Below are positions 1 through 64,000 of a stretch of DNA of 64,000 bases, piece after piece. Both the position numbers and the translations under genes were made by a program. The notes under the pieces are model-generated. The model ran no database searches and had not been told where the DNA came from. It saw nothing but the letters and a program-made list of their open reading frames with translations. This DNA comes from Bacteroidia bacterium (lineage in GTDB: Bacteria > Bacteroidota > Bacteroidia > Palsa-965): contig JBBRYH010000010.1 of assembly GCA_038237845.1 (NCBI GenBank), positions 25,692 through 89,691 of the forward strand, in the 5' to 3' direction. The first letter of the stretch is position 1. Every line of letters begins with the position of its first letter.

Positions 1-360
1 ATTTTTCTCAGGTGTTAATTTGTCATTGTATTCATTCAATTCAGGATCAGAAAATGTTTTGATAAAATCTGTTTTCGGTTCATCAATAACAATAACATAA
101 AGCTCTTTGTAGATATCTTGATATTGTAAAGAAGCATCATCATTTAATTCTGTAGAAACAGTCATGTGTTTTGGAATACTGATTTTGTATCCGCCACTGT
201 CGACTTTAATTTCATTGTTTTCTGCGATAGCTTTATCTAAAGCTTCTTTAATTGATGCCGAATCGGATCCGCCTTTGCCGAACATCCCTCCGCAGGACGA
301 TAGCATTACAAATGCTGACAAAGAAACGCCGACTAGAATTCCGGTAGTTTTGGATATCAT
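1..360 (-). CDS. Partial CDS running off the window start. N-terminal 120 aa of a lipoprotein, MISKTTGILVGVSLSAFVMLSSCGG... with lipobox LSSC.
   Basis: Manual reverse-complement translation of 1-360 is open throughout with ATG at 358-360. Signal peptide plus Cys lipobox. Not in the ORF track because it is open-ended. Confidence 0.5.
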   Translation of the reverse strand, partial: MISKTTGILVGVSLSAFVMLSSCGGMFGKGGSDSASIKEALDKAIAENNEIKVDSGGYKISIPKHMTVSTELNDDASLQYQDIYKELYVIVIDEPKTDFIKTFSDPELNEYNDKLTPEKN

Positions 361-454
361 GTTTTTGATTTTAGGTGTATGGTTATGGTTATTGGCAAAT
401 ATAGTGAAATACCCCAATGGCAATTATTAATTTATAGTTGCAAATTAGATTCGT

Positions 455-1048
455 TCAAAATTCAGGATGAATTCCAATCATAATTCCCGCTTTGAAACCA
501 AGTAGACCTGTTTTGTACATATAACTAACTCCAGCCTGAGGTGCTAAAAAGACATTTTGCTTCGGGAAAATCATGTATTTCAAACGAAACATTGCAGTTG
601 CACTTAAACTCCATTCTTCTAAATAAGGATCTTTTCGTTTCCAATATTCATAACCGAGCGGATTAAGAATAATATCTGCATTTAGTTTTTCACTCTGTTT
701 AATTTCATAGCCAATACCTTCGGGAATCAGCATACAGATTACTCCAACGACTGCCATCCCCCCGCCAATAATACGCTGCGTAGAATCTATTCTCGAAAAA
801 ATAAATCCAGCAGCAGCCATTCCTCCTGTTGCATGAACATAAATTCCACCTTCGAGATTAGGTCCAACACTGAGTTGATAATTTAAAGTGAAACGATCTA
901 TATGATAATATGCCTGCAGTCCAAATGACTCCATTGACCGGTTAGGTAATTGGTGATAATCTGCAATTATTCCAATATCAATTCCTTCTTCTTGTGACTT
1001 CAATGAAATAGAGAATGAAAGCAAAACAAAAAGCGATAAAAGTTTCAA
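455..1048 (-). CDS. Hypothetical secreted or outer-membrane protein (197 aa) with an N-terminal signal peptide, Gly/aromatic-rich. Encoded directly downstream of the type-B CTD adhesin gene.
   Basis: ORF with signal peptide MKLLSLFVLLSFSISLKSQ. Alternating hydrophobic pattern consistent with a beta-barrel. No recognised family. Confidence 0.5.
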   Translation of the reverse strand: MKLLSLFVLLSFSISLKSQEEGIDIGIIADYHQLPNRSMESFGLQAYYHIDRFTLNYQLSVGPNLEGGIYVHATGGMAAAGFIFSRIDSTQRIIGGGMAVVGVICMLIPEGIGYEIKQSEKLNADIILNPLGYEYWKRKDPYLEEWSLSATAMFRLKYMIFPKQNVFLAPQAGVSYMYKTGLLGFKAGIMIGIHPEF

Positions 1049-1081
1049 ATGATTGAGGAGAAAGGGTGTAAAAAACTCGAT

Positions 1082-4000
1082 TTAAAATTTGGCAGCCAGC
1101 ACACATGAACGTTTATAACTCTTCACTTTCCCATCGGCAGAAAAAACTTCAAAGTAAATAATGTAAGCACCGACTCTTGCTTTTGTGCGATCGTCCATGG
1201 TGCCATCCCAAGAGAGGGTTCCTTTTTCTGTACCGAGTAGTTCACTATGAACTATTGTTCTTACTAAGCGACCACGTGAATCATAAATCGTTACGCTAGC
1301 AACATAACCAGGAGAAGAAAAATTGTAATCAATATTTACCACATCATTAAATCCATCGCCATCCGGAGAAAAAATTGGTTCAGTAACAGTCACTTCTCCA
1401 TCGTCTGTGCCGCCTGGATTAAATTCTGAATTCTGTTGTGTCGGTGTTGCAAATCCTGCATTTTCAGCAGCAGAATGCCAGTTAGTTGCATCCTGTGTTG
1501 TACGATCAAAATCAATTCGCTCTAAAGAAACGCCCTTTGTGTTTTGTAACAATGGGAAATGCCAAGAACTTAAATAAATTAATTGATCAATGATATGAAA
1601 TCCAGTATCTGCTAACACTACAATATCTCCATCCACATTCATAGAAGGAATATTTGCCATATCTAAACATTTGTCGATGTCTGTAGTATTCGGATATTGC
1701 ATTTGAACAGTTGCTCCACTCTCACTTAAGACAAGATATTGTCCCGGAAAAAGTAAATATCCTTCAGGTGCAATTAGATTAAAATCATTTAAAGTATTAG
1801 TTAGCGTATCAAGTGTACACAAAACAAGATTTTTCAAATCAAGAACTTTTGTCGAACGATTATAAACTTCTACAAAATCAATACCGCCATTATTCGGATC
1901 AAACAAAACTTCATTGATAATAACATCATTGGGAAGAATTGCAGATGGCAAAGCAAATAGTGCTGTTCCAGGAGCAGCTAATTGATTCCCGACACAATCG
2001 GTCAATTGAAAATTAACAGTAATGGTGTAAATAATTCCGGTTGAAATGGCCGATGAAAGTTTCAAATCGCATTTTGAAAAGTCACTTCCAATTGGACGAA
2101 TGCTAATTGGATTGCCAATGCTATTGTCGATGGTATAAGAACTTAAACTTACCATCGTCAGACTGTCAAGTGATTCTGAAAACCACAAACGAATACTATC
2201 CGGAGCTAGAACAGAAACGCGAATAAAACGAGGTTTAATATTATCCGGATTCGATGCTGCAACACTGTTTCTATAACCCGGTGTTCCACCCGTTGTAGAA
2301 TTAGACGCAATCCAGTTTGAAGCGCCAGAGCAAGGGTTCAATGGATCAATCTGTTCAAGTGACCAGCCTCCGTTTTTTTTGGTTGTGTTTTGATACCACG
2401 TGTCGGAATAGGTTATGGAATGAATTACAATTCCGGTCGGCTCTCGCAGTGTAATCGTTCCTCCCGTATTGGTCAAAGTAGGAATGCTTGTAACCCCTAC
2501 AATATTGATTCCTGGATAAAGAGCAGCTGCGGTTGTCGATGTGAGCACAAGAAAACTATCAGCAGGAATTACTGCAGTTGGTATTACGCGCGTAGTAGTT
2601 CCAACACCAATCGTCCATCCTGTAACACTGATGGAATAGGACGTAGTATTATGCAATTCAAAATATTCTTCGTCCGGCAATTGAACAACTGGATTCGGAT
2701 CAGGCATGATTTCATTGATAACAATATCAAATTCCTGTAATTGATGATAAGAGAAATTTCCTGAGTTTGGACTCGTTGCGTTGCCTGCGCAATCAGTAAG
2801 TGCTGCAAAATTGATGGTATAGGAAGTGTTGTTGGCAAGTGAAGTTCCCAGTGTCAACGTTGCGCATTGAAGTGTGGCAGTATCGTAAGACATTGAAACA
2901 GGAATTCCAATAAGTGGTGAAATAGAATAATTCGAAAGGTTAGTTAAAGTGGAGGGATCGATTCCTTCATTAAAACAAATTTGTAAATGCAAACTATCTA
3001 TTGCAATGGCAGATAAAAGAATTGGCCCGGTAACATCAGGCGAATTATTAAAAACGGAATTTTGTGTTCCAGGAGTTCCTCCAGTTGGATTTATAGAAGC
3101 AATCCAATTTCCTGCTGGGGCACATCCAACATTTGTATTCGGATTAATTAATTCTAATGTCCAGCCTCCATTTTGTTTTGTAAGATCACGAAACCAGGTT
3201 AAATTATAATTGGCAGAATCAATTGGATTACTTCCCGCATCAAAAATTTTCAAATTGTCTCCAGCATTGTTTAGTGAGGGCCAAGATGAAAGTCCGATAG
3301 TCGGACCAAATGGAGAATACAAAGCTGTATCTGCGTTGGCGCAAAGAATAAGATAAGTACCAGCAGGAAGAACCTGTGCTCCAAAATTTCCTGTAGAAGT
3401 TCCGTCGGTAAATGACCAACCGCTCAAGTCAAAATTTGAGGTGCTGCGATTGAAAATTTCAACAAATTCAGAAGCGGGCAATCCTATAACAGGAGAAGGA
3501 TCTGCAAAAACTTCATTGATAATTACATCATGAAAAACAGCATTTGATATGGGAAGGTAAAGGAAGTTTGCAGTGGTAGAAGTAATTGCATTTGTATTTA
3601 AATCCTGAACATTTATTACGGTAAGAATGTAATTTGTTGCACTGATAAAATTCGAAGCAAAGGTAAGGTGAACGAGAGAGTGATTTGTTGCGTCACGTAC
3701 CGCTGAAGTCGGAATGCCGATGCTGTTATTGACGGAGTAGTTAGCAGCAACCTGTGAAGTAGTCAGATCAACATTTTCATCAAATGTTACATCGAGTTGT
3801 GTTGCTGAAATAGGAGTAGCAGATAAAATAGATGGAGCGGTTACGTCGACAATAATTGGCCCGACATAAAAATCGTCGTAATAAAATTTGGTGATATTGG
3901 ATACTGTGTATTTGCTGAAGATGCCGAAAAAATTACTCGTGGTATGTGTGTTATCAAATGTGGTCCCTTCGATTTGATAATTATAACCACCGAGTGTATC

Positions 4001-4525
4001 AGAATACATTGTGAAATTCCCCGTTGCATCTCTGATAACTTTTATTCTTAAAACATTATTGGTTGCAGCACAATGTGAATTTACACCATCTATGATTTTT
4101 GTTTGTGTGGCTCCGCTCTGTTCCCACAAATCAACACTGTCAAAAGAACCGTTTTCACCTAGACGAACATAATACCCATTAACTGCGCCAGTCAGCGTAG
4201 CAATGTCTGCAATGAGATAAACACGAACGTTATTATTATCTGAAGGAGCAAAATTTTCTCTAACCCAAAAATCCCATTCGGTATTTGCAACTGCTGTGCT
4301 TGGAGTAGAGAGATAGGCCGTATCCGAAACCGTTCCGTTCGATTGTAATTGAAAACCTGCATTCACAATATAATTTACTGCATCGCCTGTCCAAACTGTT
4401 CCGGTGGTGAAATTTCCATCGGAGAAATTATCGGTGAGTTGGGCATTGCTGTTTAATGAAAAACAAAACACTGAAACGAGAAAAAGTAGTATACGAGTTG
4501 ACAATTGTCCTTGATTTTTGGTCAC
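1082..4525 (-). CDS. Large secreted surface protein (1147 aa) with three lamin-tail-domain (LTD) repeats and a T9SS type-B (gliding-motility-associated, CHU_C-like) C-terminal domain.
   Basis: Signal peptide. Repeated LTD signature blocks VIINEVFADPSP, IVINEIMPDPNP, VIINEVLFDPNNGG. C-terminus FSPDGDGFNDVVNIDYNF...VTIYDSRGRLV matches the type-B CTD motif (F/SPNGDGxND ... YNRWG). Confidence 0.8.
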   Translation of the reverse strand: MTKNQGQLSTRILLFLVSVFCFSLNSNAQLTDNFSDGNFTTGTVWTGDAVNYIVNAGFQLQSNGTVSDTAYLSTPSTAVANTEWDFWVRENFAPSDNNNVRVYLIADIATLTGAVNGYYVRLGENGSFDSVDLWEQSGATQTKIIDGVNSHCAATNNVLRIKVIRDATGNFTMYSDTLGGYNYQIEGTTFDNTHTTSNFFGIFSKYTVSNITKFYYDDFYVGPIIVDVTAPSILSATPISATQLDVTFDENVDLTTSQVAANYSVNNSIGIPTSAVRDATNHSLVHLTFASNFISATNYILTVINVQDLNTNAITSTTANFLYLPISNAVFHDVIINEVFADPSPVIGLPASEFVEIFNRSTSNFDLSGWSFTDGTSTGNFGAQVLPAGTYLILCANADTALYSPFGPTIGLSSWPSLNNAGDNLKIFDAGSNPIDSANYNLTWFRDLTKQNGGWTLELINPNTNVGCAPAGNWIASINPTGGTPGTQNSVFNNSPDVTGPILLSAIAIDSLHLQICFNEGIDPSTLTNLSNYSISPLIGIPVSMSYDTATLQCATLTLGTSLANNTSYTINFAALTDCAGNATSPNSGNFSYHQLQEFDIVINEIMPDPNPVVQLPDEEYFELHNTTSYSISVTGWTIGVGTTTRVIPTAVIPADSFLVLTSTTAAALYPGINIVGVTSIPTLTNTGGTITLREPTGIVIHSITYSDTWYQNTTKKNGGWSLEQIDPLNPCSGASNWIASNSTTGGTPGYRNSVAASNPDNIKPRFIRVSVLAPDSIRLWFSESLDSLTMVSLSSYTIDNSIGNPISIRPIGSDFSKCDLKLSSAISTGIIYTITVNFQLTDCVGNQLAAPGTALFALPSAILPNDVIINEVLFDPNNGGIDFVEVYNRSTKVLDLKNLVLCTLDTLTNTLNDFNLIAPEGYLLFPGQYLVLSESGATVQMQYPNTTDIDKCLDMANIPSMNVDGDIVVLADTGFHIIDQLIYLSSWHFPLLQNTKGVSLERIDFDRTTQDATNWHSAAENAGFATPTQQNSEFNPGGTDDGEVTVTEPIFSPDGDGFNDVVNIDYNFSSPGYVASVTIYDSRGRLVRTIVHSELLGTEKGTLSWDGTMDDRTKARVGAYIIYFEVFSADGKVKSYKRSCVLAAKF

Positions 4526-4718
4526 CTGTAAAGATAAGTTATTCAGCTGTTCGAATTGTCAATTTCATGTGAACAAAGTTTCAATATTTGTATGGTCAGA
4601 AAGCGGAAAAGTAGCATCTTTGCATCCATGATAAACAAATGCATAAAACGTAAGTATAAGAAACCTACTCGATAGGGAAGGACTACTTGTGTATTATGTA
4701 AATAATCAAAAGCAGCGG

Positions 4719-4744
4719 CCTTTCCCAAATGGAAAGGTTTTTTT
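4719..4744 (+). terminator. Hairpin CCTTTCC-caaat-GGAAAGG followed by a T7 run, 25 nt upstream of the asd start. Plus-strand intrinsic-terminator-like element.
   Basis: Perfect 7-bp inverted repeat plus T-run, read directly. The orientation matches a plus-strand transcript even though the upstream gene is on the minus strand. Confidence 0.45.
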
Positions 4745-4768
4745 ATTAATTCAAATTAATTCACTTTT

Positions 4769-5761
4769 ATGAAAATTGCAGTTGTCGGTGCCACAGGTTT
4801 AGTGGGAACTAAAATGTTACAGATTCTGGAAGAGCGAAATTTTCCTGTCACAGAATTAATTCTTGTTGCCTCTGAAAAATCAGCAGGGAAAGAAATCACA
4901 TTTAAGGGCAAGAAGTATAAAGTGGTAACTGCACAAACGGCAATTGAGATGAAACCACAGATTGCATTATTTTCTGCTGGAGGAGGTACTTCATTGGAAT
5001 GGGCGCCAAAATTTGCTGCTGCAGGAATTACAGTTATTGATAATTCTTCTGCTTGGAGAATGGATCCGACAAAAAAATTAATTGTTCCAGAAATCAACGC
5101 AGATGCATTGACTAAGGAAGATAAAATTATTGCAAATCCCAATTGCTCCACGATTCAAATGGTTGTTGCATTAAATCCCTTGCACAAAAAATACAAAATA
5201 AAACGAATTGTAGTAAGCACGTATCAATCGGTAACAGGAACAGGTAAAAAAGCAGTTGATCAATTGATGAATGAACGCGCTGGAACAAAAGGTGAAATGG
5301 CTTATGCGTATCAAATTGACATGAATGCTATTCCGCATATTGATGTGTTTTTGGAAAATGGATACACAAAAGAAGAGATGAAGATGGTGAATGAAACGAA
5401 AAAAATTATGCGCGATGATTCAATTCGTTTGACAGCCACAACAGTTCGTATTCCTGTGATGGGTGGACATTCCGAAGCGGTGAATGTGGAATTTGAAAAT
5501 GAATTCGAATTATCGGATGTTCGGAAAATTCTTGAAGAGGCTGATGGTGTAATCGTTTTGGATGATGTGAAAAACCTACAATATCCAATGCCGCTTATTC
5601 ATGCTCATGATAAAGACGATGTATTTGTTGGGAGATTGCGTCGAGATGAAACACAAGCGAAAACATTAAATATGTGGGTGGTTTCTGATAATCTCAGAAA
5701 AGGTGCAGCTACTAATGCAATTCAGATTGCTGAATATTTATTAAAGGCTGGATTAGTTTAA
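4769..5761 (+). CDS. asd: Aspartate-semialdehyde dehydrogenase
   Basis: N-terminal MKIAVVGATGLVGTKMLQILEER NAD-binding Rossmann motif, active-site region NPNCSTIQMVVAL, 330 aa. Confidence 0.93.
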   Translation: MKIAVVGATGLVGTKMLQILEERNFPVTELILVASEKSAGKEITFKGKKYKVVTAQTAIEMKPQIALFSAGGGTSLEWAPKFAAAGITVIDNSSAWRMDPTKKLIVPEINADALTKEDKIIANPNCSTIQMVVALNPLHKKYKIKRIVVSTYQSVTGTGKKAVDQLMNERAGTKGEMAYAYQIDMNAIPHIDVFLENGYTKEEMKMVNETKKIMRDDSIRLTATTVRIPVMGGHSEAVNVEFENEFELSDVRKILEEADGVIVLDDVKNLQYPMPLIHAHDKDDVFVGRLRRDETQAKTLNMWVVSDNLRKGAATNAIQIAEYLLKAGLV

Positions 5762-6765
5762 TCTACGTGAGGAGGAACTTCATCAGCAGGTTTTTCTTCA
5801 CCTGGATTTTCATTTCCTTCAACAGAACTTTCGTTTTCGTCCTTTGGATTTTCAATTACGGGAATTTCATCAGGAACAAATTCTGGCCATCGACGCAACA
5901 TATCGAACATTCCAACACCTAATGCGCCAGAGAGTCCAAGTACTAACCATACTTTAACTGCTGGTAGAGGATGAATAGTTGAAAAAATTGTGAAGTAAGT
6001 CAGCAAAAGAAATACAGAAATCAGAAACACGATAACACCAAATAAAATATTTGTTCCTAAAACCTTTTTACGACTTAAAGAAACAAGTTGTTTTCCGAAG
6101 AGCCTTCTTTGAAAAAGAATTAATAAAAACACTCCAACAGAAATAGACGCGTCGGCGATATTAAAAACAGGACGAAAGAATTGAAAATCTTCTCCTGCCC
6201 AAATAGGAAATTTCTCAGGGAAGGTTCCGGATATTACGGGGAAGTAAAACATGTCAACCACTTGTCCATGAAGAACACCTGCATAACCACCTTCTTTTGG
6301 CATGAACTGCGCAACGTTTTGATCCCACGCATCGCTGGCATTAAATATTTTTCCATAAAATACGCTGTCAAGAATATTTCCAAGTGCACCGGCAAAAATT
6401 AGAGCCACACAAACGATTAAGAGTGGGCGTACATTTTTTTTGAAGAGCGTAAATAAATAGTAACCTATTCCTGCTACTGCAGCGAGACGGAAAAGACTTA
6501 AAACAACTTTTCCCCATGCACCTTCACTGATTTCCCAACCAAAAGCCATTCCTGGATTTTCAACAAAATGTAAATAGAACCAGTCGCCGGAAACTTTATG
6601 TGCTTGCCCGAGGTACATATGTGTTTTGACCCAGATCTTAATTGATTGGTCAATGAATAGTACGGAGAGAATAATGGCAAGTGCTTTTTTCACGGATGTA
6701 AAGATAGGATTCGAAATATGAAACAAAAGCGAAAAAGTGCGAAAAAAGAATGTTCTGTAAAACAA
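5758..6765 (-). CDS. lspA: Lipoprotein signal peptidase II with a Bacteroidota-type insertion and an extra C-terminal TM plus acidic tail. Overlaps asd convergently by 4 nt.
   Basis: Motifs NPGMAFG, GNILDSVFYG, FNIADASISVG. The ileS...lspA neighbourhood is conserved. Confidence 0.85.
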   Translation of the reverse strand: MFYRTFFFRTFSLLFHISNPIFTSVKKALAIILSVLFIDQSIKIWVKTHMYLGQAHKVSGDWFYLHFVENPGMAFGWEISEGAWGKVVLSLFRLAAVAGIGYYLFTLFKKNVRPLLIVCVALIFAGALGNILDSVFYGKIFNASDAWDQNVAQFMPKEGGYAGVLHGQVVDMFYFPVISGTFPEKFPIWAGEDFQFFRPVFNIADASISVGVFLLILFQRRLFGKQLVSLSRKKVLGTNILFGVIVFLISVFLLLTYFTIFSTIHPLPAVKVWLVLGLSGALGVGMFDMLRRWPEFVPDEIPVIENPKDENESSVEGNENPGEEKPADEVPPHVD

Positions 6766-6810
6766 AATAAACTTTCATTAGAAAAAGCAGTTTCAAATTG
6801 TTAGGAAGTG

Positions 6811-6848
6811 CCCAATAAAAAAGGCCTCCTGAAAAATACAAGAGGCCT
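6811..6848 (-). terminator. Intrinsic terminator for the ileS/H1-like/DksA-like operon: stem AGGCCTC/GAGGCCT followed on the minus strand by a T-run.
   Basis: 7-bp perfect stem at 6822-6828 and 6842-6848. Minus-strand downstream sequence is tttttattggg. Confidence 0.6.
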
Positions 6849-6867
6849 TAATAAATTTAAAATTCAC

Positions 6868-7569
6868 TTATCGATTTTGACCCAATTTGGCGTCAATACT
6901 AAGTGTTGCATGCGGAACACTACGTAAACGTTCTTTTGGAATTAGTTTTCCAGTAACGCGACAGATTCCGTAAGTTTTATTTGCGATTCGCATCAATGCA
7001 TTCTTGAGATTCTGAATGTATTTTTCTTGACGAGCAGCCAAGTGAGCGGTTTCTTCTTTGGAAAGAACATCAGATCCATCTTCGAGCAATTTGAAAGTGG
7101 GAGAAGTATCATCTGTTCCATGATCATCCTTATGAGAAAGTGTATTTTTGAGAAGTTCGTAATCACGACTCGCCTCATCCAATTTCTTTACGATAAGAAT
7201 TTTGAATTCTTTCAATTCTACCTCTGAATAACGTGTACGGTTATCAACAGGACCCGGTTTTGCTTTATGAGCAACTGGATTTGGTTTGGTGAAAGCAAAA
7301 GGTTTTGAAATCTCGACTTTCACAGGTGTAGTAGCTACAGGCTTCTTTACCGGAGCTTTAGCGACAACAACTTTTTTAGCGACTACTTTTTTAGCCACTG
7401 CTTTTTTGGCAACAACTTTTTTAGCAACAACTTTCTTTGCTACCACTTTTTTAGCTGCTGGTTTTTTAGCAACAACTTTTTTTGCTTTGGGTGCAGCTTT
7501 TTTAGCAGCTCCAGATTTTTTTGCTGGAGCTGCTTTTTTAGCTGACTTTGCTTTTACTTTCTTAGCCAT
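6868..7569 (-). CDS. Fusion protein: N-terminal histone-H1-like Lys/Ala-rich repeat region (about 100 aa of AKKVV repeats) plus a C-terminal DksA/TraR-family domain.
   Basis: Repeats AKKVVAKKVVAKKVV. C-terminal region YSEVELKEFKILIVKKLDEA...DDTSPTFKLLEDGS...LAARQEKYIQNLKNALMRIANKTYGICRVTGKLIPKERLRSVPHATLSIDAK matches Bacteroidota TraR/DksA proteins, which are typically encoded between ileS and lspA. Confidence 0.75.
   Translation of the reverse strand: MAKKVKAKSAKKAAPAKKSGAAKKAAPKAKKVVAKKPAAKKVVAKKVVAKKVVAKKAVAKKVVAKKVVVAKAPVKKPVATTPVKVEISKPFAFTKPNPVAHKAKPGPVDNRTRYSEVELKEFKILIVKKLDEASRDYELLKNTLSHKDDHGTDDTSPTFKLLEDGSDVLSKEETAHLAARQEKYIQNLKNALMRIANKTYGICRVTGKLIPKERLRSVPHATLSIDAKLGQNR
7290..7560. 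repeat. Imperfect ~15-nt tandem DNA repeats (gcaacaacttttttagc-like) encoding the KKVVA repeats.
   Basis: Read directly at 7360-7470. Slippage-prone. Confidence 0.6.
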
Positions 7570-7586
7570 TGTAGTTTTGGAATCAA

Positions 7587-8108
7587 TTAAAAATGATCGA
7601 ATGCGCCACGTGTGTCATTATCACTTGTGTGGTCGTTATCATCACTTATTTCTGGAGCATCTTCAGTAATTTCCATTGCCGGTTCGTCATCGGTCATGAT
7701 TTCTTCAAAAGCAGGAGGCGGAGGTGTGTGTACTACTTCAGGTTTTGGAGCAATCACGCTCGGAGCTGGTTTAGGCGCAACAACTTTTGGTGTCACCACT
7801 TTAGGCGCAACAACTTTAGGCATCACGACTTTAGGCGCTACTACTTTTTTTGCAGGAGCAACTTTTTTCGCGACAACTTTTTTAGGTGCTGCTTTTTTTA
7901 CTGTTTTTTTCTTTGCAACTTTTTTCACTGCTTTTTTCTTAGCAGGCTTTGCTTTCTTAGCTGCAACTTTTTTCTTAGGAGCCGGTTTTTTCTTAGCAAC
8001 TTTTTTAGCCGATTTTTTCACCGACTTCTTAGCTGCTTTTTTGGCGCCTTTTTTCTTTGCAGGTTTTGCTTTCTTAGAAGCTCCACCTTTTTTCGCCTTT
8101 TTAGCCAT
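7587..8108 (-). CDS. Histone H1-like basic protein (173 aa). The N-terminal Lys/Ala/Pro-rich region gives way to an acidic C-terminal tail.
   Basis: MAKKAKKGGASKKAKPAKKKGAKKAAKK...PKVVAPKVV then EEIMTDDEPAMEITEDAPEISDDNDHTSDND. The antisense poly-F ORFs on the plus strand are artefacts. Confidence 0.7.
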   Translation of the reverse strand: MAKKAKKGGASKKAKPAKKKGAKKAAKKSVKKSAKKVAKKKPAPKKKVAAKKAKPAKKKAVKKVAKKKTVKKAAPKKVVAKKVAPAKKVVAPKVVMPKVVAPKVVTPKVVAPKPAPSVIAPKPEVVHTPPPPAFEEIMTDDEPAMEITEDAPEISDDNDHTSDNDTRGAFDHF

Positions 8109-8119
8109 GAGTGTGTGTT

Positions 8120-11100
8120 TTAATTGTGTTTTGTAATGAGTATTAATGTTTTGATTTCGTCATCCACTTCTACTGTGACTGCTTCTTTTTCAAGAATTTC
8201 ACTCACAAGTTCGAGTGTAGTAGCAAGAGTTTCAGAGCAAATATAATTGAAATTGTTGCTCACAGCAGTAGCAAGTGCCTCGTGTGATTTAATCTTCACA
8301 TCAATACGGTCTGTGACTGCGAAATCATTGTCCTTTCTAAGGTTTTGGATGCGGTTTACCAGCTCCCTTGCCAGACCCTCTTCCTTCAATTCACGGCTTA
8401 ATATTACATCTAATGCAACCGTAAAACGACCATCAATCGCCACCAACATTCCCGGCAAATCGTCTACAAGTATCTCAACCTCAGCCCTTTCAATATTAAT
8501 TGTTTCTCCTTCCAAGGTTAAATCGAAGTTTCCGTTTAGTTCCATGGCAGCGATATCTGCTTGAGAAAAGTTTGAAAATGCTGCCGCCGCCGCCTTCATA
8601 TGCTTCCCAAGCTTCTTTCCCAATAATTTAAAATCAGGCTTGATTTTTTTTAAAAAAACACCTGATTCTGTGACATATTCTAGGGTTTTAACGTTGGTTT
8701 CAGCCAAAATAAGGTCTTTTACAAGCTCCAAACGGCCTTGAAACTGCTTGTCCAGCAGTGGAATCATGATACGATTTAAGGGCTGACGAACACGGATATT
8801 CACTTTTTTGCGCAAAGAAAGAACAAGAGAAGAAAATTTTTCTGCGAGTTCCATGCGTTCCTCTAATTCTTTATCAATTAGTTTTTCATTTGTTTTCTTA
8901 AGTAAAGTAAGATGAATTGATTCTGGTTTTGATGCTTTATTTTTTGCACCATCTTTCAGATTAGCATAAAGCCACTCTGCAAAAAACGGAGCGAATGGAC
9001 TCATCAATTGCGATACAGTATCGAGACACTCATATAATGTTTCATAAGCAGCTTGTTTGTCACGTGTCATTTCGCCTTTCCAGAAACGTCGACGCGAGAG
9101 ACGAACGTACCAATTGGATAAATGTTCATCTACGAAATTTTCAATTGCACGTGCAGCAGGAGTCGGATCATAATCATCCAAACGTTCAGTTACTAATTTA
9201 ACCAATGAATTTAAACGGGAAATTAACCAACGATCCAATTCCCCTCGTTCAGCAACAGGAACCATATTGTTTTCATCGAATTCGAAATCATCAATGTTCG
9301 CATAAAGAACAAAAAACCCATAGGTATTATATAGCGTTCCTAAAAATCCACGTTGCGATTGTACGATTCCTTCTGTATCAAATTTTAAATTGTCCCAAGG
9401 TGAAGCATTGGTAACCATGTACCATCGTGTTGCATCAGGGCCATATTTTTTTAAAGTTTCAAAAGGATCAACACCATTGCCCAAACGTTTGGACATTTTA
9501 TTTCCATTCTTATCCAATACAAGTCCGTTTGAAATAACGTTTTTGTAAGCGACAGAATCAAAACACATGGATGAAATAGCATGCAGCGTATAAAACCATC
9601 CGCGAGTTTGATCGACACCTTCTGCAATAAAATCAGCGGGGAAATATTTTTTCTGATCGATCAATTCTTTATTCTCGAACGGATAATGCAATTGAGCATA
9701 TGGCATCGATCCTGAGTCAAACCAAACGTCAATTAAATCGGGTTCGCGGAATAGTTTCTTTCCATTTCGCTCGAGAAAAATATCATCTGCATAAGGACGA
9801 TGCAAATCAAATGTCTTGTAATTCGTTGCAGAAAAATCTCCAGGATTAAAATTCTCCAATGGATTTTTTGACATGAAACCGGCTTTCATCGCGCGCTCAA
9901 TTTCATTTTTCAATTCTTCAGCAGATCCAATACAAACAATTTCTGTATGATCTTCACTTTTCCAAATCGGCAATGGAATTCCCCAAAAACGGGAACGCGA
10001 TAAATTCCAGTCCTGTAAATTATTCAACCATTCTCCGAAACGACCAGTTCCAGTTGATTCCGGTTTCCAGTTGATTGTTTTATTTAATTCCGCCATCCGC
10101 TCTTTTTTCGAAGAGGCTTTTACAAACCAAGAGTCAAGCGGATAATATAAAATCGGTTTGTCAGTTCTCCAGCAATGCGGATAATTATGCTCGTAAGTTT
10201 CTTTCTTGAATAATTTTCCTTCGTTCTGCAATTTCAAAACGATACGTTCATCTACACTCAGGTAATTCATCTTGGAAGTATCCTTGATGAGGAATTGCAT
10301 GTAGCCTTTTTGTTTCGCTAATTCTTCTACTTTTTCTTTTTCATTCAGGTAGTCTTCTTTTACAAATTCACCTGCTAAACCGAATTGCGCATCTTTTACT
10401 TCGGGACGAAATTTTCCACGAAGATCAACGAGCGGAACTGCTTTTTTATTTTCATCAAGCACGAGCATAGGAGGGATGTCTGCAATTTTCGCTACACGCA
10501 TATCATCCGCCCCGAAGGTTGGTGCAATATGTACAATACCTGTTCCGTCTTCTGTAGAAACAAAATCTCCAGCAATTACTTGAAATGCTTTATCTGCATT
10601 TTCATAGGGTAATGCATAAGGAAGAAGTTGCTCGTATTTTAATCCGACGAGGTCGGAACCCGACATTTCTCCGGCAATATGAAATGGAATTGCTTTATCT
10701 CCGGCTTTATAATCTTCAAATTTTAATTCAGCATTCTTCTCGGGAAAAAACTTTGAGCAAAGATCTTTTGCAAGAACAACTCTGATTTCCTGATGTGTAA
10801 ATGGATTGTAAGTTTTAACTTCAACATAACGGATATTATTTCCAACTGCAAGAGCAGTATTCGATGGCAAGGTCCACGGAGTCGTCGTCCAAGCTAAAAT
10901 GTAAAAATTATTTATTGGGTAATTAGTACGAGCACTATCAATTTTTTTTAAGAATGACTGAAAGATGTCGTTCTCTGTTATCTTAAACATCGCTGTCGCC
11001 GTGCGATCTTTCACCGAACGATAACATCCCGGTTGATTAATTTCATGTGAAGACAAACCAGTTCCTGCTGCAGGAGAATAGGGTTGAATGGTATATCCCT

Positions 11101-11623
11101 TGTACATCAAATTCTTTTTGTACAAATCCTGTAACAACCACCAAACACTTTCGATGTATGTGTTTTCATAGGTAACATACGGGTGTTGCATGTCTACCCA
11201 ATAACCCATCATACGCGTAAGTTCTTCCCATTTGTCGGTGTACTTCATTACTTCATTACGACAAGCAGTATTATATTCCTCAATAGAAATTTTCTTTCCA
11301 ATATCTTCTTTGGTAATGCCAAGTGTTTTTTCAACACTCAATTCGATTGGCAATCCGTGTGTATCCCAACCTGCTTTACGTTTAACTTGTTTTCCTTTTA
11401 AAGTTTGGTATCGACAGAAAATATCTTTCAGTGCGCGACCCATTACATGGTGAATGCCGGGCATTCCATTTGCAGAAGGAGGACCTTCATAAAACACAAA
11501 AGGTTCTGCTCCCTCACGTGAAGAAACACTTTTCTCAAAAATTTTATTTTTATCCCAGTCTGCTAAAACCTTTTCCGCTATTTCCGGAAGATTCAAAGAA
11601 GAGAATTCCTTGTACTTTTTCAT
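8120..11623 (-). CDS. ileS: Isoleucine--tRNA ligase (type 2 IleRS). Start taken at MKKYKEF, not at the upstream start reported in the ORF track.
   Basis: HIGH-region PSANGMPGIHHVMGRALKD, KMSKR motif (NGNKMSKRLGN), about 1167 aa, C-terminal type-2 extension. Confidence 0.95.
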   Translation of the reverse strand: MKKYKEFSSLNLPEIAEKVLADWDKNKIFEKSVSSREGAEPFVFYEGPPSANGMPGIHHVMGRALKDIFCRYQTLKGKQVKRKAGWDTHGLPIELSVEKTLGITKEDIGKKISIEEYNTACRNEVMKYTDKWEELTRMMGYWVDMQHPYVTYENTYIESVWWLLQDLYKKNLMYKGYTIQPYSPAAGTGLSSHEINQPGCYRSVKDRTATAMFKITENDIFQSFLKKIDSARTNYPINNFYILAWTTTPWTLPSNTALAVGNNIRYVEVKTYNPFTHQEIRVVLAKDLCSKFFPEKNAELKFEDYKAGDKAIPFHIAGEMSGSDLVGLKYEQLLPYALPYENADKAFQVIAGDFVSTEDGTGIVHIAPTFGADDMRVAKIADIPPMLVLDENKKAVPLVDLRGKFRPEVKDAQFGLAGEFVKEDYLNEKEKVEELAKQKGYMQFLIKDTSKMNYLSVDERIVLKLQNEGKLFKKETYEHNYPHCWRTDKPILYYPLDSWFVKASSKKERMAELNKTINWKPESTGTGRFGEWLNNLQDWNLSRSRFWGIPLPIWKSEDHTEIVCIGSAEELKNEIERAMKAGFMSKNPLENFNPGDFSATNYKTFDLHRPYADDIFLERNGKKLFREPDLIDVWFDSGSMPYAQLHYPFENKELIDQKKYFPADFIAEGVDQTRGWFYTLHAISSMCFDSVAYKNVISNGLVLDKNGNKMSKRLGNGVDPFETLKKYGPDATRWYMVTNASPWDNLKFDTEGIVQSQRGFLGTLYNTYGFFVLYANIDDFEFDENNMVPVAERGELDRWLISRLNSLVKLVTERLDDYDPTPAARAIENFVDEHLSNWYVRLSRRRFWKGEMTRDKQAAYETLYECLDTVSQLMSPFAPFFAEWLYANLKDGAKNKASKPESIHLTLLKKTNEKLIDKELEERMELAEKFSSLVLSLRKKVNIRVRQPLNRIMIPLLDKQFQGRLELVKDLILAETNVKTLEYVTESGVFLKKIKPDFKLLGKKLGKHMKAAAAAFSNFSQADIAAMELNGNFDLTLEGETINIERAEVEILVDDLPGMLVAIDGRFTVALDVILSRELKEEGLARELVNRIQNLRKDNDFAVTDRIDVKIKSHEALATAVSNNFNYICSETLATTLELVSEILEKEAVTVEVDDEIKTLILITKHN

Positions 11624-11745
11624 TGTATTGAGGTCTCCTTGTGGAGGACGGCAAAGATAACCATGTGTCTTGAGACCAATGACATACAAATGGAGATTTT
11701 AATTGCGGAAATTGGCTGAAAGGCTAATTCTAAACCTAAAAAGCG

Positions 11746-13158
11746 CTATGGAAACGCCTCGAATAGGTTGAATTTTGTCATTTGAGAAGATATCGGCATC
11801 CTCCTCAAATTTTTTGACGAAACGAAGTCTGATTTTGCAAATAGATGCCATTTAATAGCTTCGTTATCGTTTGTTGTTAAGCTTAAGCCATGATATCGAT
11901 TGGCATAATTAGTCAAAGACCAATTGGTATACAAAGTAGTACTTATTGTAATTTCTGAATTTTCGCCGGTGACGGATGCAACCATTGCCAACTCATTAAT
12001 TGTAGCCTCGTCGCGTTTAATGATGTGTTTATTTGAAATATAAATAACAGAAATAATGACAAAAAGAATTACAAAAAGCGAAATAATTCGTACCCCTATT
12101 TGGATTTTGGAAAATGTATAAATCAATTCTGTCATCCGCTTGGCGCCATGCTGAGCATATATGGAAAGTGCAAAAGCAAAAAAAGGCAGTGAAGTGGCAA
12201 GGTAAAATGGACGCTGCTCAAGTGTAATCATTAATGGGAATGAACCTGCAATTCCGCAGCAAAGGAAAAAGTTAGCAAATTCTATTTGTAGCAATGGACC
12301 TTTTTTTCGTCCTGACAAATAAAACAAGAAGGAAATAAGTGCTGCTGGTGCAAGATTAATAAGCAATTGATCTAACAAATATAAATGTGAAGAAGTGGTA
12401 TCATGGAAATGGGCAAACGTTACGGTCAATCGCGAATGAAAATATTCGACAAAACTATTTCTTGCCGGCTAGTAAAGGATTACAAAGAAAATAAAAAGTA
12501 GTAGCACAGAAGAAACGATAAAAGAAGTGATCATCATTTTAAAGAAGGAGTAATTTTTGAAAAATAACCAAAAGAAAAACGGGCTTGTTATCAGAAATAA
12601 ACCTTGTGGACCTTTTGTCATTCCGGTGCAGACCAGAAAAAATCCGGCGATCAGGAAATGATAATATTTTGAATTCGGTTTCTGAAAAGCAATAATCATG
12701 TGCAAGATTGTTGCTAATGTAAAAACAATCATTGTACATTCTTCCAGGTTATTGACGAATGAACTCAACGTTTGTGGAATTGCAAACCAAAGCAGAAAGG
12801 GTAACCAGAACAAATTGTTTTCTGGAAATATCCTTTTCCAAATCCTAGCCATTAAAAATGCTGAGAGAATTATAAGTACAGTGGAATAAATCCGTTCTGT
12901 AATAAATCCGTCACCAAAAATTCGAAAGAAAATTCCTTGAAGAAAAAACATTAAAGGAGGCTGCTCATGAAAATGGGGATGCATAAATGCACTGAAATGA
13001 GGGTCCCAAAAGTTTCCAATTCCGTGTGCAAGATTTTTGCTTACTGCAGCATACAATATGCCATCCGTAAACATACCATCCATAAAAAGGGTTGGAAGCA
13101 CCATTGCAGAAATAATGGCAATGACAAATAGCAAAATGGTGTAATTTGATTTTTGCAA
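11746..13158 (-). pseudogene. ArnT/PMT-family (GT-C, GT83/GT39-like) polyprenol-phosphate-dependent glycosyltransferase split by a single in-frame TAG at 12469-12471 (minus strand). Halves of 229 and 227 aa.
   Basis: Both ORFs share one frame. The N-terminal half has the first-loop motif DGMFTDGILYAAVSKNLAHG (compare ArnT DETRYAEISREM). The downstream half only begins at a TTG (+ strand 12427-12429 is caa). Read-through translation RARNSFVEYFHSRL joins the two halves. Confidence 0.5.
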
Positions 13159-13224
13159 AGCGATTAATTCTTAAAACACAACTTTATTCAGCCTGCAAAT
13201 AAATGCGATTGAAAATAATATTTA

Positions 13225-13641
13225 TCAAACAGTTGCAATAACCTTTAATTCAATGCCGATAGGAGTAGGCAAACAATTGATCTCAAGCGTAGTTCTGCAA
13301 GGAGGATTTTCTGAAAAATATTCGGCCCACAATTTATTATAGATTTGGAAATCGTCTTTCATATTCGTGAGGAATACAGTAACGTCAATAATTTTATCCC
13401 AACTGCTTCCCGCATCTTCAAGAATAAATTTCACATTTTGAAAAACACTTCTACACTGTTTTTCAATATCATAAGAAGTAATTTTTCCATTTGAATCTAA
13501 TTCAACACCAGGAATTATTTTTGTTCCTTTTTCTCTTGGGCCAACTCCCGACAAAAAAAGAAGATTCCCCACACGTTTTGCATGTGGGTAAAGTCCAACA
13601 GGCTCAGGAGCTTTAGAAGAATTAATAGAATTTTCAGACAT
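13225..13641 (-). CDS. ridA: RidA/YjgF-family reactive-intermediate deaminase
   Basis: 138 aa. Conserved C-terminal region DVTVFLTNMKDDFQIYNKLWAEYF...PCRTTLEI. Confidence 0.75.
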   Translation of the reverse strand: MSENSINSSKAPEPVGLYPHAKRVGNLLFLSGVGPREKGTKIIPGVELDSNGKITSYDIEKQCRSVFQNVKFILEDAGSSWDKIIDVTVFLTNMKDDFQIYNKLWAEYFSENPPCRTTLEINCLPTPIGIELKVIATV

Positions 13642-13714
13642 AAAGCAAATATACTATCCAGAAGTGAACAAGCAGATATTCAAATGAAGGAAATCTCAAT
13701 TTAATACGAGCTGC

Positions 13715-15454
13715 TTATTCCTGTTTTATAAACTTCGAACGTGAAACTATATTTCCGTTTTCAAACAATGAAACAAAGTAAACTCCTGAAGGAAGATTTG
13801 CAATATTCAGATTGATTTCTGAAACATTTTCTAACTGTTGTAATAAAACTTCCTGTCCAACAATAGAAGTGATTACAATTTTATCCCCGCTTTCTATGCC
13901 AGTGAGGTGTAATTCATCTTTTGCAGGATTTGGGAAAACATGAAGCGAACCTAAATTGTTTTCATCTATTCCTACATCAAGTGCCCAAGGATAGGACAGA
14001 AACGAACAGCCAAATGCATTTGTTACTTCCAAAGAATAAACGCCGTTTCCATTTGTAAGATAGTTAACCATATCGGATGTTTCTCCTGCTAAAGGATTTC
14101 CATTCAAATACCATTGCATTGTATTTCCCGTTGTGTCAATTGTAACAAATGAGTTTGATGTAATTGAAATTGCAGGATGCCATAGTGAATCACAGAAAAT
14201 GGCTGTGACGGTATCCGAAAAAGAAGTGCAACCAAAAGCGATAATTGCAATCACATAATAATCGCCAGAAATAAATACGGTGTCGGTTGGCGCATTCTGT
14301 CCGAGTTGCGGACTTCCATTTAAATACCACTGTAAACTATATTGAAGGGAATCTGTATGTAACGTGTGATTCAGAGAATCATAAACAATATTTGCAATAC
14401 CAGGATAACCATAAACGTGAATTGTATCATTCGTAATTACAGAAGGTACAGGGGGGACGACCGTATGATTTACCGTATAATTGACAACAGAAATATTTGC
14501 TGCGCATCCGGTACATCCATTCAATGACATGGTATGATTTCCAACAAAATCATCAGCACCAAAGCCAAATTCAAAATCATCTTCATCCCAAACTTCAAGT
14601 ACATATGTATTCAAAGGATTCATATTAATATTTAATCCGTACCAACCGACAGGAGGAAACTGATCGGCGAAATAACTGGATTGATAAACAGGAGTTCCGT
14701 TTTCTTTTACAATAACAAACAAATCTGGATTTCCATCAATAGGATAACCCCATACTGAAGCAGAGTTTTGAATGGATGTGATGTCAATAGATGTAAGTGT
14801 GTAAAAATTATTTGTTGTTGTGTCGGCATATGCTTCATAATGTACGACGTAATCACCAGGTACATTATATACTTGCGGCACCGGATTTTCTGCAGTCGTC
14901 TGATTCGTATTTCCGAAATCCCAATAATAACCTTGTAAGCCCGGATTATTATTGACGAAATTAACCGTGATAGGAGAACATCCTGTAAAACCTGCCATGC
15001 TAAATCCATTATTCGAAGTATTCGAAGTGGCAGGAAGTACATTAATATAAATCTGAAAATTTACTGGAATGCCGGTTGCAATGGTGAGATCAGCAATCAC
15101 GGTAACGTCGATTGCATAAAATCCCGCAAGCAATGGAGTTCCAGAAACATGAACACAACCGTATTGATTAACCCATGGATCGTAATTACATCCAGTTTGA
15201 TAATTACTGCATTGCCAGCTTAGTCCAACAGGAAGGGTGACAGTAAGAATTTGAAAATTTGTAAAATCATATCCTCCTGTATCCAACGGCATGACAAAAG
15301 TTGCATCGGTCGAGTAAGGAACACCGACAGTAGCTGTTGGAAGCGTATCAGGATATATTCCTGTTTGCGTATAAGTGAGATTTGGCGTGCAGGGCTGTGC
15401 GAAGAATTTGATTCCTAAAAACAGAAATACGATTGCCAGTGTAATTTTTTTCAT
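13715..15454 (-). CDS. Secreted T9SS cargo protein with a type-A C-terminal sorting domain. Start taken at MKKITLAIVF.
   Basis: Signal peptide. C-terminus LHVFPNPAKDELHLTG...IVITSIVGQEV...PSGVYFVSLFENGNIVSRSKFIKQE is a classic Por_Secre_tail. Confidence 0.75.
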   Translation of the reverse strand: MKKITLAIVFLFLGIKFFAQPCTPNLTYTQTGIYPDTLPTATVGVPYSTDATFVMPLDTGGYDFTNFQILTVTLPVGLSWQCSNYQTGCNYDPWVNQYGCVHVSGTPLLAGFYAIDVTVIADLTIATGIPVNFQIYINVLPATSNTSNNGFSMAGFTGCSPITVNFVNNNPGLQGYYWDFGNTNQTTAENPVPQVYNVPGDYVVHYEAYADTTTNNFYTLTSIDITSIQNSASVWGYPIDGNPDLFVIVKENGTPVYQSSYFADQFPPVGWYGLNINMNPLNTYVLEVWDEDDFEFGFGADDFVGNHTMSLNGCTGCAANISVVNYTVNHTVVPPVPSVITNDTIHVYGYPGIANIVYDSLNHTLHTDSLQYSLQWYLNGSPQLGQNAPTDTVFISGDYYVIAIIAFGCTSFSDTVTAIFCDSLWHPAISITSNSFVTIDTTGNTMQWYLNGNPLAGETSDMVNYLTNGNGVYSLEVTNAFGCSFLSYPWALDVGIDENNLGSLHVFPNPAKDELHLTGIESGDKIVITSIVGQEVLLQQLENVSEINLNIANLPSGVYFVSLFENGNIVSRSKFIKQE

Positions 15455-15520
15455 TGCGGTAGATTTCGGGTTATTCAAACATAGTGAATAATGGAGGATT
15501 GTAATATGATTTATACCCAA

Positions 15521-16435
15521 TCATCTATTTTTTCTGCCCTTAACCGCCAGGATAATAAATATAATTCCAAGAATTCCTACTGTGAGCAGGAGCGCAAAGA
15601 AGGCCCAGGAGTCATTATGTGTTTGATTGGTGATTTCAATCAAAATCGGGGATGCGTCCATCGTTAGGCCATAATGATCTTTGAAAAAAGATTTCTGACT
15701 GTTTGAAAGCCCTTCCCAAGCAATATTTCGAATAACTCCTAAGTGAGCTTCTGTATCAAATAGAGCGGAATATTCCTCATCATTCAATTTGTCAAAGGAT
15801 AAAACAACTTTAATCGGATCACCCTCTTTCCAGTTTTCATCTACCATTGGAATATATTCAGAGACGGTGGTTGTAGTGCTTCCGTGATTAGTTGTTTTTG
15901 TTGTTTCTTCCAATGACTTATCTAATAAGATTCCAGAAACAGAAACATTTCGAGAACCCGAATAATTCCCATTTATAATTTCACTGACATTAACTTTTGA
16001 AAATCCAAAATCAAAATAGTGACGAAGGCCCGGATAAAAAATGCCTGCCATGACAATCGTAATAAGGAGAAACGCAACAATCGGGGCCCATTTCTTTGGA
16101 TTGGCAACTTTCATTGCTTTAAAAGCATCTGCTTCGGAAAGGTGATTCAGACTTTTATCAGGAAAACGAATATGCAATTCTTTGATCATGTCGTCGAAAC
16201 CGGTTTCGGCTGGAGTAGCAAAAACCTGAACCTTCTTTGATTTTCCTTTGTTGTCGGTATAAAGGAAAAATACCGAACGGTAATCTTTATTATCAAAAAT
16301 GTAAAAATTTTGAAAGTTGGAAAGGGGAATTTCTTTTTTAATAAAAGGACCTGTCTTGGTTCGAATGGCGAACTCATCAACAGAAACCATGTTACTAGCT
16401 GTGAAATAGGAAAAATGAAATTCTTTCATGGGCAT
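15521..16435 (-). CDS. Hypothetical two-TM membrane protein (304 aa)
   Basis: ORF with an internal TM helix (WAPIVAFLLITIVMAGIFYP) and a C-terminal one. No recognised family. Confidence 0.45.
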   Translation of the reverse strand: MPMKEFHFSYFTASNMVSVDEFAIRTKTGPFIKKEIPLSNFQNFYIFDNKDYRSVFFLYTDNKGKSKKVQVFATPAETGFDDMIKELHIRFPDKSLNHLSEADAFKAMKVANPKKWAPIVAFLLITIVMAGIFYPGLRHYFDFGFSKVNVSEIINGNYSGSRNVSVSGILLDKSLEETTKTTNHGSTTTTVSEYIPMVDENWKEGDPIKVVLSFDKLNDEEYSALFDTEAHLGVIRNIAWEGLSNSQKSFFKDHYGLTMDASPILIEITNQTHNDSWAFFALLLTVGILGIIFIILAVKGRKNR

Positions 16436-16527
16436 AGGGGTTTAAAAGTAAATGTAATAAAAGGAACCCAAATTTGTAAGGTACTTCGTGTTATCTTTGA
16501 ATGCCCTTAACACTTAATCATTTTCAA

Positions 16528-17397
16528 ATGAAAAAAATATTTACCTGTATTTTCATTACTGTTTTTCTGATCAGTTTTGAATCAAAAGCACAGCTAGCAA
16601 TTGCAACTGATAGTATTCTGCAACTTTCAACATGTGCTGGGGGAAATATTATTGTGCCTTATACTGTTTCAGGCGGAAATTATGCTTTTGGAAATATTTT
16701 CACAGCACAACTTTCAAATTCATTCGGACAATGGACAGCGCCCATTAATATTGGAACTTTATTTTACTGGTCCAGCGGAATTATTTTTTGCACAATACCT
16801 GCTAATACCAATTTCGGATTCTTTTATAGAATTCGTGTAATAGCAAGTAATCCACAGGATACAGGAAGTCAATGCCCGAACACTTTAATTATTACTCAGA
16901 TTGCGCAGCTGAATCAGATTATTTCTAATCCAGGAGATACGATGTGTGTTGGAGATTCTATAACGCTTACATCCATTAATCTTGCAACGGCTTATTCCTG
17001 GTCTACTGGCGACACAACAATGGCGATAACTGTTGGTGCTCCCGGAATTTATAGTGTTACTACAACTGATTTTCTAGGATGTGAAAGCACAACAAGCGAT
17101 ACGATTGTTTCCAGTGCTTGTACAGGCGTTTTAGAAAATGATTTAGAAAATGCCTTATCGGTTTATCCGAATCCTGCTTCAGGAAAATTGAATTTGAAAT
17201 GGAATGCAAGCGGAACAAAGTTTCTGGATTTGCACATGTATAATGCGGAAGGCGTTGAAGTAATTCGTTCTGAAAAAATAAAGGTGAACAGTATTACAGA
17301 GGTTCAGCTCGACATTTCGCAATTAGCTCCTGGCATGTATATGTTGATAATTGATAACGGAGTTTCCCGTTCGATTAAGAAAATTGTGGTGGAGTAA
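16528..17397 (+). CDS. Secreted T9SS cargo protein with a type-A CTD. Start taken at MKKIFTCIFI.
   Basis: Signal peptide. C-terminus LSVYPNPASGKLNLKW...MYNAEGVEV...LAPGMYMLIIDNGVSRSIKKIVVE. Confidence 0.75.
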   Translation: MKKIFTCIFITVFLISFESKAQLAIATDSILQLSTCAGGNIIVPYTVSGGNYAFGNIFTAQLSNSFGQWTAPINIGTLFYWSSGIIFCTIPANTNFGFFYRIRVIASNPQDTGSQCPNTLIITQIAQLNQIISNPGDTMCVGDSITLTSINLATAYSWSTGDTTMAITVGAPGIYSVTTTDFLGCESTTSDTIVSSACTGVLENDLENALSVYPNPASGKLNLKWNASGTKFLDLHMYNAEGVEVIRSEKIKVNSITEVQLDISQLAPGMYMLIIDNGVSRSIKKIVVE

Positions 17398-17399
17398 TT

Positions 17400-18932
17400 T
17401 CACTCAACCTTTTTCTCCAACCATTCAGCAAAATCAAACTGTTTATTCAAAGCAGCCTCATTTGTTTTACGAAAATCTTTTCTTATTCGGGAAATGTATT
17501 TCAGAAAGTCGCCCTTTTTATTTTTCATTAGTTTAGGATCTGACAGCATTCGAATTCCTTCAAGGATAGAAAGTGAATTGTGAAATTGAGCATCCTGCGT
17601 GATAAAACGTTTGGTGGAATTGAATCGGGTTTCAAATAATCGATCATGCGATTCAAATAAAACAAGAAGGTACAAAAGGCGAACATTAATTTTTACTTCC
17701 ATTCTGATGTTCAACTTGCGTTCGGCATTCATGATTTGATTGAGGTACTTTATCGAATTCTTAAAATTATTTGCAAGGAACTCGCACACGGCAATCATAA
17801 ATAATAAATCAAAGATGATCGGATTAAAGTCCAATTCAATTCTTTTAACTATTTGTTCTATCTCCTTTATGAAATGAATCGCGTCATCATATTTGCCCGA
17901 TTTGTAAAAAAGGAATAGTTCACTTTCGGATGTATTGATGAAAACTATTTTTGAAAATACTTCTTTTTTGATTTGATAAATTTCAATAAATTTTTTCTGA
18001 TCCTGAACAATGGAACGCGCCTCCTCGTATTTTTCGAGAAAGCACATGACATTGACAAGGTTGTTTGAGTTTATGTGGTAAATGGAAGAAAGATCCTGAA
18101 TTAATTGAGGAGCATTGTCCATTATTATTTTTATTTTTTTAAAACAATTGTAACGTTTCTGATGCTGATTTTGTACTGCATAAATTAAAGCTTTCGAGGA
18201 TAAATAATAATAATTAATCCAGAAACTTCTTTTGAGAATCTGATTTGGATATGTTGCTTTTAATTTTTTTAATGACTCTTCTAAAAAGGCGTCAACTAGT
18301 TTGCCTTTATTTATTTCTGTTTGTATTTTAAAAGCAATTTGCATCATCTGCGTTTGAATACGCATGATTTCCATAATGTGTATTTCTTCCGCAATACTTT
18401 TATTTAGATTTAGTTCATCTTCATTATTAATGTGAACTAAGGTTTCCCATCGAATCATAATAACCAACAGTGATTGTTTCTCAAGCGCATAGGATTCCGC
18501 TTTTGCCTTCTTAATTATCTTAAGACATTGACGAAAAAGCCCTCGGTTAAACAGGAGCTCAATTGAAATCAGAAAATTAGCATGCCTTGCGAGAAAAGTT
18601 TTTTCTCTGTGATAAGCATTTAAACTTTCGAGTAAATAAGAATAGAGATAGTTTTTTTCTGCAGGAAGATGACGAACGAAAATAGCACCCTCAAATTCAT
18701 TTTTGATTTTGCTCTCATCGTAATTTTCCTGTTTGCTGATCGCATCAAACAAACGAAGAAAATTTTTCGAATCGCCTCCAACATGTCCCGACGCATAGAG
18801 CTTAAAATGCCTTTTTTCAGACATGTTCATGCTTTTGATCAGCTGATGTAAGTCGGAGGCGGCTTTCACGTTAATTTCAGAAGTACAAGAATAATGAGAA
18901 ATATGGTAATAAATATAGGGATTAAAGCACAA
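17400..18932 (-). CDS. Hypothetical all-helical cytoplasmic protein (about 475-510 aa; the true start may be MNMSEKRHF). Divergent from the SprB-like gene. Possible regulator.
   Basis: Long ORF, no TM segments, helical-repeat-like composition. No recognised motif. Confidence 0.45.
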   Translation of the reverse strand: MCFNPYIYYHISHYSCTSEINVKAASDLHQLIKSMNMSEKRHFKLYASGHVGGDSKNFLRLFDAISKQENYDESKIKNEFEGAIFVRHLPAEKNYLYSYLLESLNAYHREKTFLARHANFLISIELLFNRGLFRQCLKIIKKAKAESYALEKQSLLVIMIRWETLVHINNEDELNLNKSIAEEIHIMEIMRIQTQMMQIAFKIQTEINKGKLVDAFLEESLKKLKATYPNQILKRSFWINYYYLSSKALIYAVQNQHQKRYNCFKKIKIIMDNAPQLIQDLSSIYHINSNNLVNVMCFLEKYEEARSIVQDQKKFIEIYQIKKEVFSKIVFINTSESELFLFYKSGKYDDAIHFIKEIEQIVKRIELDFNPIIFDLLFMIAVCEFLANNFKNSIKYLNQIMNAERKLNIRMEVKINVRLLYLLVLFESHDRLFETRFNSTKRFITQDAQFHNSLSILEGIRMLSDPKLMKNKKGDFLKYISRIRKDFRKTNEAALNKQFDFAEWLEKKVE

Positions 18933-19054
18933 TAATGGTTAATCAGAAGTCCAATAATATAGGAATTTTGTACTTGCTCAAAGTGCATGGCGATCTATAT
19001 TTGGTCATCAAAAATTTCCCCGATTTCCAAAACCAAAACCAAAAGCATAATTCA

Positions 19055-22000
19055 ATGAAAAGGTTTCTACTTTCTCTATCCATCTTCACAGCATGTTTTT
19101 TATCTGGATCATTAGATGCACAGATGACCACCTTCCGTTTTACCTACGATGTGGGATTATTCGACATTTCAGGGGGTATGGTTCAAAATCCTGCTGGAGA
19201 ATTTGTTTTTGCAGGGATCAATAATTCCTTCGGACCCTATTATGGAGACGCAGTAAAAATTGATGCATCAGGAACTGTTGTTTGGGCGAAAGCTTACAAC
19301 GGAGGTTTTGCAACGAACATTTCAGATATAAAAAACGTGAGCACTGGGGGATATATTATGACCGGTCAGTCTTCGAGCGCAGGCGGTGGTGCTTTGCTTA
19401 TTCGCATTGACAACGCAGGAGCTGTTTTGTGGGCATTTAAATATCAACTCCCAGACAAACCCGCCGCAAATGCTTCCAATGAATATGGAAATGCAGTAAT
19501 AGAAACTTCTGACGGCGGTTTTCTTGTTGGTGGTGGCGTGGATTATTTCTGGGATGGTGTTAGTCCAACAACAACTGACACAACAAGTGCAATGGGCTTT
19601 AAGGTAAATTCTAGTGGTGTTTTACAATGGAGTAAAGTTTGGACGATTGCAACTGCAAATCCAGATGAACATTATATTAATGATGTTGCCGAATCTGCTG
19701 ATGGATATTTTTTCGTCGGACAATCTTCTGAGGGTACTGGAACATTAAGTAGTAATGGTGATTACCCTAGCAATGCTTTAATTATTAAAACCACAACTGC
19801 AGGTGCATTAACTTATATCCGTAGATGGGGAGCAGGAAATGCTACTTCACAAGGAATTAATGCCGCAACAAAATTAACAACAGGAAATATTTTACTGGGG
19901 GGATTTGATGATGTAAGTGGATTTCTGGTTTCAATTTCTGGTGTTGGTGCTGCGCCTGCAGTTATTTATAATCACCGACTCAATGGGGCACTTTTTGGAA
20001 GTACCTACCTCATTCAGGATATTATGGAATGTGCAGATGGAAATTATTCAATTATTGGAACACAATTGGTTTTTCTTTCAGTCCAATTAAATACCATGAT
20101 CGTTAAATTAAATAGTTCAACGGGCGCATTAATGTTTGGTAGAACTTATGCGCCTATTGGCCTATCCGCAATTTTACCTGAAGGAGGATTGTGCACCGAT
20201 CAAGGTTATTATGTAGTAATGACGGATCAACAGGTTGGTGGATTTAATGCAAATGTTATTCGAACAAATACAGTGGGACAAACAAATGACCCCGCTTCAG
20301 GATGTCCAGGAACAAGTATTAATCCAACTATTGGAACCATTACAGTAACCTTTACAACACCAACAAGTTCAAATTTTAATCTTGCTGTAGGCTCTTCTTT
20401 TTCTCCTGTAGTTACAAATCTTATCCCCGTACGTACGCAACATTGTTTTAATGCACCTTCTGCTCTTAGTGCAACCTCTACTTCAACAAACGTTACTTGC
20501 TTTGGAGGTTGTAATGGAACTGCGACCGCAACTCCTGCAAATGGAACTGCGCCATATACTTATTTGTGGGCTCCAAGTGGGGGGACTGCCGCTACAGCAA
20601 CAGGTCTTTGCGCAGGAACCTACACTTGCACTGTAACAGATGCCGCATCTGTTAGTACAACAACTTCTGTTACTATTACACAACCCGCCGCAACAGTCGC
20701 AACCATCTCTGCAACACCAATTGAATGTAGTACCGGTTGGGCTTATATAACTGTAAATGTTACAAGTGGTGTTGGGCCCTACACTTATGCATGGTCTCCC
20801 AGCGGTGGAAATACAAATGTAGGTCAGGTATTTGTTGCAGGAAATTATACTTGTACAATAACAAACGGAGCAGGTTGTACTAGTACACAAAGCATCACAG
20901 TTGTTCCAGGCCCAGCCCCAACTTGTAGTATTACATCGAGCAGTAACAATTTATGTTTCGGAAATACGAATGGAACAGCAACAGTAACTGCAAGTAGTGG
21001 AATGGGACCTTATACTTATTCCTGGTCGCCAAGTGGCGGAACGGGGGCTACGGCTTCCAATCTTGCTGCTGGAACCTATACAGTAACGGTTACAGATTTC
21101 TTGGGATGTCAAGCCACATCAACTATAGTTATTACTGCTCCATCACAATTGACTTCCACTTCATCCCAAACAAACGTTTTATGTAATGGTGGAAATAATG
21201 GAACTGCAACAGTAGCTCCAACGGGCGGAACTCCAGGTTATACTTATTCATGGGCCCCAAGTGGTGGAACTGCAGCAACTGCAAGTGGACTTGCACCAAA
21301 CACATACACTTGTACAATTACGGACGGAGCAGGTTGTACTACAACACAAAACTTTACAATAACACAGCCTACAGTAATTTCGGCAAGTGCAACATCAACA
21401 CCAACAGGATGTAGTACGAATACAGGCTCAGCAACCTGCACAGCAAATGGCGGAACAGGAATTTTAACCTATAGTTGGGCTCCGTCAGGAGGAACGGCTG
21501 CCACAGCAATTAATCTTGGTGTAGGAAATTATACGGTGACCGTTACGGATGCAAATGGATGTACGAGTACCGCTAATGCATCTATTATAACTGCAGGAGG
21601 ACCAACCGCATCATTACAATCGAGTTCGAATGTCAATTGTTTTGGCTCATCCACAGGAACTGCTTCCGTCACTGCATCTGGTAATTCTCCTTTTACTTAT
21701 TCATGGAGTCCTTCTGGTGGGAATGCTGCAACAGCAAATGGATTGATTGCCGGAGGATATACCTGTACGATCACAGACATTAATGGTTGTGCTTCAACAC
21801 AAAGTGTTTTGATTACAGAACCCACGGCAATTGTTGCAAGTGCGTCTTCAACGCCAACAGGATGTAGTGCAAGTACTGGTTCTGCAACATGTACTGCTAA
21901 TGGCGGAACAGGTTCCTTAACTTACAGTTGGTCGCCATCTGGCGGAACAAGCGCCACAGCAAATAATCTTGCGGCAGGACCCTATGTTGTGACAATTACA

Positions 22001-23461
22001 GATGCCAACGGATGTACAACAACTGCGAATACAACTGTAACTAGTGTTGGAGGCCCAACAACATCTGTACAGACAACAACTAACGTTGCTTGTTTCGGGA
22101 ACAACACTGGCGCGTCAACAATTACTGCTAGTGGTAATGGACCACTTACTTACAGTTGGGCACCAATTGGCGGAAATGCGGCAACAGGTGCAAATTTATC
22201 AGCAGGAACATATACAGTCACTGTTACGGATATCAATGGTTGTGTTTCAGCACAAACTGTAACAATTACTGAACCGACTGTTATCGCCCCTTTCACTTCT
22301 TCGAATCCTGCAACTTGTGGTAACACAAATGGTGATGCAACAGTTAGTGTTACAGGAGGCACAGGACCTTATACCTATTTATGGAACAATTCACAAACTA
22401 CCGCAACAATTTCAAATCTTGCAGGAGGTTCTTATAATGTAACTGTAACCGATGCAAACGGATGTACTTCAACTGCAACTGTAAACGTAACTAATACGGG
22501 CGCACCAACAGTAAGTTTGCAGTCATCTTCCAACGTTTCTTGTTTCGGTGGAACAACAGGATCAGCAACAGTCCTTGTAAGTGGCGGATCATCGCCTTAC
22601 ACATATGCATGGTCACCTAGTGGAGGAACAAGTGCAAGTGCAACAAATCTTGGAGCGGGTACTTACACCATTACAGTAACAGGAAGTGATGGTTGTACTC
22701 AAACACAAACAGTAACATTGACACAGCCAACAGCTATTGCATTAACTTCTAATGCCGTTGCTGAAAACTGTGGTTCAGCTGATGGAAGCGCAAGTGTTGC
22801 TGCAAGTGGAGGAACACCTGGCTATACTTATGTATGGAGTAATGCAGCAACAAATGATTCAATTTCAAATCTTTCTGCCGGATCTTATTCTGTAACCGCA
22901 ACAGATGCAAACGGATGTACAACTTCTTCAACAGTTGTTGTTACCAATAACAGCACAGCAGTTGCCAACGCAGGAGCATCCGTTACGATTACTTCTGGAC
23001 AAACAGTTCAATTACTTGGAACAGGTGGCGTAACGTATAGTTGGACACCATCAGGAACCTTATCCTGCAGTAATTGTCAGAATCCGGTTGCCTCGCCTAC
23101 TGCAACAACTATTTATATGCTAACTGTTACAGATTCAAACGGATGTACGGATACGGACACCATCACGGTCTATGTTGACATTGCGTGCGGTGAAGTTTAT
23201 GTTCCAAATGCGTTTTCCCCGAATGGAGATCATCAGAACGATATGTTTTATGTAAGAGGTAATTGTATAAAATATCTTGACTTCTCTATTTATAATCGTT
23301 GGGGCGAAAAAGTTTTCTACACTGCTGATCCGGCAATGGGATGGGACGGAACTTGGAGAAACGTTGCATGTGAAAATGCAGTCTTTACTTATTATTTAAA
23401 AGCCACACTATTGGATGGAACAGAAATCGATCGACAAGGAAATATTTCACTTGTAAAATAA
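19055..23461 (+). CDS. SprB-repeat cell-surface adhesin (about 1469 aa): N-terminal beta-propeller-like region, about 12 SprB repeats, and a T9SS type-B CTD.
   Basis: Signal peptide MKRFLLSLSIFTACFLSGSLDAQ. Repeating units CFGxxNGTATxxxxGGTxPYTYSWxPSGGTxATAxxLxAGTYTxTVTDxNGC. C-terminus VYVPNAFSPNGDHQNDMFYVRG...FSIYNRWGEKVFY. Confidence 0.85.
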   Translation: MKRFLLSLSIFTACFLSGSLDAQMTTFRFTYDVGLFDISGGMVQNPAGEFVFAGINNSFGPYYGDAVKIDASGTVVWAKAYNGGFATNISDIKNVSTGGYIMTGQSSSAGGGALLIRIDNAGAVLWAFKYQLPDKPAANASNEYGNAVIETSDGGFLVGGGVDYFWDGVSPTTTDTTSAMGFKVNSSGVLQWSKVWTIATANPDEHYINDVAESADGYFFVGQSSEGTGTLSSNGDYPSNALIIKTTTAGALTYIRRWGAGNATSQGINAATKLTTGNILLGGFDDVSGFLVSISGVGAAPAVIYNHRLNGALFGSTYLIQDIMECADGNYSIIGTQLVFLSVQLNTMIVKLNSSTGALMFGRTYAPIGLSAILPEGGLCTDQGYYVVMTDQQVGGFNANVIRTNTVGQTNDPASGCPGTSINPTIGTITVTFTTPTSSNFNLAVGSSFSPVVTNLIPVRTQHCFNAPSALSATSTSTNVTCFGGCNGTATATPANGTAPYTYLWAPSGGTAATATGLCAGTYTCTVTDAASVSTTTSVTITQPAATVATISATPIECSTGWAYITVNVTSGVGPYTYAWSPSGGNTNVGQVFVAGNYTCTITNGAGCTSTQSITVVPGPAPTCSITSSSNNLCFGNTNGTATVTASSGMGPYTYSWSPSGGTGATASNLAAGTYTVTVTDFLGCQATSTIVITAPSQLTSTSSQTNVLCNGGNNGTATVAPTGGTPGYTYSWAPSGGTAATASGLAPNTYTCTITDGAGCTTTQNFTITQPTVISASATSTPTGCSTNTGSATCTANGGTGILTYSWAPSGGTAATAINLGVGNYTVTVTDANGCTSTANASIITAGGPTASLQSSSNVNCFGSSTGTASVTASGNSPFTYSWSPSGGNAATANGLIAGGYTCTITDINGCASTQSVLITEPTAIVASASSTPTGCSASTGSATCTANGGTGSLTYSWSPSGGTSATANNLAAGPYVVTITDANGCTTTANTTVTSVGGPTTSVQTTTNVACFGNNTGASTITASGNGPLTYSWAPIGGNAATGANLSAGTYTVTVTDINGCVSAQTVTITEPTVIAPFTSSNPATCGNTNGDATVSVTGGTGPYTYLWNNSQTTATISNLAGGSYNVTVTDANGCTSTATVNVTNTGAPTVSLQSSSNVSCFGGTTGSATVLVSGGSSPYTYAWSPSGGTSASATNLGAGTYTITVTGSDGCTQTQTVTLTQPTAIALTSNAVAENCGSADGSASVAASGGTPGYTYVWSNAATNDSISNLSAGSYSVTATDANGCTTSSTVVVTNNSTAVANAGASVTITSGQTVQLLGTGGVTYSWTPSGTLSCSNCQNPVASPTATTIYMLTVTDSNGCTDTDTITVYVDIACGEVYVPNAFSPNGDHQNDMFYVRGNCIKYLDFSIYNRWGEKVFYTADPAMGWDGTWRNVACENAVFTYYLKATLLDGTEIDRQGNISLVK
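20440..22960 (+). repeat. Array of about 235-nt tandem repeats encoding SprB repeat units (GC-richer, Gly/Thr/Ala codons).
   Basis: Periodic protein repeats. They generate several spurious antisense and alternate-frame ORFs (20483-20890, 21244-21441, 22150-22362). Confidence 0.7.
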
Positions 23462-23494
23462 AGAATTCTAAAAACTTACGTTAAAATTTTTCAT

Positions 23495-24541
23495 ATGAAA
23501 TCGAACATAAATAATTTTCTTGCAGTTGGATTGTTTCTGATTCCTATTTTCAGTTTTGGGCAGGACATTCATTTTTCGCAACTCGACCAGACGCCATTGT
23601 TATTAAATCCTGCTCAAACAGCTTTGTCACATACGGCAATGGGCATTGTGAATTTTAAAGACCAATGGAATAGTGTTAGCAAGACACCTTATCGCACCTA
23701 TAATTTCTGCGGTGATTTGGCCTACGCAAAAAAATCAAATGGATCGCATCTTGGTGTTGGTCTAGATTTATTTTCTGATAAAGCTGGTGATGGAGCCATG
23801 GGCACCACAACAGGACAACTTCATTTGTCGGGTGTACTTGCTGCAAATGATCAGAATTTACTTTCGTTAGGAATTTATGGTGGTTTTGGTCAGCGCAGTT
23901 TAACGTATGATAAACTATTGTGGGATAATCAATATGATGGAAATGCATATAATGCAGCATTACCTTCAGGAGAACCAGGAACTTTTGGAAATCATACCTA
24001 TGCTGATTTCGGTGCAGGACTTGCATGGTTTTATGGGAAAGGTCACTCTACATTATCATCCAAAGACGCGTTGAACTTTAATGCAGGATTTGCATTGCAA
24101 CACATTAATCAACCTGTCTACAGTTTTTATGGAGCAGGCGATTTAAAATTACCGATGAAATTTGTTGCTCATGGAAATGCAGAAATTGGATTGAAAAATA
24201 AAAATATTGTACTCGAGCCATCTTACATCGTAATGTTGCAGGGCGGACATCATGAAATTAATGCAGGGCTCCTATTTAAATATGTTATGCAGGAAGCTTC
24301 ACATTATACAGGAAGAAAAAAGCCTGCCGCTTTTGTTTTAGGTGGATATTATCGTTTCGGCGATGCTGCAGTAATTGCAACCGGATATGAATTTTCAAAT
24401 TACCGAATCGGAATTAGTTATGATGTCAATTTATCCGATCTAAATACCGCAAGTAAATCAAAAGGCGGATTAGAAGTATCCTTACGATTTATGACACCGG
24501 ATCCATTCGGGAAAAGCAGCTCCTCAAAATTATTTGACTGA
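23495..24541 (+). CDS. sprF: Type IX secretion system membrane protein PorP/SprF family, cognate partner of the upstream type-B CTD adhesin.
   Basis: N-terminus FGQDIHFSQLDQTPLLLNPAQTA matches the PorP/SprF signature (QDxxFSQ...NPA). About 348 aa. 33-nt gap to the adhesin gene. Confidence 0.8.
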   Translation: MKSNINNFLAVGLFLIPIFSFGQDIHFSQLDQTPLLLNPAQTALSHTAMGIVNFKDQWNSVSKTPYRTYNFCGDLAYAKKSNGSHLGVGLDLFSDKAGDGAMGTTTGQLHLSGVLAANDQNLLSLGIYGGFGQRSLTYDKLLWDNQYDGNAYNAALPSGEPGTFGNHTYADFGAGLAWFYGKGHSTLSSKDALNFNAGFALQHINQPVYSFYGAGDLKLPMKFVAHGNAEIGLKNKNIVLEPSYIVMLQGGHHEINAGLLFKYVMQEASHYTGRKKPAAFVLGGYYRFGDAAVIATGYEFSNYRIGISYDVNLSDLNTASKSKGGLEVSLRFMTPDPFGKSSSSKLFD

Positions 24542-24556
24542 GATTTTTTTTATCTC

Positions 24557-24596
24557 CCGCGGGTGGTTTCTGAAAAGAGCCACCCGTTTTTTTTGT
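24557..24596. terminator. Bidirectional intrinsic terminator between convergent genes: CGGGTGG...CCACCCG stem flanked by T-runs on both strands.
   Basis: 7-bp perfect stem 24560-24566 / 24580-24586, T8 downstream, A/T run upstream. Confidence 0.65.
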
Positions 24597-24615
24597 TGAA
24601 GAAAACAGTTCTTAA

Positions 24616-26064
24616 TTATTTCGGGCAATCATCCACATTGCCGTTTTTTGTTTTTGACTTTTTCTTTTTCCCACTTCCTCCAGTAGGAAACAAGGGAACT
24701 TTTATTGCAAAATAAACATCTGCTGTATAGTTTACTTTTTTAGGAAGTAATATCCCTAACATATTCGTAGTACCAACAATAAATGGTCCCAAACGAAAAC
24801 CAGTTCCAACACAAAGATTTCCAAATCGTGAAAATGAAATTGGCGCCCAGATTCCGTACCATCTTTTTTCCCAACGTGGGGTTACAGAAATTCGGGTAAG
24901 TTCATGCACTTTTCGTCCGTCGTTATTTCTTAAGTACACACCTGAAATAACTGTAGCATTTACAAAAAAAGATTTTCCTACGAAATAATCATACTGTACA
25001 TTTAAGGCAAGCGGTAAGCGCATCCACATTCCATTTCCTTCTTTACTTCCTCCCGAACGAGAATTAAAAAGAGAGCTAAGCGGGCTAGGAGATGTTGAAT
25101 TCCAAACATTGTTATTATAATCCCAAAGATTGGATTGTAAAGAATAATGATCTGAAAATTCTCCATAATGAAAATGAACGAAACCTAAATCTGTGATTGA
25201 AACACCAATACGATATTTATAAACGGGGCGATCACGAAAACCGGGCCACTCTTTTTCTTTTTTCTTTTCTTTCTCATTCTTCTGCATCACGTCAGGACGA
25301 AACTCATAAATAATTCCTGCATCAACACCTAGCCCAGGGTTAAAACCAACTTTATAACTGGGTTGCATGGAAGAATTAAAACTGAAATTATCAGAAATGC
25401 CAAAATCTGCATCTGCACGAACTATAGATAAAACAGAATCATTTCTGAAGTTGTATCCCACATCATTAACAAAAGCATATCCTCCTGCAAGACCTAATAA
25501 AAATTTCGGACGAACACCAAAACTTACAAAATGTTCAGCGCCTGTCCAGATGGTTTTTGCATAGGTTCCACCCAATTCAAACCAGCTTAATGCTGTTACA
25601 CCAATGTGTCTATTATATAATGTTTGTTCGTAATGCGACGGATCAGCTAATTCATTTACAAAAATATGAGCGAGATCTCTTGAAATTCCTTCCACATTCC
25701 CATACGTGCGCACTTTCATATCCACACCCCAACCCACTTTCCCATTAGAAAACATAATGCTCGGAAGAAGAATTTCATTTCTTACGAAGGCTGCTTTTTT
25801 GGTATTCCTTTCACGCAAGATATATTTTTGTGGACCGAAAGTTCCATTCAAATCAGCTCTACGTACACCTGCATAATTATTTCCCACCTCAAGTCCAGCA
25901 CCACAAACGAGTATGTCCATGCTGCAAACATTATCTGCAAGAGACGCAGGATTATAGGAAGCGCCGACAATTCCGGAATAATTACTATGGGCGTAGCCAA
26001 GATAATCTTGCGCGTAAAAGTGGATGGATAATAGGGAAAGAATAGGGAGTAAAAGTCGCTTCAT
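24616..26064 (-). CDS. Putative outer-membrane beta-barrel protein (482 aa) with a Lys-rich C-terminal tail
   Basis: Signal peptide MKRLLLPILSLLSIHFYAQ, Gly/aromatic-rich alternating pattern, C-terminal GGSGKKKKSKTKNG. Confidence 0.5.
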   Translation of the reverse strand: MKRLLLPILSLLSIHFYAQDYLGYAHSNYSGIVGASYNPASLADNVCSMDILVCGAGLEVGNNYAGVRRADLNGTFGPQKYILRERNTKKAAFVRNEILLPSIMFSNGKVGWGVDMKVRTYGNVEGISRDLAHIFVNELADPSHYEQTLYNRHIGVTALSWFELGGTYAKTIWTGAEHFVSFGVRPKFLLGLAGGYAFVNDVGYNFRNDSVLSIVRADADFGISDNFSFNSSMQPSYKVGFNPGLGVDAGIIYEFRPDVMQKNEKEKKKEKEWPGFRDRPVYKYRIGVSITDLGFVHFHYGEFSDHYSLQSNLWDYNNNVWNSTSPSPLSSLFNSRSGGSKEGNGMWMRLPLALNVQYDYFVGKSFFVNATVISGVYLRNNDGRKVHELTRISVTPRWEKRWYGIWAPISFSRFGNLCVGTGFRLGPFIVGTTNMLGILLPKKVNYTADVYFAIKVPLFPTGGSGKKKKSKTKNGNVDDCPK

Positions 26065-26227
26065 TGGTGGGGTGAATAGGAAAGAAAGGTAAGGAAAAAT
26101 TTATAGTGTAATTAAGGAGCAAGCGGGTTTAAACAAATTACTGTGAGACTTACAAATACAAATCATAACTTCGGTGCTACACTTCATTGACTGAAAAATG
26201 ACGAATTTAAGGAGCAACATATATTAA

Positions 26228-26797
26228 ATGAATAAGAACAGTTGTTTGGTTTTACTTTTTACAACAGTATACGCAGTGCTACGTTACACTATTTTCGGCC
26301 CAGTGCCTTATGAAGAAATACCAACTCTTATTTTTAACAAGAGTATTTCCTTTGCTTTGATTATTCTATTAGGCTTATCATTTTTGGAAAAGAAAAAATC
26401 AGAAAAGCGATATGCCTATTTACGTGTTGTAAACATGTTTGTAATTATCCATGTATTATTATCGCTTGCACTTTTTACAAAAGGATATTTTCCAAAATTA
26501 TTTGAAAATGAAAAACTCACTTTATTCGGCAACTTATCACTTCTTGCGGGAGTATTGGCTACGGTTTTTATGATGTTTCGAAAATTCAACATTAAAAATA
26601 TTTATATCTATCTCTTAATAGAATTTCATCTTCTTTTTATCGGAATTAAAGGATGGTTTGATTATCACAAATGGTTCGGTATGATGCCCCCAATCACGCT
26701 CATTTGTTTTCTTATTCTACTTATTCCAATACTATTGGAAGGAGCAAAAGTAAAAAATGATTATTTTAAAATTGAGTCAGACGAAAAAGAAAGTTAG
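26228..26797 (+). CDS. Hypothetical polytopic membrane protein (189 aa)
   Basis: ORF with about five hydrophobic helices. Confidence 0.45.
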   Translation: MNKNSCLVLLFTTVYAVLRYTIFGPVPYEEIPTLIFNKSISFALIILLGLSFLEKKKSEKRYAYLRVVNMFVIIHVLLSLALFTKGYFPKLFENEKLTLFGNLSLLAGVLATVFMMFRKFNIKNIYIYLLIEFHLLFIGIKGWFDYHKWFGMMPPITLICFLILLIPILLEGAKVKNDYFKIESDEKES

Positions 26798-26801
26798 CCA
26801 A

Positions 26802-28268
26802 CTAACTTTTCTTAATAATAATTTTCTGACCTAAATGAAGAACGGATTTTGTGGTTAGTCCATTCCAATCGCATAAATTCTGTACAGAGACTCCGTATTG
26901 TTTTGCGATAATAGAAAGTGATTCATTCTTTTTTACCACGTGAATTTTTTCAGTATTCGTACTGGTGTTAATCGTTTGACTCACTGAAGTACCTCCCAAG
27001 TTTGAAATTTGTGTATTTATTTTTAATTGCAATGAATCGCAATAGGGCTGAATACTTTTTGAATCGAATTCATTAAAGGCATTCAGAAAAGCCAATGAAA
27101 ATAAATTTGCCTGGAGTTCGTATCCAATTTTTGTAAAATGCAATTTGTCTTTTCCTGCCAATCCATTATTTAACCAATAGATCATGGAATTGTTTCCCCC
27201 CATAATTTTATTCAGATCCCAGAATGCGGAACCGGTTTCCGTTGCAATAAGTTTTAGTTTTTCATTGATTGGAATTGTATTGGCAGGATATCTATTTCTG
27301 GAACGCGTATCGGGAGTGTCTGTAAAAATAATATTGATTCCCGGAAATTCTGTTTTGATGCGATTAATGAAGAGCGAAACTTTGGTGTAATAATCATCTA
27401 TGTTAAAATAAGTATCATACGATTCGTTAGAACCATAAGAGAAAATCAGCAGATCAGGATTTATCTGATGCAATTGTGCCAAAGTAAAATCTTGGTCATT
27501 GACCAATTGAAGAAAAGTTGCACCAACAGTTCCGCATCTATTGTATTCTAATCCATGTTGCGAAGGATTTTCAAATTTAATACCATGAAAATTAAAAATA
27601 GTGTCTTCCGATTTTCCATCAAATTGTAATTTGAGTTCCGTTCCAACATGATAGTTGGTGATGATGGTGCAATAAAATCCGGATTCATTTTTTAAAGTCT
27701 CTTCGTAAATAGCTTCCGCACTTCCATTATTGATTAAAATTAATTTGAAATTATTACCACTATGCCAGATCGTAACTTTTTCAATTATTTTCCCATCTTC
27801 ATATTGGACTTCATTCTTTGGATTGTAAATAAAATTAATTGTAGCATTTTTGTCATTAGTTACTATTGTGTGTCCAGTAATTCCGATCGGATATTTATTT
27901 GGATTCTTAACAAGATTAGCGCAATTCCATTCTCCGGTAATTGTTGTCGTCAGATTTTTCGGCCCATAACCTTTGCAAACAGAATAAGGGAAAAGAATTC
28001 CTTCTCCACCTGCTCTGAAATTAGATTGCAAATTCTTTCGGATTACGCCACTTAAAAAATCTCCTTCAATATGTGAATCACCAAAGTGCGCAATGACAAA
28101 TCCAGAATCAACTTTGTTTTTTGCAAATCCCAATTGCTGGAAAGATGACTTTAGATTTTCCGCCCCTTGAATCTCATTGTATCGGATATTAATTACAGTA
28201 TCCTTTTGTCCGAACGTGGGTAAAGAAATGAGTAAGCCAATAAAAAGGAAGACACAGTAATTTTTCAT
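26802..28268 (-). CDS. Secreted SGNH/GDSL-family hydrolase or acyl-transferase with a C-terminal LysM peptidoglycan-binding domain
   Basis: SGNH blocks AHFGDSHIEGD (I), FSYGSNES (III), DKLHFT (V). C-terminal LysM HVVKKNESLSIIAKQYGVSVQNLCDWNGL...LHLGQKIII. Confidence 0.7.
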   Translation of the reverse strand: MKNYCVFLFIGLLISLPTFGQKDTVINIRYNEIQGAENLKSSFQQLGFAKNKVDSGFVIAHFGDSHIEGDFLSGVIRKNLQSNFRAGGEGILFPYSVCKGYGPKNLTTTITGEWNCANLVKNPNKYPIGITGHTIVTNDKNATINFIYNPKNEVQYEDGKIIEKVTIWHSGNNFKLILINNGSAEAIYEETLKNESGFYCTIITNYHVGTELKLQFDGKSEDTIFNFHGIKFENPSQHGLEYNRCGTVGATFLQLVNDQDFTLAQLHQINPDLLIFSYGSNESYDTYFNIDDYYTKVSLFINRIKTEFPGINIIFTDTPDTRSRNRYPANTIPINEKLKLIATETGSAFWDLNKIMGGNNSMIYWLNNGLAGKDKLHFTKIGYELQANLFSLAFLNAFNEFDSKSIQPYCDSLQLKINTQISNLGGTSVSQTINTSTNTEKIHVVKKNESLSIIAKQYGVSVQNLCDWNGLTTKSVLHLGQKIIIKKS

Positions 28269-28271
28269 TTA

Positions 28272-29726
28272 TTAAAAATCAAAATATATAAATGGGTGAA
28301 CCTCTGCAGAACGCATTTGAATAATTAATTGAATAATAATCCCCATCACCATAATTTTAAATACAAAGGGTAGTTTGTCATAAAGGAATCGTATTCCTGA
28401 TTTAAGCTTTAATGGCATTAATGCTAATGCGAAACCTATGCCAAAGATAAGTACCAGCAGAGGATTATTCGCCACAATTAGTTTTATCATCTCCAAATTG
28501 AATCCATGAAATATTGATTTATACATGGTGAATGTGTCCGTCATACTTTTTGCTCTGAACGGCACCCAAAGCAATACAACACATGAAAATGTTAAAGCCC
28601 AATAGAAAAATATCATATAGGGAATTTTGAAATTTATATAGCGGACATACAACTTATGTAAGATCAGCAATACGCCATGGCCGGCGCCCCAGAATATAAA
28701 TCTCCAAAAAGCACCATGCCAGAAACCGCCAATCAACATAGTCACCAAAAGAAATAGCAGTTGAAGAAAAAGCCCTTTTTTATTTCCGCCCAAAGGAATA
28801 TAAATATAATCACGCAGCCAGGATGAAAGGGAGATATGCCATCTTCTCCAAAATTCTGTAATGCTTGTAGATTTATACGGCGAATTAAAATTTACACTTA
28901 ATCTGAATCCAAGCAACAATGCAATTCCAATTGCCATATCTGTGTATCCGCTAAAGTCAAAGAATATTTGAAAGGCATAACATAACGTAGCGAAAATACT
29001 TTCTGTCCCGCTGAATCCTAAAGGTTGTGAAAAAACAACATCGGAATATTGCGCAATAAAATCTCCGATGATCGCTTTTTTAATCAAACCTTTTGAAATT
29101 AAAAAAAATGCTTCATTAATATTATCTCTACTAATGGCAATTCTTTTTGAAGCTTGAGGAAGAAAATCGGCAGCACGAACAATAGGTCCTGCAATGAGAT
29201 GTGGGAAAAAGGACATGTACATCAGGTATTCCGAATAGCTTGGGAAAGCCATTTTTTTCTTGTAGGTATCCACTAAAAAACTGATGGATTGAAAAGTATA
29301 AAATGAAATTCCTATTGGGAGAATCAATTCAATTAAGGTAAAATGCGTCCCACAGATTTCATTACAATTAGAAAAGAAAAAATTCCTGTATTTGAAATAA
29401 AGCAAAAACGACAAACTGAAAAGAATACCGATCGTTAGGAATATTTTTCGTGCTATTTCGCTTTTACTTGTGCTGATTAAGTAGGAGAATAGGTAATCCA
29501 AAGAAATGGTACTGACCAAAAGCAAAAGGAATAATCCACTAGTGATGTAATAAAAATAGAAACTGAAAATAATGATGTAAATGTTTCGAGCTGTTTTCTT
29601 TTCAGCTACTAAAGCATATCCAATTAAAAAAAAACTAAAGATGAATAGAAAAAATCCCGAATGAAAAAGCAAAGGCTCTGTTGGGACGCGATAGAATAAA
29701 CTGCCAATATAGTCCCAGTTGATCAT
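28272..29726 (-). CDS. MBOAT-family membrane-bound O-acyltransferase (AlgI/PatA/DltB-like)
   Basis: 484 aa polytopic. Conserved MBOAT His region WRRWHISLSSWLRDYIYIPLGGNKKG. Confidence 0.85.
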   Translation of the reverse strand: MINWDYIGSLFYRVPTEPLLFHSGFFLFIFSFFLIGYALVAEKKTARNIYIIIFSFYFYYITSGLFLLLLVSTISLDYLFSYLISTSKSEIARKIFLTIGILFSLSFLLYFKYRNFFFSNCNEICGTHFTLIELILPIGISFYTFQSISFLVDTYKKKMAFPSYSEYLMYMSFFPHLIAGPIVRAADFLPQASKRIAISRDNINEAFFLISKGLIKKAIIGDFIAQYSDVVFSQPLGFSGTESIFATLCYAFQIFFDFSGYTDMAIGIALLLGFRLSVNFNSPYKSTSITEFWRRWHISLSSWLRDYIYIPLGGNKKGLFLQLLFLLVTMLIGGFWHGAFWRFIFWGAGHGVLLILHKLYVRYINFKIPYMIFFYWALTFSCVVLLWVPFRAKSMTDTFTMYKSIFHGFNLEMIKLIVANNPLLVLIFGIGFALALMPLKLKSGIRFLYDKLPFVFKIMVMGIIIQLIIQMRSAEVHPFIYFDF

Positions 29727-29727
29727 A

Positions 29728-30594
29728 CTATTTTTTTGCGCGGCCTAATGCAACAAATGGACTGTTCTCGGGTTTTTTATATTCCACAACCGGTTTTGTA
29801 AATGATATCGGCGTGTATTCTTCCATCGAAACTGAGACACTATCAAACCAAACCTTTGATGCTTCAAAAGAAGGATGTCGTTTGTCGGGAGCTCTGTCGA
29901 GGACCAACTTTTGTGATGGATAGAATAAAGTATCTAATTCCTCCTCCATCACTTTGCAAATTCCATAATCTTTTGTCCATGCTGCAGGACCAATCCAATA
30001 ATAAGGAATGTGTTTGTCAGTGAAAGATTTGACAATCGTTTGAATATATTTTCTTCGAGGCTCAACACTTGGTGTAAGCACTTCATTCAGTCCTAAAGCA
30101 CAAATCACAAAATCTGGTTTGTATGTTTCAAGATATCTAGTAATAGTGTCGTTAGAAGCCCAAGCTGCAGTTGTTGAACCATACCAAGCAATGGAAGCAA
30201 CTAATTCATAATTATTATTGACACAAAAATTATAAACAGAAGAGCGCAAAAATTCCACTTGTGAATCACCGATCAATAAAACTTTTTTGATGGAAGTATC
30301 TTTTGCACAAAATTGTTTTTTTACAATTCCAGTATCCAAATACATAAAGAGTGTCCCCTTTTTGAATTTGACTTTGGATTTGTTTTGTGCGTAGAACGAA
30401 TAATGGTCTTTAAAATCTTTATGCGATGGCCCGTAGGCGATACTTTTTGTATCCGCACATTTTAATCCGAAAGGCAGTGGAGTCTTTAAAAAATCGACGA
30501 AAAAGAAAAGACTGAAAAGAAGGAGGAAGGCACAACCGGCAGAAAAGGCATACAATTTCGTTCTGTCGGAATTCATACTTTGGGAGATGGGCAA
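29728..30594 (-). CDS. Membrane-anchored SGNH-family protein (AlgJ/PatB-like partner of the MBOAT)
   Basis: N-terminal TM. Blocks LLIGDSQVEF (GDS), GLNE, DKRHP. Reading frame adjoins the MBOAT gene with a 1-nt gap. Confidence 0.65.
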   Translation of the reverse strand: MPISQSMNSDRTKLYAFSAGCAFLLLFSLFFFVDFLKTPLPFGLKCADTKSIAYGPSHKDFKDHYSFYAQNKSKVKFKKGTLFMYLDTGIVKKQFCAKDTSIKKVLLIGDSQVEFLRSSVYNFCVNNNYELVASIAWYGSTTAAWASNDTITRYLETYKPDFVICALGLNEVLTPSVEPRRKYIQTIVKSFTDKHIPYYWIGPAAWTKDYGICKVMEEELDTLFYPSQKLVLDRAPDKRHPSFEASKVWFDSVSVSMEEYTPISFTKPVVEYKKPENSPFVALGRAKK

Positions 30595-30857
30595 ATGTTT
30601 AAGGGAAGGAAATTACTTTTTAATTATTTTTGTTTCGACATTACAAAGCTATTAATTCTCTTATAAACCACCCTATCAGATAAACGATACTTTGAGGCAC
30701 TTATACAAAATAGCCGACACTGGTGAAGCATACTCGCTATGAATTTTAGTCAAATAGAAAATGAATATTTTTTTGTTTTAATAAGCCCATACTATTATAA
30801 GGTAAGAATAGAATCAAAAAAGACGATAAAACTAATCCCCTAAGTGAACACGATGAA

Positions 30858-30934
30858 TGGTGGAGAATATCGGAGTCGAACCGATGACCTTCTACATGCC
30901 ATGCAGACGCTCTAGCCAGCTGAGCTAATCCCCC
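30858..30934 (-). tRNA. tRNA-Ala (anticodon GGC), 77 nt including the encoded CCA
   Basis: Manual fold: acceptor GGGGGAU/AUUCUCC with G3:U70, D-stem GCUC/GAGC, anticodon stem UCUGC/GUAGA, loop AUGGCAU, T-arm AUCGG-UUCGACU-CCGAU, 3' ACCA. ORF 30746-30937 overlapping it is spurious. Confidence 0.85.
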
Positions 30935-31036
30935 CATTTTGCAGGTTTCAAAAGTAGATATTATTAGTATACTACATATAGGTTATTGCCACAGCATTCA
31001 GGTTCTGTACTATTGTATAAACTAATAACCCTAAAT

Positions 31037-31294
31037 ATGTTTATCGCTGTAAAACACACCATCAGTAACCCCGCTGAATTCTGGTCTCGCGCACAAGCCT
31101 CCTTGCCAAATCTTCCTGCAGGAATTAAAATTCATTCCGTTATGCCGAATGCCGCAATGGATGATGCAGTTTGTTTGTGGGAAGCAAATTCACTTGAACA
31201 GTTGAACGAATATCTTGAAGGTAAAACAGGAGACGTTTCGCATAACCATTACATTCCAGTGGATGAAAAGAATGCAATGGGTTTGCCTAAATAG
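31037..31294 (+). CDS. Small hypothetical protein (about 86 aa from MFIAVKHT)
   Basis: ORF only. Followed by a weak hairpin ATTCCT...AGGAAT plus T-run (31345-31375). Confidence 0.4.
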   Translation: MFIAVKHTISNPAEFWSRAQASLPNLPAGIKIHSVMPNAAMDDAVCLWEANSLEQLNEYLEGKTGDVSHNHYIPVDEKNAMGLPK

Positions 31295-31418
31295 ATTTGT
31301 TTGTAATCCTGTTAAATTCCTTTCTTTGCTCGTATTCCTAGAGTAGAGATAAGGAATTTTTCTTTTATATAAATTTAGCTAGCTAAGAAGATTGTAGATT
31401 TGGAAAAAGAATTTTTAG

Positions 31419-31985
31419 GTGAAACGGATTTTGTTGCCAGTAATTATTTTATTTTCCATTCACTCCAATGCACAATGGTTTGTAGGAGTAAAACTTATGG
31501 GCATTTCTTTCCATCCTGGGAAAAATACGAATGGTGCATTGTTTAACTATACGCTGGGCCGGCATAATAGAATTGCGTTAAATTTCGGCTTGGCGATGGG
31601 CCTCGAATACAAATTCAATAATTATATTTCTATAAAACTTGATCAGGCTGCTTTTAAAGATTGTGCTGGAAAATTTGCAGGAATGACAATGTTCAATTTA
31701 CGTTACACTCAACAACTTGGAAAACTAGGTGACGGAAGCGTAGGGCTTGGACCATTTTTCTTTTATCGCAAAAACTGGAATGCAATAAATGGCTATGAAG
31801 ATGAAGGCTTTTTCAAAATCTCAAAAAACAATAAGTGGCAAACAAAATTTGTGTGGTATGGAGGAGAGCTCGAATATAACTATCCATTAAGAAAAGGACT
31901 CGATTTATCGACTAATATCTTGCCGGGAATTCCTGTTGTATTTGCAATAACTTCTGGAGTTCGATTTTCTGACCCTGAAAAATGA
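31419..31985 (+). CDS. Hypothetical small outer-membrane beta-barrel protein (188 aa)
   Basis: Signal peptide MKRILLPVIILFSIHSNAQ. Alternating aromatic pattern. Confidence 0.5.
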   Translation: MKRILLPVIILFSIHSNAQWFVGVKLMGISFHPGKNTNGALFNYTLGRHNRIALNFGLAMGLEYKFNNYISIKLDQAAFKDCAGKFAGMTMFNLRYTQQLGKLGDGSVGLGPFFFYRKNWNAINGYEDEGFFKISKNNKWQTKFVWYGGELEYNYPLRKGLDLSTNILPGIPVVFAITSGVRFSDPEK

Positions 31986-32044
31986 GCAAGCAACAATATT
32001 GATAATTTCTCTGCTTGTTAATTTTCACCTCTTTCATTAGCAAC

Positions 32045-32467
32045 TTAACCCTGAGATTTTCTTTTGTAGTAAATCTGTTCACCTTTCACTTTAATTACCA
32101 ATTGATCACCAATTACTTCGTAAATGAAACGGAAGGTCTTTCCATTATTTGCTGGATTGCTGCATCCCGAAAGCGTGCCGAATACAGTTGCACCATTTGA
32201 ATAGGCTAGAAAATAGCAATGGCCCGTTAATCCTTTGTCTGCATCGTTTTCAATAGCACCTACTGATAATGTATCATTAGGAGAAAATCGGATAAAAATA
32301 AAATCTGTTTCGAGAATCGGAGAATAGGGCGAACCTGTAGGATCTTTTACCCATTCCCATTCGCCAATCAAAGGATCTTTTGATGTCAATAATTTATATT
32401 TTGGAGCCTGTGCCGAAAGCGTTGTAGTGAAAAGGACGATGAACAATACCCAAAAGAAGTTTTTCAT
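32045..32467 (-). CDS. Hypothetical secreted protein (140 aa)
   Basis: Signal peptide MKNFFWVLFIVLFTTTLSAQA. Confidence 0.5.
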   Translation of the reverse strand: MKNFFWVLFIVLFTTTLSAQAPKYKLLTSKDPLIGEWEWVKDPTGSPYSPILETDFIFIRFSPNDTLSVGAIENDADKGLTGHCYFLAYSNGATVFGTLSGCSNPANNGKTFRFIYEVIGDQLVIKVKGEQIYYKRKSQG

Positions 32468-32603
32468 GGTATTAAATATAAGTAAAGAAATGGATTGTCC
32501 TTATTGGAAGATTCCTCCGACTGTAAATCACCTTCATTGGCAACTGAATACTAGGTATATTTACAGGCTTTTATGTCAATGAGCACATCAGCATGATTTT
32601 AAA

Positions 32604-33056
32604 ATGGCCTCTTTAAAGCACCGTCTCGACATTGAATACGATTATGATTTTTTCTTAGCGGGAATTTCCTGCCATGAAAAGCCATATCGCCTTTGTTGGG
32701 CACTCAATCGCGCAATAGGTCATGAATTAGTGCAGAAAGAACCACTTTCGATCGCCTTGAAAAAAAGCGATCCTGCAAGCGATTTTCCGATTTTCAAATT
32801 AGCCAATAAAGAAAATGACACTTCTTTTTGTCTGATGGCAAACAAAACAGAAACAACGGATGCCGAAGGTCATAGAGGAATTGGACTGCTGATTCCGGAA
32901 CAAAATCAAGCCGATTATTTTTTTATCGTTCAAGGTCCATTCACCGAACATGACCTGGAACAGATGATGAAAAGCATTCGGGAAATTCCATTCGTCCAAT
33001 TAATTTATCGCATCAACCCTTCTATACTCAAATCAAAAGAAAATTTATTATTCTGA
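32604..33056 (+). CDS. Hypothetical protein (150 aa), possibly the IPExxxVDY-like family that sits upstream of pyk in Bacteroidota
   Basis: Contains LIPEQNQADYFFIV. Tight 9-nt spacing to pyk. Confidence 0.45.
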   Translation: MASLKHRLDIEYDYDFFLAGISCHEKPYRLCWALNRAIGHELVQKEPLSIALKKSDPASDFPIFKLANKENDTSFCLMANKTETTDAEGHRGIGLLIPEQNQADYFFIVQGPFTEHDLEQMMKSIREIPFVQLIYRINPSILKSKENLLF

Positions 33057-33065
33057 AAATAAAAT

Positions 33066-34529
33066 ATGTCAGCTAGAGAAAATACAACCGAACGCGTACA
33101 ATATAATCGCACAAAAATTGTCGCAACACTTGGACCTGCTTCGTCTTCACCAGAAATGTTGGAAGAAATGGCAAATGCAGGGTGTGATGTTTTCCGTATA
33201 AATTTTTCTCATGGCGATTATTCTGCTGTAGAAGAACAAATTAAAAATATACGTGCAATTAACAGAAAACTGGGAACGCATGTTTCTCTATTAGGGGATT
33301 TGCAAGGCCCAAAATTGAGAGTTGGCGAAATGGAAAACAATGGGGTTGAATTAGTCGATGGTGCGGAATTTCTGTTCACCACGAATAAAATGATCGGTAC
33401 CGCACAAAAAGCGTTTATGACCTATCAGCAATTTCCAAAAGATGTGAAAGCCGGTGAAATGGTTTTAATTGACGATGGAAAATTAGTGTTGCGCGTCATC
33501 TCTACCAATGGAGTTGATGAAGTCAAAACAATTGTAGAACATGGAGGAATACTTTCTTCAAAAAAAGGAGTTAATCTTCCGAATACAAAAGTTTCTTTGC
33601 CATGCCTTACAGAAAAAGACATTAAAGATCTTGAATTTGCATTGAGTCATCAGTTTGATTGGATCGGACTTTCGTTTGTTCGTTCGGGTGCTGATATTAT
33701 TGAGCTCAAGCATCTCATTAAAAAGATGGACCCTAACAGTAAATCAAAGGTCATTGCGAAAATCGAAAAGCCAGAAGCTATTTTAGACATCGATAATATC
33801 ATTCGTGAAACAGATGCATTAATGGTTGCGCGCGGCGATTTAGGAGTAGAGGTTCCAATGCAACGTGTGCCTGTTTTGCAGAAAATGTTGGTGCGAAAAT
33901 GTTTGGAAGCTTCAAAGCCGGTCATTATCGCGACACAAATGATGGAGAGTATGATCACCAATATTTCTCCAACACGTGCGGAGGTAAGTGATGTTGCAAA
34001 TTCAGTAATGGATGGTGCAGATGCAGTAATGTTGAGCGGAGAAACTTCTGTGGGTAAACATCCAGCAAAAGTAATTGAAGCGATGTCAAAAATCATTACA
34101 CAAGTTGAGGAAGAACACAACATTTATTACCTGGATAGAAAACCCGTTTTTTCTATCAACGAACGTTATCTTTCTGAAAACATCTGCTATGCTTCAACCA
34201 CATTAGCAAAGCAAGTGGATGCAACCGCAATTGTAACAATGACACATTCGGGTTACACGGCATTTCGTGTGGCAAGTTATCGACCTAAGGCAAATATTTT
34301 TGTCTTCACTGATAATTATAGTATTCTTTCACAACTTAGCTTAGTCTGGGGTGTCCGTGGATTTTATTACGACAAAAATATTTCAACGGATCATACCATC
34401 GCTGATATTAAATTCATTCTGAAAAAGGATGGTTATATTGTTCAGAAAGATTTTATCATCAATATTGCCAGTATCCCTTTAAGTGAAAAAGGAACTACGA
34501 ATATGATTAAGTTGACGGAAGTAGAGTAG
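33066..34529 (+). CDS. pyk: Pyruvate kinase
   Basis: RTKIVATLGPAS, FRINFSHGDY, MVARGDLGVEVP, 487 aa. Confidence 0.95.
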   Translation: MSARENTTERVQYNRTKIVATLGPASSSPEMLEEMANAGCDVFRINFSHGDYSAVEEQIKNIRAINRKLGTHVSLLGDLQGPKLRVGEMENNGVELVDGAEFLFTTNKMIGTAQKAFMTYQQFPKDVKAGEMVLIDDGKLVLRVISTNGVDEVKTIVEHGGILSSKKGVNLPNTKVSLPCLTEKDIKDLEFALSHQFDWIGLSFVRSGADIIELKHLIKKMDPNSKSKVIAKIEKPEAILDIDNIIRETDALMVARGDLGVEVPMQRVPVLQKMLVRKCLEASKPVIIATQMMESMITNISPTRAEVSDVANSVMDGADAVMLSGETSVGKHPAKVIEAMSKIITQVEEEHNIYYLDRKPVFSINERYLSENICYASTTLAKQVDATAIVTMTHSGYTAFRVASYRPKANIFVFTDNYSILSQLSLVWGVRGFYYDKNISTDHTIADIKFILKKDGYIVQKDFIINIASIPLSEKGTTNMIKLTEVE

Positions 34530-34669
34530 GAGCGTTATTTTTTCTTTTCTATATATATATTTCCCGCTTTCACCTCGACGGCGCTCGGCTTTATCGGGGC
34601 TATTTATTGCATTGCCAATATCTATTTAAAAAAATTAGACTAAATTGCATTACAAACAAAAAAAACATC

Positions 34670-35623
34670 ATGAAAAAAATTTACTCTTTAATAGTATTTG
34701 CATCAATCGGTTTTACAGCGCATAGCCAGTCTTTCTGGACAGAAGATTTCGGAACAGGTTGCAACCAGGGAAATCTTGCTAGCGCATACGCTGGTTCAAA
34801 TGGATCCTGGACAATTGCAAGTACAGGTACAAATGACCCCGACGCAAATCCTTGGTTTGTAAGCGCAACAGAAGCAGGAACTGGCGTTGGCAATTGTGGC
34901 GCTGGTTGCGGTAGTAATTCAACACTTACAAATAGAACATTGCATGTCGGTAGTACTGCTATTCCTGCATTAGGTCTCCCTGCCGATCAAGGCGCATCTT
35001 ACAATGCTGGTGGTTTGTGCAGTAGCTTTGCTATTTGTGTAATTACAAATTCACGTGCAGAATCTCCTGTCATCAATTGTGCAAATAAAACGAACATCAC
35101 ATTAACATTCAATTATTTTGAAAATGGAGATCTTGCAAATGATGATGGCTCTGTTTGGTTTTACGATGGTACAACATGGGCATTATTACAGAATACAGCT
35201 AAAACAACACTCGGCAATTGTGCTCCTCAAGGAAAATGGACAGCAATTAGCATTGTGCTTCCTGCTAGTGCAAACAATAATCCAAATGTGAAAATCGGAT
35301 TTAACTGGACCAATAACGATGATGGTGTTGGAACAGATCCTTCCTTTGCGGTGGATGATATTGCACTTACTCAATCACCATCAGGTATTGCAACTATTAC
35401 AAATAATCAACTAAACGTTGTTGTATTAGCAAATGGCCAGATAACAATCATTCCGAATGGTCAGGCCTACAAAATGCTTGCGGTTTATGATATGGTTGGA
35501 AGAGAAATAAAATTCACACAAACAGAAAATACAATTTCACTCGGCAATACTGCTCCGGGAATTTATATTATCAATTTGGATGTGAACGGAACGCGTGTGG
35601 TGAAGAAAGTAGTTATGAATTAG
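34670..35623 (+). CDS. Secreted T9SS cargo protein with a type-A CTD. Start taken at MKKIYSLIVF.
   Basis: Signal peptide. C-terminus PGIYIINLDVNGTRVVKKVVMN. Confidence 0.7.
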   Translation: MKKIYSLIVFASIGFTAHSQSFWTEDFGTGCNQGNLASAYAGSNGSWTIASTGTNDPDANPWFVSATEAGTGVGNCGAGCGSNSTLTNRTLHVGSTAIPALGLPADQGASYNAGGLCSSFAICVITNSRAESPVINCANKTNITLTFNYFENGDLANDDGSVWFYDGTTWALLQNTAKTTLGNCAPQGKWTAISIVLPASANNNPNVKIGFNWTNNDDGVGTDPSFAVDDIALTQSPSGIATITNNQLNVVVLANGQITIIPNGQAYKMLAVYDMVGREIKFTQTENTISLGNTAPGIYIINLDVNGTRVVKKVVMN

Positions 35624-35640
35624 AAAATATTTCATTTAAT

Positions 35641-35676
35641 AAAAAGGCGTCTCAATAATTGGGGCGCCTTTTTTAT
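35641..35676 (+). terminator. Intrinsic terminator: AAAAGGCGtc...GGCGCCTTTT hairpin plus T-run
   Basis: Stem of about 9 bp (35644-35651 / 35663-35670) followed by tttttt. Confidence 0.6.
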
Positions 35677-35689
35677 TGGAACAGAGTGA

Positions 35690-35852
35690 ATAAGAAAAAA
35701 ATAAATCAACTGTGTTTCATCAAAAAGTTGAGGCCCTTCAGTACAACAAAGAAGGCGGCGCAGTTTGTCCGGAAAACTGGACCAAAGGCAAAACAGGTAT
35801 GTGCGCTACACATGATGGTGATGCAACGAATTTGGCAGACGCGAAGAATTAA
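35690..35852 (+). pseudogene. ahpC: Degenerate C-terminal remnant of a 2-Cys peroxiredoxin (AhpC-like), split across two frames
   Basis: Frame A (35721-35852): QKVEALQYNKEGGAVCPENWTKGKTG...* (compare AhpC [17 protein letters not shown]). Frame B just upstream: LRPFSTTKKAAQFVRK (compare [15 protein letters not shown]). No upstream catalytic region. Confidence 0.5.
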
Positions 35853-35960
35853 GAAGTTTCATCCTTTAAGGTACATTTCCAATAATATTCACTTGGTGCT
35901 GGATTCTCTATCCGGCACTTTTTTATATTTTCCACCAATTGGTTTTCTAACTTTACAGCA

Positions 35961-37283
35961 ATGAATAAGTTTAAAGCAATCGTCGCGAAATGGACGATCC
36001 CGTTTATTTTACTGATATCAGTATGGTATTCCTCGAATATTCATTGGGGAAAACAATGGAATTCCATCATCACCTCTGATGGTAAAGGATATTATGCCTA
36101 CTTGCCCGCTACGTTTATTTATCATGATCTCAACTTTGGATTTTTCGATTCGATAGAGACCAAATATTACACAGCACAATTGAAATATGATTTCCGGTCA
36201 AGTTCAAAAGAAGGGAAAATCATTGATAAATATTTCAGTGGTGTTGCTGTTTTGCAGTTGCCATTTTTTCTTGGCGGGCACGCAGTTGCAAAACTTTCAG
36301 GTGCTGAAGCTGACGGTTATTCAAAACCCTATGCCATCGCTTTAAATATAGGAGCATGCTTCTGGCTACTTATCGGATTAATCTTTCTGCGGCGGCTGTT
36401 GATCTCTTTTGGCGCCAGCCACTTAAAGGCTGCTTTGGTTTTGTTGACATTTGTTTTTGGCACTAATCTTTTTTATTATGTCATTAGTGAACCGGCGATG
36501 TCGCATGTTTATTCTTTCTCGCTGATCAGTATTTTTCTTGTTTACAGTAAAAAATGGCTGGACACGCTGCGGAATAAATATTTTCTGTTGATGTGTCTTC
36601 TCCTAGGAATTATCACCCTGGTGCGACCTGTCAATTTACTTATCGTATTATGGATTCCATTCGCTGCGGGTTCCTCCAAAATATTCTTTTCAGTCATTCA
36701 AGCAAACTTCAGAAAACCACTGTGCCTTGTAACCGGAATATTGCTTTTCTTCTTTCCCATCCTAATCCAGCTTGTCATTTATAAAACTTCTACTGGACAT
36801 TGGTACATTTATGCCTATGGCATCGAACATTTCTATTTCTGGAAGCCCGAGTTGATCAATTTTTTGTTCAGTTATAAAAAAGGTCTATTCATTTATACTC
36901 CTTTGACCTTTTTAGCACTTTTCGGACTGATTCCATTATGGAAAAAAGACCGCTTCCGTGCAATCTGGATGGGCTTTACGATTTTTTTTATTATGTATGT
37001 CCTTTCCTGTTGGTGGATGTGGTATTACGGAGGAAGTTTTGGTATGCGTCCGATGGTGGATTTTTTCAGCCTTTTCGCCTTGCTTTGGTATTTTCTTTTC
37101 GAATCGATGAACTCAAAAACTAAAAAGCTGGTTTTATTGACGATTACTTTTTTTCTAATTGCTTTTTGCCAATTTCAGACGCTTCAATACCGATATGAAA
37201 TCATTCACTGGTCAGAAATGACAAAAGAATCATATTGGCATGCTTTCCTGAATTTTGATTTTCTGCTGAAGAAGTTTCATTAG
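35961..37283 (+). CDS. Polytopic membrane protein (440 aa), candidate GT-C-fold glycosyltransferase. Paralog of the frameshifted gene at 56100-57897.
   Basis: First-loop motif SDGKGYYAYLPATFIYHD (ArnT/PMT-like D-x-x-x-Y-A). At least 10 TM helices. Clear homology to 56100-57897 (DGRGYYSYLPA, GTNLFYY...SEPAMSHVYSFS). Confidence 0.6.
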   Translation: MNKFKAIVAKWTIPFILLISVWYSSNIHWGKQWNSIITSDGKGYYAYLPATFIYHDLNFGFFDSIETKYYTAQLKYDFRSSSKEGKIIDKYFSGVAVLQLPFFLGGHAVAKLSGAEADGYSKPYAIALNIGACFWLLIGLIFLRRLLISFGASHLKAALVLLTFVFGTNLFYYVISEPAMSHVYSFSLISIFLVYSKKWLDTLRNKYFLLMCLLLGIITLVRPVNLLIVLWIPFAAGSSKIFFSVIQANFRKPLCLVTGILLFFFPILIQLVIYKTSTGHWYIYAYGIEHFYFWKPELINFLFSYKKGLFIYTPLTFLALFGLIPLWKKDRFRAIWMGFTIFFIMYVLSCWWMWYYGGSFGMRPMVDFFSLFALLWYFLFESMNSKTKKLVLLTITFFLIAFCQFQTLQYRYEIIHWSEMTKESYWHAFLNFDFLLKKFH

Positions 37284-37473
37284 CCAGCATTCTTACTTAG
37301 TAAATTGACAGAGCAAATAAAAATTTATTGCTCGAATATTCCTACCGAAATGTCTAGTTCGAAAATAAAGATGGAGGTAAATGTAAACTGGATGGCGAAT
37401 GGTTTATTTACTTCAAAGAAAAAGCGTTGATCAAGGAACTTCCCTCAGCGTTTATTATGAATTTGTTTTTTAT

Positions 37474-37821
37474 TTAATCTTCAATTTGCTGCAACGCTTC
37501 TCTTAATTCTCTTAACGTTTTCTGATCACCTAGCTTTTGAGCAAGCATAATTCCCTTTTTGTAAATATCAATCGCTTCTTCGTTATTATCCTCCACTTCG
37601 TAATATTGTCCAAGCTGATAATATGCACCGAGATAATCCGGCTTTTCTGAAAGTAACTTTTCTATTCGCGCAATTGCTTCTGGCACATTTCCCATTTTTG
37701 CATATTCTAATGCAATGCCATACTGCAAAAAAGAATCCTGCGGATCTTCAGTGAGTAGTTCTTCGAGTTGGGAAAGTCTATTGGTTGACATAACGCTGCG
37801 TTCTTTGCGCCTCTGCGGCAA
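37474..37821 (-). CDS. Small TPR-repeat protein (start probably MSTNRLSQ)
   Basis: TPR-like helices ...AIARIEKLLSEKPDYLGAYYQLGQYYEVEDNNEEAIDIYKKGI. Confidence 0.6.
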   Translation of the reverse strand: MPQRRKERSVMSTNRLSQLEELLTEDPQDSFLQYGIALEYAKMGNVPEAIARIEKLLSEKPDYLGAYYQLGQYYEVEDNNEEAIDIYKKGIMLAQKLGDQKTLRELREALQQIED

Positions 37822-37823
37822 AT

Positions 37824-38834
37824 TTAAAATGCAGATTTAAACTGTGTAAGAAAACGAACATCATTCTCAGAAAACAAACGCAAATCATTCACGCCATATT
37901 TCAACATCGTGATTCTTTCGATTCCCATTCCAAAAGCAAATCCTGAAAACACATTCGGATCTACTTTGCAGTTTTGTAAAACAGTAGGATCTACCATTCC
38001 ACATCCGAGAATTTCTACCCAACCAGAATATTTACAAACGTTACAGCCTGTTCCGCCGCAAATAGTACAACTGATATCCATCTCAGCACTTGGTTCTGTA
38101 AATGGAAAGTAAGAAGGGCGCAAACGAATTTCTGTTTTTTCTCCAAACATTTCTCTGGCAAAATATAAAAGCACTTGTTTCATATCAGCAAACGAAACTC
38201 CCTTGTCGACATACAAACCTTCTACCTGATGAAAGAAACAATGCGCACGAGCAGAAATTGCCTCATTGCGATATACTCTTCCAGGCATTACAATACGAAC
38301 AGGAGGAGCAGTTTTTTCTAATACACGAACCTGGACACTGGAAGTGTGTGTACGTAAAGCAATGTTTTTATCAATGAAAAAAGTATCCTGCATATCACGA
38401 GCAGGATGTTCTTCTGGAAAATTTAATGCGGAAAAATTATGCCAGTCGTCTTCTACCTCTGGTCCATCTGCAACCGTAAAACCAACACGAGAAAAAATGT
38501 CAATGATTTCCTGACGGACAATCATTAAGGGATGACGACTTCCAACAAAACCATTTGCAGGAAGTGAAAGATCAGCAGTTGATTTTTGATCACTTCCTTC
38601 TGAGGAGCTGTCCTTAACAGCATCCAATTTTTCCTGCGCAATTGTTTTTAATTTATTCAACAACTGACCAACTTCTCTTTTCAACTCAGGAGAAACGGTT
38701 TTGAATTCATCAAATAAAATAGAAATCTGTCCTTTGCGACTCATGTATTTCAAACGGAATTGCTCCGCCTGTTCTGCATTTGTTGCTGCAAACTTTTCTA
38801 CTTCGTCTAATAAGGTTTCAATTCTGCTTTTCAT
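37824..38834 (-). CDS. pheS: Phenylalanine--tRNA ligase alpha subunit
   Basis: FPFTEPSAEMDISC...GWVEILGCGMVDP...GFAFGMGIERITM, 336 aa. Confidence 0.95.
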   Translation of the reverse strand: MKSRIETLLDEVEKFAATNAEQAEQFRLKYMSRKGQISILFDEFKTVSPELKREVGQLLNKLKTIAQEKLDAVKDSSSEGSDQKSTADLSLPANGFVGSRHPLMIVRQEIIDIFSRVGFTVADGPEVEDDWHNFSALNFPEEHPARDMQDTFFIDKNIALRTHTSSVQVRVLEKTAPPVRIVMPGRVYRNEAISARAHCFFHQVEGLYVDKGVSFADMKQVLLYFAREMFGEKTEIRLRPSYFPFTEPSAEMDISCTICGGTGCNVCKYSGWVEILGCGMVDPTVLQNCKVDPNVFSGFAFGMGIERITMLKYGVNDLRLFSENDVRFLTQFKSAF

Positions 38835-38859
38835 AGTTGATACTTTTCAAGCGATAAAG

Positions 38860-39576
38860 TTATTCAATTCGTTGCTTGTTGTGAAAGACAATTTTAGTAA
38901 CGGGATGAATTTCCCAAGCGCTGAATACTTTATAACTATCGACTTTAGAATGGGCTCCATAATGATGATTGTCAAAAAACAGCGATCCTGAGATATAATC
39001 GAGATGAATTGGAGGATTTTTTTTGGAAGCGACAAAGACTAATTCTTTTGATATGTCTGTTCCAATCCAATTTTTAAAATGATGTCGGACTGCAGCTAAA
39101 ATTGCAAAGAAAGGGCTTGTTGAATCGGGAAGACCTGAAATTTCTGCAGTAAGAAAAGGTTGACTTTTTTCCAATGATTTTGATGAACCAAGAATAACAT
39201 GAAAGTCATTATCATCTTCTCTTTTTATTCCAAAAATATAAACGTCGGCCAAACAAATAGAATGATTTTCCTCTTTTGTTCTCGGCGCCGTATTTGTTTT
39301 TGCTTCTGTTGATTTGTGCATGTATTCATCATCCGGCAACCAATTTCTTAATTCTTTTATGCTTTGAAAAGTGTCGGTAGGAAGATTTACAAATGATGTT
39401 TTTACACTGGCACGAATACTTCCACGAAAAACATCCTGCAAACCCGGATCGTGTTTTAGGGTAGTATCTATTTCACTTTCAATGGATGGATTTTCCGTTC
39501 CAATTACCGTCTTCTGCGGAGTCGAACCACAAGAGAAAACCAGAAAAGAGAATAATGCGAAGGATAAAAATTTCAA
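38860..39576 (-). CDS. Hypothetical lipoprotein (238 aa)
   Basis: Signal peptide plus lipobox LVFSCGS. Confidence 0.5.
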   Translation of the reverse strand: MKFLSFALFSFLVFSCGSTPQKTVIGTENPSIESEIDTTLKHDPGLQDVFRGSIRASVKTSFVNLPTDTFQSIKELRNWLPDDEYMHKSTEAKTNTAPRTKEENHSICLADVYIFGIKREDDNDFHVILGSSKSLEKSQPFLTAEISGLPDSTSPFFAILAAVRHHFKNWIGTDISKELVFVASKKNPPIHLDYISGSLFFDNHHYGAHSKVDSYKVFSAWEIHPVTKIVFHNKQRIE

Positions 39577-39593
39577 CTTATACTTTATAAATA

Positions 39594-40439
39594 TTATTTC
39601 ACAACTTTCATCGTCATGCGAATATCCACCACTGGACGAGCATTTTTGTCGACTTGTTGCGCAGCAATTTTGTCAATGGTTTCCATACCACTTACCACTT
39701 CACCAAAAACAGTATAATTTCCATCTAGATGAGGTGTTCCTCCTGTTGTACGATAAACTTTTCTTTGCTCTTCTGTAATTACACGATGTGGTGTTTTTTC
39801 AAATAAAGAATCAATTTTCGGATTTATAATCGTAGAGAAAAAATTCAAACTATCAGGATTTCCTTGTGTTTGATATCGCGATTGCGCCCGAATAAAAGCC
39901 GTTTTGATAGGCAGGTTTGCTGGAATTTCCATTAAACTGTTAAACAGTTTTTGTTTTACTTGTTGATCCATATTCGATTGAAGAACATTTAATACAGAAT
40001 CAGTAAAAGTGCGTCCTTGTACAATATAGAATTGACAGCTCGATGATTCTTTCTTTGGATTTACATCATCACCTTGTCTGGCAGCAGCCAAAGCTCCTTT
40101 TTTGTGAAATAATGAAGGATTAAATTCTGCAGGAATAGTGTATCCAAGTTCACCATTTCCCAACATTGTACCAGGTTTAGCCCTTTTGGAGTCCACATCA
40201 CCCCCTTGAATCATGAATTGAGCTATGACCCGATGGAATAGGGTACTATCAAGCGTTCCGTCCTTTACAAGCTTTAGAAAGTTATCACGATGCTTTGGTG
40301 TTTCATCATAAAGCACAATTTTAATATCACCTAAGTCTGTGTGTATCAATACTTTCGCTCGTTTATCGGCGGAAATATACGAGGTGAAAAAAGGAAGGGC
40401 GGCTAAAGCCAAAAAAGGAAGTAATCTTCTCGTGACCAT
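39594..40439 (-). CDS. ppiB: Cyclophilin-type peptidyl-prolyl cis-trans isomerase, secreted (start at MVTRRLLPF)
   Basis: FHRVIAQFMIQGGD, YTVFGEVVSGMETIDKIA. Confidence 0.85.
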   Translation of the reverse strand: MVTRRLLPFLALAALPFFTSYISADKRAKVLIHTDLGDIKIVLYDETPKHRDNFLKLVKDGTLDSTLFHRVIAQFMIQGGDVDSKRAKPGTMLGNGELGYTIPAEFNPSLFHKKGALAAARQGDDVNPKKESSSCQFYIVQGRTFTDSVLNVLQSNMDQQVKQKLFNSLMEIPANLPIKTAFIRAQSRYQTQGNPDSLNFFSTIINPKIDSLFEKTPHRVITEEQRKVYRTTGGTPHLDGNYTVFGEVVSGMETIDKIAAQQVDKNARPVVDIRMTMKVVK

Positions 40440-40538
40440 GTTGAAAACTTTTTTATATTTGTATAATGCAAAGATAGGCAAACATCTACTTTGCGGCAAG
40501 AAATGGGTCTTTCCCATTTAGGCAACCTCGGCAACAAA

Positions 40539-40886
40539 ATGAACAAAGTGATAAATCGTTTCTCAATCAGTGGAATCCTTATTATGGTTCTGTTTACTGT
40601 CGTCCTCAATTCTGGATGTGCAAAGGACAAGCCGTGTAAAGCAATTATTACTGTACTTGATGCAAGCAACAATCCCGTAAGTGGTGCTCAGGTTCATTTA
40701 ATTGCACCTGCCCCTTCTACAGTAGATATTGTCGTTTCAACCGATGCTTCTGGAAAAGCTAGTTTTGAAGTAAATCTTCCTCAGATTCTTGATATTTCAG
40801 TTGTAATCGGAACAACAACTTATCCTACAGGAAAAGTTGTTCGATTCGAACAAGGAAAAACTGACGAGGTAACTGTAAATATTTAA
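40539..40886 (+). CDS. Small lipoprotein with a carboxypeptidase-regulatory-like (Ig-like) beta-sandwich
   Basis: Lipobox VLNSGC. VSGAQVHLIA...TDASGKASFEV. Confidence 0.45.
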   Translation: MNKVINRFSISGILIMVLFTVVLNSGCAKDKPCKAIITVLDASNNPVSGAQVHLIAPAPSTVDIVVSTDASGKASFEVNLPQILDISVVIGTTTYPTGKVVRFEQGKTDEVTVNI

Positions 40887-40907
40887 AAGAACTTTCTCTG
40901 AAATAAT

Positions 40908-40942
40908 AAAGCCCTCACTTAACAGTGGGGGCTTTTCTTTTA
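40908..40942. terminator. Bidirectional terminator GCCCTCAC...GTGGGGGC plus T-run between convergent genes
   Basis: 8-bp stem with one mismatch. ttttctttt follows. Confidence 0.5.
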
Positions 40943-40962
40943 ATATATATATGCTTAGAAAA

Positions 40963-41307
40963 TCAAATCACTTCACCTTTTTCAAAATATTCAATAATCG
41001 TTTCCTGCATAAAACGCTGCTGTTGCCCCGGTTTTAAATTAGGAAGTTTTGAAGTTGGTTTCCAATGCGGCCATTTATCGGCGTCCAATCCTTCATATTC
41101 ATAAAAACCATAAGGTTCAAGCAAAGAACAAATAGCAACATGCATAATGTCCATTTTCTCATCCTTCTTATATTCTTTATATCCATGACCCAATTCCTGA
41201 AGTCCTATAATAAAAAGAATTGCTTGCACATCCAGATCTCCACCGAAGCGAGGTTCAAGTGCCACTAAAAGGGTTTCCCACTGTTTTTTGAAATGTTCGT
41301 CTTGCAC
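40963..41307 (-). CDS. Hypothetical protein (114 aa, GTG start). Preceded by a copy of the GC-rich upstream element.
   Basis: ORF. Element copy at 41331-41344, 24 nt upstream of the start. Confidence 0.45.
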   Translation of the reverse strand: MQDEHFKKQWETLLVALEPRFGGDLDVQAILFIIGLQELGHGYKEYKKDEKMDIMHVAICSLLEPYGFYEYEGLDADKWPHWKPTSKLPNLKPGQQQRFMQETIIEYFEKGEVI

Positions 41308-41330
41308 AGTATAAAGGTAGTGATTGGTAT

Positions 41331-41364
41331 CCGCTTAGGCGGAGTTGATTAGAGATTAGTGATT
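41331..41364 (-). repeat. Copy A of the GC-rich element (read on the minus strand as AATCACTAATCTCTAATCAACTCCGCCTAAGCGG), facing gene 40963-41307
   Basis: 21/25 identity to copy B over AATCAMCTCCGCCTARGCRGAYACC. Confidence 0.6.
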
Positions 41365-41730
41365 TGTTTGTTTTTTTAAATAGTTGATATAACCGTTTAA
41401 TAGCCGAATGCAATTTCCATATTTCATTTTTTGTTTCTGAAATTCCTCCTCTACAATGTAACCTTCATCAAGTGCAACAATCAAATGCTCAAGCGTTTCT
41501 TTTAATGACCCTGCTGACATACGAAGGAATCGGGTATTGTCCTTGAATCCGTATCTGCCATGACCTTCCGCAATGTTTGCAGTGACCGATCGTGAAGATC
41601 GCTTAATCTGTCGAATCAGCTCAAACTTTTCATGTGCAGGAAATTTTTGTGTTAAGATTGAAATCTGTATCCTGAATTCTCTACACAACTTCCAAACCTC
41701 TAATTCTTCAAAGCTATTATATTCTTTCAT
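41356..41730 (-). CDS. Four-helix-bundle protein (23S rRNA intervening-sequence protein / Avd-like family)
   Basis: FPAHEKFELIRQIKRSSRSVTANIAEGHGRY and ...TLEHLIVALDEGYI are diagnostic of TIGR02436-type 4HB proteins. Confidence 0.8.
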   Translation of the reverse strand: MKEYNSFEELEVWKLCREFRIQISILTQKFPAHEKFELIRQIKRSSRSVTANIAEGHGRYGFKDNTRFLRMSAGSLKETLEHLIVALDEGYIVEEEFQKQKMKYGNCIRLLNGYINYLKKQTNH

Positions 41731-41806
41731 ATTTATTATTTTAAAAAGGGCGGCAAAGATGTAGGAAATAATTAATTTTCCAAATTATCCCCAAAAAATT
41801 ATTTTT

Positions 41807-41841
41807 TCACTAATCACCTCCGCCTAGGCAGACACCAATCA
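41807..41841 (+). repeat. Copy B of the GC-rich element (TCACTAATCACCTCCGCCTAGGCAGACACCAATCACC), 20 nt upstream of the cvpA ATG. Forms an inverted pair with copy A around the 4HB gene.
   Basis: Reverse complement is 19/22 identical to copy A. Core contains the palindrome GCCTAGGC. Confidence 0.6.
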
Positions 41842-41851
41842 CCAATCACCA

Positions 41852-42382
41852 ATGAACGCAATCGACATCGTTATTCTAATTCCTGTCCTTTGGGGATTCT
41901 GGCGCGGATTTATGAAAGGCGCTATTATGGAGGCAGCTACACTCATCGCTTTTTTTCTTGGCGTTTGGGGTGGAATGCATTTGTCGCATGGCATGGCCGA
42001 TCTTATTCATAAATGGACCGATTCTACTTCACCCTATATACCCTTGATTTCTTTTGCGCTAGTTTTTGTTGGAATTCTTGCGGCGGTTTTTGGAGTTGCA
42101 AAACTGGTAGAGAAAATGATAGAGAAAATGGCGCTTTCTTTTATCAATAAACTTTTAGGCGGTTGTATTGGAACCATCAAATTTTTAATGATCCTGAGCG
42201 TATTGTTTTTTGTTACCGATCGATTGGAAAAAAATATTGAGATTATTCCGGTGAAGATGAAAGACAATTCATTGCTTTATCGACCTGTTGCAAAAGTAGC
42301 GCCGATGATTATTCCAGGATTAGCCTCAAGTAATTTTGGAAAGGATACTTTGAAAGTTCCACAACTCCCAATAGAAAAGTAA
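41852..42382 (+). CDS. cvpA: CvpA-family membrane protein (colicin V production protein homolog)
   Basis: MNAIDIVILIPVLWGFWRGFMKG... four TM helices, 176 aa. Confidence 0.75.
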   Translation: MNAIDIVILIPVLWGFWRGFMKGAIMEAATLIAFFLGVWGGMHLSHGMADLIHKWTDSTSPYIPLISFALVFVGILAAVFGVAKLVEKMIEKMALSFINKLLGGCIGTIKFLMILSVLFFVTDRLEKNIEIIPVKMKDNSLLYRPVAKVAPMIIPGLASSNFGKDTLKVPQLPIEK

Positions 42383-42387
42383 AAAAC

Positions 42388-42927
42388 TTATTTCCCCTTT
42401 TTCAATTTGAACGATTCCATGAATTGTCGAATTTCATGATTTTCCAATTTCATGTTTTCTGTCACCACAAGTAGCGTGTAAAGATGTTTTCCAATTGCGA
42501 ATTTTCGAATGGTAGAAATGCCACGGTTTCCTGCAATAATCACTTTGTATTCTCTTCCTACTATCTCACCACTTTTTACAACTCTTCCCGTATCTGTCAA
42601 TGTTCCGCCAATCGACCATGCATAAACTTGCACATCGGTTTCAAAAAGATCTTTCATGTTTTCTTTTACTAAGGAAATCGTATCAGGCAAAGAATACATG
42701 GAAACGGCATAATACATATTGGAGTCAAGCGAACCTGGAACAGGTTCATAAAAACTTCTTGAACCTGCATATTCTCCTTCCATTGAAACAGTATCGCGTG
42801 CTATTCCCGGAAACTGTACTGAGAATTCTGAAGTCTCATACACTTTCCAATCTCCCGCACCACAAGAAGTTAATAGCGGGATGAAAAACAGAAGAAGACC
42901 AAGTGTTTTGTAAAAAATTATTTTCAT
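42388..42927 (-). CDS. Hypothetical lipoprotein (179 aa)
   Basis: Lipobox LLTSCGA. Confidence 0.5.
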   Translation of the reverse strand: MKIIFYKTLGLLLFFIPLLTSCGAGDWKVYETSEFSVQFPGIARDTVSMEGEYAGSRSFYEPVPGSLDSNMYYAVSMYSLPDTISLVKENMKDLFETDVQVYAWSIGGTLTDTGRVVKSGEIVGREYKVIIAGNRGISTIRKFAIGKHLYTLLVVTENMKLENHEIRQFMESFKLKKGK

Positions 42928-42943
42928 TATTCTTTATTTCTAG

Positions 42944-44137
42944 CTACTGATTTATTGCTTCAATGCCTGGTAAAGTTCCGGCTTCAATATATTCCAATAA
43001 AGCACCACCGCCTGTTGAAACGTAACTTACTTTTTCAGACAAATTATATTTATTAATTGCGGCTACTGAATCACCACCGCCAATTAATGAGAAAGCTCCT
43101 TTAGCGGTTGCAGCTACAATAGCATCCGCAACTGATTTTGTTCCGCTTGCAAAATTCTCCATTTCAAAAACCCCCATCGGACCATTCCACAAAATTGTTT
43201 TTGAATTTGAAATTACTTCTGCATAAATCTTTTCTGTTACAGGTCCAATATCCAATCCCATCCATCCATCTGGAATTGATTTCACATCGCAAGTCTGAAT
43301 ATTCGCATCATTTGAAAAATTATCTGCACAAACAGCATCAACAGGAATATAAATATTGACACCACGCTTTTTTGCAATTTCTAAAATGTTCAACGCATTC
43401 GGAATTCGATCTTCTTCTACCAATGATTTTCCGACTTTGCCACCTTGCGCTTTCACAAAAGTAAATGCCATTCCTCCACCGATAATTATGTTGTCCGCTT
43501 TATTTATAAGCTGTTCAAGTATTAAAATTTTATCCGAAACTTTCGCACCACCCATAATTGCAGTGAATGGTTTTGTCGCTCCATGTAAAACTTTTTCTAC
43601 ACTCGAAAGTTCTCCCGACATCACAAATCCAAAACATTTATTTGCCGGAAAAAATTTAGCAATTACAGCGGTAGAAGCATGTGCACGATGAGCGGTTCCA
43701 AATGCATCATTCACATAAAAGTCACCAAGTGTTGAAAGCTGCTTTGCAAATGTTTCATCGCCCTTTTCTTCTTGCTTGTGAAAGCGAAGATTCTCCAACA
43801 ATAAAACCTCACCAGCTTTTAAATTATTCGAAGCAATGGTTGCCGGACCGCCGATACAATCACTTGAAAAATGAACAGTTATTCCTCCCAGTAATTCTGA
43901 AAGGTGATTCACTAAATGTTTTAAAGAATATTTTTCTTCCGGACCTTCTTTGGGTCGACCTAAGTGCGACATGAGAATACAGGATCCACCATCACCAAGA
44001 ATTTTTTTAATTGTTGGAATCGCAGCACGCATACGTGTATCATCTGCAATGTGAAACGATTTATCAAGAGGAACATTAAAGTCCACACGAATTAATACTT
44101 TTTTACCTGCGAAATTAAAATCGGCAACTGTTTTCAT
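42944..44137 (-). CDS. pgk: Phosphoglycerate kinase
   Basis: [14 protein letters not shown], 397 aa, Gly-rich nucleotide-binding loops. Confidence 0.95.
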
Positions 44138-44293
44138 TTTGAAAGACTGGAAGTGAATAGTGGAGGCAAAAATACGGTTTTGAAGTCTGAAAAGTGAAAC
44201 GAAAGAAGTAGAAATTCAGAAAAAATTTACAAAAATGCGATCCTGGAAATAAAAATAAGAGACTGATAGGCAAGGAGATGTAATAAATAATAT

Positions 44294-44309
44294 TTAGACA
44301 TTTGTCTAA
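44294..44309. promoter_or_regulatory. Perfect inverted repeat TTAGACA-tt-TGTCTAA, 30 nt upstream of the sdpR-like gene. Candidate operator overlapping the promoter; a TAtcTTTG -7-like box lies at 44320-44327.
   Basis: Read directly. ArsR/SdpR autorepressors bind such dyads. Confidence 0.55.
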
Positions 44310-44338
44310 TTATACAATTATATTATATCTTTGACCCA

Positions 44339-44623
44339 ATGAACGCATTATTTAAAGCTTTAGACGATCCGACGAGACGCCAGATTCTGGAACTGCTCAG
44401 AGAAAAAGATAGGACTGCAGGGGATATTGCAGATGCTTTCACAATTAGCAAACCAAGCATCTCACACCATCTCGATTTATTACGTCAAGCGAATCTTGTG
44501 ATTTCGATTAAGGAAGGCCAATTCGTCCGCTATTCTTTAAATACAACCGTTTTTGATGAACTGATCGGATGGGTTATGAATTTATCAGATAAGAAAAACA
44601 CAAAACGAAAAAATAAAAAGTAA
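44339..44623 (+). CDS. sdpR: ArsR/SmtB-family winged-helix autorepressor, SdpR-like
   Basis: LDDPTRRQILELL...AGDIADAFTISKPSISHHLDLLRQANLV. 1-nt overlap (TAATG) with the downstream SdpI-like gene. Confidence 0.8.
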   Translation: MNALFKALDDPTRRQILELLREKDRTAGDIADAFTISKPSISHHLDLLRQANLVISIKEGQFVRYSLNTTVFDELIGWVMNLSDKKNTKRKNKK

Positions 44624-45291
44624 TGAAAACAAAAGACTTTATTAAACGAGAATGGTCGATGTGGTTGTTGATTTTAATTCCAACCGTTTTTGCAATAATC
44701 AACTGGAATAATTTTCCTGATAAAATTCCTACCCATTGGGATATTAATGGAGACGTAAATGATTACGGTGGAAAATGGGCGGTCTTCCTTGGACCAATGA
44801 TCGGAACGGCAATGTATTTTCTGATGATCGTTCTGCCGAAAATAGATCCGCGCAAAAAAAATTATGATTTGTTTAGCGGCGCATATTGGATGATCAGAAT
44901 TGGAATAATTCTTTTAATGTCCATTATCGGAATTGTAACTGAACTGGTTTCGCTGGGCTATAAATTGGATGTGGGCATGATCGTTCAATTGGCGGTACTT
45001 GGCCTTTTCCTTTTAATCGGAAATCAAATGGGAAGAATCCGTCCGAATTATTTTGTTGGAATCAGAACTCCTTGGACCATTGACAATGAAGAAGTGTGGA
45101 CCAAAACACATCGTTTGGCGGGAAGAATTTGGGTCGGAACATGTTTGGTTTTAATGCTTGTTTTGTTTTTTATTCCGGTAAAAATATTTGCAATAATTTT
45201 CTTTGTTTCAATTATTACGATGTCTGTTATTCCGTTGGTCTATTCCTATTTGTTGTACAAAAAAATAAAAGCGCAACATACTTCAAATTAA
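44623..45291 (+). CDS. sdpI: SdpI/YhfL-family membrane immunity protein (DUF1648 + SdpI domains)
   Basis: IRPNYFVGIRTPWTIDNEEVWTKTHRLAGRIWV is the SdpI signature. Six TM helices. Confidence 0.75.
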   Translation: MKTKDFIKREWSMWLLILIPTVFAIINWNNFPDKIPTHWDINGDVNDYGGKWAVFLGPMIGTAMYFLMIVLPKIDPRKKNYDLFSGAYWMIRIGIILLMSIIGIVTELVSLGYKLDVGMIVQLAVLGLFLLIGNQMGRIRPNYFVGIRTPWTIDNEEVWTKTHRLAGRIWVGTCLVLMLVLFFIPVKIFAIIFFVSIITMSVIPLVYSYLLYKKIKAQHTSN

Positions 45292-45323
45292 TAGTTCACT
45301 AGAGGGTTATTGCCACAAAGACA

Positions 45324-45339
45324 CTCCGCCGCGGCGGAG
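45324..45339. repeat. Perfect 16-bp GC palindrome CTCCGCCGCGGCGGAG, flanked by direct CACAAAG repeats. Shares the TCCGCC core with the GC-rich element.
   Basis: Read directly. Unusual in an AT-rich intergenic region. Confidence 0.6.
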
Positions 45340-45442
45340 GCACAAAGAAAGGGAGACTCTTTAGAAAATACCATAGCCCAATAACATGAATCTAAGAGTT
45401 GACTAATCACCAAAACTAATCATCAATCACTATCTTTATAAT

Positions 45443-46579
45443 ATGCTTTTCCGCAATATAATTGGCCAATCAGAAATAAAACATCGCTTGATTTCAAGTG
45501 TGGCTTCTAATCGTATTTCACATGCTCAATTAATTTTCGGGCCTGAAGGTTGTGGTTCTTTACCGATTGCAGTTGCTTATGCAAGATTTATTCATTGTAC
45601 GAATCGTGGAGAAAATGATTCTTGTGACGAATGCCCTTCTTGTCAGAAATACAATAAACTTGTTCATCCCGATTTGCATTTTGCATTTCCGATAAAAAGT
45701 ATGAAAGACACTCCTGTAAGTGATTCTTTTATTGCTGAATGGAGAGATGCATTTCTTGACAATCCCTATTTAAGTATTGACGAGTGGACCGAAAAAATTG
45801 AAGCGGATAACAAACAATTAATTATTCCTGAAAAAGAAAGCGGAGAAATTTTAAGAAAATTAAATCTCACCACCTTCGAAGCGGAATATAAAATCATGAT
45901 CATCTGGATGCCGGAGAAAATGAATCTTACCTCCGCGAATAAATTATTGAAAATTCTGGAAGAGCCACCTGCAAAAACTTTATTTCTGCTCGTAACCGAA
46001 AGTGAAGATCAACTGTTGCGCACGATAGTTTCTCGAACACAATTAGTTCGTATGCGTAAAATTTCGGATGAAGAATTGCGTGATGCATTGGTTTCCCGAC
46101 ATGAACTTGCAGTAGCCGACGCAGAAAAAATTGCTTTTCAAGCAGATGGAAATTATGCTTTTGCAAGATCATTACTCAGTCGCACGGAACAAGCGGCTTA
46201 CAATCTTGCCACTTTCCAAAAATTAATGCGCTCGAGTTTAAAATTCGATCCTGCAAAAGTTTTGTCTGTTGTGGATGACTTAGCAGGAATTGGACGTGAA
46301 CGACAAAAACAATTTTTCAGTTATTCTCTTGACCTTGTCCGCGAATGTTTTCTTTTAGGCTACGCCGATCAGTCGATGGTGCGTATGGCCGGAGAAGAAT
46401 TGGAATTCATAACCAAGTTTTCAAAGTTCATTCACGCAGCAAACGGCGAAAAATTAATTGAGGAATTTAACCTCGCCATGAAACATATTGAAAGGAATGG
46501 CTCACCAAAAATCATTTTGTTGGATCTAGCTTTTAAGATTAATGAGCTGATTAATGTGCCGAGGCCTGTGATGAGTTAG
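45443..46579 (+). CDS. holB: DNA polymerase III subunit delta prime
   Basis: GPEGCGSLPIAVAYARFIHC...CDECPSCQKYNKLVHPDLHF, AAA+ clamp-loader, 378 aa. Confidence 0.85.
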   Translation: MLFRNIIGQSEIKHRLISSVASNRISHAQLIFGPEGCGSLPIAVAYARFIHCTNRGENDSCDECPSCQKYNKLVHPDLHFAFPIKSMKDTPVSDSFIAEWRDAFLDNPYLSIDEWTEKIEADNKQLIIPEKESGEILRKLNLTTFEAEYKIMIIWMPEKMNLTSANKLLKILEEPPAKTLFLLVTESEDQLLRTIVSRTQLVRMRKISDEELRDALVSRHELAVADAEKIAFQADGNYAFARSLLSRTEQAAYNLATFQKLMRSSLKFDPAKVLSVVDDLAGIGRERQKQFFSYSLDLVRECFLLGYADQSMVRMAGEELEFITKFSKFIHAANGEKLIEEFNLAMKHIERNGSPKIILLDLAFKINELINVPRPVMS

Positions 46580-46856
46580 AAACATCCACATCATTGAATT
46601 TCCTCAAAGGGTTAGCTAAACCCCGAATTATTAACATATCCCTGTGTAAATCAGGATTTTGGACATTGTAATCCCAGTCCTAAAAACCCGTATTTTTGTT
46701 ATTGCTCGGAACACCCTGATTTTTAAGGATATCGCCGGGCGAATTCACTAAACGATTCATTTCGTAGTTAATAGTTCGGAGATGTTGGTTCGGAGAAATC
46801 CAGAGAACTAATTTTATCTCCAAACGAAGAACTCCGAACAAAGAACTTATATATAA

Positions 46857-48281
46857 ATGGGATGTGGTAGTTGTTCGACTAACGGCCGAGGCTGTAGTAC
46901 AGAAGTAAATGGTGTCCCTGGCGGATGCAAAAGCAATGGTTCCTGCGGTTCAGGAGGTTGTAACAAACTCAATGTTTTCGATTGGTTAGCCAATATGGAA
47001 TTACCAAACGGACAAAAACCTTTTGATTTGGTTGAAGTCCGTTTTAAAAACTCAAGAAAAGAATTTTTCAGAAACGTGAACGATCTTCCCCTTCAAATGG
47101 GAGAAGTAATTGCTGTGGAAGGTTCTCCTGGGCATGATATAGGAACCGTTTCCTTAACAGGAGAATTGGTAAAAACCCAACTCATTCGCAAAAACGTTAA
47201 AGCGGAAGATCCTGCCATCAAAAAAGTATATCGTAAAGTGCGTTCGTTGGATGTTGAAAAATGGTTGGAAGCACAAGGACTGGAGCAAGACACGATGATG
47301 CGTTCACGAAAAATTGCATCGGATATGGGCTTGCGCATGAAAATTTCCGATGTAGAATATCAAGGAGATAAAACAAAAGCAATATTTTTTTACACCGCAG
47401 AAGAGCGAGTTGATTTCCGTGAATTAATTAAAGTGCTTGCTGAACAATTCAAAGTAAGAATTGAAATGCGTCAGATCGGTTCTCGTCAGGAAGCTGCACG
47501 TTTAGGCGGAATAGGTTCTTGTGGTCGTGAGCTTTGTTGTTCAACATGGCTTTCAGATTTCCGTTCAGTTACAACTGGCGCCGCACGTTATCAGCAACTT
47601 TCCTTGAATCCATTAAAGCTTGCTGGGCAATGCGGAAAATTAAAATGTTGTTTGAATTATGAATTGGATGCGTATCTCGATGCGTTAAAAGAATTTCCAG
47701 AACCACAAGATGTAGAAACTGTTCGAGGGAAAGCACGCCATCAGAAAACAGATATTTTTAAAGGAGTTATGTTTTTCACTTTTGCAGATGAACCAGATCA
47801 GTTTCTTCCTGTACCTGCTCGTCGCGTGAAAGAAATTATTGAAATGAATAAGCGCGGTGAAAAACCGGATGAGTTAGGTGTTCTTAAAACACAAAAAGAA
47901 ATTGAAGCAGTAGATGAACCCGATTTTGAAAATGTTGTTGGACAGGATTCATTGACGCGTTTTGATCAGGCAAAACGCAGCAAGAAAAAGAAGAAGAAAA
48001 AAGGGCCTGCCGGAGAAAATTCAAATCCGAACGCACAACAAACAGGAACTCAACAACGTTCTCCTCAACAGAGACCACAAGGACAAAATCCGCAAGGACC
48101 GAACGCGAATCCAAATCAGAATCGCCCACGTCCAAATCCGAATCAACAAAATAAACCGGCGAATCCGAATCAAAAACCGAATCCAAATCAAAACAGGAAT
48201 CGACCGCCACACAGAAAAGATAACAGTGGACCGCCAGCACCACAAGCACCACCGCACAATACACCGCCACCAACTGTTTAG
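46857..48281 (+). CDS. ricT: PSP1 C-terminal-domain protein (RicT/YaaT-like) with a Cys-rich N-terminus and a long Q/P/N-rich C-terminal tail
   Basis: FDLVEVRFKNSRKEFFRN...GEVIAVEGSPGHDIGTV is the PSP1 domain. holB-yaaT synteny as in Bacillus. N-terminus MGCGSCSTNGRGCST...GGCKSNGSCGSGGC. Confidence 0.8.
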   Translation: MGCGSCSTNGRGCSTEVNGVPGGCKSNGSCGSGGCNKLNVFDWLANMELPNGQKPFDLVEVRFKNSRKEFFRNVNDLPLQMGEVIAVEGSPGHDIGTVSLTGELVKTQLIRKNVKAEDPAIKKVYRKVRSLDVEKWLEAQGLEQDTMMRSRKIASDMGLRMKISDVEYQGDKTKAIFFYTAEERVDFRELIKVLAEQFKVRIEMRQIGSRQEAARLGGIGSCGRELCCSTWLSDFRSVTTGAARYQQLSLNPLKLAGQCGKLKCCLNYELDAYLDALKEFPEPQDVETVRGKARHQKTDIFKGVMFFTFADEPDQFLPVPARRVKEIIEMNKRGEKPDELGVLKTQKEIEAVDEPDFENVVGQDSLTRFDQAKRSKKKKKKKGPAGENSNPNAQQTGTQQRSPQQRPQGQNPQGPNANPNQNRPRPNPNQQNKPANPNQKPNPNQNRNRPPHRKDNSGPPAPQAPPHNTPPPTV

Positions 48282-48282
48282 T

Positions 48283-48759
48283 ATGTACAGGTTTCTCATT
48301 TTTGTTGGATTGATTTTTTCATTGGTAAATTTTTCATCATGCGATAAAAATCGTTTGTATGATGAAAATCGTGATGTGAAAGATGGTGTTTGGGATATTA
48401 AACAACAATTGGTTTTTGATTTTGATGTTCCCGATTCGGTAACGAAATACAATTTCTATTTCAACATTCGCAATACCGATGATTATCCTTACAGCAACAT
48501 TTATGTTTTTTTCAAAACAACTTTTCCTAATGGAAAAACCGGAATTGACACCGTTGAATTTCCACTAGCAGATGAAAATGGAAGATGGTATGGAAAAGGA
48601 CAAGGAGATGTACATGATTGTCGCTTAGTTTTCCGACAGGGCGTTCGTTTTCCATTAGCAGGAAAATATCACATGGAAATTCAACAAGCCATGCGAATGG
48701 AACAATTGCCCGGTGTCATTAATGCAGGAGTCCGCATCGAAGAAGCAGAGAAAAAGTAG
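48283..48759 (+). CDS. gldH: Gliding motility lipoprotein GldH
   Basis: MYRFLIFVGLIFSLVNFSSCDKNRLYDENRDV...YPYSNIYVFF, 158 aa, lipobox FSSC. ATG lies 2 nt after the ricT-like stop. The listed 265-aa ORF is an alternate-frame artefact upstream of 48283. Confidence 0.8.
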   Translation: MYRFLIFVGLIFSLVNFSSCDKNRLYDENRDVKDGVWDIKQQLVFDFDVPDSVTKYNFYFNIRNTDDYPYSNIYVFFKTTFPNGKTGIDTVEFPLADENGRWYGKGQGDVHDCRLVFRQGVRFPLAGKYHMEIQQAMRMEQLPGVINAGVRIEEAEKK

Positions 48760-48797
48760 TCGGAATTGCACTTCCTTTTACTTAACTTTGAGTTAAC

Positions 48798-49742
48798 ATG
48801 AAAAAATTTCCCCGAATTATTTTCTTTCTATTTCCCATTTTGTTTTTCTGCATTACCTGTAGAGTTGATGAAATAAAAAAAACATACAAGACCAAACATG
48901 TTATTGTGATTGTTGTAGATGGAGTTCGCTATTCTGAAAACTGGGGCGATTCAACTCATTCGAGAATTCCATTTCAATACACAACACTATTTCCTCAAGG
49001 CGTTATGCTTACCAATTTCAGAAATAACGGATATACTTGGACAAATGCCGGTCATGATGCGCTGACAACTGGTGTATATGAACCCTTAGATAATGGCGGA
49101 AATCAGTTTCCTTCAGAGCCATCGATGTTTCAATATTGGAGAAAATTTACAGGATCTCCTGCAGAAAAAGCATGGGTGATTACTTCAAAAGATAAATTGT
49201 ATGTGCTTGCAAATACTGCTGATCAGGAATATCAATCGAAGTTTATGCCGCGCTATGATTGTGGAATTAATGGCCCATTTTCAGGGTACAGAGATGATCA
49301 AACTACAAAAGATCATGTCATCGCAACACTTTCTCAATATCATCCAGATTTGATGTTGGTAAATTTTCGTGAACCAGATTATAGTGGTCATACAGGTGTC
49401 TGGAATAATTATCTCACAGGAATTGCGAGCACCGATCATTATTGCTCTTTAATCTGGGATGCATTGCAAAGTGATCCCTATTATGCCGGCACTACCACAA
49501 TGATTATTACGAATGATCATGGCCGTCACTTGGATAATGTTTATGATGGCTTTGTAAGTCATGGTGATAATTGCGAAGGTTGCCGTCATATTGCTTTCTG
49601 TGCAGCGGGTCCTGATTTCAAAAGGAATTTCAGCAGTTCAGTAGCTTATGAACAGGTTGATATTCCAAGAACCATTGCAGAATTGATGGGCTTTCCGATG
49701 CCAACGGCTCCTGGAAAAGTGATGCGCGAAATTCTTCGCTAA
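48798..49742 (+). CDS. Secreted alkaline-phosphatase-superfamily protein (phosphodiesterase or sulfatase-like)
   Basis: HVIVIVVDGVRYSENWGD metal-site-like motif. Signal peptide. Confidence 0.4.
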   Translation: MKKFPRIIFFLFPILFFCITCRVDEIKKTYKTKHVIVIVVDGVRYSENWGDSTHSRIPFQYTTLFPQGVMLTNFRNNGYTWTNAGHDALTTGVYEPLDNGGNQFPSEPSMFQYWRKFTGSPAEKAWVITSKDKLYVLANTADQEYQSKFMPRYDCGINGPFSGYRDDQTTKDHVIATLSQYHPDLMLVNFREPDYSGHTGVWNNYLTGIASTDHYCSLIWDALQSDPYYAGTTTMIITNDHGRHLDNVYDGFVSHGDNCEGCRHIAFCAAGPDFKRNFSSSVAYEQVDIPRTIAELMGFPMPTAPGKVMREILR

Positions 49743-49828
49743 ATCTTCACATCATTTATTCATTTTCCTCAAACACTTATCCTTTTCACTCTTAGCGGGG
49801 ACCATTTTTCATTACTTTTGATTCCGAA

Positions 49829-52168
49829 ATGGCAGACGAAAAACCTATAGAAAAAGCAGCAAAGAATTCTAAAAATTCAAGCTCAGCAAAACCAAGTCAT
49901 AAACGTTGGATTCGATTTTTCTGGATTCTATTATTGACTCCTGTTGCTGGAATTGTATCGCTTGTTTTGGGAATCGCCATGTTCGCCGATCTTCCAGACA
50001 TTGAGCAATTAACAAATCCCGAAAGTAATCTTGCAACGGTTTGTTATTCTGCAGATGGAAAAGAATTAGGAAGATTTTATCTCGAAAATCGGGTTTCAGT
50101 TCAGTATAAGGATATTGATCCTGATGTTATTCATGCATTAGTTGCAACAGAGGATGAACGTTATTACGAACATTCAGGTATTGACGGAAGAAGTTTGGGT
50201 CGTGTTTTTATTAAAACATTTGCTGGTGGAGATCGTAGCTCTGGAGGAGGATCAACCATTACACAACAGCTTGCAAAAATGCAGTTTCACGCAAAAGAAG
50301 CTGAACACGCAACAAAAACACAACGTGCTTTCCAAAAATTAAAAGAGTGGATCATTGCAGTTCGACTTGAGCGCTTGTTTACGAAAGATGAGATCGTCGC
50401 ACTTTATTTAAATAAATACGATTTTAATTATAATGCGGTTGGTATTAATTCTGCAGCGAAAGTTTATTTCTCCACTACTTCCGATTCATTGAAAATTGAA
50501 GAAGCAGCAGTGCTGGTAGGAATGTGTCAGAATCCTTCACGATGGAATCCATTAATTTTTCCTGACAGCGCAATGAAGCGTAGAAATCTTGTGATGTACC
50601 AAATGGAACGCAATGGATTTATCACAAAACACCAATACGATTCTTTAAAAGCGCTTCCAATTGTTACACACTTCAATCCCGAATCACATAACGAAGGACT
50701 GGCTCCTTATTTCCGAGAATATCTGAGAGAAAATTTCATGAAGAAATGGTGTTCGGAACATTTGAAACCGAATGGCAAGCCTTACGACATGTATCGCGAC
50801 GGTTTAAAAGTTTATACGACGATTGATACACGAATGCAAACGTATGGTGAACAAGCAGTGGCTGAACACATGGCCGACTTGCAGAAGAATTTTGATATTG
50901 AATTAAAAGACAAAAGAAATCGTCCCTTCAGTTGGAAGGTGAAAAAAGAAGAGATCGATCAGATTTTAAATTCAGGGAAAGTTCGTTCCGATCGTTATCA
51001 TCATATGAAAAAAGGCGGTTCCTCTGATGCAGAAATTGAAAAGGCCTTCAATACAAAAGTGAAGATGAATGTGTTTTCATGGCATGGTGATATTGATACG
51101 ATGTTGTCGCCAATGGATTCTATTCGATATTACAAATCATTTTTACAAACAGGATTTATGGCAATGGAACCACAGACAGGATATATCCGTGCCTGGGTGG
51201 GAGGAATTAATTTCAGACATTTTCAATACGATCACGTAAAAGTTAGTAAGCGTCAAGTAGGTTCGACTTTCAAACCATTTATTTATGCGCTTGCTATTCA
51301 AGAAGGATATTCGCCTTGCGATCAGGTGCCATGTATTCGCACTTGTATTCCGAATGAAGATGGAAAAACAGAATGGTGTCCGAATAATTCATGGTCGAAA
51401 CAGGAAGAAGCAAAATACAGTGGTAAAATGATCACGTTGAAAAAAGCATTAGCGCTTTCTATCAATTATGTTTCTGCTTACATCATGAAACAATTCGGTC
51501 CGCATGCTGTTGTTGATTTTGCACGCAACGTAGGAATCACCTCGCCATTGGAAGCTGTTCCTTCATTATGTTTGGGTACTGCAGATATTAGCTTATACGA
51601 AATGGTTGGTGCGAATAGCACATTTGTAAATAAAGGAACATGGATTGAACCAACTTTTATCACGCGCATTGAAGATAAAAACGGAAAAGTGTTGGAAGAA
51701 TTTATTCCGAAATCAAAAGAAGCATTGAGTGAAGAGAAAGCTTATTTGATGATTAATCTAATGCGCGGAGTTGTTGATATTGGAACAGGAGGACGATTAC
51801 GAAGTACTTACAAAATTTTAAATCCTGTGGCAGGAAAAACAGGAACAACACAAAACAATTCCGACGGATGGTTTATGGGATTAACTCCTGATTTAGTTGC
51901 AGGTGTGTGGGTAGGAGGCGAAGATCGTAGTGTGCATTTTGATAGAACAGCGGAAGGACAAGGTGCTTCCATGGCACTTCCGATATGGGCAAAATTTTTC
52001 AAGCGGGTTTATGCAGATAAATCTTTAAAAATTTCTCAAGGAGAATTTCCGAAACCAAAAGGAAAAATAATGATGGATTTAGATTGTTCTAAATTCGATA
52101 AAGATGATGGTCCGATTTTCGATGATCCGAATTCTGGAATTTTTGGAGATGATGGTAGTTATCCTTAG
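49829..52168 (+). CDS. mrcA: Penicillin-binding protein 1A (bifunctional transglycosylase/transpeptidase)
   Basis: GT51 motifs ATEDERYYEHSGID, GGSTITQQLAK, RKxxE. Transpeptidase STFKP and KTGTT. 779 aa. Confidence 0.9.
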   Translation: MADEKPIEKAAKNSKNSSSAKPSHKRWIRFFWILLLTPVAGIVSLVLGIAMFADLPDIEQLTNPESNLATVCYSADGKELGRFYLENRVSVQYKDIDPDVIHALVATEDERYYEHSGIDGRSLGRVFIKTFAGGDRSSGGGSTITQQLAKMQFHAKEAEHATKTQRAFQKLKEWIIAVRLERLFTKDEIVALYLNKYDFNYNAVGINSAAKVYFSTTSDSLKIEEAAVLVGMCQNPSRWNPLIFPDSAMKRRNLVMYQMERNGFITKHQYDSLKALPIVTHFNPESHNEGLAPYFREYLRENFMKKWCSEHLKPNGKPYDMYRDGLKVYTTIDTRMQTYGEQAVAEHMADLQKNFDIELKDKRNRPFSWKVKKEEIDQILNSGKVRSDRYHHMKKGGSSDAEIEKAFNTKVKMNVFSWHGDIDTMLSPMDSIRYYKSFLQTGFMAMEPQTGYIRAWVGGINFRHFQYDHVKVSKRQVGSTFKPFIYALAIQEGYSPCDQVPCIRTCIPNEDGKTEWCPNNSWSKQEEAKYSGKMITLKKALALSINYVSAYIMKQFGPHAVVDFARNVGITSPLEAVPSLCLGTADISLYEMVGANSTFVNKGTWIEPTFITRIEDKNGKVLEEFIPKSKEALSEEKAYLMINLMRGVVDIGTGGRLRSTYKILNPVAGKTGTTQNNSDGWFMGLTPDLVAGVWVGGEDRSVHFDRTAEGQGASMALPIWAKFFKRVYADKSLKISQGEFPKPKGKIMMDLDCSKFDKDDGPIFDDPNSGIFGDDGSYP

Positions 52169-52215
52169 AGGGAATTATAAAATGAAAAACTTTATTAATC
52201 AGAATCGATAATTCA

Positions 52216-52914
52216 ATGAACAAAGTAGTTTCAAACGCCGAAGAAGCAATCAGCGATATAAAAGACGGAGCGACCATCATGCTCGGTGGTTTCGGATTGT
52301 GTGGCATTCCCGAAAATTCAATCGCAGCATTGGTAAAGAGTGGCGTAAGAAATCTCACCTGCATTTCTAATAATGCGGGAGTGGATGATTTTGGAATTGG
52401 CCTTCTCTTAAAAACGCGTCAGGTGAAAAAAATGATTTCATCTTATGTGGGTGAAAATGCAGAATTCGAAAGACAATTACTAAGCGGCGAATTGGAAGTT
52501 GATTTAATTCCGCAGGGAACACTTGCAACACGTTGTATGGCGGCAGCCTACGGAATGCCGGCTGTATTTGTACGTGCAGGAGTAGGGACAGAAGTTGCCA
52601 TTGGGAAAGAAACAAGGAATTTCAACGGAATAGAATACTTAATGGAATATGCATTTGATGCAGAATTCTCCATTGTAAAAGCATGGAAAGCTGATACGCA
52701 CGGAAATTTAATGTTCCGGAAAACAACGAGAAACTTTAACGTGCCAATGGCAATGGGTGGAAAAATTACGATTGCCGAAGTGGAAGAAATTGTTCCGGCA
52801 GGTGAACTTGATCCCGATTGTATTCACGTTCCCGGGATTTATGTGCATCGCGTGTTCAAAGGAGAGAAATTTGAAAAGCGAATTGAGCAAAGAACAGTAA
52901 GGAAGAAGTCATAA
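52216..52914 (+). CDS. scoA: 3-oxoacid CoA-transferase subunit A
   Basis: IMLGGFGLCGIPE, 232 aa. Confidence 0.9.
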   Translation: MNKVVSNAEEAISDIKDGATIMLGGFGLCGIPENSIAALVKSGVRNLTCISNNAGVDDFGIGLLLKTRQVKKMISSYVGENAEFERQLLSGELEVDLIPQGTLATRCMAAAYGMPAVFVRAGVGTEVAIGKETRNFNGIEYLMEYAFDAEFSIVKAWKADTHGNLMFRKTTRNFNVPMAMGGKITIAEVEEIVPAGELDPDCIHVPGIYVHRVFKGEKFEKRIEQRTVRKKS

Positions 52915-52936
52915 TTTATAATTGAATTTTTTTACA

Positions 52937-52968
52937 AATCACTTCCGCCCAGGCGCACACTAATTATT
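52937..52968 (+). repeat. Copy D of the GC-rich element (AATCACTTCCGCCCAGGCGCACACTAATTATT), 13 nt upstream of ORF 52969
   Basis: About 26/33 identity to copy B. Confidence 0.6.
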
Positions 52969-53265
52969 ATGAAACCATACATCGACTTAGAAGGAAAAAA
53001 AATCTACCTACCACAATCTGTAGATGCACACAATTTTGAAATTTGTGTAATGGGAGATTTTTTCCTGTTGTGTAAAAAAGTAACTCAACGTTATTCACAG
53101 GCAACAGGTGTTTTGATGGAACGATCAGGAAAAGAATTAATTTTCCATAAATCAGTAAGCTCTTATTTTCTTAGAACGTTCCCGCTAAACAAAAGTGAAT
53201 TTTATAAAATCAATATCGACTATCAAGCCAACAATGGTCCAATTTCAATTGTTCACGAGGAATAA
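52969..53265 (+). CDS. Hypothetical 98-aa protein inserted between scoA and scoB
   Basis: ORF only. No recognised motif. Confidence 0.4.
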   Translation: MKPYIDLEGKKIYLPQSVDAHNFEICVMGDFFLLCKKVTQRYSQATGVLMERSGKELIFHKSVSSYFLRTFPLNKSEFYKINIDYQANNGPISIVHEE

Positions 53266-53372
53266 GTTATTAGTTATTTGCGAGTAGTTATTAGAAAATA
53301 GTTTAGAAGACTCATTTTAATTAATAATCAATTGCTGATAACCAATCGCTAATCACTAATAACTCAACAACC

Positions 53373-54032
53373 ATGCTAGACAAAAACGGAATTGCAAAAC
53401 GGATTGCCAAAGAAGTAAAAGACGGGAATTACGTAAATCTCGGAATCGGAATCCCAACTTTGGTTGCAAATTATATTCCCAAAGGAATTGAAGTAACCTT
53501 GCAATCTGAAAATGGAATGTTAGGCATGGGACCTTTTCCTTTTGAAGGTGATGAAGATCCTGATTTGATAAATGCTGGAAAACAAACCATCACTGAAGTT
53601 CCTGGCACATCGTATTTTGATTCTGCATTAAGCTTTGGAATGATACGTGCAGGAAAAGTTGATCTTACTATTCTTGGTGCAATGGAAGTAAGCGAAGAAG
53701 GCGATATTGCTAATTGGAAAATTCCGGGTAAAATGGTGAAGGGAATGGGCGGTGCGATGGATCTTGTTGCTGCAGCGAAAAATATTATTGTAGCCATGCA
53801 GCATGTGAACAAAGCCGGAGAATCCAAATTACTTCCGAAATGTTCGCTCCCATTGACAGGAGTAAAATGCGTTCGTAAAATTGTAACAGAGTTAGCGGTA
53901 GTAGAAGTAATTCCAGGAAAGGGATTTAAACTACTTGAGCGCGCACCAGGAGTGAGTGTAGAAGAAATCATTAAAGCCACAGCAGGAAAACTAATTGTTG
54001 AGGGAGAAATTCCTGAAATGAATCTGGATTAA
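53373..54032 (+). CDS. scoB: 3-oxoacid CoA-transferase subunit B
   Basis: Conserved GxGGAMDL region (MVKGMGGAMDLVAAAK), 219 aa. Confidence 0.9.
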   Translation: MLDKNGIAKRIAKEVKDGNYVNLGIGIPTLVANYIPKGIEVTLQSENGMLGMGPFPFEGDEDPDLINAGKQTITEVPGTSYFDSALSFGMIRAGKVDLTILGAMEVSEEGDIANWKIPGKMVKGMGGAMDLVAAAKNIIVAMQHVNKAGESKLLPKCSLPLTGVKCVRKIVTELAVVEVIPGKGFKLLERAPGVSVEEIIKATAGKLIVEGEIPEMNLD

Positions 54033-54054
54033 TCGAGTCAACCTTCGATACGAC

Positions 54055-56016
54055 TTGTCGAAAGAATATTTTCATATGAATTCAATTCGCAATTTGACAA
54101 ATCTACGCAGTCTTGTAAAAACAACTTTCAGAAAAATAATTAGTCGCTGGTATTTAATTGTACCGGCGATTTTACTTTTTATTTATGTAGCAATTCGTGC
54201 ATCTCGACTTTCTATCACTTGGGATGAAGCCAATACTTTTTTCGAATATGTACGTACTCCGCGCTGGCTGCCGGAAAGCTACAATTACATCTCTGCCAAC
54301 AATCACCTGCTGAACACGTGGCTGATGAAAGGCTCCGTTTTCCTGTTCGACGAAAGTGAATTTGCTTTACGTCTTCCGAATGTTATCGCGGGTGGATTTT
54401 ATTTTTACGCGGCTGCCCTGCTCGCAAAATGTATTGCGGAGAAGCGCTGGCAGATCTTTATCGCTTTTATTTTATTATGCGCGAATCCTTTTGTGCTGGA
54501 TTTTTTCAGCGTCGCGCGCGGCTATGGAATTTCAATCGCACTGCTGATGCTTGGAATTGTGCAGATCACAAAATATGTTTTCAGAAATCAGCAAATCAGC
54601 AATGGAATTTATGCACAGCTTTTCTTAGCACTCGCCGTTATCGCCAACCTTACACTGCTCCACGCGATGCTGGCCGTTTCTTTTATATTGATGCTGCACC
54701 GTTTTATTTTTCATCGCACGGAGCATCCTACACGCACAATAATGCTCTTTTCAATTATTCCTTTCTCAACGCTGCTCCTGCTTGTTCCTTACTTCATCAA
54801 GCTGAAGAACGCCGGGGCCTTTTTTTACGGCGAAGAAGTAAAATCTCTTGGCGATACATTCCTGTCCTTATCCAAAGCTTCGGCATATTACACTTCCTAC
54901 AGTTATATCCTGGCTCCTGTAATGACGGTGCTTGTTGCCGCCATTCCGCTGATCACGGTAATTCATGTCATGCGAAATCCTTTGACCGTGATGAAAGACA
55001 CGCGGGGAAAATGGCTGGTGTTTATCACGCTCTTGTTATTTTTTACCATCGCCGGACCAATGTTGCAGCACTTGTTTTTCGGAACCAACTTTCTTTCCGG
55101 GCGCACAGCTTTATTTTACATTCCACTGATCAGCCTGAATTTTTTAGGAGTGCTGATGCTGCTTCCCAATCGGTTGAAAAATATTCTGCTGATGCTGGCA
55201 GGAACATTTTCAATCACCCATTTATGTTTCGCGGCTAACACCCGTTTTACGTACGACTGGAAAGAGCAGGCTGATGTAAAAGATGCGATGATGGAATTAA
55301 AAAAGAGGAACATCCCGGTTGCGGAAAATTGCTTCGCTGATATTCTTTCGACCGACCTTCCTTATGAAAAGCAGGTCAATTATTACCGGATGCGATTTGA
55401 AATGAATAACTATTCGCATGCAGCAAGAAATGAAAGTGTGCCCATGTGCAGCAGCTATTATCTGGACAAAAACGGGTACCGCAATCGCGAACAGGAAACA
55501 AAACACGCAGAACCGATCTGTAGTTTTTCGATGAGCAGCACCTGGCTCTTTTATTTTCCTCTTGAAAGGATGAAGCTAAAATTACACTCCGTGAAAGAAG
55601 TCTGGCAGGATTTTGAACATGAAGACCCTTATCTTGAATTAAAAACGGACACTATTTATTTCGGCGACAAGGGAACATTTGCAAATGCAGAACATCCATA
55701 CAGCATCAGTGTGCCGATAGAAGTTCCCGATTCGGTAAAAGGAAATCTCGTGGCGACAATGAATTGCAGATTATATTATTACACGAGAAATACTTCAGCG
55801 CTGTTGGTTTTCGGATTTGATGATGGCGGGACAGAGACTTGGGAAGCAATGCATATTACAGAATTGCCTGAAAAACCCGGAACATGGTCCATTACTTCAT
55901 GGACGCGCCCTGTGCCTGCAGGAACAAAAAAAGTGCGGGTTTATATTTGGAATTATGATAAAATTCCGGTGCTGATGGATAATGTGACGGTGCGATTGCT
56001 TGCTTATGGACAGTAA
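54055..56016 (+). CDS. ArnT/PMT-like GT-C-fold glycosyltransferase (653 aa): N-terminal polytopic membrane domain with a DE first-loop motif plus a C-terminal periplasmic beta-rich domain. Compositionally GC-rich.
   Basis: LSITWDEANTFFEYV (DE motif), FALRLPNVIAGG (GT39/83-like). Paralog of 58278-59954. Confidence 0.65.
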   Translation: MSKEYFHMNSIRNLTNLRSLVKTTFRKIISRWYLIVPAILLFIYVAIRASRLSITWDEANTFFEYVRTPRWLPESYNYISANNHLLNTWLMKGSVFLFDESEFALRLPNVIAGGFYFYAAALLAKCIAEKRWQIFIAFILLCANPFVLDFFSVARGYGISIALLMLGIVQITKYVFRNQQISNGIYAQLFLALAVIANLTLLHAMLAVSFILMLHRFIFHRTEHPTRTIMLFSIIPFSTLLLLVPYFIKLKNAGAFFYGEEVKSLGDTFLSLSKASAYYTSYSYILAPVMTVLVAAIPLITVIHVMRNPLTVMKDTRGKWLVFITLLLFFTIAGPMLQHLFFGTNFLSGRTALFYIPLISLNFLGVLMLLPNRLKNILLMLAGTFSITHLCFAANTRFTYDWKEQADVKDAMMELKKRNIPVAENCFADILSTDLPYEKQVNYYRMRFEMNNYSHAARNESVPMCSSYYLDKNGYRNREQETKHAEPICSFSMSSTWLFYFPLERMKLKLHSVKEVWQDFEHEDPYLELKTDTIYFGDKGTFANAEHPYSISVPIEVPDSVKGNLVATMNCRLYYYTRNTSALLVFGFDDGGTETWEAMHITELPEKPGTWSITSWTRPVPAGTKKVRVYIWNYDKIPVLMDNVTVRLLAYGQ

Positions 56017-56099
56017 GCATTAGTTATCTAAAGCCTCACTCAGAATATTGAGAAAAGTCTGGTGATATTGCTATTACCCATCTTATATTCGCATTTGAA

Positions 56100-57897
56100 A
56101 TGAATAAACGAATGCGAAATTTTAAGCAGTTAGTGGTCAGGAATCTGATGGTAATTTTTTTATTGGCAACTGCTTTCGTAGCGTTTTGTGCTTCGTTTGA
56201 TAGAATGGGAGTGAATGAAGGATGGAGACGAACAGTTTTCATGGATGGTCGTGGTTACTATTCTTATCTGCCGGCACTTTGTATTTATAACGACCCTTCC
56301 TGTTCGTTTTATTCCAAGCAATCAGCAGCACAGCCCGACTCCGCGAATTTCATGAATAAAGTTGATGGGAAAACTTGTCAATAAATATTTTGTAGGTGAA
56401 GCATTGTGTCAGGTCCCTTTTTTTACACTTTCCCATTTGTATGCAAAGTTATTTGATGAAGAAACAAACGGCTATTCGAAGCCATACCAATATGGTGTTG
56501 GAATCGCTGCTGTGTTTTATTTTTTGCTGGGATTGTTTTTCCTCTGGAAATTTTTGAAATCCTTTGAATTCAGGATTGGTGTAATTCTGTTCGTATGTGT
56601 GTGTGTAGCCTTTGGGACGAATCTTTTTTATTATGCGGTTTATGAACCATCCATGGCACATGTTTACTCCTTTTCTTTTATCACAGGATTTTTATTCTTT
56701 ACCCGCTCATTTCTCTTATCACCATCAGGAAAGGGAATAATTATTATCGCAGCGTTTACGGGAATGATTACATTGATCAGGCCGGTTGATATAATGATTG
56801 TTTTTGCTTTTCCTTTTCTTGCAGGAAATTTTGAAAATTTAAAAAATGCAATGGGTTGGATGAAGAAACATTTACTCTTTCTTGTTCCCGCACTTGCGCT
56901 TTTTCTTTTAATTGTATCCCTTCAGCTTTTGCTTTATTATTGGCAAACAGGTCATTTCTTCCTATGGAGTTATCAAAGTGAAGGATTTGATTTTGCTCAC
57001 CCGCATATTTATAGAACGCTTTTCAGCTATGAGAAAGGCCTTTTTATTTATACTCCGATTGCATTTGTTTCGCTTTTCGGATTGTTAGTAATGCCTTTTC
57101 GTTCACGCTATTTATTCCTCACATTACTTCCTGTACTTGGGATCATTGTTTTTGTCGTTTCTTCATGGCACGACTGGAGATATGGATTTTCTTTTGGATT
57201 GCGGGCATATATCGAATTTTACGCATTATCTGCTTTTACTTTGGCCTACCTGATTGATTTTGCTTCAAAGCGAAGAATTATTTTCGCTTTTACAGGATTG
57301 ATTTTTTCAGCACTGATTAGTTTCTATTTAATCCAGCAATATCAATTTAACCATCGGATCTTGCACCCGGGGTCAATGAATAAAGAACGGTATTACCTTG
57401 TTTTTCTTCACACTGAAAAAAAGTACGAAGATACTTTATCGCGAATTCCTTATGTGATGGAATCCGAAGGGGATTTTAATGACATGGAAGGCTCTGTTGA
57501 TTGGCCGGGACTTGAAACCATTAAAAAGGGCCTTTCTCATTCCGGGGAGGCTGCTTCACGCATTGATTCCGCTTCACCCTACTCGGCTGGTTTTTGTCGT
57601 AGCATGTCGGATGACGATTTTAATACACCTTCAACAATCAAGATCTCAGCCTGGGTCTTAAGAAAAAACGAGAACGATAATGGAAGTATAGGGATTTACC
57701 TAACAAGTAATGATAGTGTTTTGTTCTCGAAAGATATTGATCTCAACGAGCTTACCAAAACAGGTGCATGGACCAATGTGAAGCAAGAAATAATTATTCC
57801 GGCAAGAAAAACGGAGCGTGAATATTTAAGGGTTCTTTTTTTTCACAGCAGCGGAACAACTTATATTGATGACTTTTCTGTAGAAATTGTGAAATAA
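56100..57897 (+). pseudogene. GT-C-like polytopic membrane protein (paralog of 35961-37283) disrupted by a +1 frameshift in an A4 run at 56370-56373
   Basis: Frame 1 ...DGRGYYSYLPA...NFMNKVDGKTCQ*. Frame 2 resumes GKLVNKYFVGEALCQVPFF, homologous to GKIIDKYFSGVAVLQLPFF of the intact paralog. Deleting one A restores DGKLVNKYF. Confidence 0.55.
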
Positions 57898-57964
57898 AGA
57901 AGCCAAAATTGACTGGACTTCTTTATTTCACAATCCGAGTAGTTATCCGAAGACCTAAGCCTGT

Positions 57965-58255
57965 TTATTGATTAATGTACTTTGAAATTTTAATGTTCCC
58001 ATTAACATTGCTTCTTATAAAATAAATCCCTTTGTTTTCTGTAGTGATATCCACATCTATTTCTGACGATGATGTAGTTGCTTCGTAGACAATTCTGCCA
58101 GCTATATCAAATACTGTGATGGAATTTATTTCTTCTCCACTGTTAGAAACAATTTTGAATTGTCCCGAACCGGGATTGGGATAGATTGTTACATCGTTTT
58201 GTACAATTGAATTTGTTTCCGGGGGAATAACATTTGCAGGTTCTGGATTTGCCAT
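57965..58255 (-). pseudogene. Orphan T9SS type-A C-terminal sorting-domain fragment with no cargo or signal peptide
   Basis: ...TIYPNPGSGQFKIVSNSGEEINSITVFDIAGRIVYE...GIYFIRSNVNGNIKISK is a complete Por_Secre_tail, but nothing precedes it. Confidence 0.5.
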
Positions 58256-58277
58256 ACGGTACAAGTATGCACCACAT

Positions 58278-59954
58278 TTCGGTGAAAGTGAATTTGCTTT
58301 GCGCTTACCGAATGTTTTGGCAAGTGGTATTTATTTTTATGCCTCCGCCGCTTTAGCAGAAAAACTGACCAAGAAGAAATGGCAGGTCATGATTATTTTT
58401 CTCTTATTGAGTTTGAATCCTTATGTGCTTGATTTTTTCAGCCTCGCACGGGGATATGGTATTTCTATTGCGATGATGATGCTCGGCATTTTACAAATTA
58501 CAAAGTACATTCTAGGGAATCACGAAATCAAAAATGGAATGTATGCGCAACTCTTTTTTTCTGCCGCCGTCTTCGCAAACCTGACGATGATTCATGTTTT
58601 GCTGGCATTCTCATTCTTATTGGTGATCAATCGTTTTGTTTTTCATCGTAATAACAAAATGCTACGTGCAGGACTCCTTTTTTCTGCAATTCCATTGAGC
58701 ACCCTGCTCATTTTGATTCCTTACCTGAATCATATGAAAGCTGCCGGAGCATTTTTTTATGGAGAAGAAGCAAAATCATTAGCCGATACTTTTTTATCGC
58801 TGTCGAAAGCAATGTCGTATGACCGCTTCTATGACAAACAGCTAACCCCTCTGCTAACGATTTTGTTTTCGGCTATTCCTCTCATTTCAGTGACTTATGC
58901 CATGCGTAATGTAAGTACGGTAATGAAAAGCGGGCAGGGGAGATGGTTGGTGTTTATTACGTCGGCCTTGTTTTTTACCATCGCCGGACCGATGTTACAG
59001 CATCTGCTTTTCAAAACAAATTTTCTTTCCGGAAGAACAGCTTTGTTTTATATTCCGTTGATCGGATTGAATTTGATCGGATTGATGATTTTATCTCCCA
59101 TGAAATTGAAAAATGGCTTGTTGATGCTCACGGGATTATTTTCTATCATTCACTTTTCTTTTTCGAATAATTACTACTTCAGTTATGATTGGAAAGAACA
59201 GGCTGATGTGAAACAAGCTATGATTGATTTGAAAAAGGAAAATATCCGTTTGACGGACAACTGCTTCGCGAATATCCTTTCAACAGATTTACCTTTCGAA
59301 AAACAAATTAATTATTATCGGATGAGATTGAATCTGGCCAATTTCTCTCATGCTGCTAGGAGAGAAGAAGTGGCTGCCTGTAGTAGTTATTATCTGGACG
59401 TCGACGGACATGACAGAGTGAAGGCCGCAAATAAAAGTCGGTACTTAAAAAACATTCACGACTATTCTGTGAGTGGGACATGGCTGTTTAATTTTCCTGT
59501 ATTGAAAAGTTCTCCGACATTGAACCTTGTCACCGAAGTCTGGCAGGATTTCGAACACGAAGATCCTTATCTCGAATTAAAAACAGACACGATTTATTTT
59601 GGTAATAAAGGAACATATGCGAATAACATTCATCCATTCAGTATTGGTGTTCCGCTCAATATTCCGGATTCCGTAACAGGAAATTTGGTGGCGACAGTTA
59701 ATTGCCGATTGTATTATTACACAAGAAATACATCTGCATTGCTAGTTTTCGGGTTTGACAATGGGAATGCTGAAACTTGGGAGGCCATGCACATTACGGA
59801 ATTGCCTGAAGGACCAAAAACCTGGAGTATTACTTCATGGACCAGACCTGTTCCTTCTGGCACTAAGAAGATCAGAGTTTACCTATGGAATACAGACAAA
59901 ACTCTGGTGTTAATGGATAATGTAGCCTTACGATTGCTTGTAGATGCAAATTGA
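58278..59954 (+). pseudogene. 5'-truncated, AT-rich paralog of GT-C gene 54055-56016. Homology begins at FGESEFALRLPNV; the N-terminal ~100 aa including the DE-motif loop are absent.
   Basis: Alignment with paralog A. Upstream sequence is the antisense of the CTD remnant. The only in-frame start is a TTG at 58299. Confidence 0.5.
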
Positions 59955-60013
59955 AAATATTTGAGGCAATTTCCCCCTCTCAAAATCGTATATTTGCTCA
60001 ATATTATTATCCA

Positions 60014-60742
60014 ATGAAAAAACTCTCCATCGTAATACCGGCCTACAATGAAGCCAGGACAATCCATCTTATCCTCAACAAAGTACTCGCAGTGGAATTA
60101 CTCGGCGGTTTTGAAAAGGAAATTATGATCGTCAATGATTTTTCATCGGATGCTACGAAAGAAGTAATTGAAAAATATATTGCGGAACATCCTGCTGCGA
60201 ATATTCGTTTGTTCAATCAGCCGAAGAACATGGGTAAAGGCGCTGCACTTCACAAAGGAATTGAAATTGCAAGTGGCGATTATATTGTTATTCAGGATGC
60301 CGATCTCGAATATGATCCGGAAGAATTTAATGTCCTGCTTAAGCCGGTTCTTTCAGGATTTGCTGATGTTGTTTTCGGTTCTCGTTTTATGGGCGGAAAA
60401 CCGCATCGCATTTTATTTTTCTGGCATACCATTGGAAATAAATTCCTCACCAAACTTTCCAACATGTTTACCAATCTGAATCTTTCAGATATGGAAACCT
60501 GTTACAAATTGTTCGATGCAAAAATGGTTCAATCACTTTTGCTGAAAGAAAATCGTTTCGGATTTGAACCAGAAGTCACTGCAAAAATTTCAAGAATAAA
60601 AGATGTCCGCATTTACGAAGTAGGAATTTCATACTACGGTCGTACCTATGAAGAAGGAAAAAAAATCGGATGGAAAGATGGCTTCCGCGCGATCTGGTGC
60701 ATTTTACGTTACAATCTTTTTGACACCCGCCACCTGAAATAA
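60014..60742 (+). CDS. GT2 polyprenol-phosphate sugar synthase (DPM1/ArnC/GtrB-like)
   Basis: [44 protein letters not shown] (DxD). Confidence 0.85.
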
Positions 60743-60746
60743 GGGG

Positions 60747-63065
60747 ATGAATTTCAAACACACATTTGTAAGAGTTTTCAGCGACAAAGGATTGTTGCTC
60801 ACACTCTTTTTGAGTTTACTCATGATGTTATTGTTTTATGGAAAACTCTTATTGCATCCGGGTCATACTTATTTTGGAGCGCAAGGCGATGGCATGCAAA
60901 TTTATTACGAGACACTTTTTCATATTAAATTTGATACGGCTTGGTGGTCACAAAACAGTGTAAATTATCCTTACGGTGAAAGTATTTTCTTTACCGGCGC
61001 AATGCCTTTCGTAAATAACCTGGCAAAACTTTTCGGAACTTCAGCCGGCCCACTTGGTGTAGCAATCATTAATTTGATGATGATTTTTTCGCCGGTGATT
61101 GGGGCGCTTTTTATTTACGCCATCTTTCGTCATTTGCGTTTGCCTTGGCATTATGGCGGAGTGTGTGCTACTTTCATCGCTTATCTTTCTCCGCAATTGT
61201 TGCGGATGTATGGACACTATTCTTTGCAATGGGTTTTTCTCATTCCTGCAATGTTTTATTTATTACTTCGGTTTTATGATCAGCCGAGTGTACTAAAAAG
61301 TTTTACAATTGCATTTCTTGTTTTTTTAGGCGCTTCTACACATTTATATTTTCTGGCATTCTTTGGCGCAATCGGCGGAGCTTATTGGGCGATTTTGTTT
61401 TTAACCCGAGACAGAGGCTTTGGAAGATTTACTTATGTACTCAAACATGCAGGAATTCAATTTGTCTTGCCAGTTCTGATCCTGCAAACTTTAGTAATTA
61501 TGTCGGACCATGTTGCAGACAGAACCATCGCTCCTTGGGGATTCCTTTTTTATCATTCTAATTTTAGCGGCGTATTTTTCCCTTCAGGAAAAATATATGA
61601 AGAATTTTTTAGATTATTCAGCACTCCTGAGAATGTCGATTTAGAAGGAATTGCTTATGTAGGAATTGCCGCAATTATTGGATTCATTACCATTATTATT
61701 ATCCAACTAGTCCGCTTGTTCCGTGGGCGTGTTAAACTCTTTTTAGAAGTAAGCGATAATAAAGTTCTCAATATATTTTTCTGGACTTCACTTGTTATGT
61801 TATGGTTTTCATTTGGACATCCGTTCGTTGGATCGCATGAGGACTGGTTGCCTTATCTTGGTCCGATACGACAGTTTCGTTCTGTTGGTCGCTTTACTTG
61901 GGTCTTTTTTTATATCATAAATATTATTGCAGTATATCGATTGTATAAAATTGTACAGCAACGAAAGGTAATTTCTTATGCAATTATGTTACTAATATCT
62001 TCTCTTCTTTTTATTGATGCTTATTCACTTAATAAAGAAATGCAGGATAAATTCAATAATCATATTTCTGCTTTGGATGATGAAATGAATTTGTTGCCTG
62101 AAAATGCTTGGATGAAAAATTTCAATGCTAAAGAGTATCAAGCCATTTTACCTTTGCCATACTTTCATATTGGTTCAGAAAATCTCTGTCGCCCTTCTCC
62201 GGATGCGAAAATTGTTCAATGGAGTTATGTCGTCTCATTAAAAACAGGACTTCCTTTAATGGGAGTTGCTTCTGCTAGAGTTTCATTGGGACAAACAGCC
62301 AATATGGTGCCACTAGTTTTGGATCCGATTTTACCGATACCGGTTTTAAAAGATATTAAAGATACACGTCCATTATTGATTGTAGTAAGAGAAGAATTAT
62401 TGGATGAATTCGAAAGAAAAATACTTTCATTTGCAAAGCCTATTGGTACTTCGACTAATTATAAAATCTATTCCTTAGACCCTGCTGCATTGCGAAGTTT
62501 GCCTGAAATGCGTTACAATGAAATCAAATCGAGTTATGTGGCCTCTAAACATTTCTCATCAGGAGTTTTTTCAACAACGGATTCAGCAGCTTTTTTCATT
62601 TATCATTCTTTTGATCATTCGAAAAATAAAAATGCCTATAGAGGAGATGGAGCATACGAAGGAAAAATAATAGACAACAATGTCATATTTGATAGTACAA
62701 TTTCTATTCCTGGAAATTACGTAGGTTCTTTCTGGTTTAATAATATGGACGGTGATATTTATCCGAGAATGACCATTGAGGTTTTTTCAACTGATCCAAG
62801 TGATAAAGTAAAACCATTTTACTTTTATTCGAATGCAAGTGTGCAAACAAAAGCAATGGATGGACATTGGGGCCTGATAGAATTCCCACTGACTGTAGTG
62901 GCTCCGAATGGACATGTCAAAGTAACCGTGTGGAACCGAGAAATGAAAAAGATAGACGTTTTTCAAATTGATGAATTATTAATTCGCCCTGCAACAACTG
63001 ATTTATATTTACTAATAGGTGATACTATTATCAGAAACACAAGAACATATTTTCCACACAAATGA
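60747..63065 (+). CDS. Large polytopic membrane protein (772 aa) with a periplasmic C-terminal domain. Candidate GT-C glycosyltransferase playing a YfhO/ArnT-like role.
   Basis: N-terminal motif GAQGDGMQIYYETLFHI. About 12 TM helices. Soluble C-terminal half ending ...IDVFQIDELLIRP, like other cluster members. 4-nt gap to the upstream GT2 and ATGA overlap with the downstream GT2. Confidence 0.55.
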   Translation: MNFKHTFVRVFSDKGLLLTLFLSLLMMLLFYGKLLLHPGHTYFGAQGDGMQIYYETLFHIKFDTAWWSQNSVNYPYGESIFFTGAMPFVNNLAKLFGTSAGPLGVAIINLMMIFSPVIGALFIYAIFRHLRLPWHYGGVCATFIAYLSPQLLRMYGHYSLQWVFLIPAMFYLLLRFYDQPSVLKSFTIAFLVFLGASTHLYFLAFFGAIGGAYWAILFLTRDRGFGRFTYVLKHAGIQFVLPVLILQTLVIMSDHVADRTIAPWGFLFYHSNFSGVFFPSGKIYEEFFRLFSTPENVDLEGIAYVGIAAIIGFITIIIIQLVRLFRGRVKLFLEVSDNKVLNIFFWTSLVMLWFSFGHPFVGSHEDWLPYLGPIRQFRSVGRFTWVFFYIINIIAVYRLYKIVQQRKVISYAIMLLISSLLFIDAYSLNKEMQDKFNNHISALDDEMNLLPENAWMKNFNAKEYQAILPLPYFHIGSENLCRPSPDAKIVQWSYVVSLKTGLPLMGVASARVSLGQTANMVPLVLDPILPIPVLKDIKDTRPLLIVVREELLDEFERKILSFAKPIGTSTNYKIYSLDPAALRSLPEMRYNEIKSSYVASKHFSSGVFSTTDSAAFFIYHSFDHSKNKNAYRGDGAYEGKIIDNNVIFDSTISIPGNYVGSFWFNNMDGDIYPRMTIEVFSTDPSDKVKPFYFYSNASVQTKAMDGHWGLIEFPLTVVAPNGHVKVTVWNREMKKIDVFQIDELLIRPATTDLYLLIGDTIIRNTRTYFPHK

Positions 63066-63787
63066 ACCTGAGCATTATTCTTCCTTCTTATAAAAGTGCC
63101 GATATATTGCGTGAGCAATTACCGCCTTTTATGGCTTGGCTGAAAATGAAATCATGGACAACAGAAATAATTATTGTTGATGATGGTTCTGATGATAGTG
63201 GTGCAACTGGAAAAGTTGCGGCAGAAAATGGCTGCATATTTTTTCAACAGGAAGTAAATAAAGGGAAGGGTGCTGCAGTAAGAAGAGGAATGCTTGCCGC
63301 AAAAGGAGAATACAGAATTTTTACAGATGCAGATATTCCTTTTGAGTATGAAGCTATTGAACTATTTTTTCATTATGTAAAAGAAAAGGAATTTGATATT
63401 GCGATTGGTGATCGACGTCTTCCTGAATCAAAATATTTCAGCGAAATAAAAGGTGCGAGAAAAATGGGAAGTAATATTTTTACATTTTTTGTTGGACGAT
63501 TTATAACTACCGGATTTTCGGATACACAGTGCGGCATCAAAGCATTCAAAGGAAAAGTTGCAGACGATTTGTTTTCAGTTGCAACTGTAGATGGATTTGC
63601 ATTTGATGTGGAACTACTTTACATCGCCCTTAAAAGAAACTACGACATCAAACGTCTACCCGTTCATTTCCGAAGCTCTCACGACGGCTCCTCTGTAAGT
63701 TTATTGAAACACGCTCCTGGAATGCTCATGGATCTTTTTCAAGTGAAATTGAATCATATACGAGGGAGATACTTGAAAAAAAATTAA
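63062..63787 (+). CDS. GT2 polyprenol-phosphate sugar synthase (DPM1/Alg5-like), second copy
   Basis: LSIILPSYKSADIL, IIIVDDGSDDSG, NKGKGAAVRRG, FTDADIPFE. Confidence 0.85.
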   Translation: MNLSIILPSYKSADILREQLPPFMAWLKMKSWTTEIIIVDDGSDDSGATGKVAAENGCIFFQQEVNKGKGAAVRRGMLAAKGEYRIFTDADIPFEYEAIELFFHYVKEKEFDIAIGDRRLPESKYFSEIKGARKMGSNIFTFFVGRFITTGFSDTQCGIKAFKGKVADDLFSVATVDGFAFDVELLYIALKRNYDIKRLPVHFRSSHDGSSVSLLKHAPGMLMDLFQVKLNHIRGRYLKKN

Positions 63788-63873
63788 ATTTTGAGTTCTG
63801 AATTTTGAATCAATCAAGATATTTCGAATAATTAAAATTAGCATTACCTTCACCTTCAATTCAAAATTATTTC

Positions 63874-64000
63874 ATGAACAGAGACATCACCAACGTAATA
63901 CGCTATTTCATGGATGAGTGGATTCCACCCGTTATCCGTGATAGTCGCTGGTTTATGTATCCGTTTTTTATGTTTGCCTATCGCGGAAAAAATATCCGTG
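63874..64000 (+). CDS. Partial CDS at the window end (N-terminus MNRDITNVIRYFMDEWIPPVIRDSRWFMYPFFMFAY), probably another membrane component of the glycosylation cluster
   Basis: Open frame from the ATG at 63874 to the window end. Confidence 0.35.
   Translation, partial: MNRDITNVIRYFMDEWIPPVIRDSRWFMYPFFMFAYRGKNIR

Follow-up and report, generated by a model that had tools for sequence, protein, structure and literature searches.

The question raised by this locus is why a GC-rich motif recurs upstream of gene starts, and whether it is a regulatory site of those genes or part of something else. The earlier note on this DNA had reported three oriented copies with about 80% pairwise identity and a fourth site consisting of a perfect 16-bp palindrome. 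The window (the whole stretch of 64,000 nucleotides analysed here) contains three matches to AATCAMYTCCGCCYARGCRG, at 41331-41350 (minus strand, 0 mismatches), 41812-41831 (plus strand, 0 mismatches) and 52937-52956 (plus strand, 1 mismatch), compared with 0.04 expected, and three matches were reached by 0 of 100 dinucleotide shuffles; the three oriented copies, termed A, B and C, were thus borne out. Their pairwise identities over 33 nt, counted manually from the alignment, are 88% (A/B), 76% (B/C) and 70% (A/C), for which 'about 80%' was a fair description. The copies do lie upstream of three gene starts, namely the GTG at 41307 (A; the start is kept as GTG or ATG in orthologues), the cvpA ATG at 41852 (B) and an ATG at 52969 (C). 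The palindrome at the fourth site, D (CTCCGCCGCGGCGGAG, 16 bp, 45324-45339), is the only perfect palindrome with a half-length of at least 8 in the window. Simulated sequence contains about two such palindromes per window if they are not sorted by composition; our own estimate for a palindrome with 14 of 16 positions G or C in a window of 37.6% GC is about 0.001 expected. Direct repeats flank site D as claimed, but they are 8 nt long (CACAAAGA; left copy 45314-45321 and right copy 45341-45348, both plus strand, read from the sequence) rather than the 7 nt (CACAAAG) given previously. The earlier note did not record that copy A overlaps the stop codon (41356-41358) of its upstream minus-strand gene, that A and B form an inverted pair around that gene, or that the 'AATCAC' parts of the motif are heptamer repeat units.

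The GC-rich part of the motif is a palindromic module of 18-19 nt with the consensus CC-TCCGCCGCGGCGGA-CA. Modules A (ACTCCGCCTAAGCGGATA, 41328-41345, minus strand) and B (CCTCCGCCTAGGCAGACA, 41817-41834, plus strand) are both 18 nt in length and are flanked by the heptamers CTAATCA and CCAATCA. Module C (CTTCCGCCCAGGCGCACA, 52942-52959, plus strand) is found inside a solo arm relic (52934-52966, plus strand), which reads ACAAATCA, then module C, then CTAATTA and is located between the CoA-transferase A stop codon and a 98-aa ORF; no partner arm was found for this relic, and its local fold is not significant. Module D (CACTCCGCCGCGGCGGAGG, 45322-45340, no strand assigned) contains the perfect palindrome. 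B (GGCAGA) and C (GGCGCA) have degenerate dyads. The 8-nt direct repeat around module D may be a target-site duplication; alternatively, both copies could be units left over from a decayed array.

A single inverted repeat encloses a PF05635 gene, with copies A and B located in its two arms. This repeat (I1; 41320-41370 and 41792-41842, 51 nt) is 76% complementary. The left arm (41320-41370, minus strand; the 3' arm in the gene sense) consists of degenerate CCAATCA/CTAATCA heptamers enclosing module A and overlaps the stop codon of the gene, and the right arm (41792-41842, plus strand; the 5' arm in the gene sense) encloses module B. Three tandem heptamers, CCAATCA CCAATCA CCAATGA (41835-41855, plus strand; period 7, 3.0 copies, 100% matches), follow module B, and the last of these includes the cvpA start codon (41852-41854); the arm arrays can be written as (CCAATCA)n/(GGTGATT)n. 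The energy of the arm-arm duplex was calculated as -59.1 kcal/mol for the minus strand and -56.5 kcal/mol for the plus strand, and when 581 nt were folded, the MFE and centroid structures of either strand contained a long-range A:B stem of about 33 bp (z of about -3). A and B face downstream genes because both are outward-facing arms of a single inverted repeat located between outward-facing genes.

The cargo in the loop of this repeat is a gene (41356-41730, minus strand) encoding a 124-aa four-helix-bundle protein (23S rRNA intervening-sequence protein/S23p/Avd-like), as identified by profile matches to PF05635 (E = 2e-31), TIGR02436 (E = 9.5e-30) and PDB entry 2gsc (XCC0516; E = 9e-12). The cassette lies between a 114-aa gene and cvpA. 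No rRNA was found in the window, the only Rfam match in 64 kb being a tRNA. The -7 motif of Bacteroidota promoters is TAnnTTTG, and a conserved promoter-like box, CATCTTTGCCGCC (41749-41761, minus strand), the end of which is 23 nt before the ATG, agrees with it at five of the six specified positions. By this consensus the box is a putative promoter, and five cassettes share the invariant block TTTCATCTTTGCGGCC. Because this box is positioned between the arms, an mRNA of the gene started there would not include the 5' arm, and a stem at the RNA level would require read-through from outside.

Bacteroidota initiate translation without Shine-Dalgarno sequences and are sensitive to leader structure, which counts in favour of a local 5'-leader RNA hairpin that modulates the stability of the downstream gene's mRNA or the initiation of its translation. 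Stable local stems are indeed formed by A (-7.2 kcal/mol, z -4.6) and D (6-bp GC stem), and in the window the cvpA ATG directly adjoins the array and module. However, the local folds of B (-2.1 kcal/mol, z +0.5) and C (-3.4 kcal/mol, z +0.06) are no better than those of shuffles, orthologous leaders are without the module, and no compensatory changes that would keep a local stem were seen, the A/B changes being largely compatible with A:B pairing. The 'translation-initiation-region structure' proposed in the earlier note is thus not upheld as a local hairpin, which we consider quite unlikely. Intrinsic transcription terminators of the upstream genes would fit the positions of A, C and D, each just past the stop codon of a co-directional gene, and D is flagged as terminator-like. 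The flag for D, however, concerns only the minus strand, where no gene ends; a T-run after the module on the coding strand is present in no copy, B is located in a divergent promoter region, and neither B nor C folds. Termination is a very improbable function for the modules. The combination of a GC hairpin and a U-tract on the transcribed strand was not observed.

The module is not conserved in relatives: it is missing from the cvpA/114-aa intergenic region of loci L003, L004, L092, L086 and L108, and these five, together with L002, have no module A in their orthologous 3' arm. At L002 the module is confined to the 5' arm, in which two copies are arranged in tandem with a 46-nt spacing; their cores are identical to that of module D, and they may be one insertion duplicated by array slippage. 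The module lies in phase between heptamer units both in the window (A and B) and at L002. Six copies were seen in total in the window and the fetched loci, with none elsewhere in 531 kb of the latter, and their settings are one arm (L002), both arms (the window), an arm relic (C) and a position outside any array (D). The relatives are too divergent at sites C and D for an empty-site comparison. The GC core is a separate palindromic module and a derived addition in this lineage.

An operator through which a dimeric transcription factor, binding to the GC-rich dyad, jointly controls the three downstream genes would account for a palindromic core near three start codons, and an ArsR-family HTH gene (44339-44623) is located 0.7 kb upstream of D. 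Site D, however, is found between two co-directional genes and on the downstream side of the ArsR/SdpI pair, not on its upstream side; the half-sites of B and C are degenerate, and copy A extends over the stop codon of the gene that precedes it. L003, L004 and L092 lack the module in the orthologous promoter region, as do L086 and L108 in the orthologous arm, and its spacing from the cvpA start is not conserved, with array-to-start distances of 0 to about 100 nt among the relatives. Its occurrence in phase within a tandem array, and twice in tandem at L002, is the behaviour of a repeat. An operator is highly improbable. Neither a conserved dyad at orthologous promoters nor a fixed distance to the start was found. 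Of the three candidate functions in the earlier note (operator, translation-initiation structure and REP-like element), only the last pointed in the right direction, in that the core behaves like a palindromic repeat of small size that is dispersed and nested within arrays. With a probability of roughly two in three, we interpret the motif as pieces of a composite repeat system, made up of a bracketed cassette and a nested module, and not as a gene-proximal regulatory site.

The same cassette unit (array, conserved promoter-like box, ORF and inverted array) was found in close relatives in three contexts: at the cvpA locus (L002, L086 and L108), by pth (L087) and by a PP-binding/AMP-binding pair (L088). 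The proteins encoded are 72-82% identical to that of the window, and the TTTCATCTTTGCGGCC box is common to all. The arm duplex of L002 is asymmetric (-60.8 kcal/mol for the sense strand versus -33.2 kcal/mol), with G·U pairs favouring the sense strand. At L003 and L092 the arms are kept and the gene is gone, leaving gene-less inverted arrays, and a 5' remnant of the gene is kept at L004. The loop of L003 retains GGTAAGAAAATTT and CCCCAATCA, which match the inner junctions of the cassette, and looks like an internal deletion of it. The L003 junctions and the L004 remnant therefore argue that the gene-less hairpins at the cvpA locus are derived from cassettes and are not ancestral.

The reverse order of events would have the hairpins as pre-existing host intergenic structures (for example, terminators or processing sites arising from slippage-prone heptamer arrays), the four-helix-bundle gene as a mobile insert directed to hairpin loops, just as intervening sequences are to rRNA helices, and the GC module as a by-product of local palindrome-forming mutation and not a mobile unit. 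It would be consistent with gene-less array hairpins built from other units at 46755-46858 and 53265-53364 and in relatives, with the variation of arms from one cassette to another, also inside a single locus (L075), and with inverted heptamer arrays that lack such genes in Xanthomonas (PMC4692102) and in unrelated viral contigs. Nevertheless, the same GGTGATT arms accompany the gene in the three genomic contexts of this clade, and the apparent cassette deletion at L003 and the surviving gene remnant at L004 point the other way. We regard this order as unlikely.

The association between arms and gene extends beyond this clade. Inverted tandem-repeat arrays generally flank the gene in the best 80 matches (loci) to the subfamily of the window gene, a selection and not a random draw from PF05635. 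The median best upstream/downstream inverted-repeat score is 18.2 for 82 four-helix-bundle genes of other Bacteroidota and 8.5 for 89 other genes of the same loci, and scores of at least 20 were obtained for 40% and 0%, respectively (Mann-Whitney p = 1e-25). In 79 of 84 cases, a gene's own arm pair scores higher than the cross-locus mean (Wilcoxon p = 4e-15); therefore, the arms vary between cassettes yet stay complementary within each. Arm-unit periods range from 7 to 9 nt across loci. Of 56 first arms, read 5' to 3', 46 are G+T-rich and none is A+C-rich. No general strand bias of arm stability was found across the loci (sense stabler in 15, antisense in 25), so that action at the RNA level and at the DNA level cannot be separated on this basis.

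Within the composite repeat system, the arms would function through mutual pairing, as complementarity persists while the arm sequence varies by cassette. By analogy with rRNA intervening sequences, the most likely setting would be a long stem in read-through transcripts that is cut by RNase III; alternatively, the arms would act at the DNA level, as a cruciform or a substrate for recombination. The G-poor strand of the cassette would face outward, and the flanking genes would therefore gain A+C-rich, weakly structured leaders, which would account for copies that seem 'oriented' with respect to start codons. The module probably spreads either by nested insertion as a very small unit or by arm-to-arm copying, and its two copies in the window would lengthen and strengthen the A:B stem. 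A wider reading, which we put forward tentatively and rate as possible but doubtful, is that free-standing S23p/Avd-like genes of Bacteroidota are widespread selfish cassettes, embedded in hairpins like intervening sequences but residing in mRNA or intergenic space and not in rRNA. As arms they would have tandem-repeat arrays that evolve fast, with a fixed polarity (G+T-rich entry, A+C-rich exit) and a complementarity maintained by selection or arm-to-arm conversion, and these arrays would have been colonized here by a palindromic micro-element of about 18 nt that inserts with a 7-8-bp duplication. If true, few mobile DNAs known outside cyanobacteria would be as small as this micro-element.

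The closest known systems are S23p-type 23S rRNA intervening sequences and cyanobacterial small dispersed repeats. In the Coxiella intervening sequence, a 28-bp terminal stem is cut by RNase III, the S23p ORF is located in the loop and variable tandem heptamers adjoin the ORF (PMC4990558). Like the intervening sequences of Leptospira, Coxiella, Xanthomonas and Brucella, the window element is a unit of about 0.4-0.75 kb with a PF05635 four-helix-bundle ORF (also matching TIGR02436) in the loop and stem-forming terminal inverted repeats (stems of about 28-33 bp). Unlike them, it lies between protein-coding genes and not in 23S rRNA helix 9, 25 or 45, its arms are themselves tandem-repeat arrays, and its ORF has its own conserved promoter-like box.

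The small dispersed repeats (SDR) of heterocyst-forming cyanobacteria, reportedly described by Elhai and coworkers in 2008, are said to be partly palindromic sequences of 21-27 nt nested in tandem heptamer arrays. The module resembles them in being very short (about 20 nt), partly palindromic and dispersed and in differing in presence between relatives, as seen from the six orthologous arms without module A. With respect to nesting the picture is mixed, with A, B and the L002 copies in phase between CCAATCA units and D outside any array. It differs in phylum, sequence and length (18-19 nt as opposed to 21-27 nt), and with six copies seen here its mobility is putative.

In Xanthomonas (GGGAATC) and Nostoc (GGGGAYT), intergenic heptamer SSR arrays are found near ORF ends, often as convergent pairs capable of forming stem-loops, and close relatives differ in the length and sequence of these arrays (PMC4692102). 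The window arrays are likewise intergenic tandem heptamers in inverted pairs, as in these SSR/STRR arrays of Xanthomonas, Nostoc and cyanobacteria. In contrast, the window unit CCAATCA/GGTGATT is not G-quadruplex-forming, and the arrays bracket a specific gene family, a link absent from that paper ('S23' occurs 0 times). RAYT-mobilized REP/REPIN elements are also short, GC-rich, imperfect extragenic palindromes, single or in inverted doublets; here, however, the module is embedded in tandem arrays, the A/B doublet encloses a gene, and no RAYT gene was identified in the window, the ORFs of which were partly scanned for transposases. A MITE would have terminal inverted repeats and a target-site duplication over about 50-500 bp, and the D unit is only 19 nt despite its 8-nt repeat.

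Related arrays occur nearby. A degenerate AATCA-type heptamer tract, ACTAATCACCAAAACTAATCATCAATCACT (45402-45431, plus strand), is located upstream of the DNA polymerase III delta-prime gene start (45443). The gene-less hairpin at 53265-53364 (plus strand) has arms at 53265-53297 and 53332-53364 that are 82% complementary, with AGTTATT units in the first arm and CCAATCG/CTAATCA/CTAATAA units in the second, and folds with an energy of -25.3 kcal/mol (z -4.5).

The degenerate 20-mer describing the GC-rich element was matched three times in the window, at 41331–41350 (minus strand, site A), 41812–41831 (plus strand, site B) and 52937–52956 (plus strand, site C). The mean number of matches in shuffled sequences was 0.04, and none of 100 shuffles reached three. 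A fourth site, D, is the 16-bp palindrome CTCCGCCGCGGCGGAG (45324–45339). Alignment of the four sites with two copies from a relative (locus L002) gave an invariant TCCGCC..GC core. With these matches, the palindrome and the common core, the recurring element described in the earlier note was confirmed as non-random. The palindrome is also flanked by direct repeats as claimed, except that the repeat is the 8-nt CACAAAGA (45314–45321 and 45341–45348) and not the 7-nt sequence given. The best-supported reading of the element, a module with the pattern TCCGCCNNGGCGGA, is a palindromic repeat nested in the heptamer-array arms of an intervening-sequence-like four-helix-bundle cassette, together with nearby arm relics.

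Between A and B is an ORF of 124 residues (41356–41730, minus strand), which matches PF05635 (23S rRNA intervening-sequence protein; E = 2e-31) and TIGR02436 (four helix bundle protein), and belongs to the same family as the Xanthomonas S23p structure 2gsc. The ORF is bracketed by a 51-nt inverted repeat (41320–41370 and 41792–41842; 76% complementary) that contains A and B, and copy A overlaps its stop codon. The arm–arm duplex was calculated at −59.1 kcal/mol for the minus strand and −56.5 kcal/mol for the plus strand. When all 581 nt were folded, the long-range A:B stem was present in the minimum free energy and centroid structures of both strands (z about −3). A and B are thus parts of one structure. 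The orientation of the copies towards start codons, to which the earlier note had drawn attention, is real, but it follows from geometry, since A and B face outward and so do the flanking 114-residue ORF (40963–41307) and cvpA.

The AATCAC flanks of the motif are heptamer repeat units. Site B is followed on its 3′ side by CCAATCA, CCAATCA and CCAATGA, with the cvpA ATG within the last unit (41849–41855). The locus of this uncultured Bacteroidia bacterium was compared with those of its nearest relatives, in which the CvpA proteins are about 80–87% identical to that of the window. The four-helix-bundle gene is present in L002, where the cvpA side has (CCAATCA)n with two perfect CCTCCGCCGCGGCGGACA copies and the other side has (GGTAATC/GGTAATT)n. 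It is also present in L086 and L108, with (GGTGATT)n upstream, four CCAATCA-type units downstream and no GC-rich module. The gene is absent from L003 and L092, in which arrays of three or four units, inverted to each other, remain around a loop of 13–18 nt, and L004 has the arrays with a remnant of the 5′ end of the gene and its promoter-like box. Proteins 74 and 72% identical to that of the window are encoded between the same arms in other contexts, upstream of pth (L087) and upstream of a PP-binding/AMP-binding pair (L088), respectively. The sequence TTTCATCTTTGCGGCC is invariant in all five cassettes, about 23 nt before the ATG. This promoter-like box would correspond to the −7 box of Bacteroidota, TAnnTTTG, which it resembles. 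From these comparisons, the unit is an array, a promoter-like box, the ORF and an inverted array. The comparisons indicate that the cassette has been duplicated or moved and that in-place loss of the gene has occurred; in L003 the loop holds sequences resembling both inner junctions of the cassette. That the gene instead targets pre-existing hairpin loops is a possibility. The contigs carrying L086, L088 and L108, from three independent assemblies, all start inside (GGTGATT)n (positions 1–24 in each). Assembly evidently stops at such arrays; this is of practical concern and would fit the arrays being repeated in those genomes.

For a wider comparison, 80 loci encoding relatives of the 124-residue protein were taken from species-representative genomes (including Mucilaginibacter, Paludibacter, Runella, Roseivirga, Chitinophagaceae, Saprospiraceae and Flavobacteriales); they were the top matches to the subfamily of the query rather than a random draw from the whole family. 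Mucilaginibacter sp. SMC90, Runella aurantiaca and Olivibacter domesticus are among the carriers that can be cultured. Inverted repeats were scored by aligning the 200 nt upstream of a gene locally with the reverse-complemented 200 nt downstream and taking the best alignment. Four-helix-bundle genes (82) had a median score of 18.2, compared with 8.5 for 89 other genes of the same loci away from the cassette, and a score of 20 was reached by 40 and 0%, respectively (Mann–Whitney p = 1e-25). Flanking inverted arrays are therefore general in this subfamily. Arms consist of tandem units repeated every 7–9 nt (e.g. GGTTATT, AGTTGATT, GTTTATAGA and GGTTAAAAGGG). In 79 of 84 cases the arm pair of a gene scored higher than the mean of cross-locus pairs (Wilcoxon p = 4e-15): the arm sequence varies between cassettes and complementarity within each is kept. 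The arm met first in the 5′-to-3′ direction had more than 60% G+T in 46 of 56 cases and was A+C-rich in none. Because an inverted repeat reads alike on both strands, the polarity belongs to the hairpin and carries no information on gene orientation; on both sides, what leads out of the cassette is poor in G and rich in A+C. A polarity of the arms relative to the sense of the gene was rejected, as 'G+T-rich first' is true of both strands. Several four-helix-bundle genes occur within 5 kb of one another in L075 (two), L076 (three) and L015 (two); those in L075 each have their own, different arm pair.

The module itself is 18 nt in length and sits in phase between heptamers. Both copies in L002 read CCAATCA, CCTCCGCCGCGGCGGACA, CCAATCA. 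In the window, B reads CTAATCA, CCTCCGCCTAGGCAGACA, CCAATCA; A reads CTAATCA, ACTCCGCCTAAGCGGATA, CCAATCA; C reads AAATCA, CTTCCGCCCAGGCGCACA, CTAATTA; and D has CACTCCGCCGCGGCGGAGG between its two copies of CACAAAGA. The module occupies matching positions on both arms in the window and forms part of the stem; in L002 only one arm carries it, and there it would form a bulge in the arm–arm stem. Conservation in relatives, proposed in the earlier note as a check, was not observed for module A: the 3′ arm at the cvpA locus has no module in L086, L108, L002, L003, L004 or L092. With six orthologous 3′ arms lacking it, module A is a derived gain in the lineage of the window. With up to two mismatches allowed, the 531 kb of loci retrieved contained no further copy of the module, and a scan of the arms of the other 80 loci, with a cut-off of 60% GC, revealed no nested GC palindrome of this kind. 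Among the loci compared, the TCCGCC..GGCGGA module is specific to this lineage. Another perfect 18-nt palindrome, TCCCGATAGCTATCGGGA, which falls below the GC cut-off and was passed over by the scan, lies at the outer edge of an array of 11 GGTGATT units (L087, 315–345); like the module of the window, it starts with TCC and ends with GGA.

The strict motif AATCAMYTCCGCCYARGCRSAYAC had no matches in genome_contigs or in metagenome_contigs. The latter search also gave no match for AATCACCTCCGCCNNGGCNGACAC, although this pattern occurs twice on JGI contig Ga0395908_0000001 (L002, 9849–9872 and 9895–9918), so negatives from metagenome_contigs carry little weight. A relaxed module pattern had three matches in viral contigs, all in GC-rich coding sequence and judged to be chance. 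The array (CCAATCA)3 was found in 11 unrelated viral contigs, none of which has a four-helix-bundle gene. Some of the viral contigs are about 70% GC, and in L096, L098 and L101 (CCAATCA)n forms inverted pairs with GTGATTG-type arrays.

Our preferred reading is that the module would be a very small nested insertion, possibly also copied from arm to arm. Its in-phase position, its pattern of presence and absence and the 8-nt direct repeat at D favour an insertion; against this, copies are few and neither C nor D has an empty site. Homologues of SdpI were retrieved to look for one at D, but their intergenic regions could not be aligned, and no partner arm was found for C. The earlier note had offered an operator or a translation-initiation structure as candidate functions. 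Locally, A has a predicted fold of −7.2 kcal/mol (z = −4.6) and D a 6-bp GC stem, while the folds of B (−2.1 kcal/mol; z = +0.5) and C (−3.4 kcal/mol; z = +0.06) are no better than those of shuffled sequences. Judged by these predictions, the module is unlikely to be a conserved local hairpin or a symmetric site for a protein. The operator reading is not supported, as the module is absent from orthologous arms and the dyad is degenerate in B and C; the folds of B and C likewise give no support to a translation-initiation structure. A terminator scan flagged D alone as terminator-like, on the strand where no gene ends. Across the window, neither the repeat nor the module had an Rfam match at gathering scores, and at E values up to 1 the region 40800–53500 gave sub-threshold noise only. 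Where the heptamer meets module B, the sequence ATCACCTCC (41813–41821) is the same as the 3′ end of 16S rRNA, the anti-Shine–Dalgarno sequence; the other copies read ATCAACTCC and ATCACTTCC, and the match is probably coincidental.

The distance between the array and cvpA is about 50–100 nt in L002, L003 and L004, where it contains the promoter-like TTGAC...TTTGAAAA, 12 nt in L092 and zero in the window, where the array runs into the ATG and this promoter-like stretch is missing. In the window, the array has replaced the cvpA leader. Because it reaches the ATG, the 5′ end of the leader must lie within the arm or further upstream, and module B would be part of the leader; this is a consequence of cassette dynamics and not the sign of a dedicated regulatory site. 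A shared operator for cvpA and the two small ORFs is removed as a false lead, and a concrete, testable architecture takes its place.

The arms would be expected to function through mutual pairing. Among their relatives, the S23p-type intervening sequences of 23S rRNA are the closest to have been studied by experiment; that of Coxiella has its S23p ORF enclosed by a 28-bp terminal stem, which RNase III cleaves, with variable tandem heptamers adjoining the ORF (PMC4990558). By analogy with this intervening sequence, an RNA transcribed through the whole cassette would fold into the A:B stem and be cleaved at it. The RNA-level version is weakened by the position of the conserved promoter-like box, which is internal to the arms: mRNA started by the gene itself would not include the 5′ arm. 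A DNA-level role, as a cruciform or recombination substrate, is possible. The G·U strand asymmetry, striking in L002 (−60.8 versus −33.2 kcal/mol), is not general, the sense strand being the more stable in 15 loci and the antisense strand in 25; this likewise weakens the RNA-level version, and the asymmetry was dropped as evidence for it.

The cassette shares its architecture with S23p-type rRNA intervening sequences but, lying outside rRNA, is not one of them. The module resembles the small dispersed repeats of cyanobacteria, which Elhai reportedly found in 2008 to be nested in heptamer arrays; it differs from them in size and phylum and perhaps in copy number. The arrays also resemble the intergenic inverted heptamer arrays of Xanthomonas and Nostoc, which were not linked to four-helix-bundle genes (PMC4692102). 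In the literature covered, which was incomplete, no description was found of free-standing PF05635 genes as hairpin-embedded cassettes. PF05635 proteins are abundant and multi-copy and have no known function outside diversity-generating retroelements. If their genes are routinely located in the loop of a long tandem-repeat hairpin, rRNA intervening sequences would be a special case of a broader element, and RNase III processing or hairpin-directed recombination may be the means by which the genes spread and operons tolerate them.

The genes for CoA-transferase subunits A (52216–52914) and B (53373–54032), which would be expected to be adjacent, are separated by a 98-residue ORF (52969–53265); in L003 a 102-residue ORF is in the same place. 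The 98- and 114-residue ORFs have no similarity to each other and no family match in Pfam or NCBIfam. Two gene-less hairpins, each directly upstream of a start codon, were also observed: 46755–46858, with short tandem units GTTCGGAGA and CTCCGAAC (−29 kcal/mol; z = −3.75), and 53265–53364, with units AGTTATT and TAATCAC (−25 kcal/mol; z = −4.5). At the corresponding intergenic positions, relatives carry array hairpins that differ from these (L002, 13467–13661; L003, 12360–12545 and 20400–20460; L004, 6230–6350). Dense tandem repeats of 15, 30 and 45 nt, with the unit CAACAACTTTTTTAG and variants, occupy 7365–8042 of the window.

Follow-up and report, generated by a model that had tools for sequence, protein, structure and literature searches.

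The 64-kb stretch of DNA analysed here (hereafter the window) carries an ordinary two-gene operon of the widespread and named SdpR/SdpI family, in which the gene of a repressor, sdpR, is followed by that of its membrane partner, sdpI. Read as a whole and along the lines of the published model for SdpR and SdpI of Bacillus subtilis (PMC2910880), this operon is probably autorepressed and released from repression when SdpI captures SdpR, and SdpI may in addition protect the membrane.

The sdpR-sdpI locus and its neighbourhood

Pfam scans of the ORFs identified the window as part of the chromosome of an uncultured member of the Bacteroidota, encoding T9SS sorting domains, SprB repeats, PorP/SprF and GldH; among public sequences it is closest to a MAG from uncultured Flavobacteriales (locus L001). 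The features of the locus are compiled in Table 1. The two genes overlap by 1 nt within the string TAATG, where the TAA stop codon of sdpR (44621-44623) and the ATG of sdpI share position 44623, just as the initial annotation had described it, and this tight coupling points to co-transcription. Upstream, pgk (42944-44137, minus strand) is divergent from sdpR, and a spacer of 201 nt is common to both genes.

Table 1 Features of the sdpR-sdpI locus, in positions of the window
Feature	Position	Strand	Basis
Core of the putative SdpR operator, perfect 7-2-7 palindrome TTAGACA-tt-TGTCTAA, TTAGACAttTGTCTAA	44294..44309	.	conserved motif
Putative Bacteroidota -33 element TTTG, operator centre	44301..44304	+	sequence, 21-nt spacing to -7 box
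Flank TTATACAA, candidate degenerate third half-site	44310..44317	.	family consensus wTATCTAA directly after palindrome
Putative sigma-A -7 box TATCTTTG (TAnnTTTG)	44326..44333	+	conserved in L001, L007, L097, L098, L099
sdpR, 94-aa ArsR-type winged-helix repressor, SdpR family	44339..44623	+	NF033789, HTH_5
sdpI, 222-aa six-helix inner-membrane protein, DUF1648 + SdpI domain	44623..45291	+	Pfam, AlphaFold2
Possible operon terminator, stem-loop 3' of sdpI	45299..45364	+	GC palindrome CTCCGCCGCGGCGGAG (45324-45339), perfect

The gene order (cvpA) - lipoprotein - pgk / sdpR - sdpI - holB - PSP1 - gldH was seen in at least six Bacteroidia genomes, in all of which the pair keeps its place between pgk and holB and no signs of mobile elements were detected around it. 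Because this order recurs, sdpR-sdpI is here a vertically inherited core locus and not an island. Besides the window, five further lineages share it (L001, L007/L008, L097, L098 and L099), with PGK proteins 81-90% identical to that of the window; in L098 further ORFs lie between pgk and sdpR. The stem-loop downstream of sdpI (RNA fold of -23 kcal/mol, z = -3.15) is unique in the window. Since it has no T-run on the plus strand and is missing at the same place in L001 and L007, its role is uncertain.

The repressor and its membrane partner

The assignment of the first gene to the ArsR family, and within it to SdpR-like proteins, was upheld by profile searches. The NCBIfam model NF033789 (repress_SdpR) was matched over its full length (1-79 of 79) with 125 bits against a cut-off of 100, and the Pfam domains HTH_5 and HTH_20 reached 59.9 and 47.1 bits, respectively. 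SdpR also exceeded the cut-off of the general model NF033788 (metalloregulator ArsR/SmtB; 86 vs 55 bits), a model that describes the fold and not metal sensing. Its structural neighbours in the PDB were all of the ArsR/SmtB type, e.g., SrnR, CzrA and SmtB, with SrnR of Streptomyces griseus as the best solved structure (PDB 7p6f, E = 8e-13, residues 4-68). Like 53 of 60 family members, SdpR contains no cysteine, and it has only two histidines, both within the conserved S-H-H-L recognition helix, while its C-terminal tail is rich in lysine. The metal-site patterns familiar from the ArsR/SmtB family, that is an alpha3 Cys pair or an alpha5 His/Asp/Glu site, were not found in the protein. The lack of cysteine and of such patterns argues against SdpR being a classical metal sensor.

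SdpI was found to possess the SdpI/YfhL domain PF13630 at residues 139-208 (76.1 bits against a gathering threshold of 28.2), so that the profile search on which the initial annotation had made its SdpI-family membrane protein depend did reveal the domain; the signature IRPNYFVGIRTPW occupies residues 139-151. The N-terminal part contains DUF1648 (residues 15-61; 59.5 vs 28.7 bits). An AlphaFold2 model of the protein (pLDDT 86.6) displays six long helices (3-26, 51-74, 85-110, 117-138, 156-180, 186-220), with residues 35-49 forming a beta-hairpin. Applied to this model, the positive-inside rule makes both termini and the loops 75-84 and 139-155 putatively cytoplasmic. Both of these loops are K/R-rich and stand out in column identity, with 0.82 in loop 2-3 (75-84) and 0.77 in loop 4-5 (RPNYFVGIRTPW, 139-155) compared to 0.34-0.55 elsewhere, and in the modelled topology they would be consistent with a conserved surface at which the strongly conserved SdpR docks.

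In syntenic relatives SdpR is 80-94% identical, and hence conserved about like PGK or more, whereas SdpI reaches 52-80%; this difference matches the K/R-rich loops being the best conserved parts of SdpI. The idea that SdpI evolves unusually fast, drawn from its 52-80% in comparison with 81-90% for PGK, was dismissed, as comparable divergence is seen in GldH (42-54%) and in the adjacent lipoprotein (52-73%), so that SdpI is not exceptional among envelope proteins. SdpI matched no transporter family and no sequence in the PDB, in which its family is not represented by a structure, and with the model as query Foldseek retrieved no entry below E = 0.9, the TM-scores being at most 0.38; a PDB analogue as a lead to its mechanism was not obtained from this fold search. 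A role in anti-phage defence was considered as well and rejected, for among the PADLOC models SdpI had zero matches and SdpR matched only generic winged-helix parts (Csa3, CARF HTH).

Operator and promoter

The perfect dyad that the initial annotation had placed about 30 nt upstream of sdpR was recovered 29 nt from the ATG, and within the 64-kb window 44294-44309 is the only site within two mismatches of TTAGAYAnnTRTCTAA. This consensus was searched in the 150 nt 5' of sdpR in related loci, which provided 56 distinct regions, with shuffled upstream regions as control. With at most two mismatches it was present in 47 of the 56 regions, as opposed to 1.1% of the shuffled ones, and 24 regions contained it in perfect form, while 610 kb of related loci yielded one site with at most one mismatch away from sdpR upstream regions and no more. 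The wider consensus reads atAT-TTAGAYA-tT-TRTCTAA-aTAt. As seen in the position matrix and the anchored upstream listing, an extra TATCTAA or TGTCTAA often follows 1-3 nt 3' of the palindrome; the corresponding stretch at 44310..44317 is invariant in the window, L001 and L007 and might be bound as a third half-site.

The syntenic relatives (L001, L007/L008, L097-L099) have the operator at a distance of 28-29 nt to the ATG; L007, L098 and L099 show the perfect form, and L001 and L097 differ from it by two changes. The Bacteroidia group has kept an invariant block of about 55 nt that extends from the operator to TAnnTTTG, whereas the remaining spacer between pgk and sdpR has diverged. Judged by this distribution, the palindrome is the predicted conserved repressor site of the SdpR family, and autorepression of sdpR-sdpI through it is very likely. 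As to further members of a regulon, neither the window nor the flanks of related loci contained a second operator-like site. In the papers searched, neither the operator strings nor a mapping of the SdpR operator nor the consensus TTAGAYAnnTRTCTAA was found.

Concerning the promoter, the initial annotation was right in that the dyad overlaps a putative promoter, but the boxes had to be replaced: they are predicted to be a -33 TTTG and a -7 TAnnTTTG element, not the -35 and -10 boxes of a sigma-70 promoter. The candidate TAGACA-18-TATATT, which emerged from a sigma-70 scan, was set aside, the host being a member of the Bacteroidota. Promoters of Bacteroides and Flavobacterium carry a TTTG element at -33. 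In the window, TAnnTTTG ends 5 nt 5' of the ATG, a distance shared by L001, L007, L097, L098 and L099. The same string is the sigma-A -7 box of flavobacteria, at -12 to -5 in Flavobacterium psychrophilum (PMC9723704). With TATCTTTG as the -7 box, the start of transcription is therefore predicted around 44338, i.e., 0-2 nt before the ATG, and the mRNA is probably almost leaderless. As the TTTG in the centre of the palindrome sits where a -33 element is to be expected, 21 nt upstream, an SdpR dimer on the palindrome would occlude this element, if the assignments taken from the conserved geometry hold. In related loci with promoters of the sigma-70 type, TTGACA-17-TATAxT abuts the left arm, and the -10 box is adjacent to the motif or overlapped by it.

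Toxin genes and known systems

Toxin genes were sought at several levels. Among the non-shadow ORFs of at least 110 aa in the window, which comprise housekeeping, gliding and T9SS and cell-wall genes as well as unknowns, Pfam detected no SdpA (PF17418), SdpB (PF05090, HTTM) or SdpC (PF26137, Toxin_SdpC), and an NCBIfam scan of the unassigned ORFs gave no SdpA/B/C either. When three independent SdpA/B/C sets (Bacillus chromosome, B. thuringiensis pCT281, S. simulans plasmid) were compared by tblastn with the six-frame translation of the 64-kb window, the best E-values were 3.8 and 5.2. The description of the pair as an orphan without sdpABC, given in the initial annotation, thus holds for the window, but it is not a peculiarity of it. 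With the same queries, nothing convincing was found within about 5 kb of any of 88 loci of SdpI relatives, and since none of the 88 has sdpABC at this distance, toxin-less SdpR-SdpI pairs are the norm. These loci consisted of four from genomes, found by a genome-contig search with a single protein, four from exact-protein look-ups and 80 from metagenomes, found with an alignment; in about 62 of them sdpI comes directly after an sdpR of the same orientation. Some distant relatives carry a further gene behind sdpI, which encodes a CPBP/Rce1-like protease in 5 loci and a secreted alpha/beta hydrolase in 11.

For comparison with a toxin-linked system, the Bacillus assemblies GCA_050017575.1 and GCA_002278635.1 (L100/L101) were used. 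Their locus is arranged as opu - sdpR (90 aa) - sdpI (207) - sdpC (203, PF26137) - sdpB (323, HTTM) - sdpA (158, PF17418) - opu, an order that matches B. subtilis 168, and its SdpR, named ‘sporulation delaying system autorepressor SdpR’ by NCBI, is 57% identical to SdpR of the window. For SdpI the identity to the Bacillus protein is 30% over 197 aa. Upstream of the Bacillus sdpR, TTATACAaaTATCTAA and then TGTCTAA (TTATACA-aa-TATCTAA-a-TGTCTAA) are located downstream of a TATAAT box and ahead of the ribosome-binding site. Because this site, the only one of its type in 10.3 kb, is one mismatch away from TTAGAYAnnTRTCTAA, the palindrome of the window can, by its sequence, be placed in the operator class of the toxin-linked Bacillus locus, a locus type with characterised autorepression. 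Both systems share the tight coupling of sdpR and then sdpI, the two protein families, the S-H-H-L helix and the half-site class TRTCTAA, and in SdpI of L100, which is of similar length (207 vs 222 aa), DUF1648 and the SdpI domain are combined as in the window. Unlike the Bacillus locus, the pair in the window lacks sdpC, sdpB and sdpA and resides in a diderm host of the Bacteroidota within a conserved housekeeping neighbourhood. Its putative operator covers the -33 element of a -33/-7 promoter with a probably leaderless mRNA, whereas the Bacillus operator is downstream of the -10 box.

Orphan pairs have already been named in cultured Firmicutes, where PGAP lists an ‘autorepressor SdpR family transcription factor’ next to an ‘SdpI family protein’ on a Clostridium butyricum megaplasmid, on p03BB102_179 of Bacillus cereus, in C. 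estertheticum and on pSA-01 of Staphylococcus arlettae. These are likewise two-gene units without sdpABC, with SdpR proteins 46-62% identical to that of the window, and in C. butyricum and B. cereus a TTAGA-type palindrome precedes sdpR. In contrast to the chromosomal pair of the window, which is syntenic in Bacteroidia, they are plasmid-borne, and S. arlettae differs in its half-site class, TACTTAA, and its S-Q-H-L helix. For Bacteroidetes, SdpI homologues with six TMS were reported from Flavobacteria bacterium BBFL7 and Robiginitalea biformata (cluster 10), and SdpI homologues were found to be often paired with homologues of SdpR/ArsR (Povolotsky et al., 2010; PMC2910880). By their description these proteins share phylum and length class (216-217 aa) with SdpI of the window, and six TMS are predicted for them too; the paper, however, defined no operator and contained no analysis of Bacteroidetes operons. 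With ArsR/SmtB metalloregulators such as SrnR (7p6f), SdpR shares the winged-helix fold class, but it differs from them in having no metal-ligand residues, a membrane-protein partner and another specific family model.

Mechanism and alternative readings

Repression, membrane capture and protection are proposed by homology with SdpR/SdpI of Bacillus subtilis. An SdpR dimer would bind the 7-2-7 palindrome and, more weakly, the flanking half-site, overlapping the -33 element of the sigma-A promoter, and bound SdpR would keep transcription of sdpR-sdpI low. SdpI, once engaged by a membrane-acting cue, would capture SdpR at the membrane; the operator would be freed and more SdpI produced, and the extra SdpI may also protect the membrane. 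Against this circuit it has to be considered that SdpI shares less than a third of its residues with its Bacillus counterpart, that promoter elements and transcription start are predictions and the loop topology is modelled, and that in a diderm host an external peptide would first need to cross the outer membrane. SdpI of B. subtilis is the only characterised SdpI (PMC11995493). Its signal is SdpC, which is absent in the window. An exogenous membrane-active peptide as ligand is a suggestion by homology, and a cue from inside the cell, or a general one of the envelope, would accord just as well with the fixed housekeeping position.

Such a cue leads to the alternative that the same circuit operates without toxin immunity, as a core-genome sensor of the envelope or membrane state in which SdpI is mainly a signalling protein and the cue is endogenous, be it a lipid or proton-motive-force perturbation or a self-made metabolite. 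This alternative is possible, albeit rather unlikely. It agrees with the position of the pair alongside housekeeping genes in at least six Bacteroidia genomes, with the lack of toxin genes at all 88 related loci and with the model of SdpI, in which the conserved surface is the putative cytoplasmic one and not the outward-facing hairpin. Furthermore, TrpP of Corynebacterium belongs to the SdpI family, and its phenotypes have no connection with toxins (PMC11995493). On the other hand, the sole characterised member of the family confers toxin immunity, and a protease or hydrolase gene follows sdpI in distant relatives. CPBP proteases are linked to bacteriocin immunity. The characterised precedent and these neighbours weakly favour a theme of peptide defence.

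Two further explanations were weighed against the autorepressed operon with SdpI capture. SdpR could be an ordinary metal- or thiol-sensing ArsR/SmtB repressor and its membrane partner an efflux or tolerance factor, for which the score with NF033788 and the nearest solved structures could be put forward. However, the specific SdpR model outscores the general one, SdpR, in a family mostly devoid of cysteine, has none and carries its only two histidines in the S-H-H-L helix, and SdpI resembles neither a transporter family nor a solved structure, which renders this explanation very improbable. Even less credence can be given to the palindrome being an incidental symmetry or part of the divergent pgk promoter. 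The region is indeed AT-rich and the 201-nt spacer serves pgk too, but the motif tracks sdpR and not pgk: it recurs in unrelated synteny, including Firmicutes plasmids and the Bacillus chromosome, and in L098 it is still found 5' of sdpR though other ORFs part the two genes. An incidental origin is also at odds with its frequency in front of sdpR compared to shuffled regions and with the near absence of such sites elsewhere in the 610 kb.

Relevance

The locus by itself matters little, as automated annotation already names both genes; SdpI homologues in Bacteroidetes and their frequent pairing with SdpR/ArsR were known as well. The novelty is modest and comprises the family-wide operator consensus, its placement relative to the -33/-7 elements in Bacteroidota and the finding that toxin-less, vertically inherited pairs are typical. 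The consensus offers a testable operator for the SdpR family that is common to the toxin-linked system of Bacillus and to toxin-less pairs in several phyla, and the stable toxin-less pairs in core genomes raise the question of what is sensed without SdpC. The geometry of operator, -33, -7 and ATG, conserved in Bacteroidia, would amount to a compact, probably leaderless and repressible promoter, which might be worth trying for genetic work in Flavobacteriia. More speculatively, and on balance doubtful, toxin-less SdpR-SdpI could be a phylum-spanning device for ‘repressor capture at the membrane’ with TTAGAYA-nn-TRTCTAA as its shared code, of which Bacillus cannibalism would be a specialised offshoot, and the Bacteroidia pair would then be a vertically inherited core sensor of the membrane state instead of an immunity gene.

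A second kind of site was observed outside the window. SdpR genes with an S-Q-H-L helix (B. thuringiensis pCT281, S. simulans, S. arlettae) are preceded by TTAAGTA/TTAGGTA-nn-TACTTAA palindromes. Because of these TACTTAA-type palindromes, the SdpR family appears to have at least two operator specificities, which do not divide along the line between toxin-linked and toxin-less pairs. A division by operator class into orphan (S-H-H-L, TRTCTAA) and toxin-linked pairs (S-Q-H-L, TACTTAA), the latter represented by the B. thuringiensis and S. simulans loci, had been considered and was abandoned, as the Bacillus sdpRI-sdpCBA locus combines S-H-H-L with TATCTAA/TGTCTAA. In front of the pCT281 sdpR the palindrome extends, without a mismatch, over 30 bp.

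Operator classes and genes downstream of sdpI

The SdpR family possesses a second operator class, which was seen upstream of sdpR in the loci L090, L091 (3950-3980) and L095 and differs from the operator at 44294-44309 in the window. It reads TTAAGTA/TTAGGTA-nn-TACTTAA and precedes the genes of SdpR proteins with an S-Q-H-L instead of an S-H-H-L recognition helix, which come from B. thuringiensis pCT281, S. simulans and S. arlettae; in pCT281 it takes the form of a 30-bp perfect palindrome. The split between both classes does not coincide with toxin linkage. An sdpRI pair without annotation was found in the Bacillus sp. N5-665 record L096 (NZ_CP093325.1, PLSDB), where a TTGACA-17-TTAATAT promoter is followed by TTAGATAaaTATCTAA plus TGTCTAA upstream of the pair. 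This record is filed as 'plasmid p1', spans 5.5 Mb and lists only 25 features, and looks like a chromosome placed among plasmids.

In distant relatives a third gene of one of two kinds recurs directly 3' of sdpI. In 11 metagenome loci (L023, 5669-7051, and ten others) the gene at this position encodes a secreted alpha/beta hydrolase (about 460 aa), and in C. estertheticum (L093, 4980-5975) a shorter one of about 330 aa; a CPBP/Rce1-like intramembrane protease was detected there in five loci (L042, 1359-2300, and four others). Neither kind occurs in the window. Here the sdpI stop is followed, after 33 nt, by a perfect 16-nt GC palindrome, CTCCGCCGCGGCGGAG, embedded in a longer stem that folds as RNA at -23 kcal/mol (z = -3.15). 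The palindrome has no second copy in the window and was not found at the equivalent place in the syntenic Bacteroidia loci L001 and L007; the stem-loop may be a lineage-specific insertion, and perhaps serves as a terminator without a T-run.

Further features of the window

Features of the window by position
Feature	Position	Strand	Remark
HC2-like and DksA/TraR protein	6868-7569	-	233 aa
SprB-repeat adhesin, then PorP/SprF	18935-24541	+	1508 aa, CHU_C T9SS signal (adhesin)
23S rRNA intervening-sequence protein family gene	41356-41730	-	PF05635, four-helix bundle
Stem-loop downstream of sdpI	45299-45364		core 45324-45339; RNA fold
PSP1-domain protein	46857-48281	+	
gldH	47962-48759	+	longest reading frame
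Four large ORFs	54055-59954, 60747-63065	+	653, 511, 551, 772 aa

Within the conserved neighbourhood of sdpRI, the PF05635 gene has a counterpart in L007 and was not found in L001. The PSP1-domain protein carries a long C-terminal tail rich in Pro, Gln and Asn, which the longest gldH frame overlaps in a different frame, so that the true gldH start probably lies near 48.28 kb.

Elsewhere, the 233-aa protein has a low-complexity N-terminal region resembling histone H1 (HC2) and, at its C-terminus, a DksA/TraR C4 zinc finger. The adhesin and PorP/SprF are a typical pair of gliding and T9SS cargo, and several other T9SS-tail proteins are encoded (1082-4525, 13715-15520, 16501-17397, 34607-35623). 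For the four large ORFs Pfam gave nothing at E <= 1e-5. Genes for family-2 glycosyltransferases lie between them, and the set may represent a cluster, as yet uncharacterised, for an envelope polysaccharide.

Follow-up and report, generated by a model that had tools for sequence, protein, structure and literature searches.

A Bacteroidota gene cluster of GT2 and GT-C enzymes as a candidate extracytoplasmic glycosylation system

The closest described counterparts of the locus considered here are the GtrA/GtrB/Gtr(type) three-component systems of O-antigen modification in Shigella and Salmonella, following the concept of Mann & Whitfield (PMC11127046), the DPM1 (Ppm1) and PMT (GT39) pairs of eukaryotes and actinobacteria, the mycobacterial Emb/Aft arabinosyltransferases and the ArnC/ArnT aminoarabinose pathway. 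To these can be added Pfam DUF6311 (PF19830) and NCBIfam NF047440 (LA_3751/LA_3752), both uncharacterised family bins; literature searches on DUF6311 and on LA_3751 returned nothing.

The cluster lies at the end of a 64,000-nucleotide stretch of DNA from a Bacteroidia bacterium, the whole of which is called the window in the following. With a probability of about 0.7, it is an extracytoplasmic glycosylation system in which a polyprenyl-phosphate-sugar synthase works with a GT-C transferase: most likely, lipid-linked sugars are made in the cytoplasm and put onto a surface molecule beyond the inner membrane. This reading draws on the protein folds and conserved residues as well as on gene coupling, synteny and a gene fusion. 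The gene order is A1-B-(CTD fragment)-A2-GT2a-C-GT2b-methyltransferase, and further GT-C genes (D and E) are found elsewhere in the window:

A1, 54055-56016, forward strand: intact 653-aa GT-C glycosyltransferase of a divergent PMT_2-like family
B, 56100-57897, forward strand: GT-C gene split into ORFs 56100-56384 and 56362-57897
T9SS CTD fragment, 57965-58264, reverse strand: orphan Por_Secre_tail (PF18962, 2.2e-13) of 99 aa, without upstream gene body
A2, 58278-59954, forward strand: 5'-truncated A1 paralogue, 66% identity; the listed ORF starts at TTG 58299
GT2a, 60014-60742, forward strand: 242-aa soluble GT-A enzyme (family GT2) of the DPM1/AglJ/ArnC/GtrB type (PF00535, 9e-31)
C, 60747-63065, forward strand: intact 772-aa DUF6311 (PF19830) protein
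GT2b, 63062-63787, forward strand: 241-aa soluble GT2 enzyme (PF00535, 1.5e-17)
Methyltransferase, 63875-64000, forward strand: 5' end of a class I SAM-dependent enzyme, 232 aa in full, extending past the window
D, 35961-37283, forward strand: 440-aa GT-C paralogue of the B family that lacks the C-terminal β-sandwich (B-family HMM score 521)
E, 11746-13158, reverse strand: PMT_2/ArnT-like GT-C gene in a single frame, with an in-frame TAG at 12469-12471

As in the Gtr systems, a GT2 polyprenyl-phosphate sugar synthase gene adjoins that of a polytopic GT-C transferase, conservation of the synthase contrasts with variable and exchangeable GT-C genes and, in distant relatives of the locus, a 310-aa GtrB/PgfS-like GT2 gene stands beside the DUF6311 gene. 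However, GtrA is absent here, GT2a and GT2b (about 240 aa) lack the pair of TM helices at the C-terminus of GtrB, the GT-C proteins greatly exceed their Gtr counterparts in size and have an added CBM-like domain, the module includes a methyltransferase, and the locus is syntenic and sits on the chromosome, not on a prophage. The likeness to DPM1 and PMT is mainly structural: yeast protein O-mannosyltransferase Pmt4, then Pmt2, is the best structural match of A1 and of C, with Pmt1 also among the top matches, and a core of about 11 TM helices, the Asp-Glu pair of A1, the proximity of GT2a to Dol-P-Man synthase and A1 homologues that pass the Pfam PMT_2 score complete the resemblance. On the other hand, the MIR domain is replaced here by a CBM-like β-sandwich, B and C match neither PMT nor PMT_2, and the acceptor is more likely a glycan.

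AftA, AftB, AftD and EmbA/B/C are also among the structural matches, and the Emb/Aft enzymes share with the cluster a GT-C core followed by a C-terminal lectin/CBM-like domain and the adjacency of paralogous genes, but they show no sequence similarity, belong to another phylum with another envelope, and use the decaprenyl-phosphate-arabinose pathway where the donor here presumably comes from a DPM1-like GT2. The ArnC/ArnT pathway likewise couples a GT2 Und-P-sugar synthase to a GT-C enzyme, and both ArnC and ArnT (the latter also by structure) are among the matches; yet none of A1, B and C matches the ArnT equivalog model, ArnA/B/D and ArnE/F are absent here, and ArnT has no CBM-like domain. 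As for the family bins, C is a member of DUF6311, whereas B resembles NF047440 only weakly, membership being rejected at 35.7 bits against a cutoff of 200; D gives a weak match to NF047440 (1.9e-8) and another to DUF6541.

Membrane proteins of the cluster

The initial annotation had proposed at least four membrane proteins with a conserved loop-1 motif, and this holds for A1, B and C. A1, in which WDEANTFFEY is located, has about 11 TM helices, the invariant D57-E58 directly past TM1 and a C-terminal CBM-like β-sandwich at residues ~510-653. B had been taken as two ORFs, which are the halves of one gene: the 94-aa ORF 56100-56384, containing DGRGYYSYLPA, and the 511-aa ORF 56362-57897 are separated by a 1-nt insertion (+1; an extra A) in GGGAAAAC at ~56368-56375, and tblastn with the intact homologue P0241 covers B in two frames. 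Its loop-1 motif is DGxGYYxYLP, with D43 invariant, and its C-terminal β-sandwich is as in A1 and C. The layout of C comprises a GT-C membrane core of ~11 TM helices, a periplasmic α/β middle domain and the C-terminal CBM-like β-sandwich; DGMQIYYET is located in C, and the invariant D48 lies within GDG after TM1. The fourth protein does not fit the description: A2 aligns to A1 residues 98-649 (blastp and tblastn) and, since the alignment begins only at residue 98, is devoid of TM1 and of the catalytic WDE loop. The same searches recovered the missing N-terminus nowhere else in the window, and A2 is probably inactive. Where the orphan T9SS CTD fragment abuts A2, on the opposite strand, a rearrangement or deletion has joined the two; the independent Logan assembly L086 shows this junction too.

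Across the 27-30 aligned homologues of each family the loop-1 Asp is invariant (D57/E58 in A1, D43 in B, D48 in C), so that the motifs are no chance occurrences, and in both predicted models it opens the helix that follows TM1. All motifs quoted earlier are in place, including the C-terminal strands MDNVTVRLL, IDDFSVEIV and IDELLIRP, and their suspected similarity is borne out by hhalign, which aligns the B and A1 families over the membrane core and C-terminal domain (99.5%, E 3e-22), and B and C over the last ~100 residues (95.8%, E 8e-9). Thus, the strands belong to one homologous domain common to the three families.

Searched against Pfam, the A1, B and C sequences gave no family at E ≤ 0.1, and profile searches for a transporter or non-GT family returned no match for the membrane proteins. 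The DUF6311 assignment of C comes from precomputed Pfam matches on the identical protein; the B membrane domain has no Pfam match, and its very large family (5669 representatives at 50% identity) is without a Pfam model. B and C were also considered as members of the ArnT, PMT or YfhO families and rejected by sequence searches; they share with these only the fold and the working logic. Because profile searches against PDB sequences gave no match, the GT-C assignment of C rests on the predicted structure; C is the putative conserved core transferase of the module.

With regard to the two additional members proposed elsewhere in the window, D does belong to the B family, although without the C-terminal domain, while E is PMT_2/ArnT-like (PMT_2 3.4e-11; ArnT PRK13279 8e-6, a weak match) and interrupted by its TAG codon. 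That the family is expanded and fast-evolving is consistent with the variable gene content, the pseudogenes and an apparently horizontally exchanged A1 allele: A1 and its counterpart in L087 share 97.6% nucleotide identity, with flanking genes at 76-78%, and B shares only 33% identity with the gene that follows in L087.

GT2 enzymes, methyltransferase and gene neighbourhood

Both GT2 genes noted beside the membrane genes are PF00535 members, and the resemblance to polyprenol-phosphate glycosyltransferases anticipated for them is found in each case. The best PDB match of GT2a is the Pyrococcus Dol-P-Man synthase PfDPMS (5mlz, 8e-16), with which its DAD motif is aligned, followed by ArnC and GtrB, and AglJ is its curated-family match (2e-30); from these relatives we infer that GT2a would be a polyprenyl-phosphate sugar synthase. 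GT2b, whose best curated families are Dol-P-hexose transferase (1.4e-14), AglJ and PpgS, is probably a second lipid-phosphate sugar synthase, less certainly than GT2a. Its closest solved structure is TarP (4.5e-11), then ArnC and DPMS; TarP acts on a polymer acceptor and is not a polyprenyl-phosphate enzyme. Both proteins score far under every NCBIfam equivalog cutoff; no TM helices are predicted in GT2a, and neither protein has the TM helices with which GtrB and ArnC end.

The tight coupling of the genes is confirmed, with a 4-nt gap between GT2a and C (60742/60747) and an ATGA overlap between C and GT2b (63062-63065) indicating translational coupling. The start codon of GT2a was fixed from its L001 orthologue at 60014, so that A2 and GT2a do not overlap. 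After GT2a-C-GT2b, a methyltransferase gene follows. The N-terminus of its product is 90% identical to that of the gene after GT2b in L001, and the full gene, with Methyltransf_11/31/23 domain matches, is found in L086 (99.97% identical to the window).

Of 79 related loci, 60 have a GT2 gene no more than 300 nt from the C-family gene, and at a limit of 1.5 kb the count rises to 67; the pairing is kept across distant Bacteroidota. Relatives retain the order PBP1a, CoA-transferase, one or two A1-like GT-C genes, GT2, DUF6311, GT2, methyltransferase and, in distant ones, the neighbour of the C-family gene is a bona fide GtrB/PgfS/ArnC-type GT2 of 310 aa (PgfS 1e-91, ArnC 1e-53). In the natural fusion P0517, a GT2a-type domain (60% identity to GT2a) is joined to a B-family GT-C. 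The GT2 relatives, the pairing and the fusion all support the logic of a lipid-linked sugar serving a GT-C enzyme, as the initial annotation had it. In 34 of 81 loci, a methyltransferase gene is found at ≤3.5 kb from a C-family gene; in Prolixibacteraceae, one separates the GT2a-type and B-family genes. The conserved core of the locus is GT2a-C-GT2b-methyltransferase, and A1, B and A2, between CoA-transferase B and GT2a, are a variable accessory GT-C set, whose genes are gained, exchanged and lost between lineages by analogy with the serotype-converting Gtr enzymes.

Proposed pathway and alternative readings

As homology suggests, GT2a and probably GT2b would act as peripheral cytoplasmic GT-A enzymes transferring a monosaccharide from a nucleotide-sugar to undecaprenyl phosphate. 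The sugar, or the lipid-linked intermediate, is probably methylated by the neighbouring SAM methyltransferase, as the gene association suggests. The cluster and the annotated relatives contain no gene for a GtrA-, ArnE/F- or Wzx-like flippase, and a protein encoded outside the cluster would flip the lipid-linked sugar. On the periplasmic face, the DUF6311 protein C would, again by homology, move the sugar to its target through the invariant first-loop Asp, with A1 as a possible accessory enzyme for the same reaction; B and A2, now disrupted, may once have acted likewise. The C-terminal CBM-like β-sandwich common to the three GT-C families may help to recognise the acceptor, and as such points to a glycan (of LPS/O-antigen, capsular polysaccharide, exopolysaccharide or a glycoprotein) rather than a lipid or peptide that carries no sugar.

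It is unlikely that the GT-C proteins work on diphosphate-linked oligosaccharides, as oligosaccharyltransferases, ligases or polymerases, with the GT2s as ordinary cytoplasmic glycan builders: the locus has no initiating phosphoglycosyltransferase, Wzx or further glycan-building GTs, and the direct fusion of a GT2a-type domain to a B-family GT-C, together with the classical GtrB/ArnC-type enzymes adjoining distant C-family genes, is the signature of monosaccharide-phosphate donors. An ArnC/ArnT-like single-sugar modification of lipid A or the LPS inner core, altering surface charge or antimicrobial-peptide resistance, appears similarly improbable. It would account for the ArnT and ArnC matches, structural and sequence-based, and for the weak ArnT match of the separate gene E; some lipid A modification loci also combine a GT2 and a GT-C with no dedicated flippase in the operon, as is the case here.

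Quite improbable is protein O-mannosylation, with GT2a making undecaprenyl-phosphate mannose and C and/or A1 transferring it directly to Ser/Thr of secreted proteins, a scheme favoured by the ranking of Pmt4 and Pmt2 and by the Asp-Glu pair in loop 1 of A1, which is typical of PMTs. Dol-P-Man synthase, the closest match of GT2a, also fits it. A 2025 review (PMC12871550) reports that mannose starts the glycan core in Bacteroidota, that neither the OTase nor the core machinery has been discovered and that methylation of the O-glycans is frequent, and it recommends a search for PMT homologues. If O-mannosylation were true, the cluster would supply the first step of the general O-glycosylation core of Bacteroidota, and the methyltransferase would account for the methylated sugars.

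It is highly improbable that the cluster has lost its function in this genome and survives as a decaying remnant. Two of its four membrane genes are broken (B by frameshift, A2 by 5' truncation), which probably leaves part of the cluster inactive here, E has an in-frame stop and the orphan T9SS CTD fragment marks a rearrangement; however, the damage is confined to accessory genes, A1, GT2a, C, GT2b and the methyltransferase being intact, the conserved order of the core is accompanied by translational coupling among GT2a, C and GT2b, and many contigs carry members of the ≥90%-identity cluster to which GT2a belongs.

The extracytoplasmic glycosylation system thus proposed would follow a familiar scheme, that of a polyprenyl-phosphate-sugar synthase working with a GT-C transferase, of which the enzymes here are new, uncharacterised members from unstudied families.

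Layout of the cluster and corrected gene models

In the ORF listing of the 50-64 kb part of the window, housekeeping genes come first and the flagged cluster follows. The latter encodes candidate GT-C membrane proteins (A1, B, A2 and C, the last assigned to DUF6311 by precomputed Pfam matches), small soluble GT2 enzymes flanking C (GT2a and GT2b) and a SAM methyltransferase; D (B-family, 35961-37283) and E (PMT_2/ArnT-like, 11746-13158) are further GT-C genes elsewhere in the window. All motif strings quoted in the initial annotation were found in this listing.

Features of the cluster and its 5' flank
49829-52168, PBP1a, 5' of the cluster and followed by two CoA-transferase subunits
54055-56016, A1, 653 aa
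56100-56384, 5' part of B, 94-aa ORF
56362-57897, 3' part of B, 511-aa ORF
57965-58264 (-), Por_Secre_tail fragment, 99-aa ORF
58299 (TTG) to 59954, A2 as listed
59951-60742, GT2a as listed; corrected start 60014
60747-63065, C, 772 aa
63062-63787, GT2b, 241 aa
63875 to window end, 5' end of the methyltransferase gene, the ORF running off the window

Several of these models required revision. The two ORFs of B align with a single intact homologue (P0241, 597 aa), in frame +1 up to '...NKVDGK' and in frame +2 from 'GKLVNKY...'; because of this switch of frame, B is read as one gene with a 1-nt insertion in the run GGGAAAAC near 56368-56375. A2 is 66% identical to A1, but the alignment is limited to A1 residues 98-649, with homology starting at 58278, and the 97 residues it lacks, comprising TM1 and the WDE loop, are found nowhere else in the window. 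Directly 5' of A2, the minus-strand ORF encodes an isolated Por_Secre_tail (T9SS C-terminal) domain (PF18962, 2e-13) without a gene body, and looks like a rearrangement scar. The A2 junction recurs in the independently assembled Logan contig L086 (SRR19962011), which is 99.97% identical to window 57496-64000, so that an assembly artefact is ruled out for A2; the B frameshift lies outside the span covered by L086.

The tight coupling of C to both GT2 genes, noted in the initial annotation, stands, the GT2a/C junction being TAA-GGGG-ATG and C and GT2b overlapping in ATGA. The coupling it had also proposed between A2 and GT2a disappears, since alignment with a GT2a orthologue places the GT2a start at 60014 and leaves a 59-nt spacer after A2. 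The ORF at 63875 is the beginning of a 232-aa class I SAM methyltransferase. A 269-aa ORF wholly within A1 in an alternative frame, at 54429-55238 (+), is presumed to be a by-product of the higher GC content of A1. By tRNA and Rfam scans, the sole RNA gene detected in the window is a tRNA-Ala(GGC) at 30858-30934 (-), far from the cluster, the Rfam scan at gathering score returning nothing else; counts from a σ70 promoter and terminator scan, which does not cover Bacteroidota promoters, were close to shuffle expectation.

Fold of the membrane proteins and nature of the GT2 enzymes

Family profiles place the membrane proteins poorly. Scanned against Pfam and NCBIfam, A1, B, A2 and C matched no family well enough to be of use; in particular, none of the four matches PMT_2 (PF13231; GT39/GT83-like, gathering threshold 26.1 bits) at E <= 0.1, while gene E exceeds this threshold with 44 bits. 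For A1, 186 homologues were detected, many of which carry PMT_2 or are named GT39 proteins, and two of them, when rescanned, passed the threshold (P0006, 72% identical, 27.1 bits; P0025, 31.1 bits). PF19830 (DUF6311) is found in the precomputed matches for P0121 (100% identity to C), for the L086 gene that is identical to C and for almost all C homologues; the local Pfam copy, apparently without the DUF6311 model, returned no match for C or P0121. The B family is far larger, with 5669 representatives of 50%-identity clusters at E <= 1e-3, and Pfam covers the membrane part in none of the 10 members scanned. The NCBI model NF047440 (LA_3751/LA_3752 'putative glycosyltransferase') is not reached by B (35.7 bits) or D (33.6 bits) against a cutoff of 200, and no paper on DUF6311 or LA_3751 came up in literature searches.

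Profile-profile comparison nevertheless ties the families to each other: B matches the A1 family with 99.5% probability (E 3e-22) over the membrane core and C-terminal domain, B and C have their last ~100 residues in common (95.8%, E 8e-9), and C is weakly related overall to A1 (82%). As alignment profiles of the A1 and C families gave only noise against PDB sequences (E above 0.5), fold comparison of models was required. The polytopic membrane core superposes on solved GT-C enzymes of the PMT/STT3/ArnT/ALG/Aft-like fold class A. The structural comparison scores of A1 are 23.5 for Pmt4, 21.5 for Pmt2, 19.7 for ALG12, 19.0 for AglB and 18.4 for ArnT, with Foldseek concurring, and Pmt4 is the top match for C as well. 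That these proteins are transporters is ruled out by the fold evidence.

The catalytic Asp of GT-C enzymes sits just after TM1, and family alignments reveal an invariant acidic residue at this position, namely D57/E58 in the A1 family, D43 in the B family and D48 in the C family; A2 is without the corresponding segment. In the models, the Asp opens the helix that follows TM1, itself formed by residues 32-51 in A1 and 14-35 in C. Both A1 and C are modelled with ~11 membrane helices and have basic N-termini, from which we infer a periplasmic location for the Asp loop and the C-terminal domain.

GT2a and GT2b are ~240-aa PF00535 proteins (9e-31 for GT2a) in which hydropathy predicts no TM segments, the C-terminal TM anchor of the GtrB/ArnC/PfDPMS subtype being missing. 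Soluble lipid-phosphate sugar synthases exist, such as human DPM1 and PpgS. The best solved relatives of GT2a are the Pyrococcus Dol-P-Man synthase (PfDPMS, 8e-16), whose DADL motif aligns with that of GT2a, ArnC and GtrB, and its top curated family is AglJ (2e-30), at 106 bits against an equivalog cutoff of 325. Top NCBIfam matches of GT2b are Dol-P-hexose transferase, AglJ and PpgS, the best at 53.6 bits against an equivalog cutoff of 375; in the PDB, TarP ranks ahead of ArnC and DPMS. GT2a thus combines a GT-A GT2 domain and a DAD motif with closest similarity to lipid-phosphate sugar synthases; the same is less clear for GT2b, whose assignment is softer because TarP leads its PDB matches.

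Conserved core and variable accessory genes in related loci

The order PBP1a, CoA-transferase A, small ORF, CoA-transferase B, one or two A1-like GT-C genes, GT2, DUF6311, GT2 and methyltransferase is kept in two close relatives (GCA_016194975.1 and a 4.96-Mb JGI contig). More broadly, a scan of species-representative genomes found C-family proteins encoded at no fewer than 562 loci, and the best 79 of these at least 562 loci are nearly all from Bacteroidota (Prolixibacteraceae, Maribellus, Rikenellaceae, Cytophagales and many uncultured Bacteroidia). Searched with HMMs built here, 60 of the same best 79 have a GT2 gene no more than 300 nt away from the C-family gene, a number that rises to 67 if the limit is set at 1.5 kb, and 27 of them have PMT_2-like or B-family genes at a distance of up to 5 kb. 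A class I methyltransferase gene is found no further than 3.5 kb away in 34 of 81 loci. At distant loci (31-38% identity), the neighbour of the C-family gene encodes a 310-317-aa enzyme which, from its similarity to PgfS (1e-91) and ArnC (1e-44 to 1e-53), is a classical membrane-anchored Und-P-sugar synthase. In Prolixibacteraceae the order is GT2a-type, methyltransferase, B-family GT-C, GtrB-like GT2 and DUF6311. Finally, P0517 (775 aa, from a Bacteroidales MAG) is a natural fusion of a B-family GT-C membrane domain with a GT2a-type domain that shares 60% identity with GT2a across 232 aa, and constitutes a Rosetta-stone link between the two families. Structure apart, the fusion and the adjacency counts provide the best evidence that these GT2 enzymes supply the membrane transferases, and they indirectly support the view that the latter would draw, on the extracytoplasmic side, on a sugar donor linked to polyprenyl-(di)phosphate.

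Some relatives have additional genes around the module. Proteins of 470-530 aa, without a Pfam match, flank it at L001 7551-9146 (-), L001 13855-15273 (-) and L045 12174-13772 (-), one of them weakly matching the AZOBR_p60025 'cell surface glycopolymer formation' family. They could supply components that the module lacks, e.g. a flippase or polymerase. One or two additional PMT_2 genes (611-623 aa) lie directly 5' of CoA-transferase A in the related loci L087 (5796-7658) and L003 (1-3509), in L087 between PBP1a and CoA-transferase A; the window has none there.

The stretch from CoA-transferase B to GT2a varies among relatives. Some have one or two A1-like genes; L001 carries, between its A1-like gene and GT2, an unrelated gene on the opposite strand whose 531-aa product, one of the flanking proteins listed above, is polytopic by sequence; and the B-family gene of some relatives is just 33% identical to B. 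A1 itself is 97.6% identical at the nucleotide level to the syntenic gene in GCA_030154765.1 (L087 9632-11478), compared with 76-78% for the flanking CoA-transferase and PBP1a genes, and has a GC content of 42.8% with a GC3 of 46%, against a GC3 of 26-36% in its neighbours. With an identity far above that of its flanks and this GC3 contrast, A1 seems to have undergone a recent horizontal exchange. Furthermore, three of the seven GT-C genes of the window are disrupted, namely B (+1 frameshift, 56368-56375), A2 (5' truncation, 58278) and E (in-frame TAG, 12469-12471); no other disrupted gene was noticed among those examined. The turnover between CoA-transferase B and GT2a, which resembles that of surface-variation loci, argues that the accessory GT-C enzymes are dispensable and that the GT2a-C-GT2b-methyltransferase core is maintained. 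All three GT-C loci of the window adjoin a gene or fragment with a T9SS C-terminal sorting domain (Por_Secre_tail; 13715-15520 (-), 16501-17397 (+), 34607-35623 (+) and 57965-58264 (-)), an adjacency that may be due to chance, such genes being dense in the window.

Proposed function and alternative readings

The initial annotation had read the cluster as GT2 lipid-linked sugar synthases working with GT-C transferases in a glycosylation system, and both the observation and this interpretation prove essentially correct. Both DUF6311 and the B family seem to consist of GT-C glycosyltransferases supplied by DPM1-like synthases. In the cytoplasm, GT2a, and probably GT2b, would load a monosaccharide onto undecaprenyl phosphate, and the methyltransferase would act on this sugar or on the intermediate that carries it. 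There are precedents for altering a lipid-linked sugar ahead of its transfer, in ArnD, NaxD and the pentofuranose systems of PMC11127046. A flippase encoded elsewhere would then export the intermediate. The textbook three-component layout of synthase, flippase and GT-C includes a flippase gene, whereas this locus is without one: no GtrA-like or ArnE/F-like ORF was found in 54-64 kb, and the Pfam annotation of the loci in relatives shows no GtrA family. In the periplasm, C, with A1 as an accessory enzyme, would hand the sugar to an acceptor that the CBM-like domain may help to bind. GT-C enzymes with CBM-like domains, such as Emb and AftD, act on glycans. By this analogy we favour a glycan as the probable acceptor, be it LPS/O-antigen, capsule or exopolysaccharide, or the glycan of a glycoprotein.

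Other assignments have been weighed against this one. An ArnT-like modification of lipid A seems unlikely, and an OST/ligase-like use of diphosphate-linked glycans is judged equally doubtful. The ArnT equivalog PRK13279 matches none of A1, B, A2 and C, and E alone matches it, with 24.7 bits against a cutoff of 567. Protein O-glycosylation deserves a fuller account. A DPM1-like enzyme would make undecaprenyl-phosphate mannose, and a Pmt4-like GT-C would set the first, often methylated, core sugar on Ser/Thr, or extend or decorate the core in the periplasm, the module and the PMT-like GT-C enzymes being then part of the missing Bacteroidota machinery. According to a 2025 review, the Bacteroidota O-glycan core starts with mannose, the transferase machinery is undiscovered and PMT homologues are worth seeking (PMC12871550); a literature search found no later identification of a Bacteroidota O-mannosyltransferase. 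The rank of Pmt4 in the structural comparisons of both A1 and C, the PMT-like Asp-Glu pair in A1 and the similarity of GT2a to Dol-P-Man synthase all speak for such a role. However, the accessory domain is CBM-like rather than MIR/TPR, the genes are patchy and prone to turnover, and the model O-glycosylating genera are absent from the best 79 of the at least 562 C-family loci, and O-mannosylation is considered improbable.

That a lipid-phosphate sugar synthase and a GT-C transferase work together is well known and, the class of mechanism being well established, the gain lies in annotation and targeting rather than in a new principle. The new elements are the placing of DUF6311 and the B family under this principle, the CBM-like module common to them, the frequent methyltransferase partner and the layout of conserved core and variable accessory genes in environmental Bacteroidota. 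Thus, two large uncharacterized membrane-protein families, DUF6311 and a Pfam-less family of more than 5,000 clusters at 50% identity, are given a structural and mechanistic assignment, and a GT2-GT-C-GT2-methyltransferase module with exchangeable accessory GT-C genes is defined in environmental Bacteroidota. In a phylum whose extracytoplasmic glycosylation, including steps of O-glycan core synthesis, is poorly understood, the module would indicate that a surface glycan is decorated with (methylated) sugars in the periplasm, after its assembly, and would suggest a route to surface variation.

Follow-up and report, generated by a model that had tools for sequence, protein, structure and literature searches.

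Gene remnants joined at a probable microhomology junction in a variable GT-C gene cluster of a Bacteroidia bacterium

Described systems and their likeness to the locus

The closest described process is microhomology-mediated deletion, through illegitimate recombination or replication slippage. As in that process, two unrelated genes are truncated and fused at about 11 nt in the locus described here, and likewise no mobile element lies at the junction. The locus differs in that the undeleted parent allele is unobserved and the match on one side is deduced from a protein fragment. The feature lies in the window, i.e., the whole 64-kb stretch of DNA that was analysed (Table 1).

Homology-facilitated illegitimate recombination was reportedly described in Acinetobacter by de Vries and Wackernagel in 2002, and it has also been described in pneumococcus. 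This process and surface-polysaccharide mosaics share several traits with the locus: a 1.7-kb tract of foreign composition is 99% identical to another lineage and is flanked on both sides by the best-conserved parts of the gene, the gene content of the locus differs between relatives, and an illegitimate junction lies 2.3 kb beyond the imported tract. In contrast, the link between import and scar is unproven because composition suggests that the frameshifted gene M and the C-terminal sorting domain (CTD) lie outside that tract.

As for the two truncated genes, each has well-described counterparts. The CTD remnant keeps the usual YPNP...GIYF...K motifs of type A domains of the type IX secretion system (T9SS) and gives a full-length match above the curated thresholds; unlike these domains, it stands without cargo or signal peptide, as a remnant of about 108 codons ending at the recombination junction. 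The membrane protein genes A and B belong to a family that resembles GT-C/PMT_2 glycosyltransferases (PF13231; CAZy GT39/GT83-like; ArnT, PglB, Emb, Pmt) in its multi-helix membrane domain, predicted GT-C fold, acidic W-D-E residues and neighbouring genes for GT2 enzymes like polyprenyl-phosphate-sugar synthases, and most members match PMT_2. However, A and B themselves are not detected by Pfam, members of the family carry a CBM-like beta-sandwich of their own at the C-terminus, and TM1 and the putative catalytic loop are altogether absent from B', the remaining part of B.

Table 1 Features around the junction, in window coordinates
Feature	Position	Strand	Basis
Gene A, full-length GT-C type membrane glycosyltransferase (predicted fold) with C-terminal CBM-like beta-sandwich	54055..56016	+	Model, Foldseek, family
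Gene M, second, unrelated GT-C-like membrane protein, frameshifted	56100..57897	+	P0102 alignment
Hairpin between the convergent stops of M and the CTD ORF	57886..57934	.	Folding energy
3' remnant of a T9SS cargo gene	57965..58288	-	PF18962, TIGR04183, P0224 alignment
Stop codon of the cargo remnant	57965..57967	-	
Type A sorting domain of the cargo remnant	~57974..58186	-	
Linker ahead of the CTD (~34 aa)	58187..58288	-	
Putative junction microhomology TTCGGTGAAAG	58278..58288	.	F-G-E-S on plus (B), L-S-P-K on minus (cargo)
B', 5'-truncated GT-C gene (= A residues 98-653)	58278..59954	+	Homology to A, homologue lengths
GT2 (polyprenyl-phosphate sugar synthase-like), 772-aa DUF6311 membrane protein, second GT2	60014..63787	+	PF00535, DUF6311 matches

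The sorting domain remnant

The 99-aa minus-strand ORF at 57965-58264 matches PF18962 (Por_Secre_tail) from profile position 1 to 74 of 75 with an E of 2.2e-13 and 50.7 bits (cutoff 27), and also TIGR04183 (E 7e-13, 48.3 bits against a cutoff of 23). The domain ends two residues ahead of the stop codon and thus has the extreme C-terminal position. No signal peptide or cargo was found in the same frame upstream, which contains stops and encodes no hydrophobic N-terminus; beyond the linker, the frame runs antisense to B until it meets stops. The first-pass annotation had noted a complete sorting domain without cargo or signal peptide on this strand, and the profile match and upstream stops bear this out. 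The T9SS context consists of a GldH_lipo gene about 9 kb upstream and three other CTD-bearing ORFs in the window. Composition at third codon positions is native-like (GC3 0.272, window background 0.299 +/- 0.042). Local duplication was rejected as a source of the CTD, since the other CTDs in the 64-kb window are at most 32% identical to it.

A word-indexed search for close relatives of the CTD ORF returned the query itself only. In an exhaustive HMMER scan of 1.8 billion proteins, the nearest relative was P0224 (51% identity, E 5e-23), a 128-aa fragment without context and the sole relative above generic CTD similarity; the alignment covers SLSPKC onwards. The upstream part of P0224 is weakly FG-GAP-like (E 0.007, below threshold), and an FG-GAP repeat protein is the probable lost cargo. 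No conserved CTD-only family was seen in the word-indexed and HMMER protein searches.

The truncated glycosyltransferase gene

Homology of B to A runs only from A residue 98 (FDESEF in A, FGESEF in B) to the end, with 66% amino acid identity; at the nucleotide level, 54346-56002 in A and 58278-59940 in B are 68.6% identical. B' begins at TM2, and TM1 and the first extracytoplasmic loop are absent. Residues 1-97 are wholly missing, including W56, D57 and E58, which are conserved at 90% or more across the family. It had been reported that B starts mid-protein and lacks about 100 N-terminal residues together with the DE loop, and the comparison with A puts the loss at about 97 residues. The frame of B is closed by a stop at 58179-58181, and ATG, GTG and TTG are all absent from there to 58299. 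Its first possible start is the TTG at 58299, and the NCBI call (P0001) starts at the ATG at 58389. An upstream start or exon could have restored the N-terminus, but tblastn with A residues 1-110 against the whole 64-kb window recovered only A itself and 13 aa at the start of B. An invertible or alternative 5' cassette for B was ruled out, as the window holds no second copy of the N-terminus.

The lengths of homologues underline the truncation. All of the close homologues of B (about 30) are 620-646 aa long, and no truncated form like B' occurs among about 100 homologues. No relative above 71% identity to B was found in the protein databases. The Bacteroidota -7 motif TAnnTTTG is missing near the junction but also upstream of A and M, hence its absence is uninformative, and a sigma-70 promoter scan at the junction is not meaningful for this phylum.

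The ORF of B' is uninterrupted over 551 codons and deviates at 1 of 116 highly conserved family positions, the same as in intact members. Conservation at invariant sites was used to assess decay in place of dN/dS, which is unsuited here because synonymous sites are saturated at about 70% nucleotide identity. Since B' shows no such decay, the event appears to be recent, and the CTD still scoring as a full domain points the same way. The absence of decay in B' would equally fit continued selection.

The junction

Homology of B to A and to the G2 orthologues begins at 58278, and homology of the cargo remnant to P0224 extends through LSPKC, encoded by 58288-58274. As P0224 aligns through LSPKC, sequence derived from the cargo gene and from B overlaps over 11 nt. 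This overlap (58278-58288) is readable by both parent frames, and each reading matches its own homologues. The E-values exclude chance, and the sequence is best read as a microhomology junction. The crossover would lie somewhere in 58277-58289; a breakpoint at 58265-58278, as first proposed, was essentially right and is refined by the 11-nt overlap. The microhomology on the cargo side is deduced from the 51%-identical protein fragment P0224, according to which the cargo linker would carry ...CTTTCACCGAAATGT... at the nucleotide level.

Neighbouring genes and arrangement in relatives

Gene M, to the left of the remnants, is itself damaged. A +1 frameshift (the run GGGAAAA at about 56368-56374 has one A too many) splits it into ORFs 56100-56384 and 56362-57897. 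With one A removed, a 598-aa M is obtained, which aligns with P0102 over 598 of 598 residues at 61% identity and with 0 gaps, across the frameshift site. Logan contig L016, whose identity to window 44076-57525 is 100%, carries the frameshift too. M matches the NCBIfam LA_3751/LA_3752 putative glycosyltransferase weakly (E 4e-9) and is native-like in composition (GC3 0.335). The hairpin that follows it has folding energies of -24.5 kcal/mol on the plus and -27.4 kcal/mol on the minus strand (z-scores of -7.0 and -9.1 against shuffles) and looks like a bidirectional terminator. L014 and L002 likewise have a hairpin at this place.

To the right, the GT2 genes downstream of B' resemble AglJ, PpgS and dolichyl-phosphate hexose transferase. 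Window 58278-63998 gives a contiguous blastn alignment to L005 and L008, and an intact orthologue of B (68-70% to B) stands directly ahead of GT2-DUF6311-GT2 in L005, L006, L007 and L008. The adjacency of B and GT2 is thus taken, from this synteny, to be ancestral. L003 and L004 carry a single such GT-C gene between ScoB and GT2. The sister lineage (L014, L002) is ordered ScoB, A, an M-type gene, a hairpin and a Por_Secre_tail remnant in convergent orientation. The present contig is thus not alone in having a convergent T9SS gene behind the M-type gene. A comparison with relatives had been suggested in the first-pass annotation, and it recovered an intact orthologue of B ahead of GT2 in some genomes and a convergent CTD remnant in others.

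Different GT-C genes sit between ScoB and GT2 in different relatives. The M-type gene of L014, M2, is 33% identical to M, and an orthologue of M (61% amino acid identity) occupies this locus in L009, a low-GC relative. The variable gene content, the frameshift in M and the import of the A body described below all point to a plastic locus. The undeleted arrangement was not found in the genome collection, the metagenome scans or the protein databases. A scan of the genome collection with A gave 3 loci only, and a metagenome scan with M gave no matches. With GT2, 80 metagenome loci were obtained, none closer than the known relatives and none with the undeleted arrangement. A literature search on orphan CTDs or glycosyltransferase pseudogenes yielded nothing relevant.

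Gene A and its imported body

Gene A encodes 653 aa from a TTG start, or 646 aa from the ATG at 54076. In its AlphaFold2 model (pLDDT 89.3), helices 32-51 (TM1) and 56-98 (EL1) precede helix 102-127. Foldseek against the PDB gave a probability of 1.00 to PglB, ArnT, EmbA/B, AglB, AftA/B and Pmt4. The TM-scores lay at 0.32-0.43 when normalised by the query and reached 0.53 when normalised by the target. The C-terminus was matched to CBM16. The membrane domain is accordingly predicted to have the GT-C fold. PF13231 (PMT_2) is matched by 24 of the 34 aligned family members, with a best E of 6e-10. A and B gave no Pfam matches even at E<=10, and no direct Pfam or PDB sequence matches were found for A, B and M; membership in GT-C therefore rests on family members and on the predicted fold. 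W56, D57 and E58 are near-invariant in the family and lie in the first extracytoplasmic loop of the predicted fold, and the motif is present in A. An acidic motif in this loop is established for PMTs, ArnT and OSTs.

The gene is a mosaic. Its 5' part (54055-54257) has native composition, and its body (54258-55994) is 99% identical in nucleotides to L014, with flanks at 62-87% (about 80%). The GC3 of the body is 0.491, against 0.299 +/- 0.042 for the window background and 0.446 for that of L014. Residues 29-67 are 74% identical to the A of L014 and 67-77% identical to G2 orthologues of more distant genomes, and their KIISxW motif is common to G2. The last 7 codons are in frame, give a family-typical length and are not L014-like. 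Because the body is 99% identical and the flanks only about 80%, the body appears to have been imported recently from another lineage. The first-pass annotation had called A and B paralogues; they are homologous, but with a recently imported body A would not be a simple paralogue of B.

Origin of the junction

We consider it probable, with some reserve, that the junction is genuine and recent, that it arose by illegitimate recombination at short microhomology inside a variable cluster of GT-C genes whose products face the periplasm, and that a single deletion is its simplest history. The ancestral order would have been ScoB, A and M rightward, the hairpin, a T9SS cargo gene leftward (probably FG-GAP) and, past a divergent promoter region, B followed by GT2, DUF6311 and the second GT2. 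A single deletion could have occurred between two copies of the 11-nt TTCGGTGAAAG, of which one would have lain in the linker just ahead of the cargo sorting domain and one in B, at codons 98-101. Three pieces would have been lost: the body of the cargo together with its signal peptide, the intergenic region, and B up to and including codon 97. What is left on the minus strand is a sorting domain with nothing to sort, which could not reach the periplasm and is predicted to be dead. B' would likewise be dead, since it lacks TM1 and the putative catalytic loop as well as a promoter and a start context. The two truncations, the overlapping reading frames at the junction, the full-length homologues and the recurrence of the junction with a second assembler are direct observations, and the undeleted ancestor and the loss of function are deduced. 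The recombination scar proposed in the first-pass annotation is confirmed, both genes being truncated, and its reading of the region is supported throughout, except that under an insertion only one native GT-C gene would have been split.

The import boundary in A (codon 68) and the truncation of B (codon 98) lie 30 codons apart, which counts against a deletion, under which it would be a coincidence of about 1 in 10. Such proximity is expected under a one-step insertion.

This insertion, by homology-facilitated illegitimate recombination into a single native GT-C gene X between ScoB and GT2, is a possible though rather unlikely history. Foreign DNA with the A body, M, the hairpin and part of a cargo gene would have entered with its left end anchored through homologous recombination near codon 68, where the conserved WDEANTFFEYVR region lies, and an illegitimate joining at the 11-nt microhomology would have linked its right end to codon 98 of X. 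A would then be X(1-67) plus a foreign body and B' would be X(98-end), only 30 codons of X being lost. The CTD fragment would be the ragged end of the donor DNA, with no resident cargo gene destroyed; one native GT-C gene would be split and its function retained in A. The closely spaced breakpoints, the single gene of this type in L003 and L004 and the order of A, M-type gene and convergent CTD gene in the donor clade (L014) are consistent with this history. It is also favoured by the A body, which is foreign in identity and has a GC3 nearer to that of L014 than to the window; the identity tract spans the whole L014-alignable region, no part of A shows orthologue-level divergence, and residues 29-67, with their KIISxW motif, are no closer to L014 than to G2. 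On the other hand, M and the CTD look native rather than donor-like, and only 54258-55994 is foreign-like. L014 carries M2 instead of a close relative of M, whereas the M orthologue sits at this locus in L009, and the last 7 codons of A suggest that the right-hand crossover was homologous and fell within a gene already resident there. A simple deletion cannot be separated from such a one-step insertion of foreign DNA. The finding is one of ordinary pseudogene formation.

A broader proposal, which we regard as improbable, is that the stretch from ScoB to GT2 is a cassette-switching locus, where GT-C genes would be swapped between species, sometimes together with a convergent T9SS gene with which they could form an enzyme-substrate pair. 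The scar would then be a by-product of one such switch, left by a one-sided homologous import with an illegitimate end, and not a product of random decay. If so, in these Bacteroidota periplasmic or surface glycosylation would be diversified by allele and cassette replacement, as in O-antigen and capsule loci.

It is very improbable that two unrelated metagenomic pieces were joined at 58265-58290 by the assembler or in binning. The window does belong to an NCBI contig (90,468 bp) of metagenomic origin, the Logan contigs from SRR19962011 break at 57496-57525, and two nearby SNPs indicate strain heterogeneity. Nevertheless, the de Bruijn contig L001 (7214 bp, same run), made by a different pipeline, crosses the junction unbranched and has 2 mismatches to the window in 6505 nt, both distant (60926 and 60939). 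L001 and L016 stem from one run, probably the source of this assembly, and they are a check on the assembler rather than an independent sample. The parents have no more than about 11 nt in common, and an assembler with k>=31 would not be misled by so short an overlap; the junction region is not repeated elsewhere in the window. Both sides are syntenic with relatives (M then CTD in L014, B then GT2 in L005 and L008), and the alignment of M to its homologue runs uninterrupted through the Logan break. An assembly artefact had been named as what might undo the first reading, but a single contig from the second assembler reproduces the junction without branching.

Equally little probability is given to a maintained, functional arrangement, in which B' would serve as a truncated, non-catalytic GT-C-like protein or the CTD as a small protein of 96 aa. 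The intact 551-codon frame of B', with 115 of 116 highly conserved positions kept, the complete CTD and the NCBI annotation of both ORFs as proteins fit such a role. Against it, the CTD ORF has no signal peptide, and B' lacks TM1 and the near-invariant W-D-E loop, the loss of one TM being expected to invert the remaining topology. There is no start codon ahead of 58299 and no Bacteroidota-type -7 motif nearby; the truncated form recurs in none of the roughly 100 homologues, no conserved CTD-only family emerged from the searches, and the frameshift in the neighbouring M fits local decay.

Finally, an IS element inserted in the cargo gene, as seemingly in the sister lineage, and then deleting outward into B is scarcely to be expected: the CTD remnant of L014 (the last 28-42 domain residues) borders on an HTH ORF of the plus strand whose match to IS66 TnpA is weak (E 0.012), and three sister-lineage contigs (L002, L014, L015) end at or near this spot, as they would at a repeat, but that match is below threshold, no IS, transposase ORF, repeat or inverted-repeat end lies at 57898-58310 or nearby, and IS-mediated adjacent deletions normally leave the IS in place.

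Implications for annotation

The practical use of the results lies mainly in annotation. Two calls in this genome, a "T9SS sorting domain protein" of 96 aa and a "hypothetical protein" of 521/551 aa, are best treated as gene remnants, and the 510-aa call in M as a frameshifted gene. The CTD, B' and M calls should not be counted as functional or used as seeds of protein families. The scar in itself opens no new question, and the function of the GT-C/GT2/DUF6311 cluster is the more interesting target. The locus is nonetheless a small, clear example of change in a Bacteroidota glycosylation cluster, in which a near-identical 1.7-kb allele appears to have been transferred between genomes about 20% divergent, next to differences in gene content between relatives and a probable microhomology junction.

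Gene remnants at the junction

The minus-strand ORF downstream of M, a second GT-C-like gene, encodes 99 aa (96 aa from the ATG in the NCBI call) and matches PF18962 over profile positions 1-74 of 75 (E 2.2e-13), which corresponds to a complete type A T9SS sorting domain (CTD). Its TIGR04183 match reaches 48.3 bits at a cutoff of 23. About 30 further sense codons precede the ORF in the same frame, then stops, and neither a hydrophobic N-terminus nor a cargo was found in this upstream frame. The first-pass annotation had described a complete Por_Secre_tail lacking cargo and signal peptide, and this description holds. When 1.8 billion representative proteins were scanned exhaustively with HMMER, the closest relative of the tag was P0224, a 128-aa fragment (51% identity, E 5e-23); the second-best match had an E of 4e-11, and P0224 alone scored well beyond what CTDs share in general. 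The cargo that was lost probably belonged to the FG-GAP type, since the upstream part of P0224 weakly resembles FG-GAP, with a sub-threshold E of 0.007, and P0228 (975 aa), another CTD relative, is an FG-GAP protein. The hairpin next to the ORF (folding energies of -24.5 and -27.4 kcal/mol; z of -7 and -9) shows that the cargo gene still has an intact 3' end and terminator. A different hairpin occupies the equivalent position in the sister lineage.

On the plus strand, the earliest possible start of the truncated GT-C gene B (B') is a TTG at 58299, and an in-frame stop lies at 58179-58181. Homology to the full-length GT-C gene A begins only at A residue 98 (66% aa identity; 68.6% nucleotide identity between A 54346-56002 and B 58278-59940). 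Close homologues of B all have 620-646 aa, B being the sole truncated one, and the missing N-terminus is not encoded elsewhere in the 64-kb window. Hence, the reported loss of about 100 N-terminal residues stands, with no alternative N-terminus in the window.

Neither A nor B has a direct Pfam or PDB sequence match. PMT_2 (PF13231) is matched by 24 of the 34 aligned family members, and in a PDB search with the AlphaFold2 model of A (pLDDT 89.3), PglB, ArnT, EmbA/B, AglB, AftA/B, and Pmt4 were matched at probability 1.00; on these grounds, A is classed as a GT-C fold enzyme. The C-terminal beta-sandwich of the model gave CBM16-like PDB matches. TM1 is modeled at residues 32-51, the first extracytoplasmic loop as two helices at 56-98, and TM2 at 102-127; W56, D57, and E58 are conserved at 90% or more in the family alignment. 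In characterised GT-C enzymes, this loop is the site of the catalytic acidic motif. B' starts at TM2, without TM1 and the first loop, in agreement with the earlier remark that B lacks the catalytic DE loop.

The 551 codons of B' are uninterrupted; among 116 positions that are highly conserved in the family, the protein deviates at one, as intact peers do. Since the signal peptide, cargo, TM1, catalytic loop, and start context are all missing, the CTD ORF and B' have presumably lost their function, and it is very improbable that the remnants are still functional.

Features around the junction, with third-position GC content (GC3)
Feature	Position	Strand	GC3	Remark
Gene A	54055-56016	+		
A, 5' part		+	0.224	native-like
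A, L014-like tract	54258-55994	+	0.491	z = 4.6 vs window background; near L014
Gene M	56100-57897	+	0.335	native-like
Extra A in M	~56368-56374	+		GGGAAAA run
Hairpin	57886-57934			20 bp, 17+3 bp stem; between convergent stops, overlapping last codons of M
CTD ORF	57965-58264	-	0.272	native-like
Microhomology	58278-58288			11 nt
Gene B (B')	58278-59954	+	0.41	upper edge of native range
Window background			0.299 +/- 0.042	39 ORFs
L014 background			0.446	

Breakpoint and assembly

Homology with A, and with the orthologues from loci L002, L005, L006, and L008, begins in B at TTC, 58278. In BLASTP, P0224 aligns to the minus frame of the window from SLSPKC / TLSPKC on. The LSPKC codons occupy 58288-58274, so that cargo-derived sequence overlaps the start of the B-derived sequence. 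The overlap, TTCGGTGAAAG, encodes F-G-E-S on the plus strand and L-S-P-K on the minus strand, each fitting its own homologues; by a rough estimate, a chance match of four residues to P0224 is of the order of 1e-5. Such an overlap is the signature of illegitimate recombination at microhomology. The breakpoint coordinates of the first-pass annotation were confirmed and refined, and its interpretation as a deletion or recombination event that destroyed two genes was right as well. The scar is a further instance of a known phenomenon, now resolved to an 11-nt microhomology.

L001, a contig from a second assembler (Logan; 7214 bp, run SRR19962011), crosses the junction unbranched. From the last part of M it extends over the CTD ORF, B', GT2, DUF6311, a second GT2, and a methyltransferase gene; of 6505 positions, two differ from the window (60926 and 60939), both distant from the junction. 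L016, from the same run, is 100% identical to window 44076-57525. SRR19962011 is probably the source sample of the window; the comparison therefore tests the assembler and is not an independent sample. A k-mer chimera is unlikely because the parents share only about 11 nt and the junction sequence is not repeated elsewhere in the window. The assembly artefact that had been considered at the outset thus retains a very small probability.

The Logan assembly breaks inside M, where two contigs overlap by 30 nt (57496-57525), and both L001 differences fall in the DUF6311 gene. Both are signs of strain heterogeneity in the sample or of a branch in its assembly graph.

Lesion in M and mosaic structure of A

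A single additional A, also present in the Logan contig, splits M in two, and only the 510-aa downstream part is annotated by NCBI. Without this base, a 598-aa product aligns gap-free to P0102; in relatives, M is GT-C-like with 598 aa. The truncation and frameshift events are recent, as the ORF of B' is uninterrupted with 1/116 deviations, the CTD scores as a whole domain, and the M lesion is single-base.

In A, a 1.74-kb tract is 99% identical at the nucleotide level to L014 9763-11478 (MAG GCA_030154765.1), with 18 differences, 10 of them clustered at 54630-54702. Its flanks show 62-87% identity per 100 nt, the flanking genes about 80%, and its ends are the gene's two most conserved stretches. 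Both contexts are unbranched in their own Logan assemblies (L016 and L015); the tract is therefore a real, recent inter-lineage allele transfer, most likely into the window genome. A is a mosaic gene.

Comparative context and origin of the scar

The interval between ScoB and GT2 varies in gene content. It holds G1 and G2, the latter a B orthologue (68-70%), in L005, L006, L007, and L008, and a single G2-type gene in the more distant L003 and L004. G1 is a distant paralogue (~25%), and the G2 type includes both A and B. Beyond G2, L005-L008 continue with GT2, DUF6311, GT2, and methyltransferase; the B-GT2 adjacency is ancestral. L009 (GC 0.37, window-like) has a G1-like gene and an M orthologue (61% aa), and neither CTD nor B at the locus. 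L002 and L014, whose flanks are about 80% identical to the window, carry A, M2 (33% identity to M), a hairpin, and a 45-aa minus-strand remnant matching Por_Secre_tail positions 48-75 of 75 (E 0.001), followed on the plus strand by an HTH ORF that shows weak IS66 TnpA-like similarity (E 0.012). A convergent T9SS gene 3' of an M-type gene is common to the window and this sister lineage and broken in both.

A single microhomology-mediated deletion is the best supported explanation, and a somewhat better than even one. Starting from the order A, M, hairpin, cargo, B, GT2, one deletion would have taken B codons 1-97 together with the divergent intergenic region and the body of the cargo gene; in a separate event, homologous recombination at the conserved gene ends would have exchanged the body of A. 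This model is favoured by the native-like GC3 of M and the CTD, the M orthologue in L009, the sister-lineage layout, and the last seven codons of A, which are in-frame and family-length yet not L014-like.

The main rival, a one-step insertion, is rather unlikely but well ahead of the others. A foreign A body, M, and part of the cargo gene would have entered a single native GT-C gene, with a homologous anchor near codon 68 and an illegitimate join at codon 98, leaving the A 5' part and B' as its remains. In favour of this model, the two breakpoints lie just 30 codons apart, no orthologue-level A sequence is present, the native residues 29-67 of A are no closer to L014 A (74% identity) than to other G2 genes (67-77%), and L003 and L004 have a single-gene arrangement; the native-like GC3 of M and the CTD speaks against it. 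An IS-mediated deletion has very little probability. The feature is best described as an ordinary recombination scar with a pseudogene pair, in a locus with cassette variation and recent inter-lineage transfer.

Surrounding neighbourhood

Of the convergent T9SS gene, the sister lineage retains just the final 28-42 CTD residues (L014 13409-13777; L002 5862-6065). L014 ends in the HTH ORF, L002 within the CTD remnant, and L015 within M2, which suggests a repeated mobile element at these contig ends. Among 80 JGI loci that have a GT2 homologue, ScoB is repeatedly linked to GT2 with various GT-C-like genes, and none of these loci is a closer relative. As seen from window 60014-63787 and L017-L096, many metagenome contigs of Bacteroidota link GT2 to ScoB and to various membrane proteins of GT-C-like or DUF6311 type; these surroundings are a conserved, uncharacterised periplasmic glycosylation neighbourhood. 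The G1-like gene after ScoB in L009 (6328-8403) is called as ORFs of 481, 131, and 36 aa and aligned by tblastn to G1 over 650 residues, and is possibly a further GT-C gene disrupted at this locus. L006 has an insertion between G2 and GT2, a 528-aa gene of unassigned family (11951-13537, minus strand). An extra 620-aa PMT_2 gene, absent from the window, lies between PBP1 and ScoA in L006 (4701-6563) and L014 (5796-7658).
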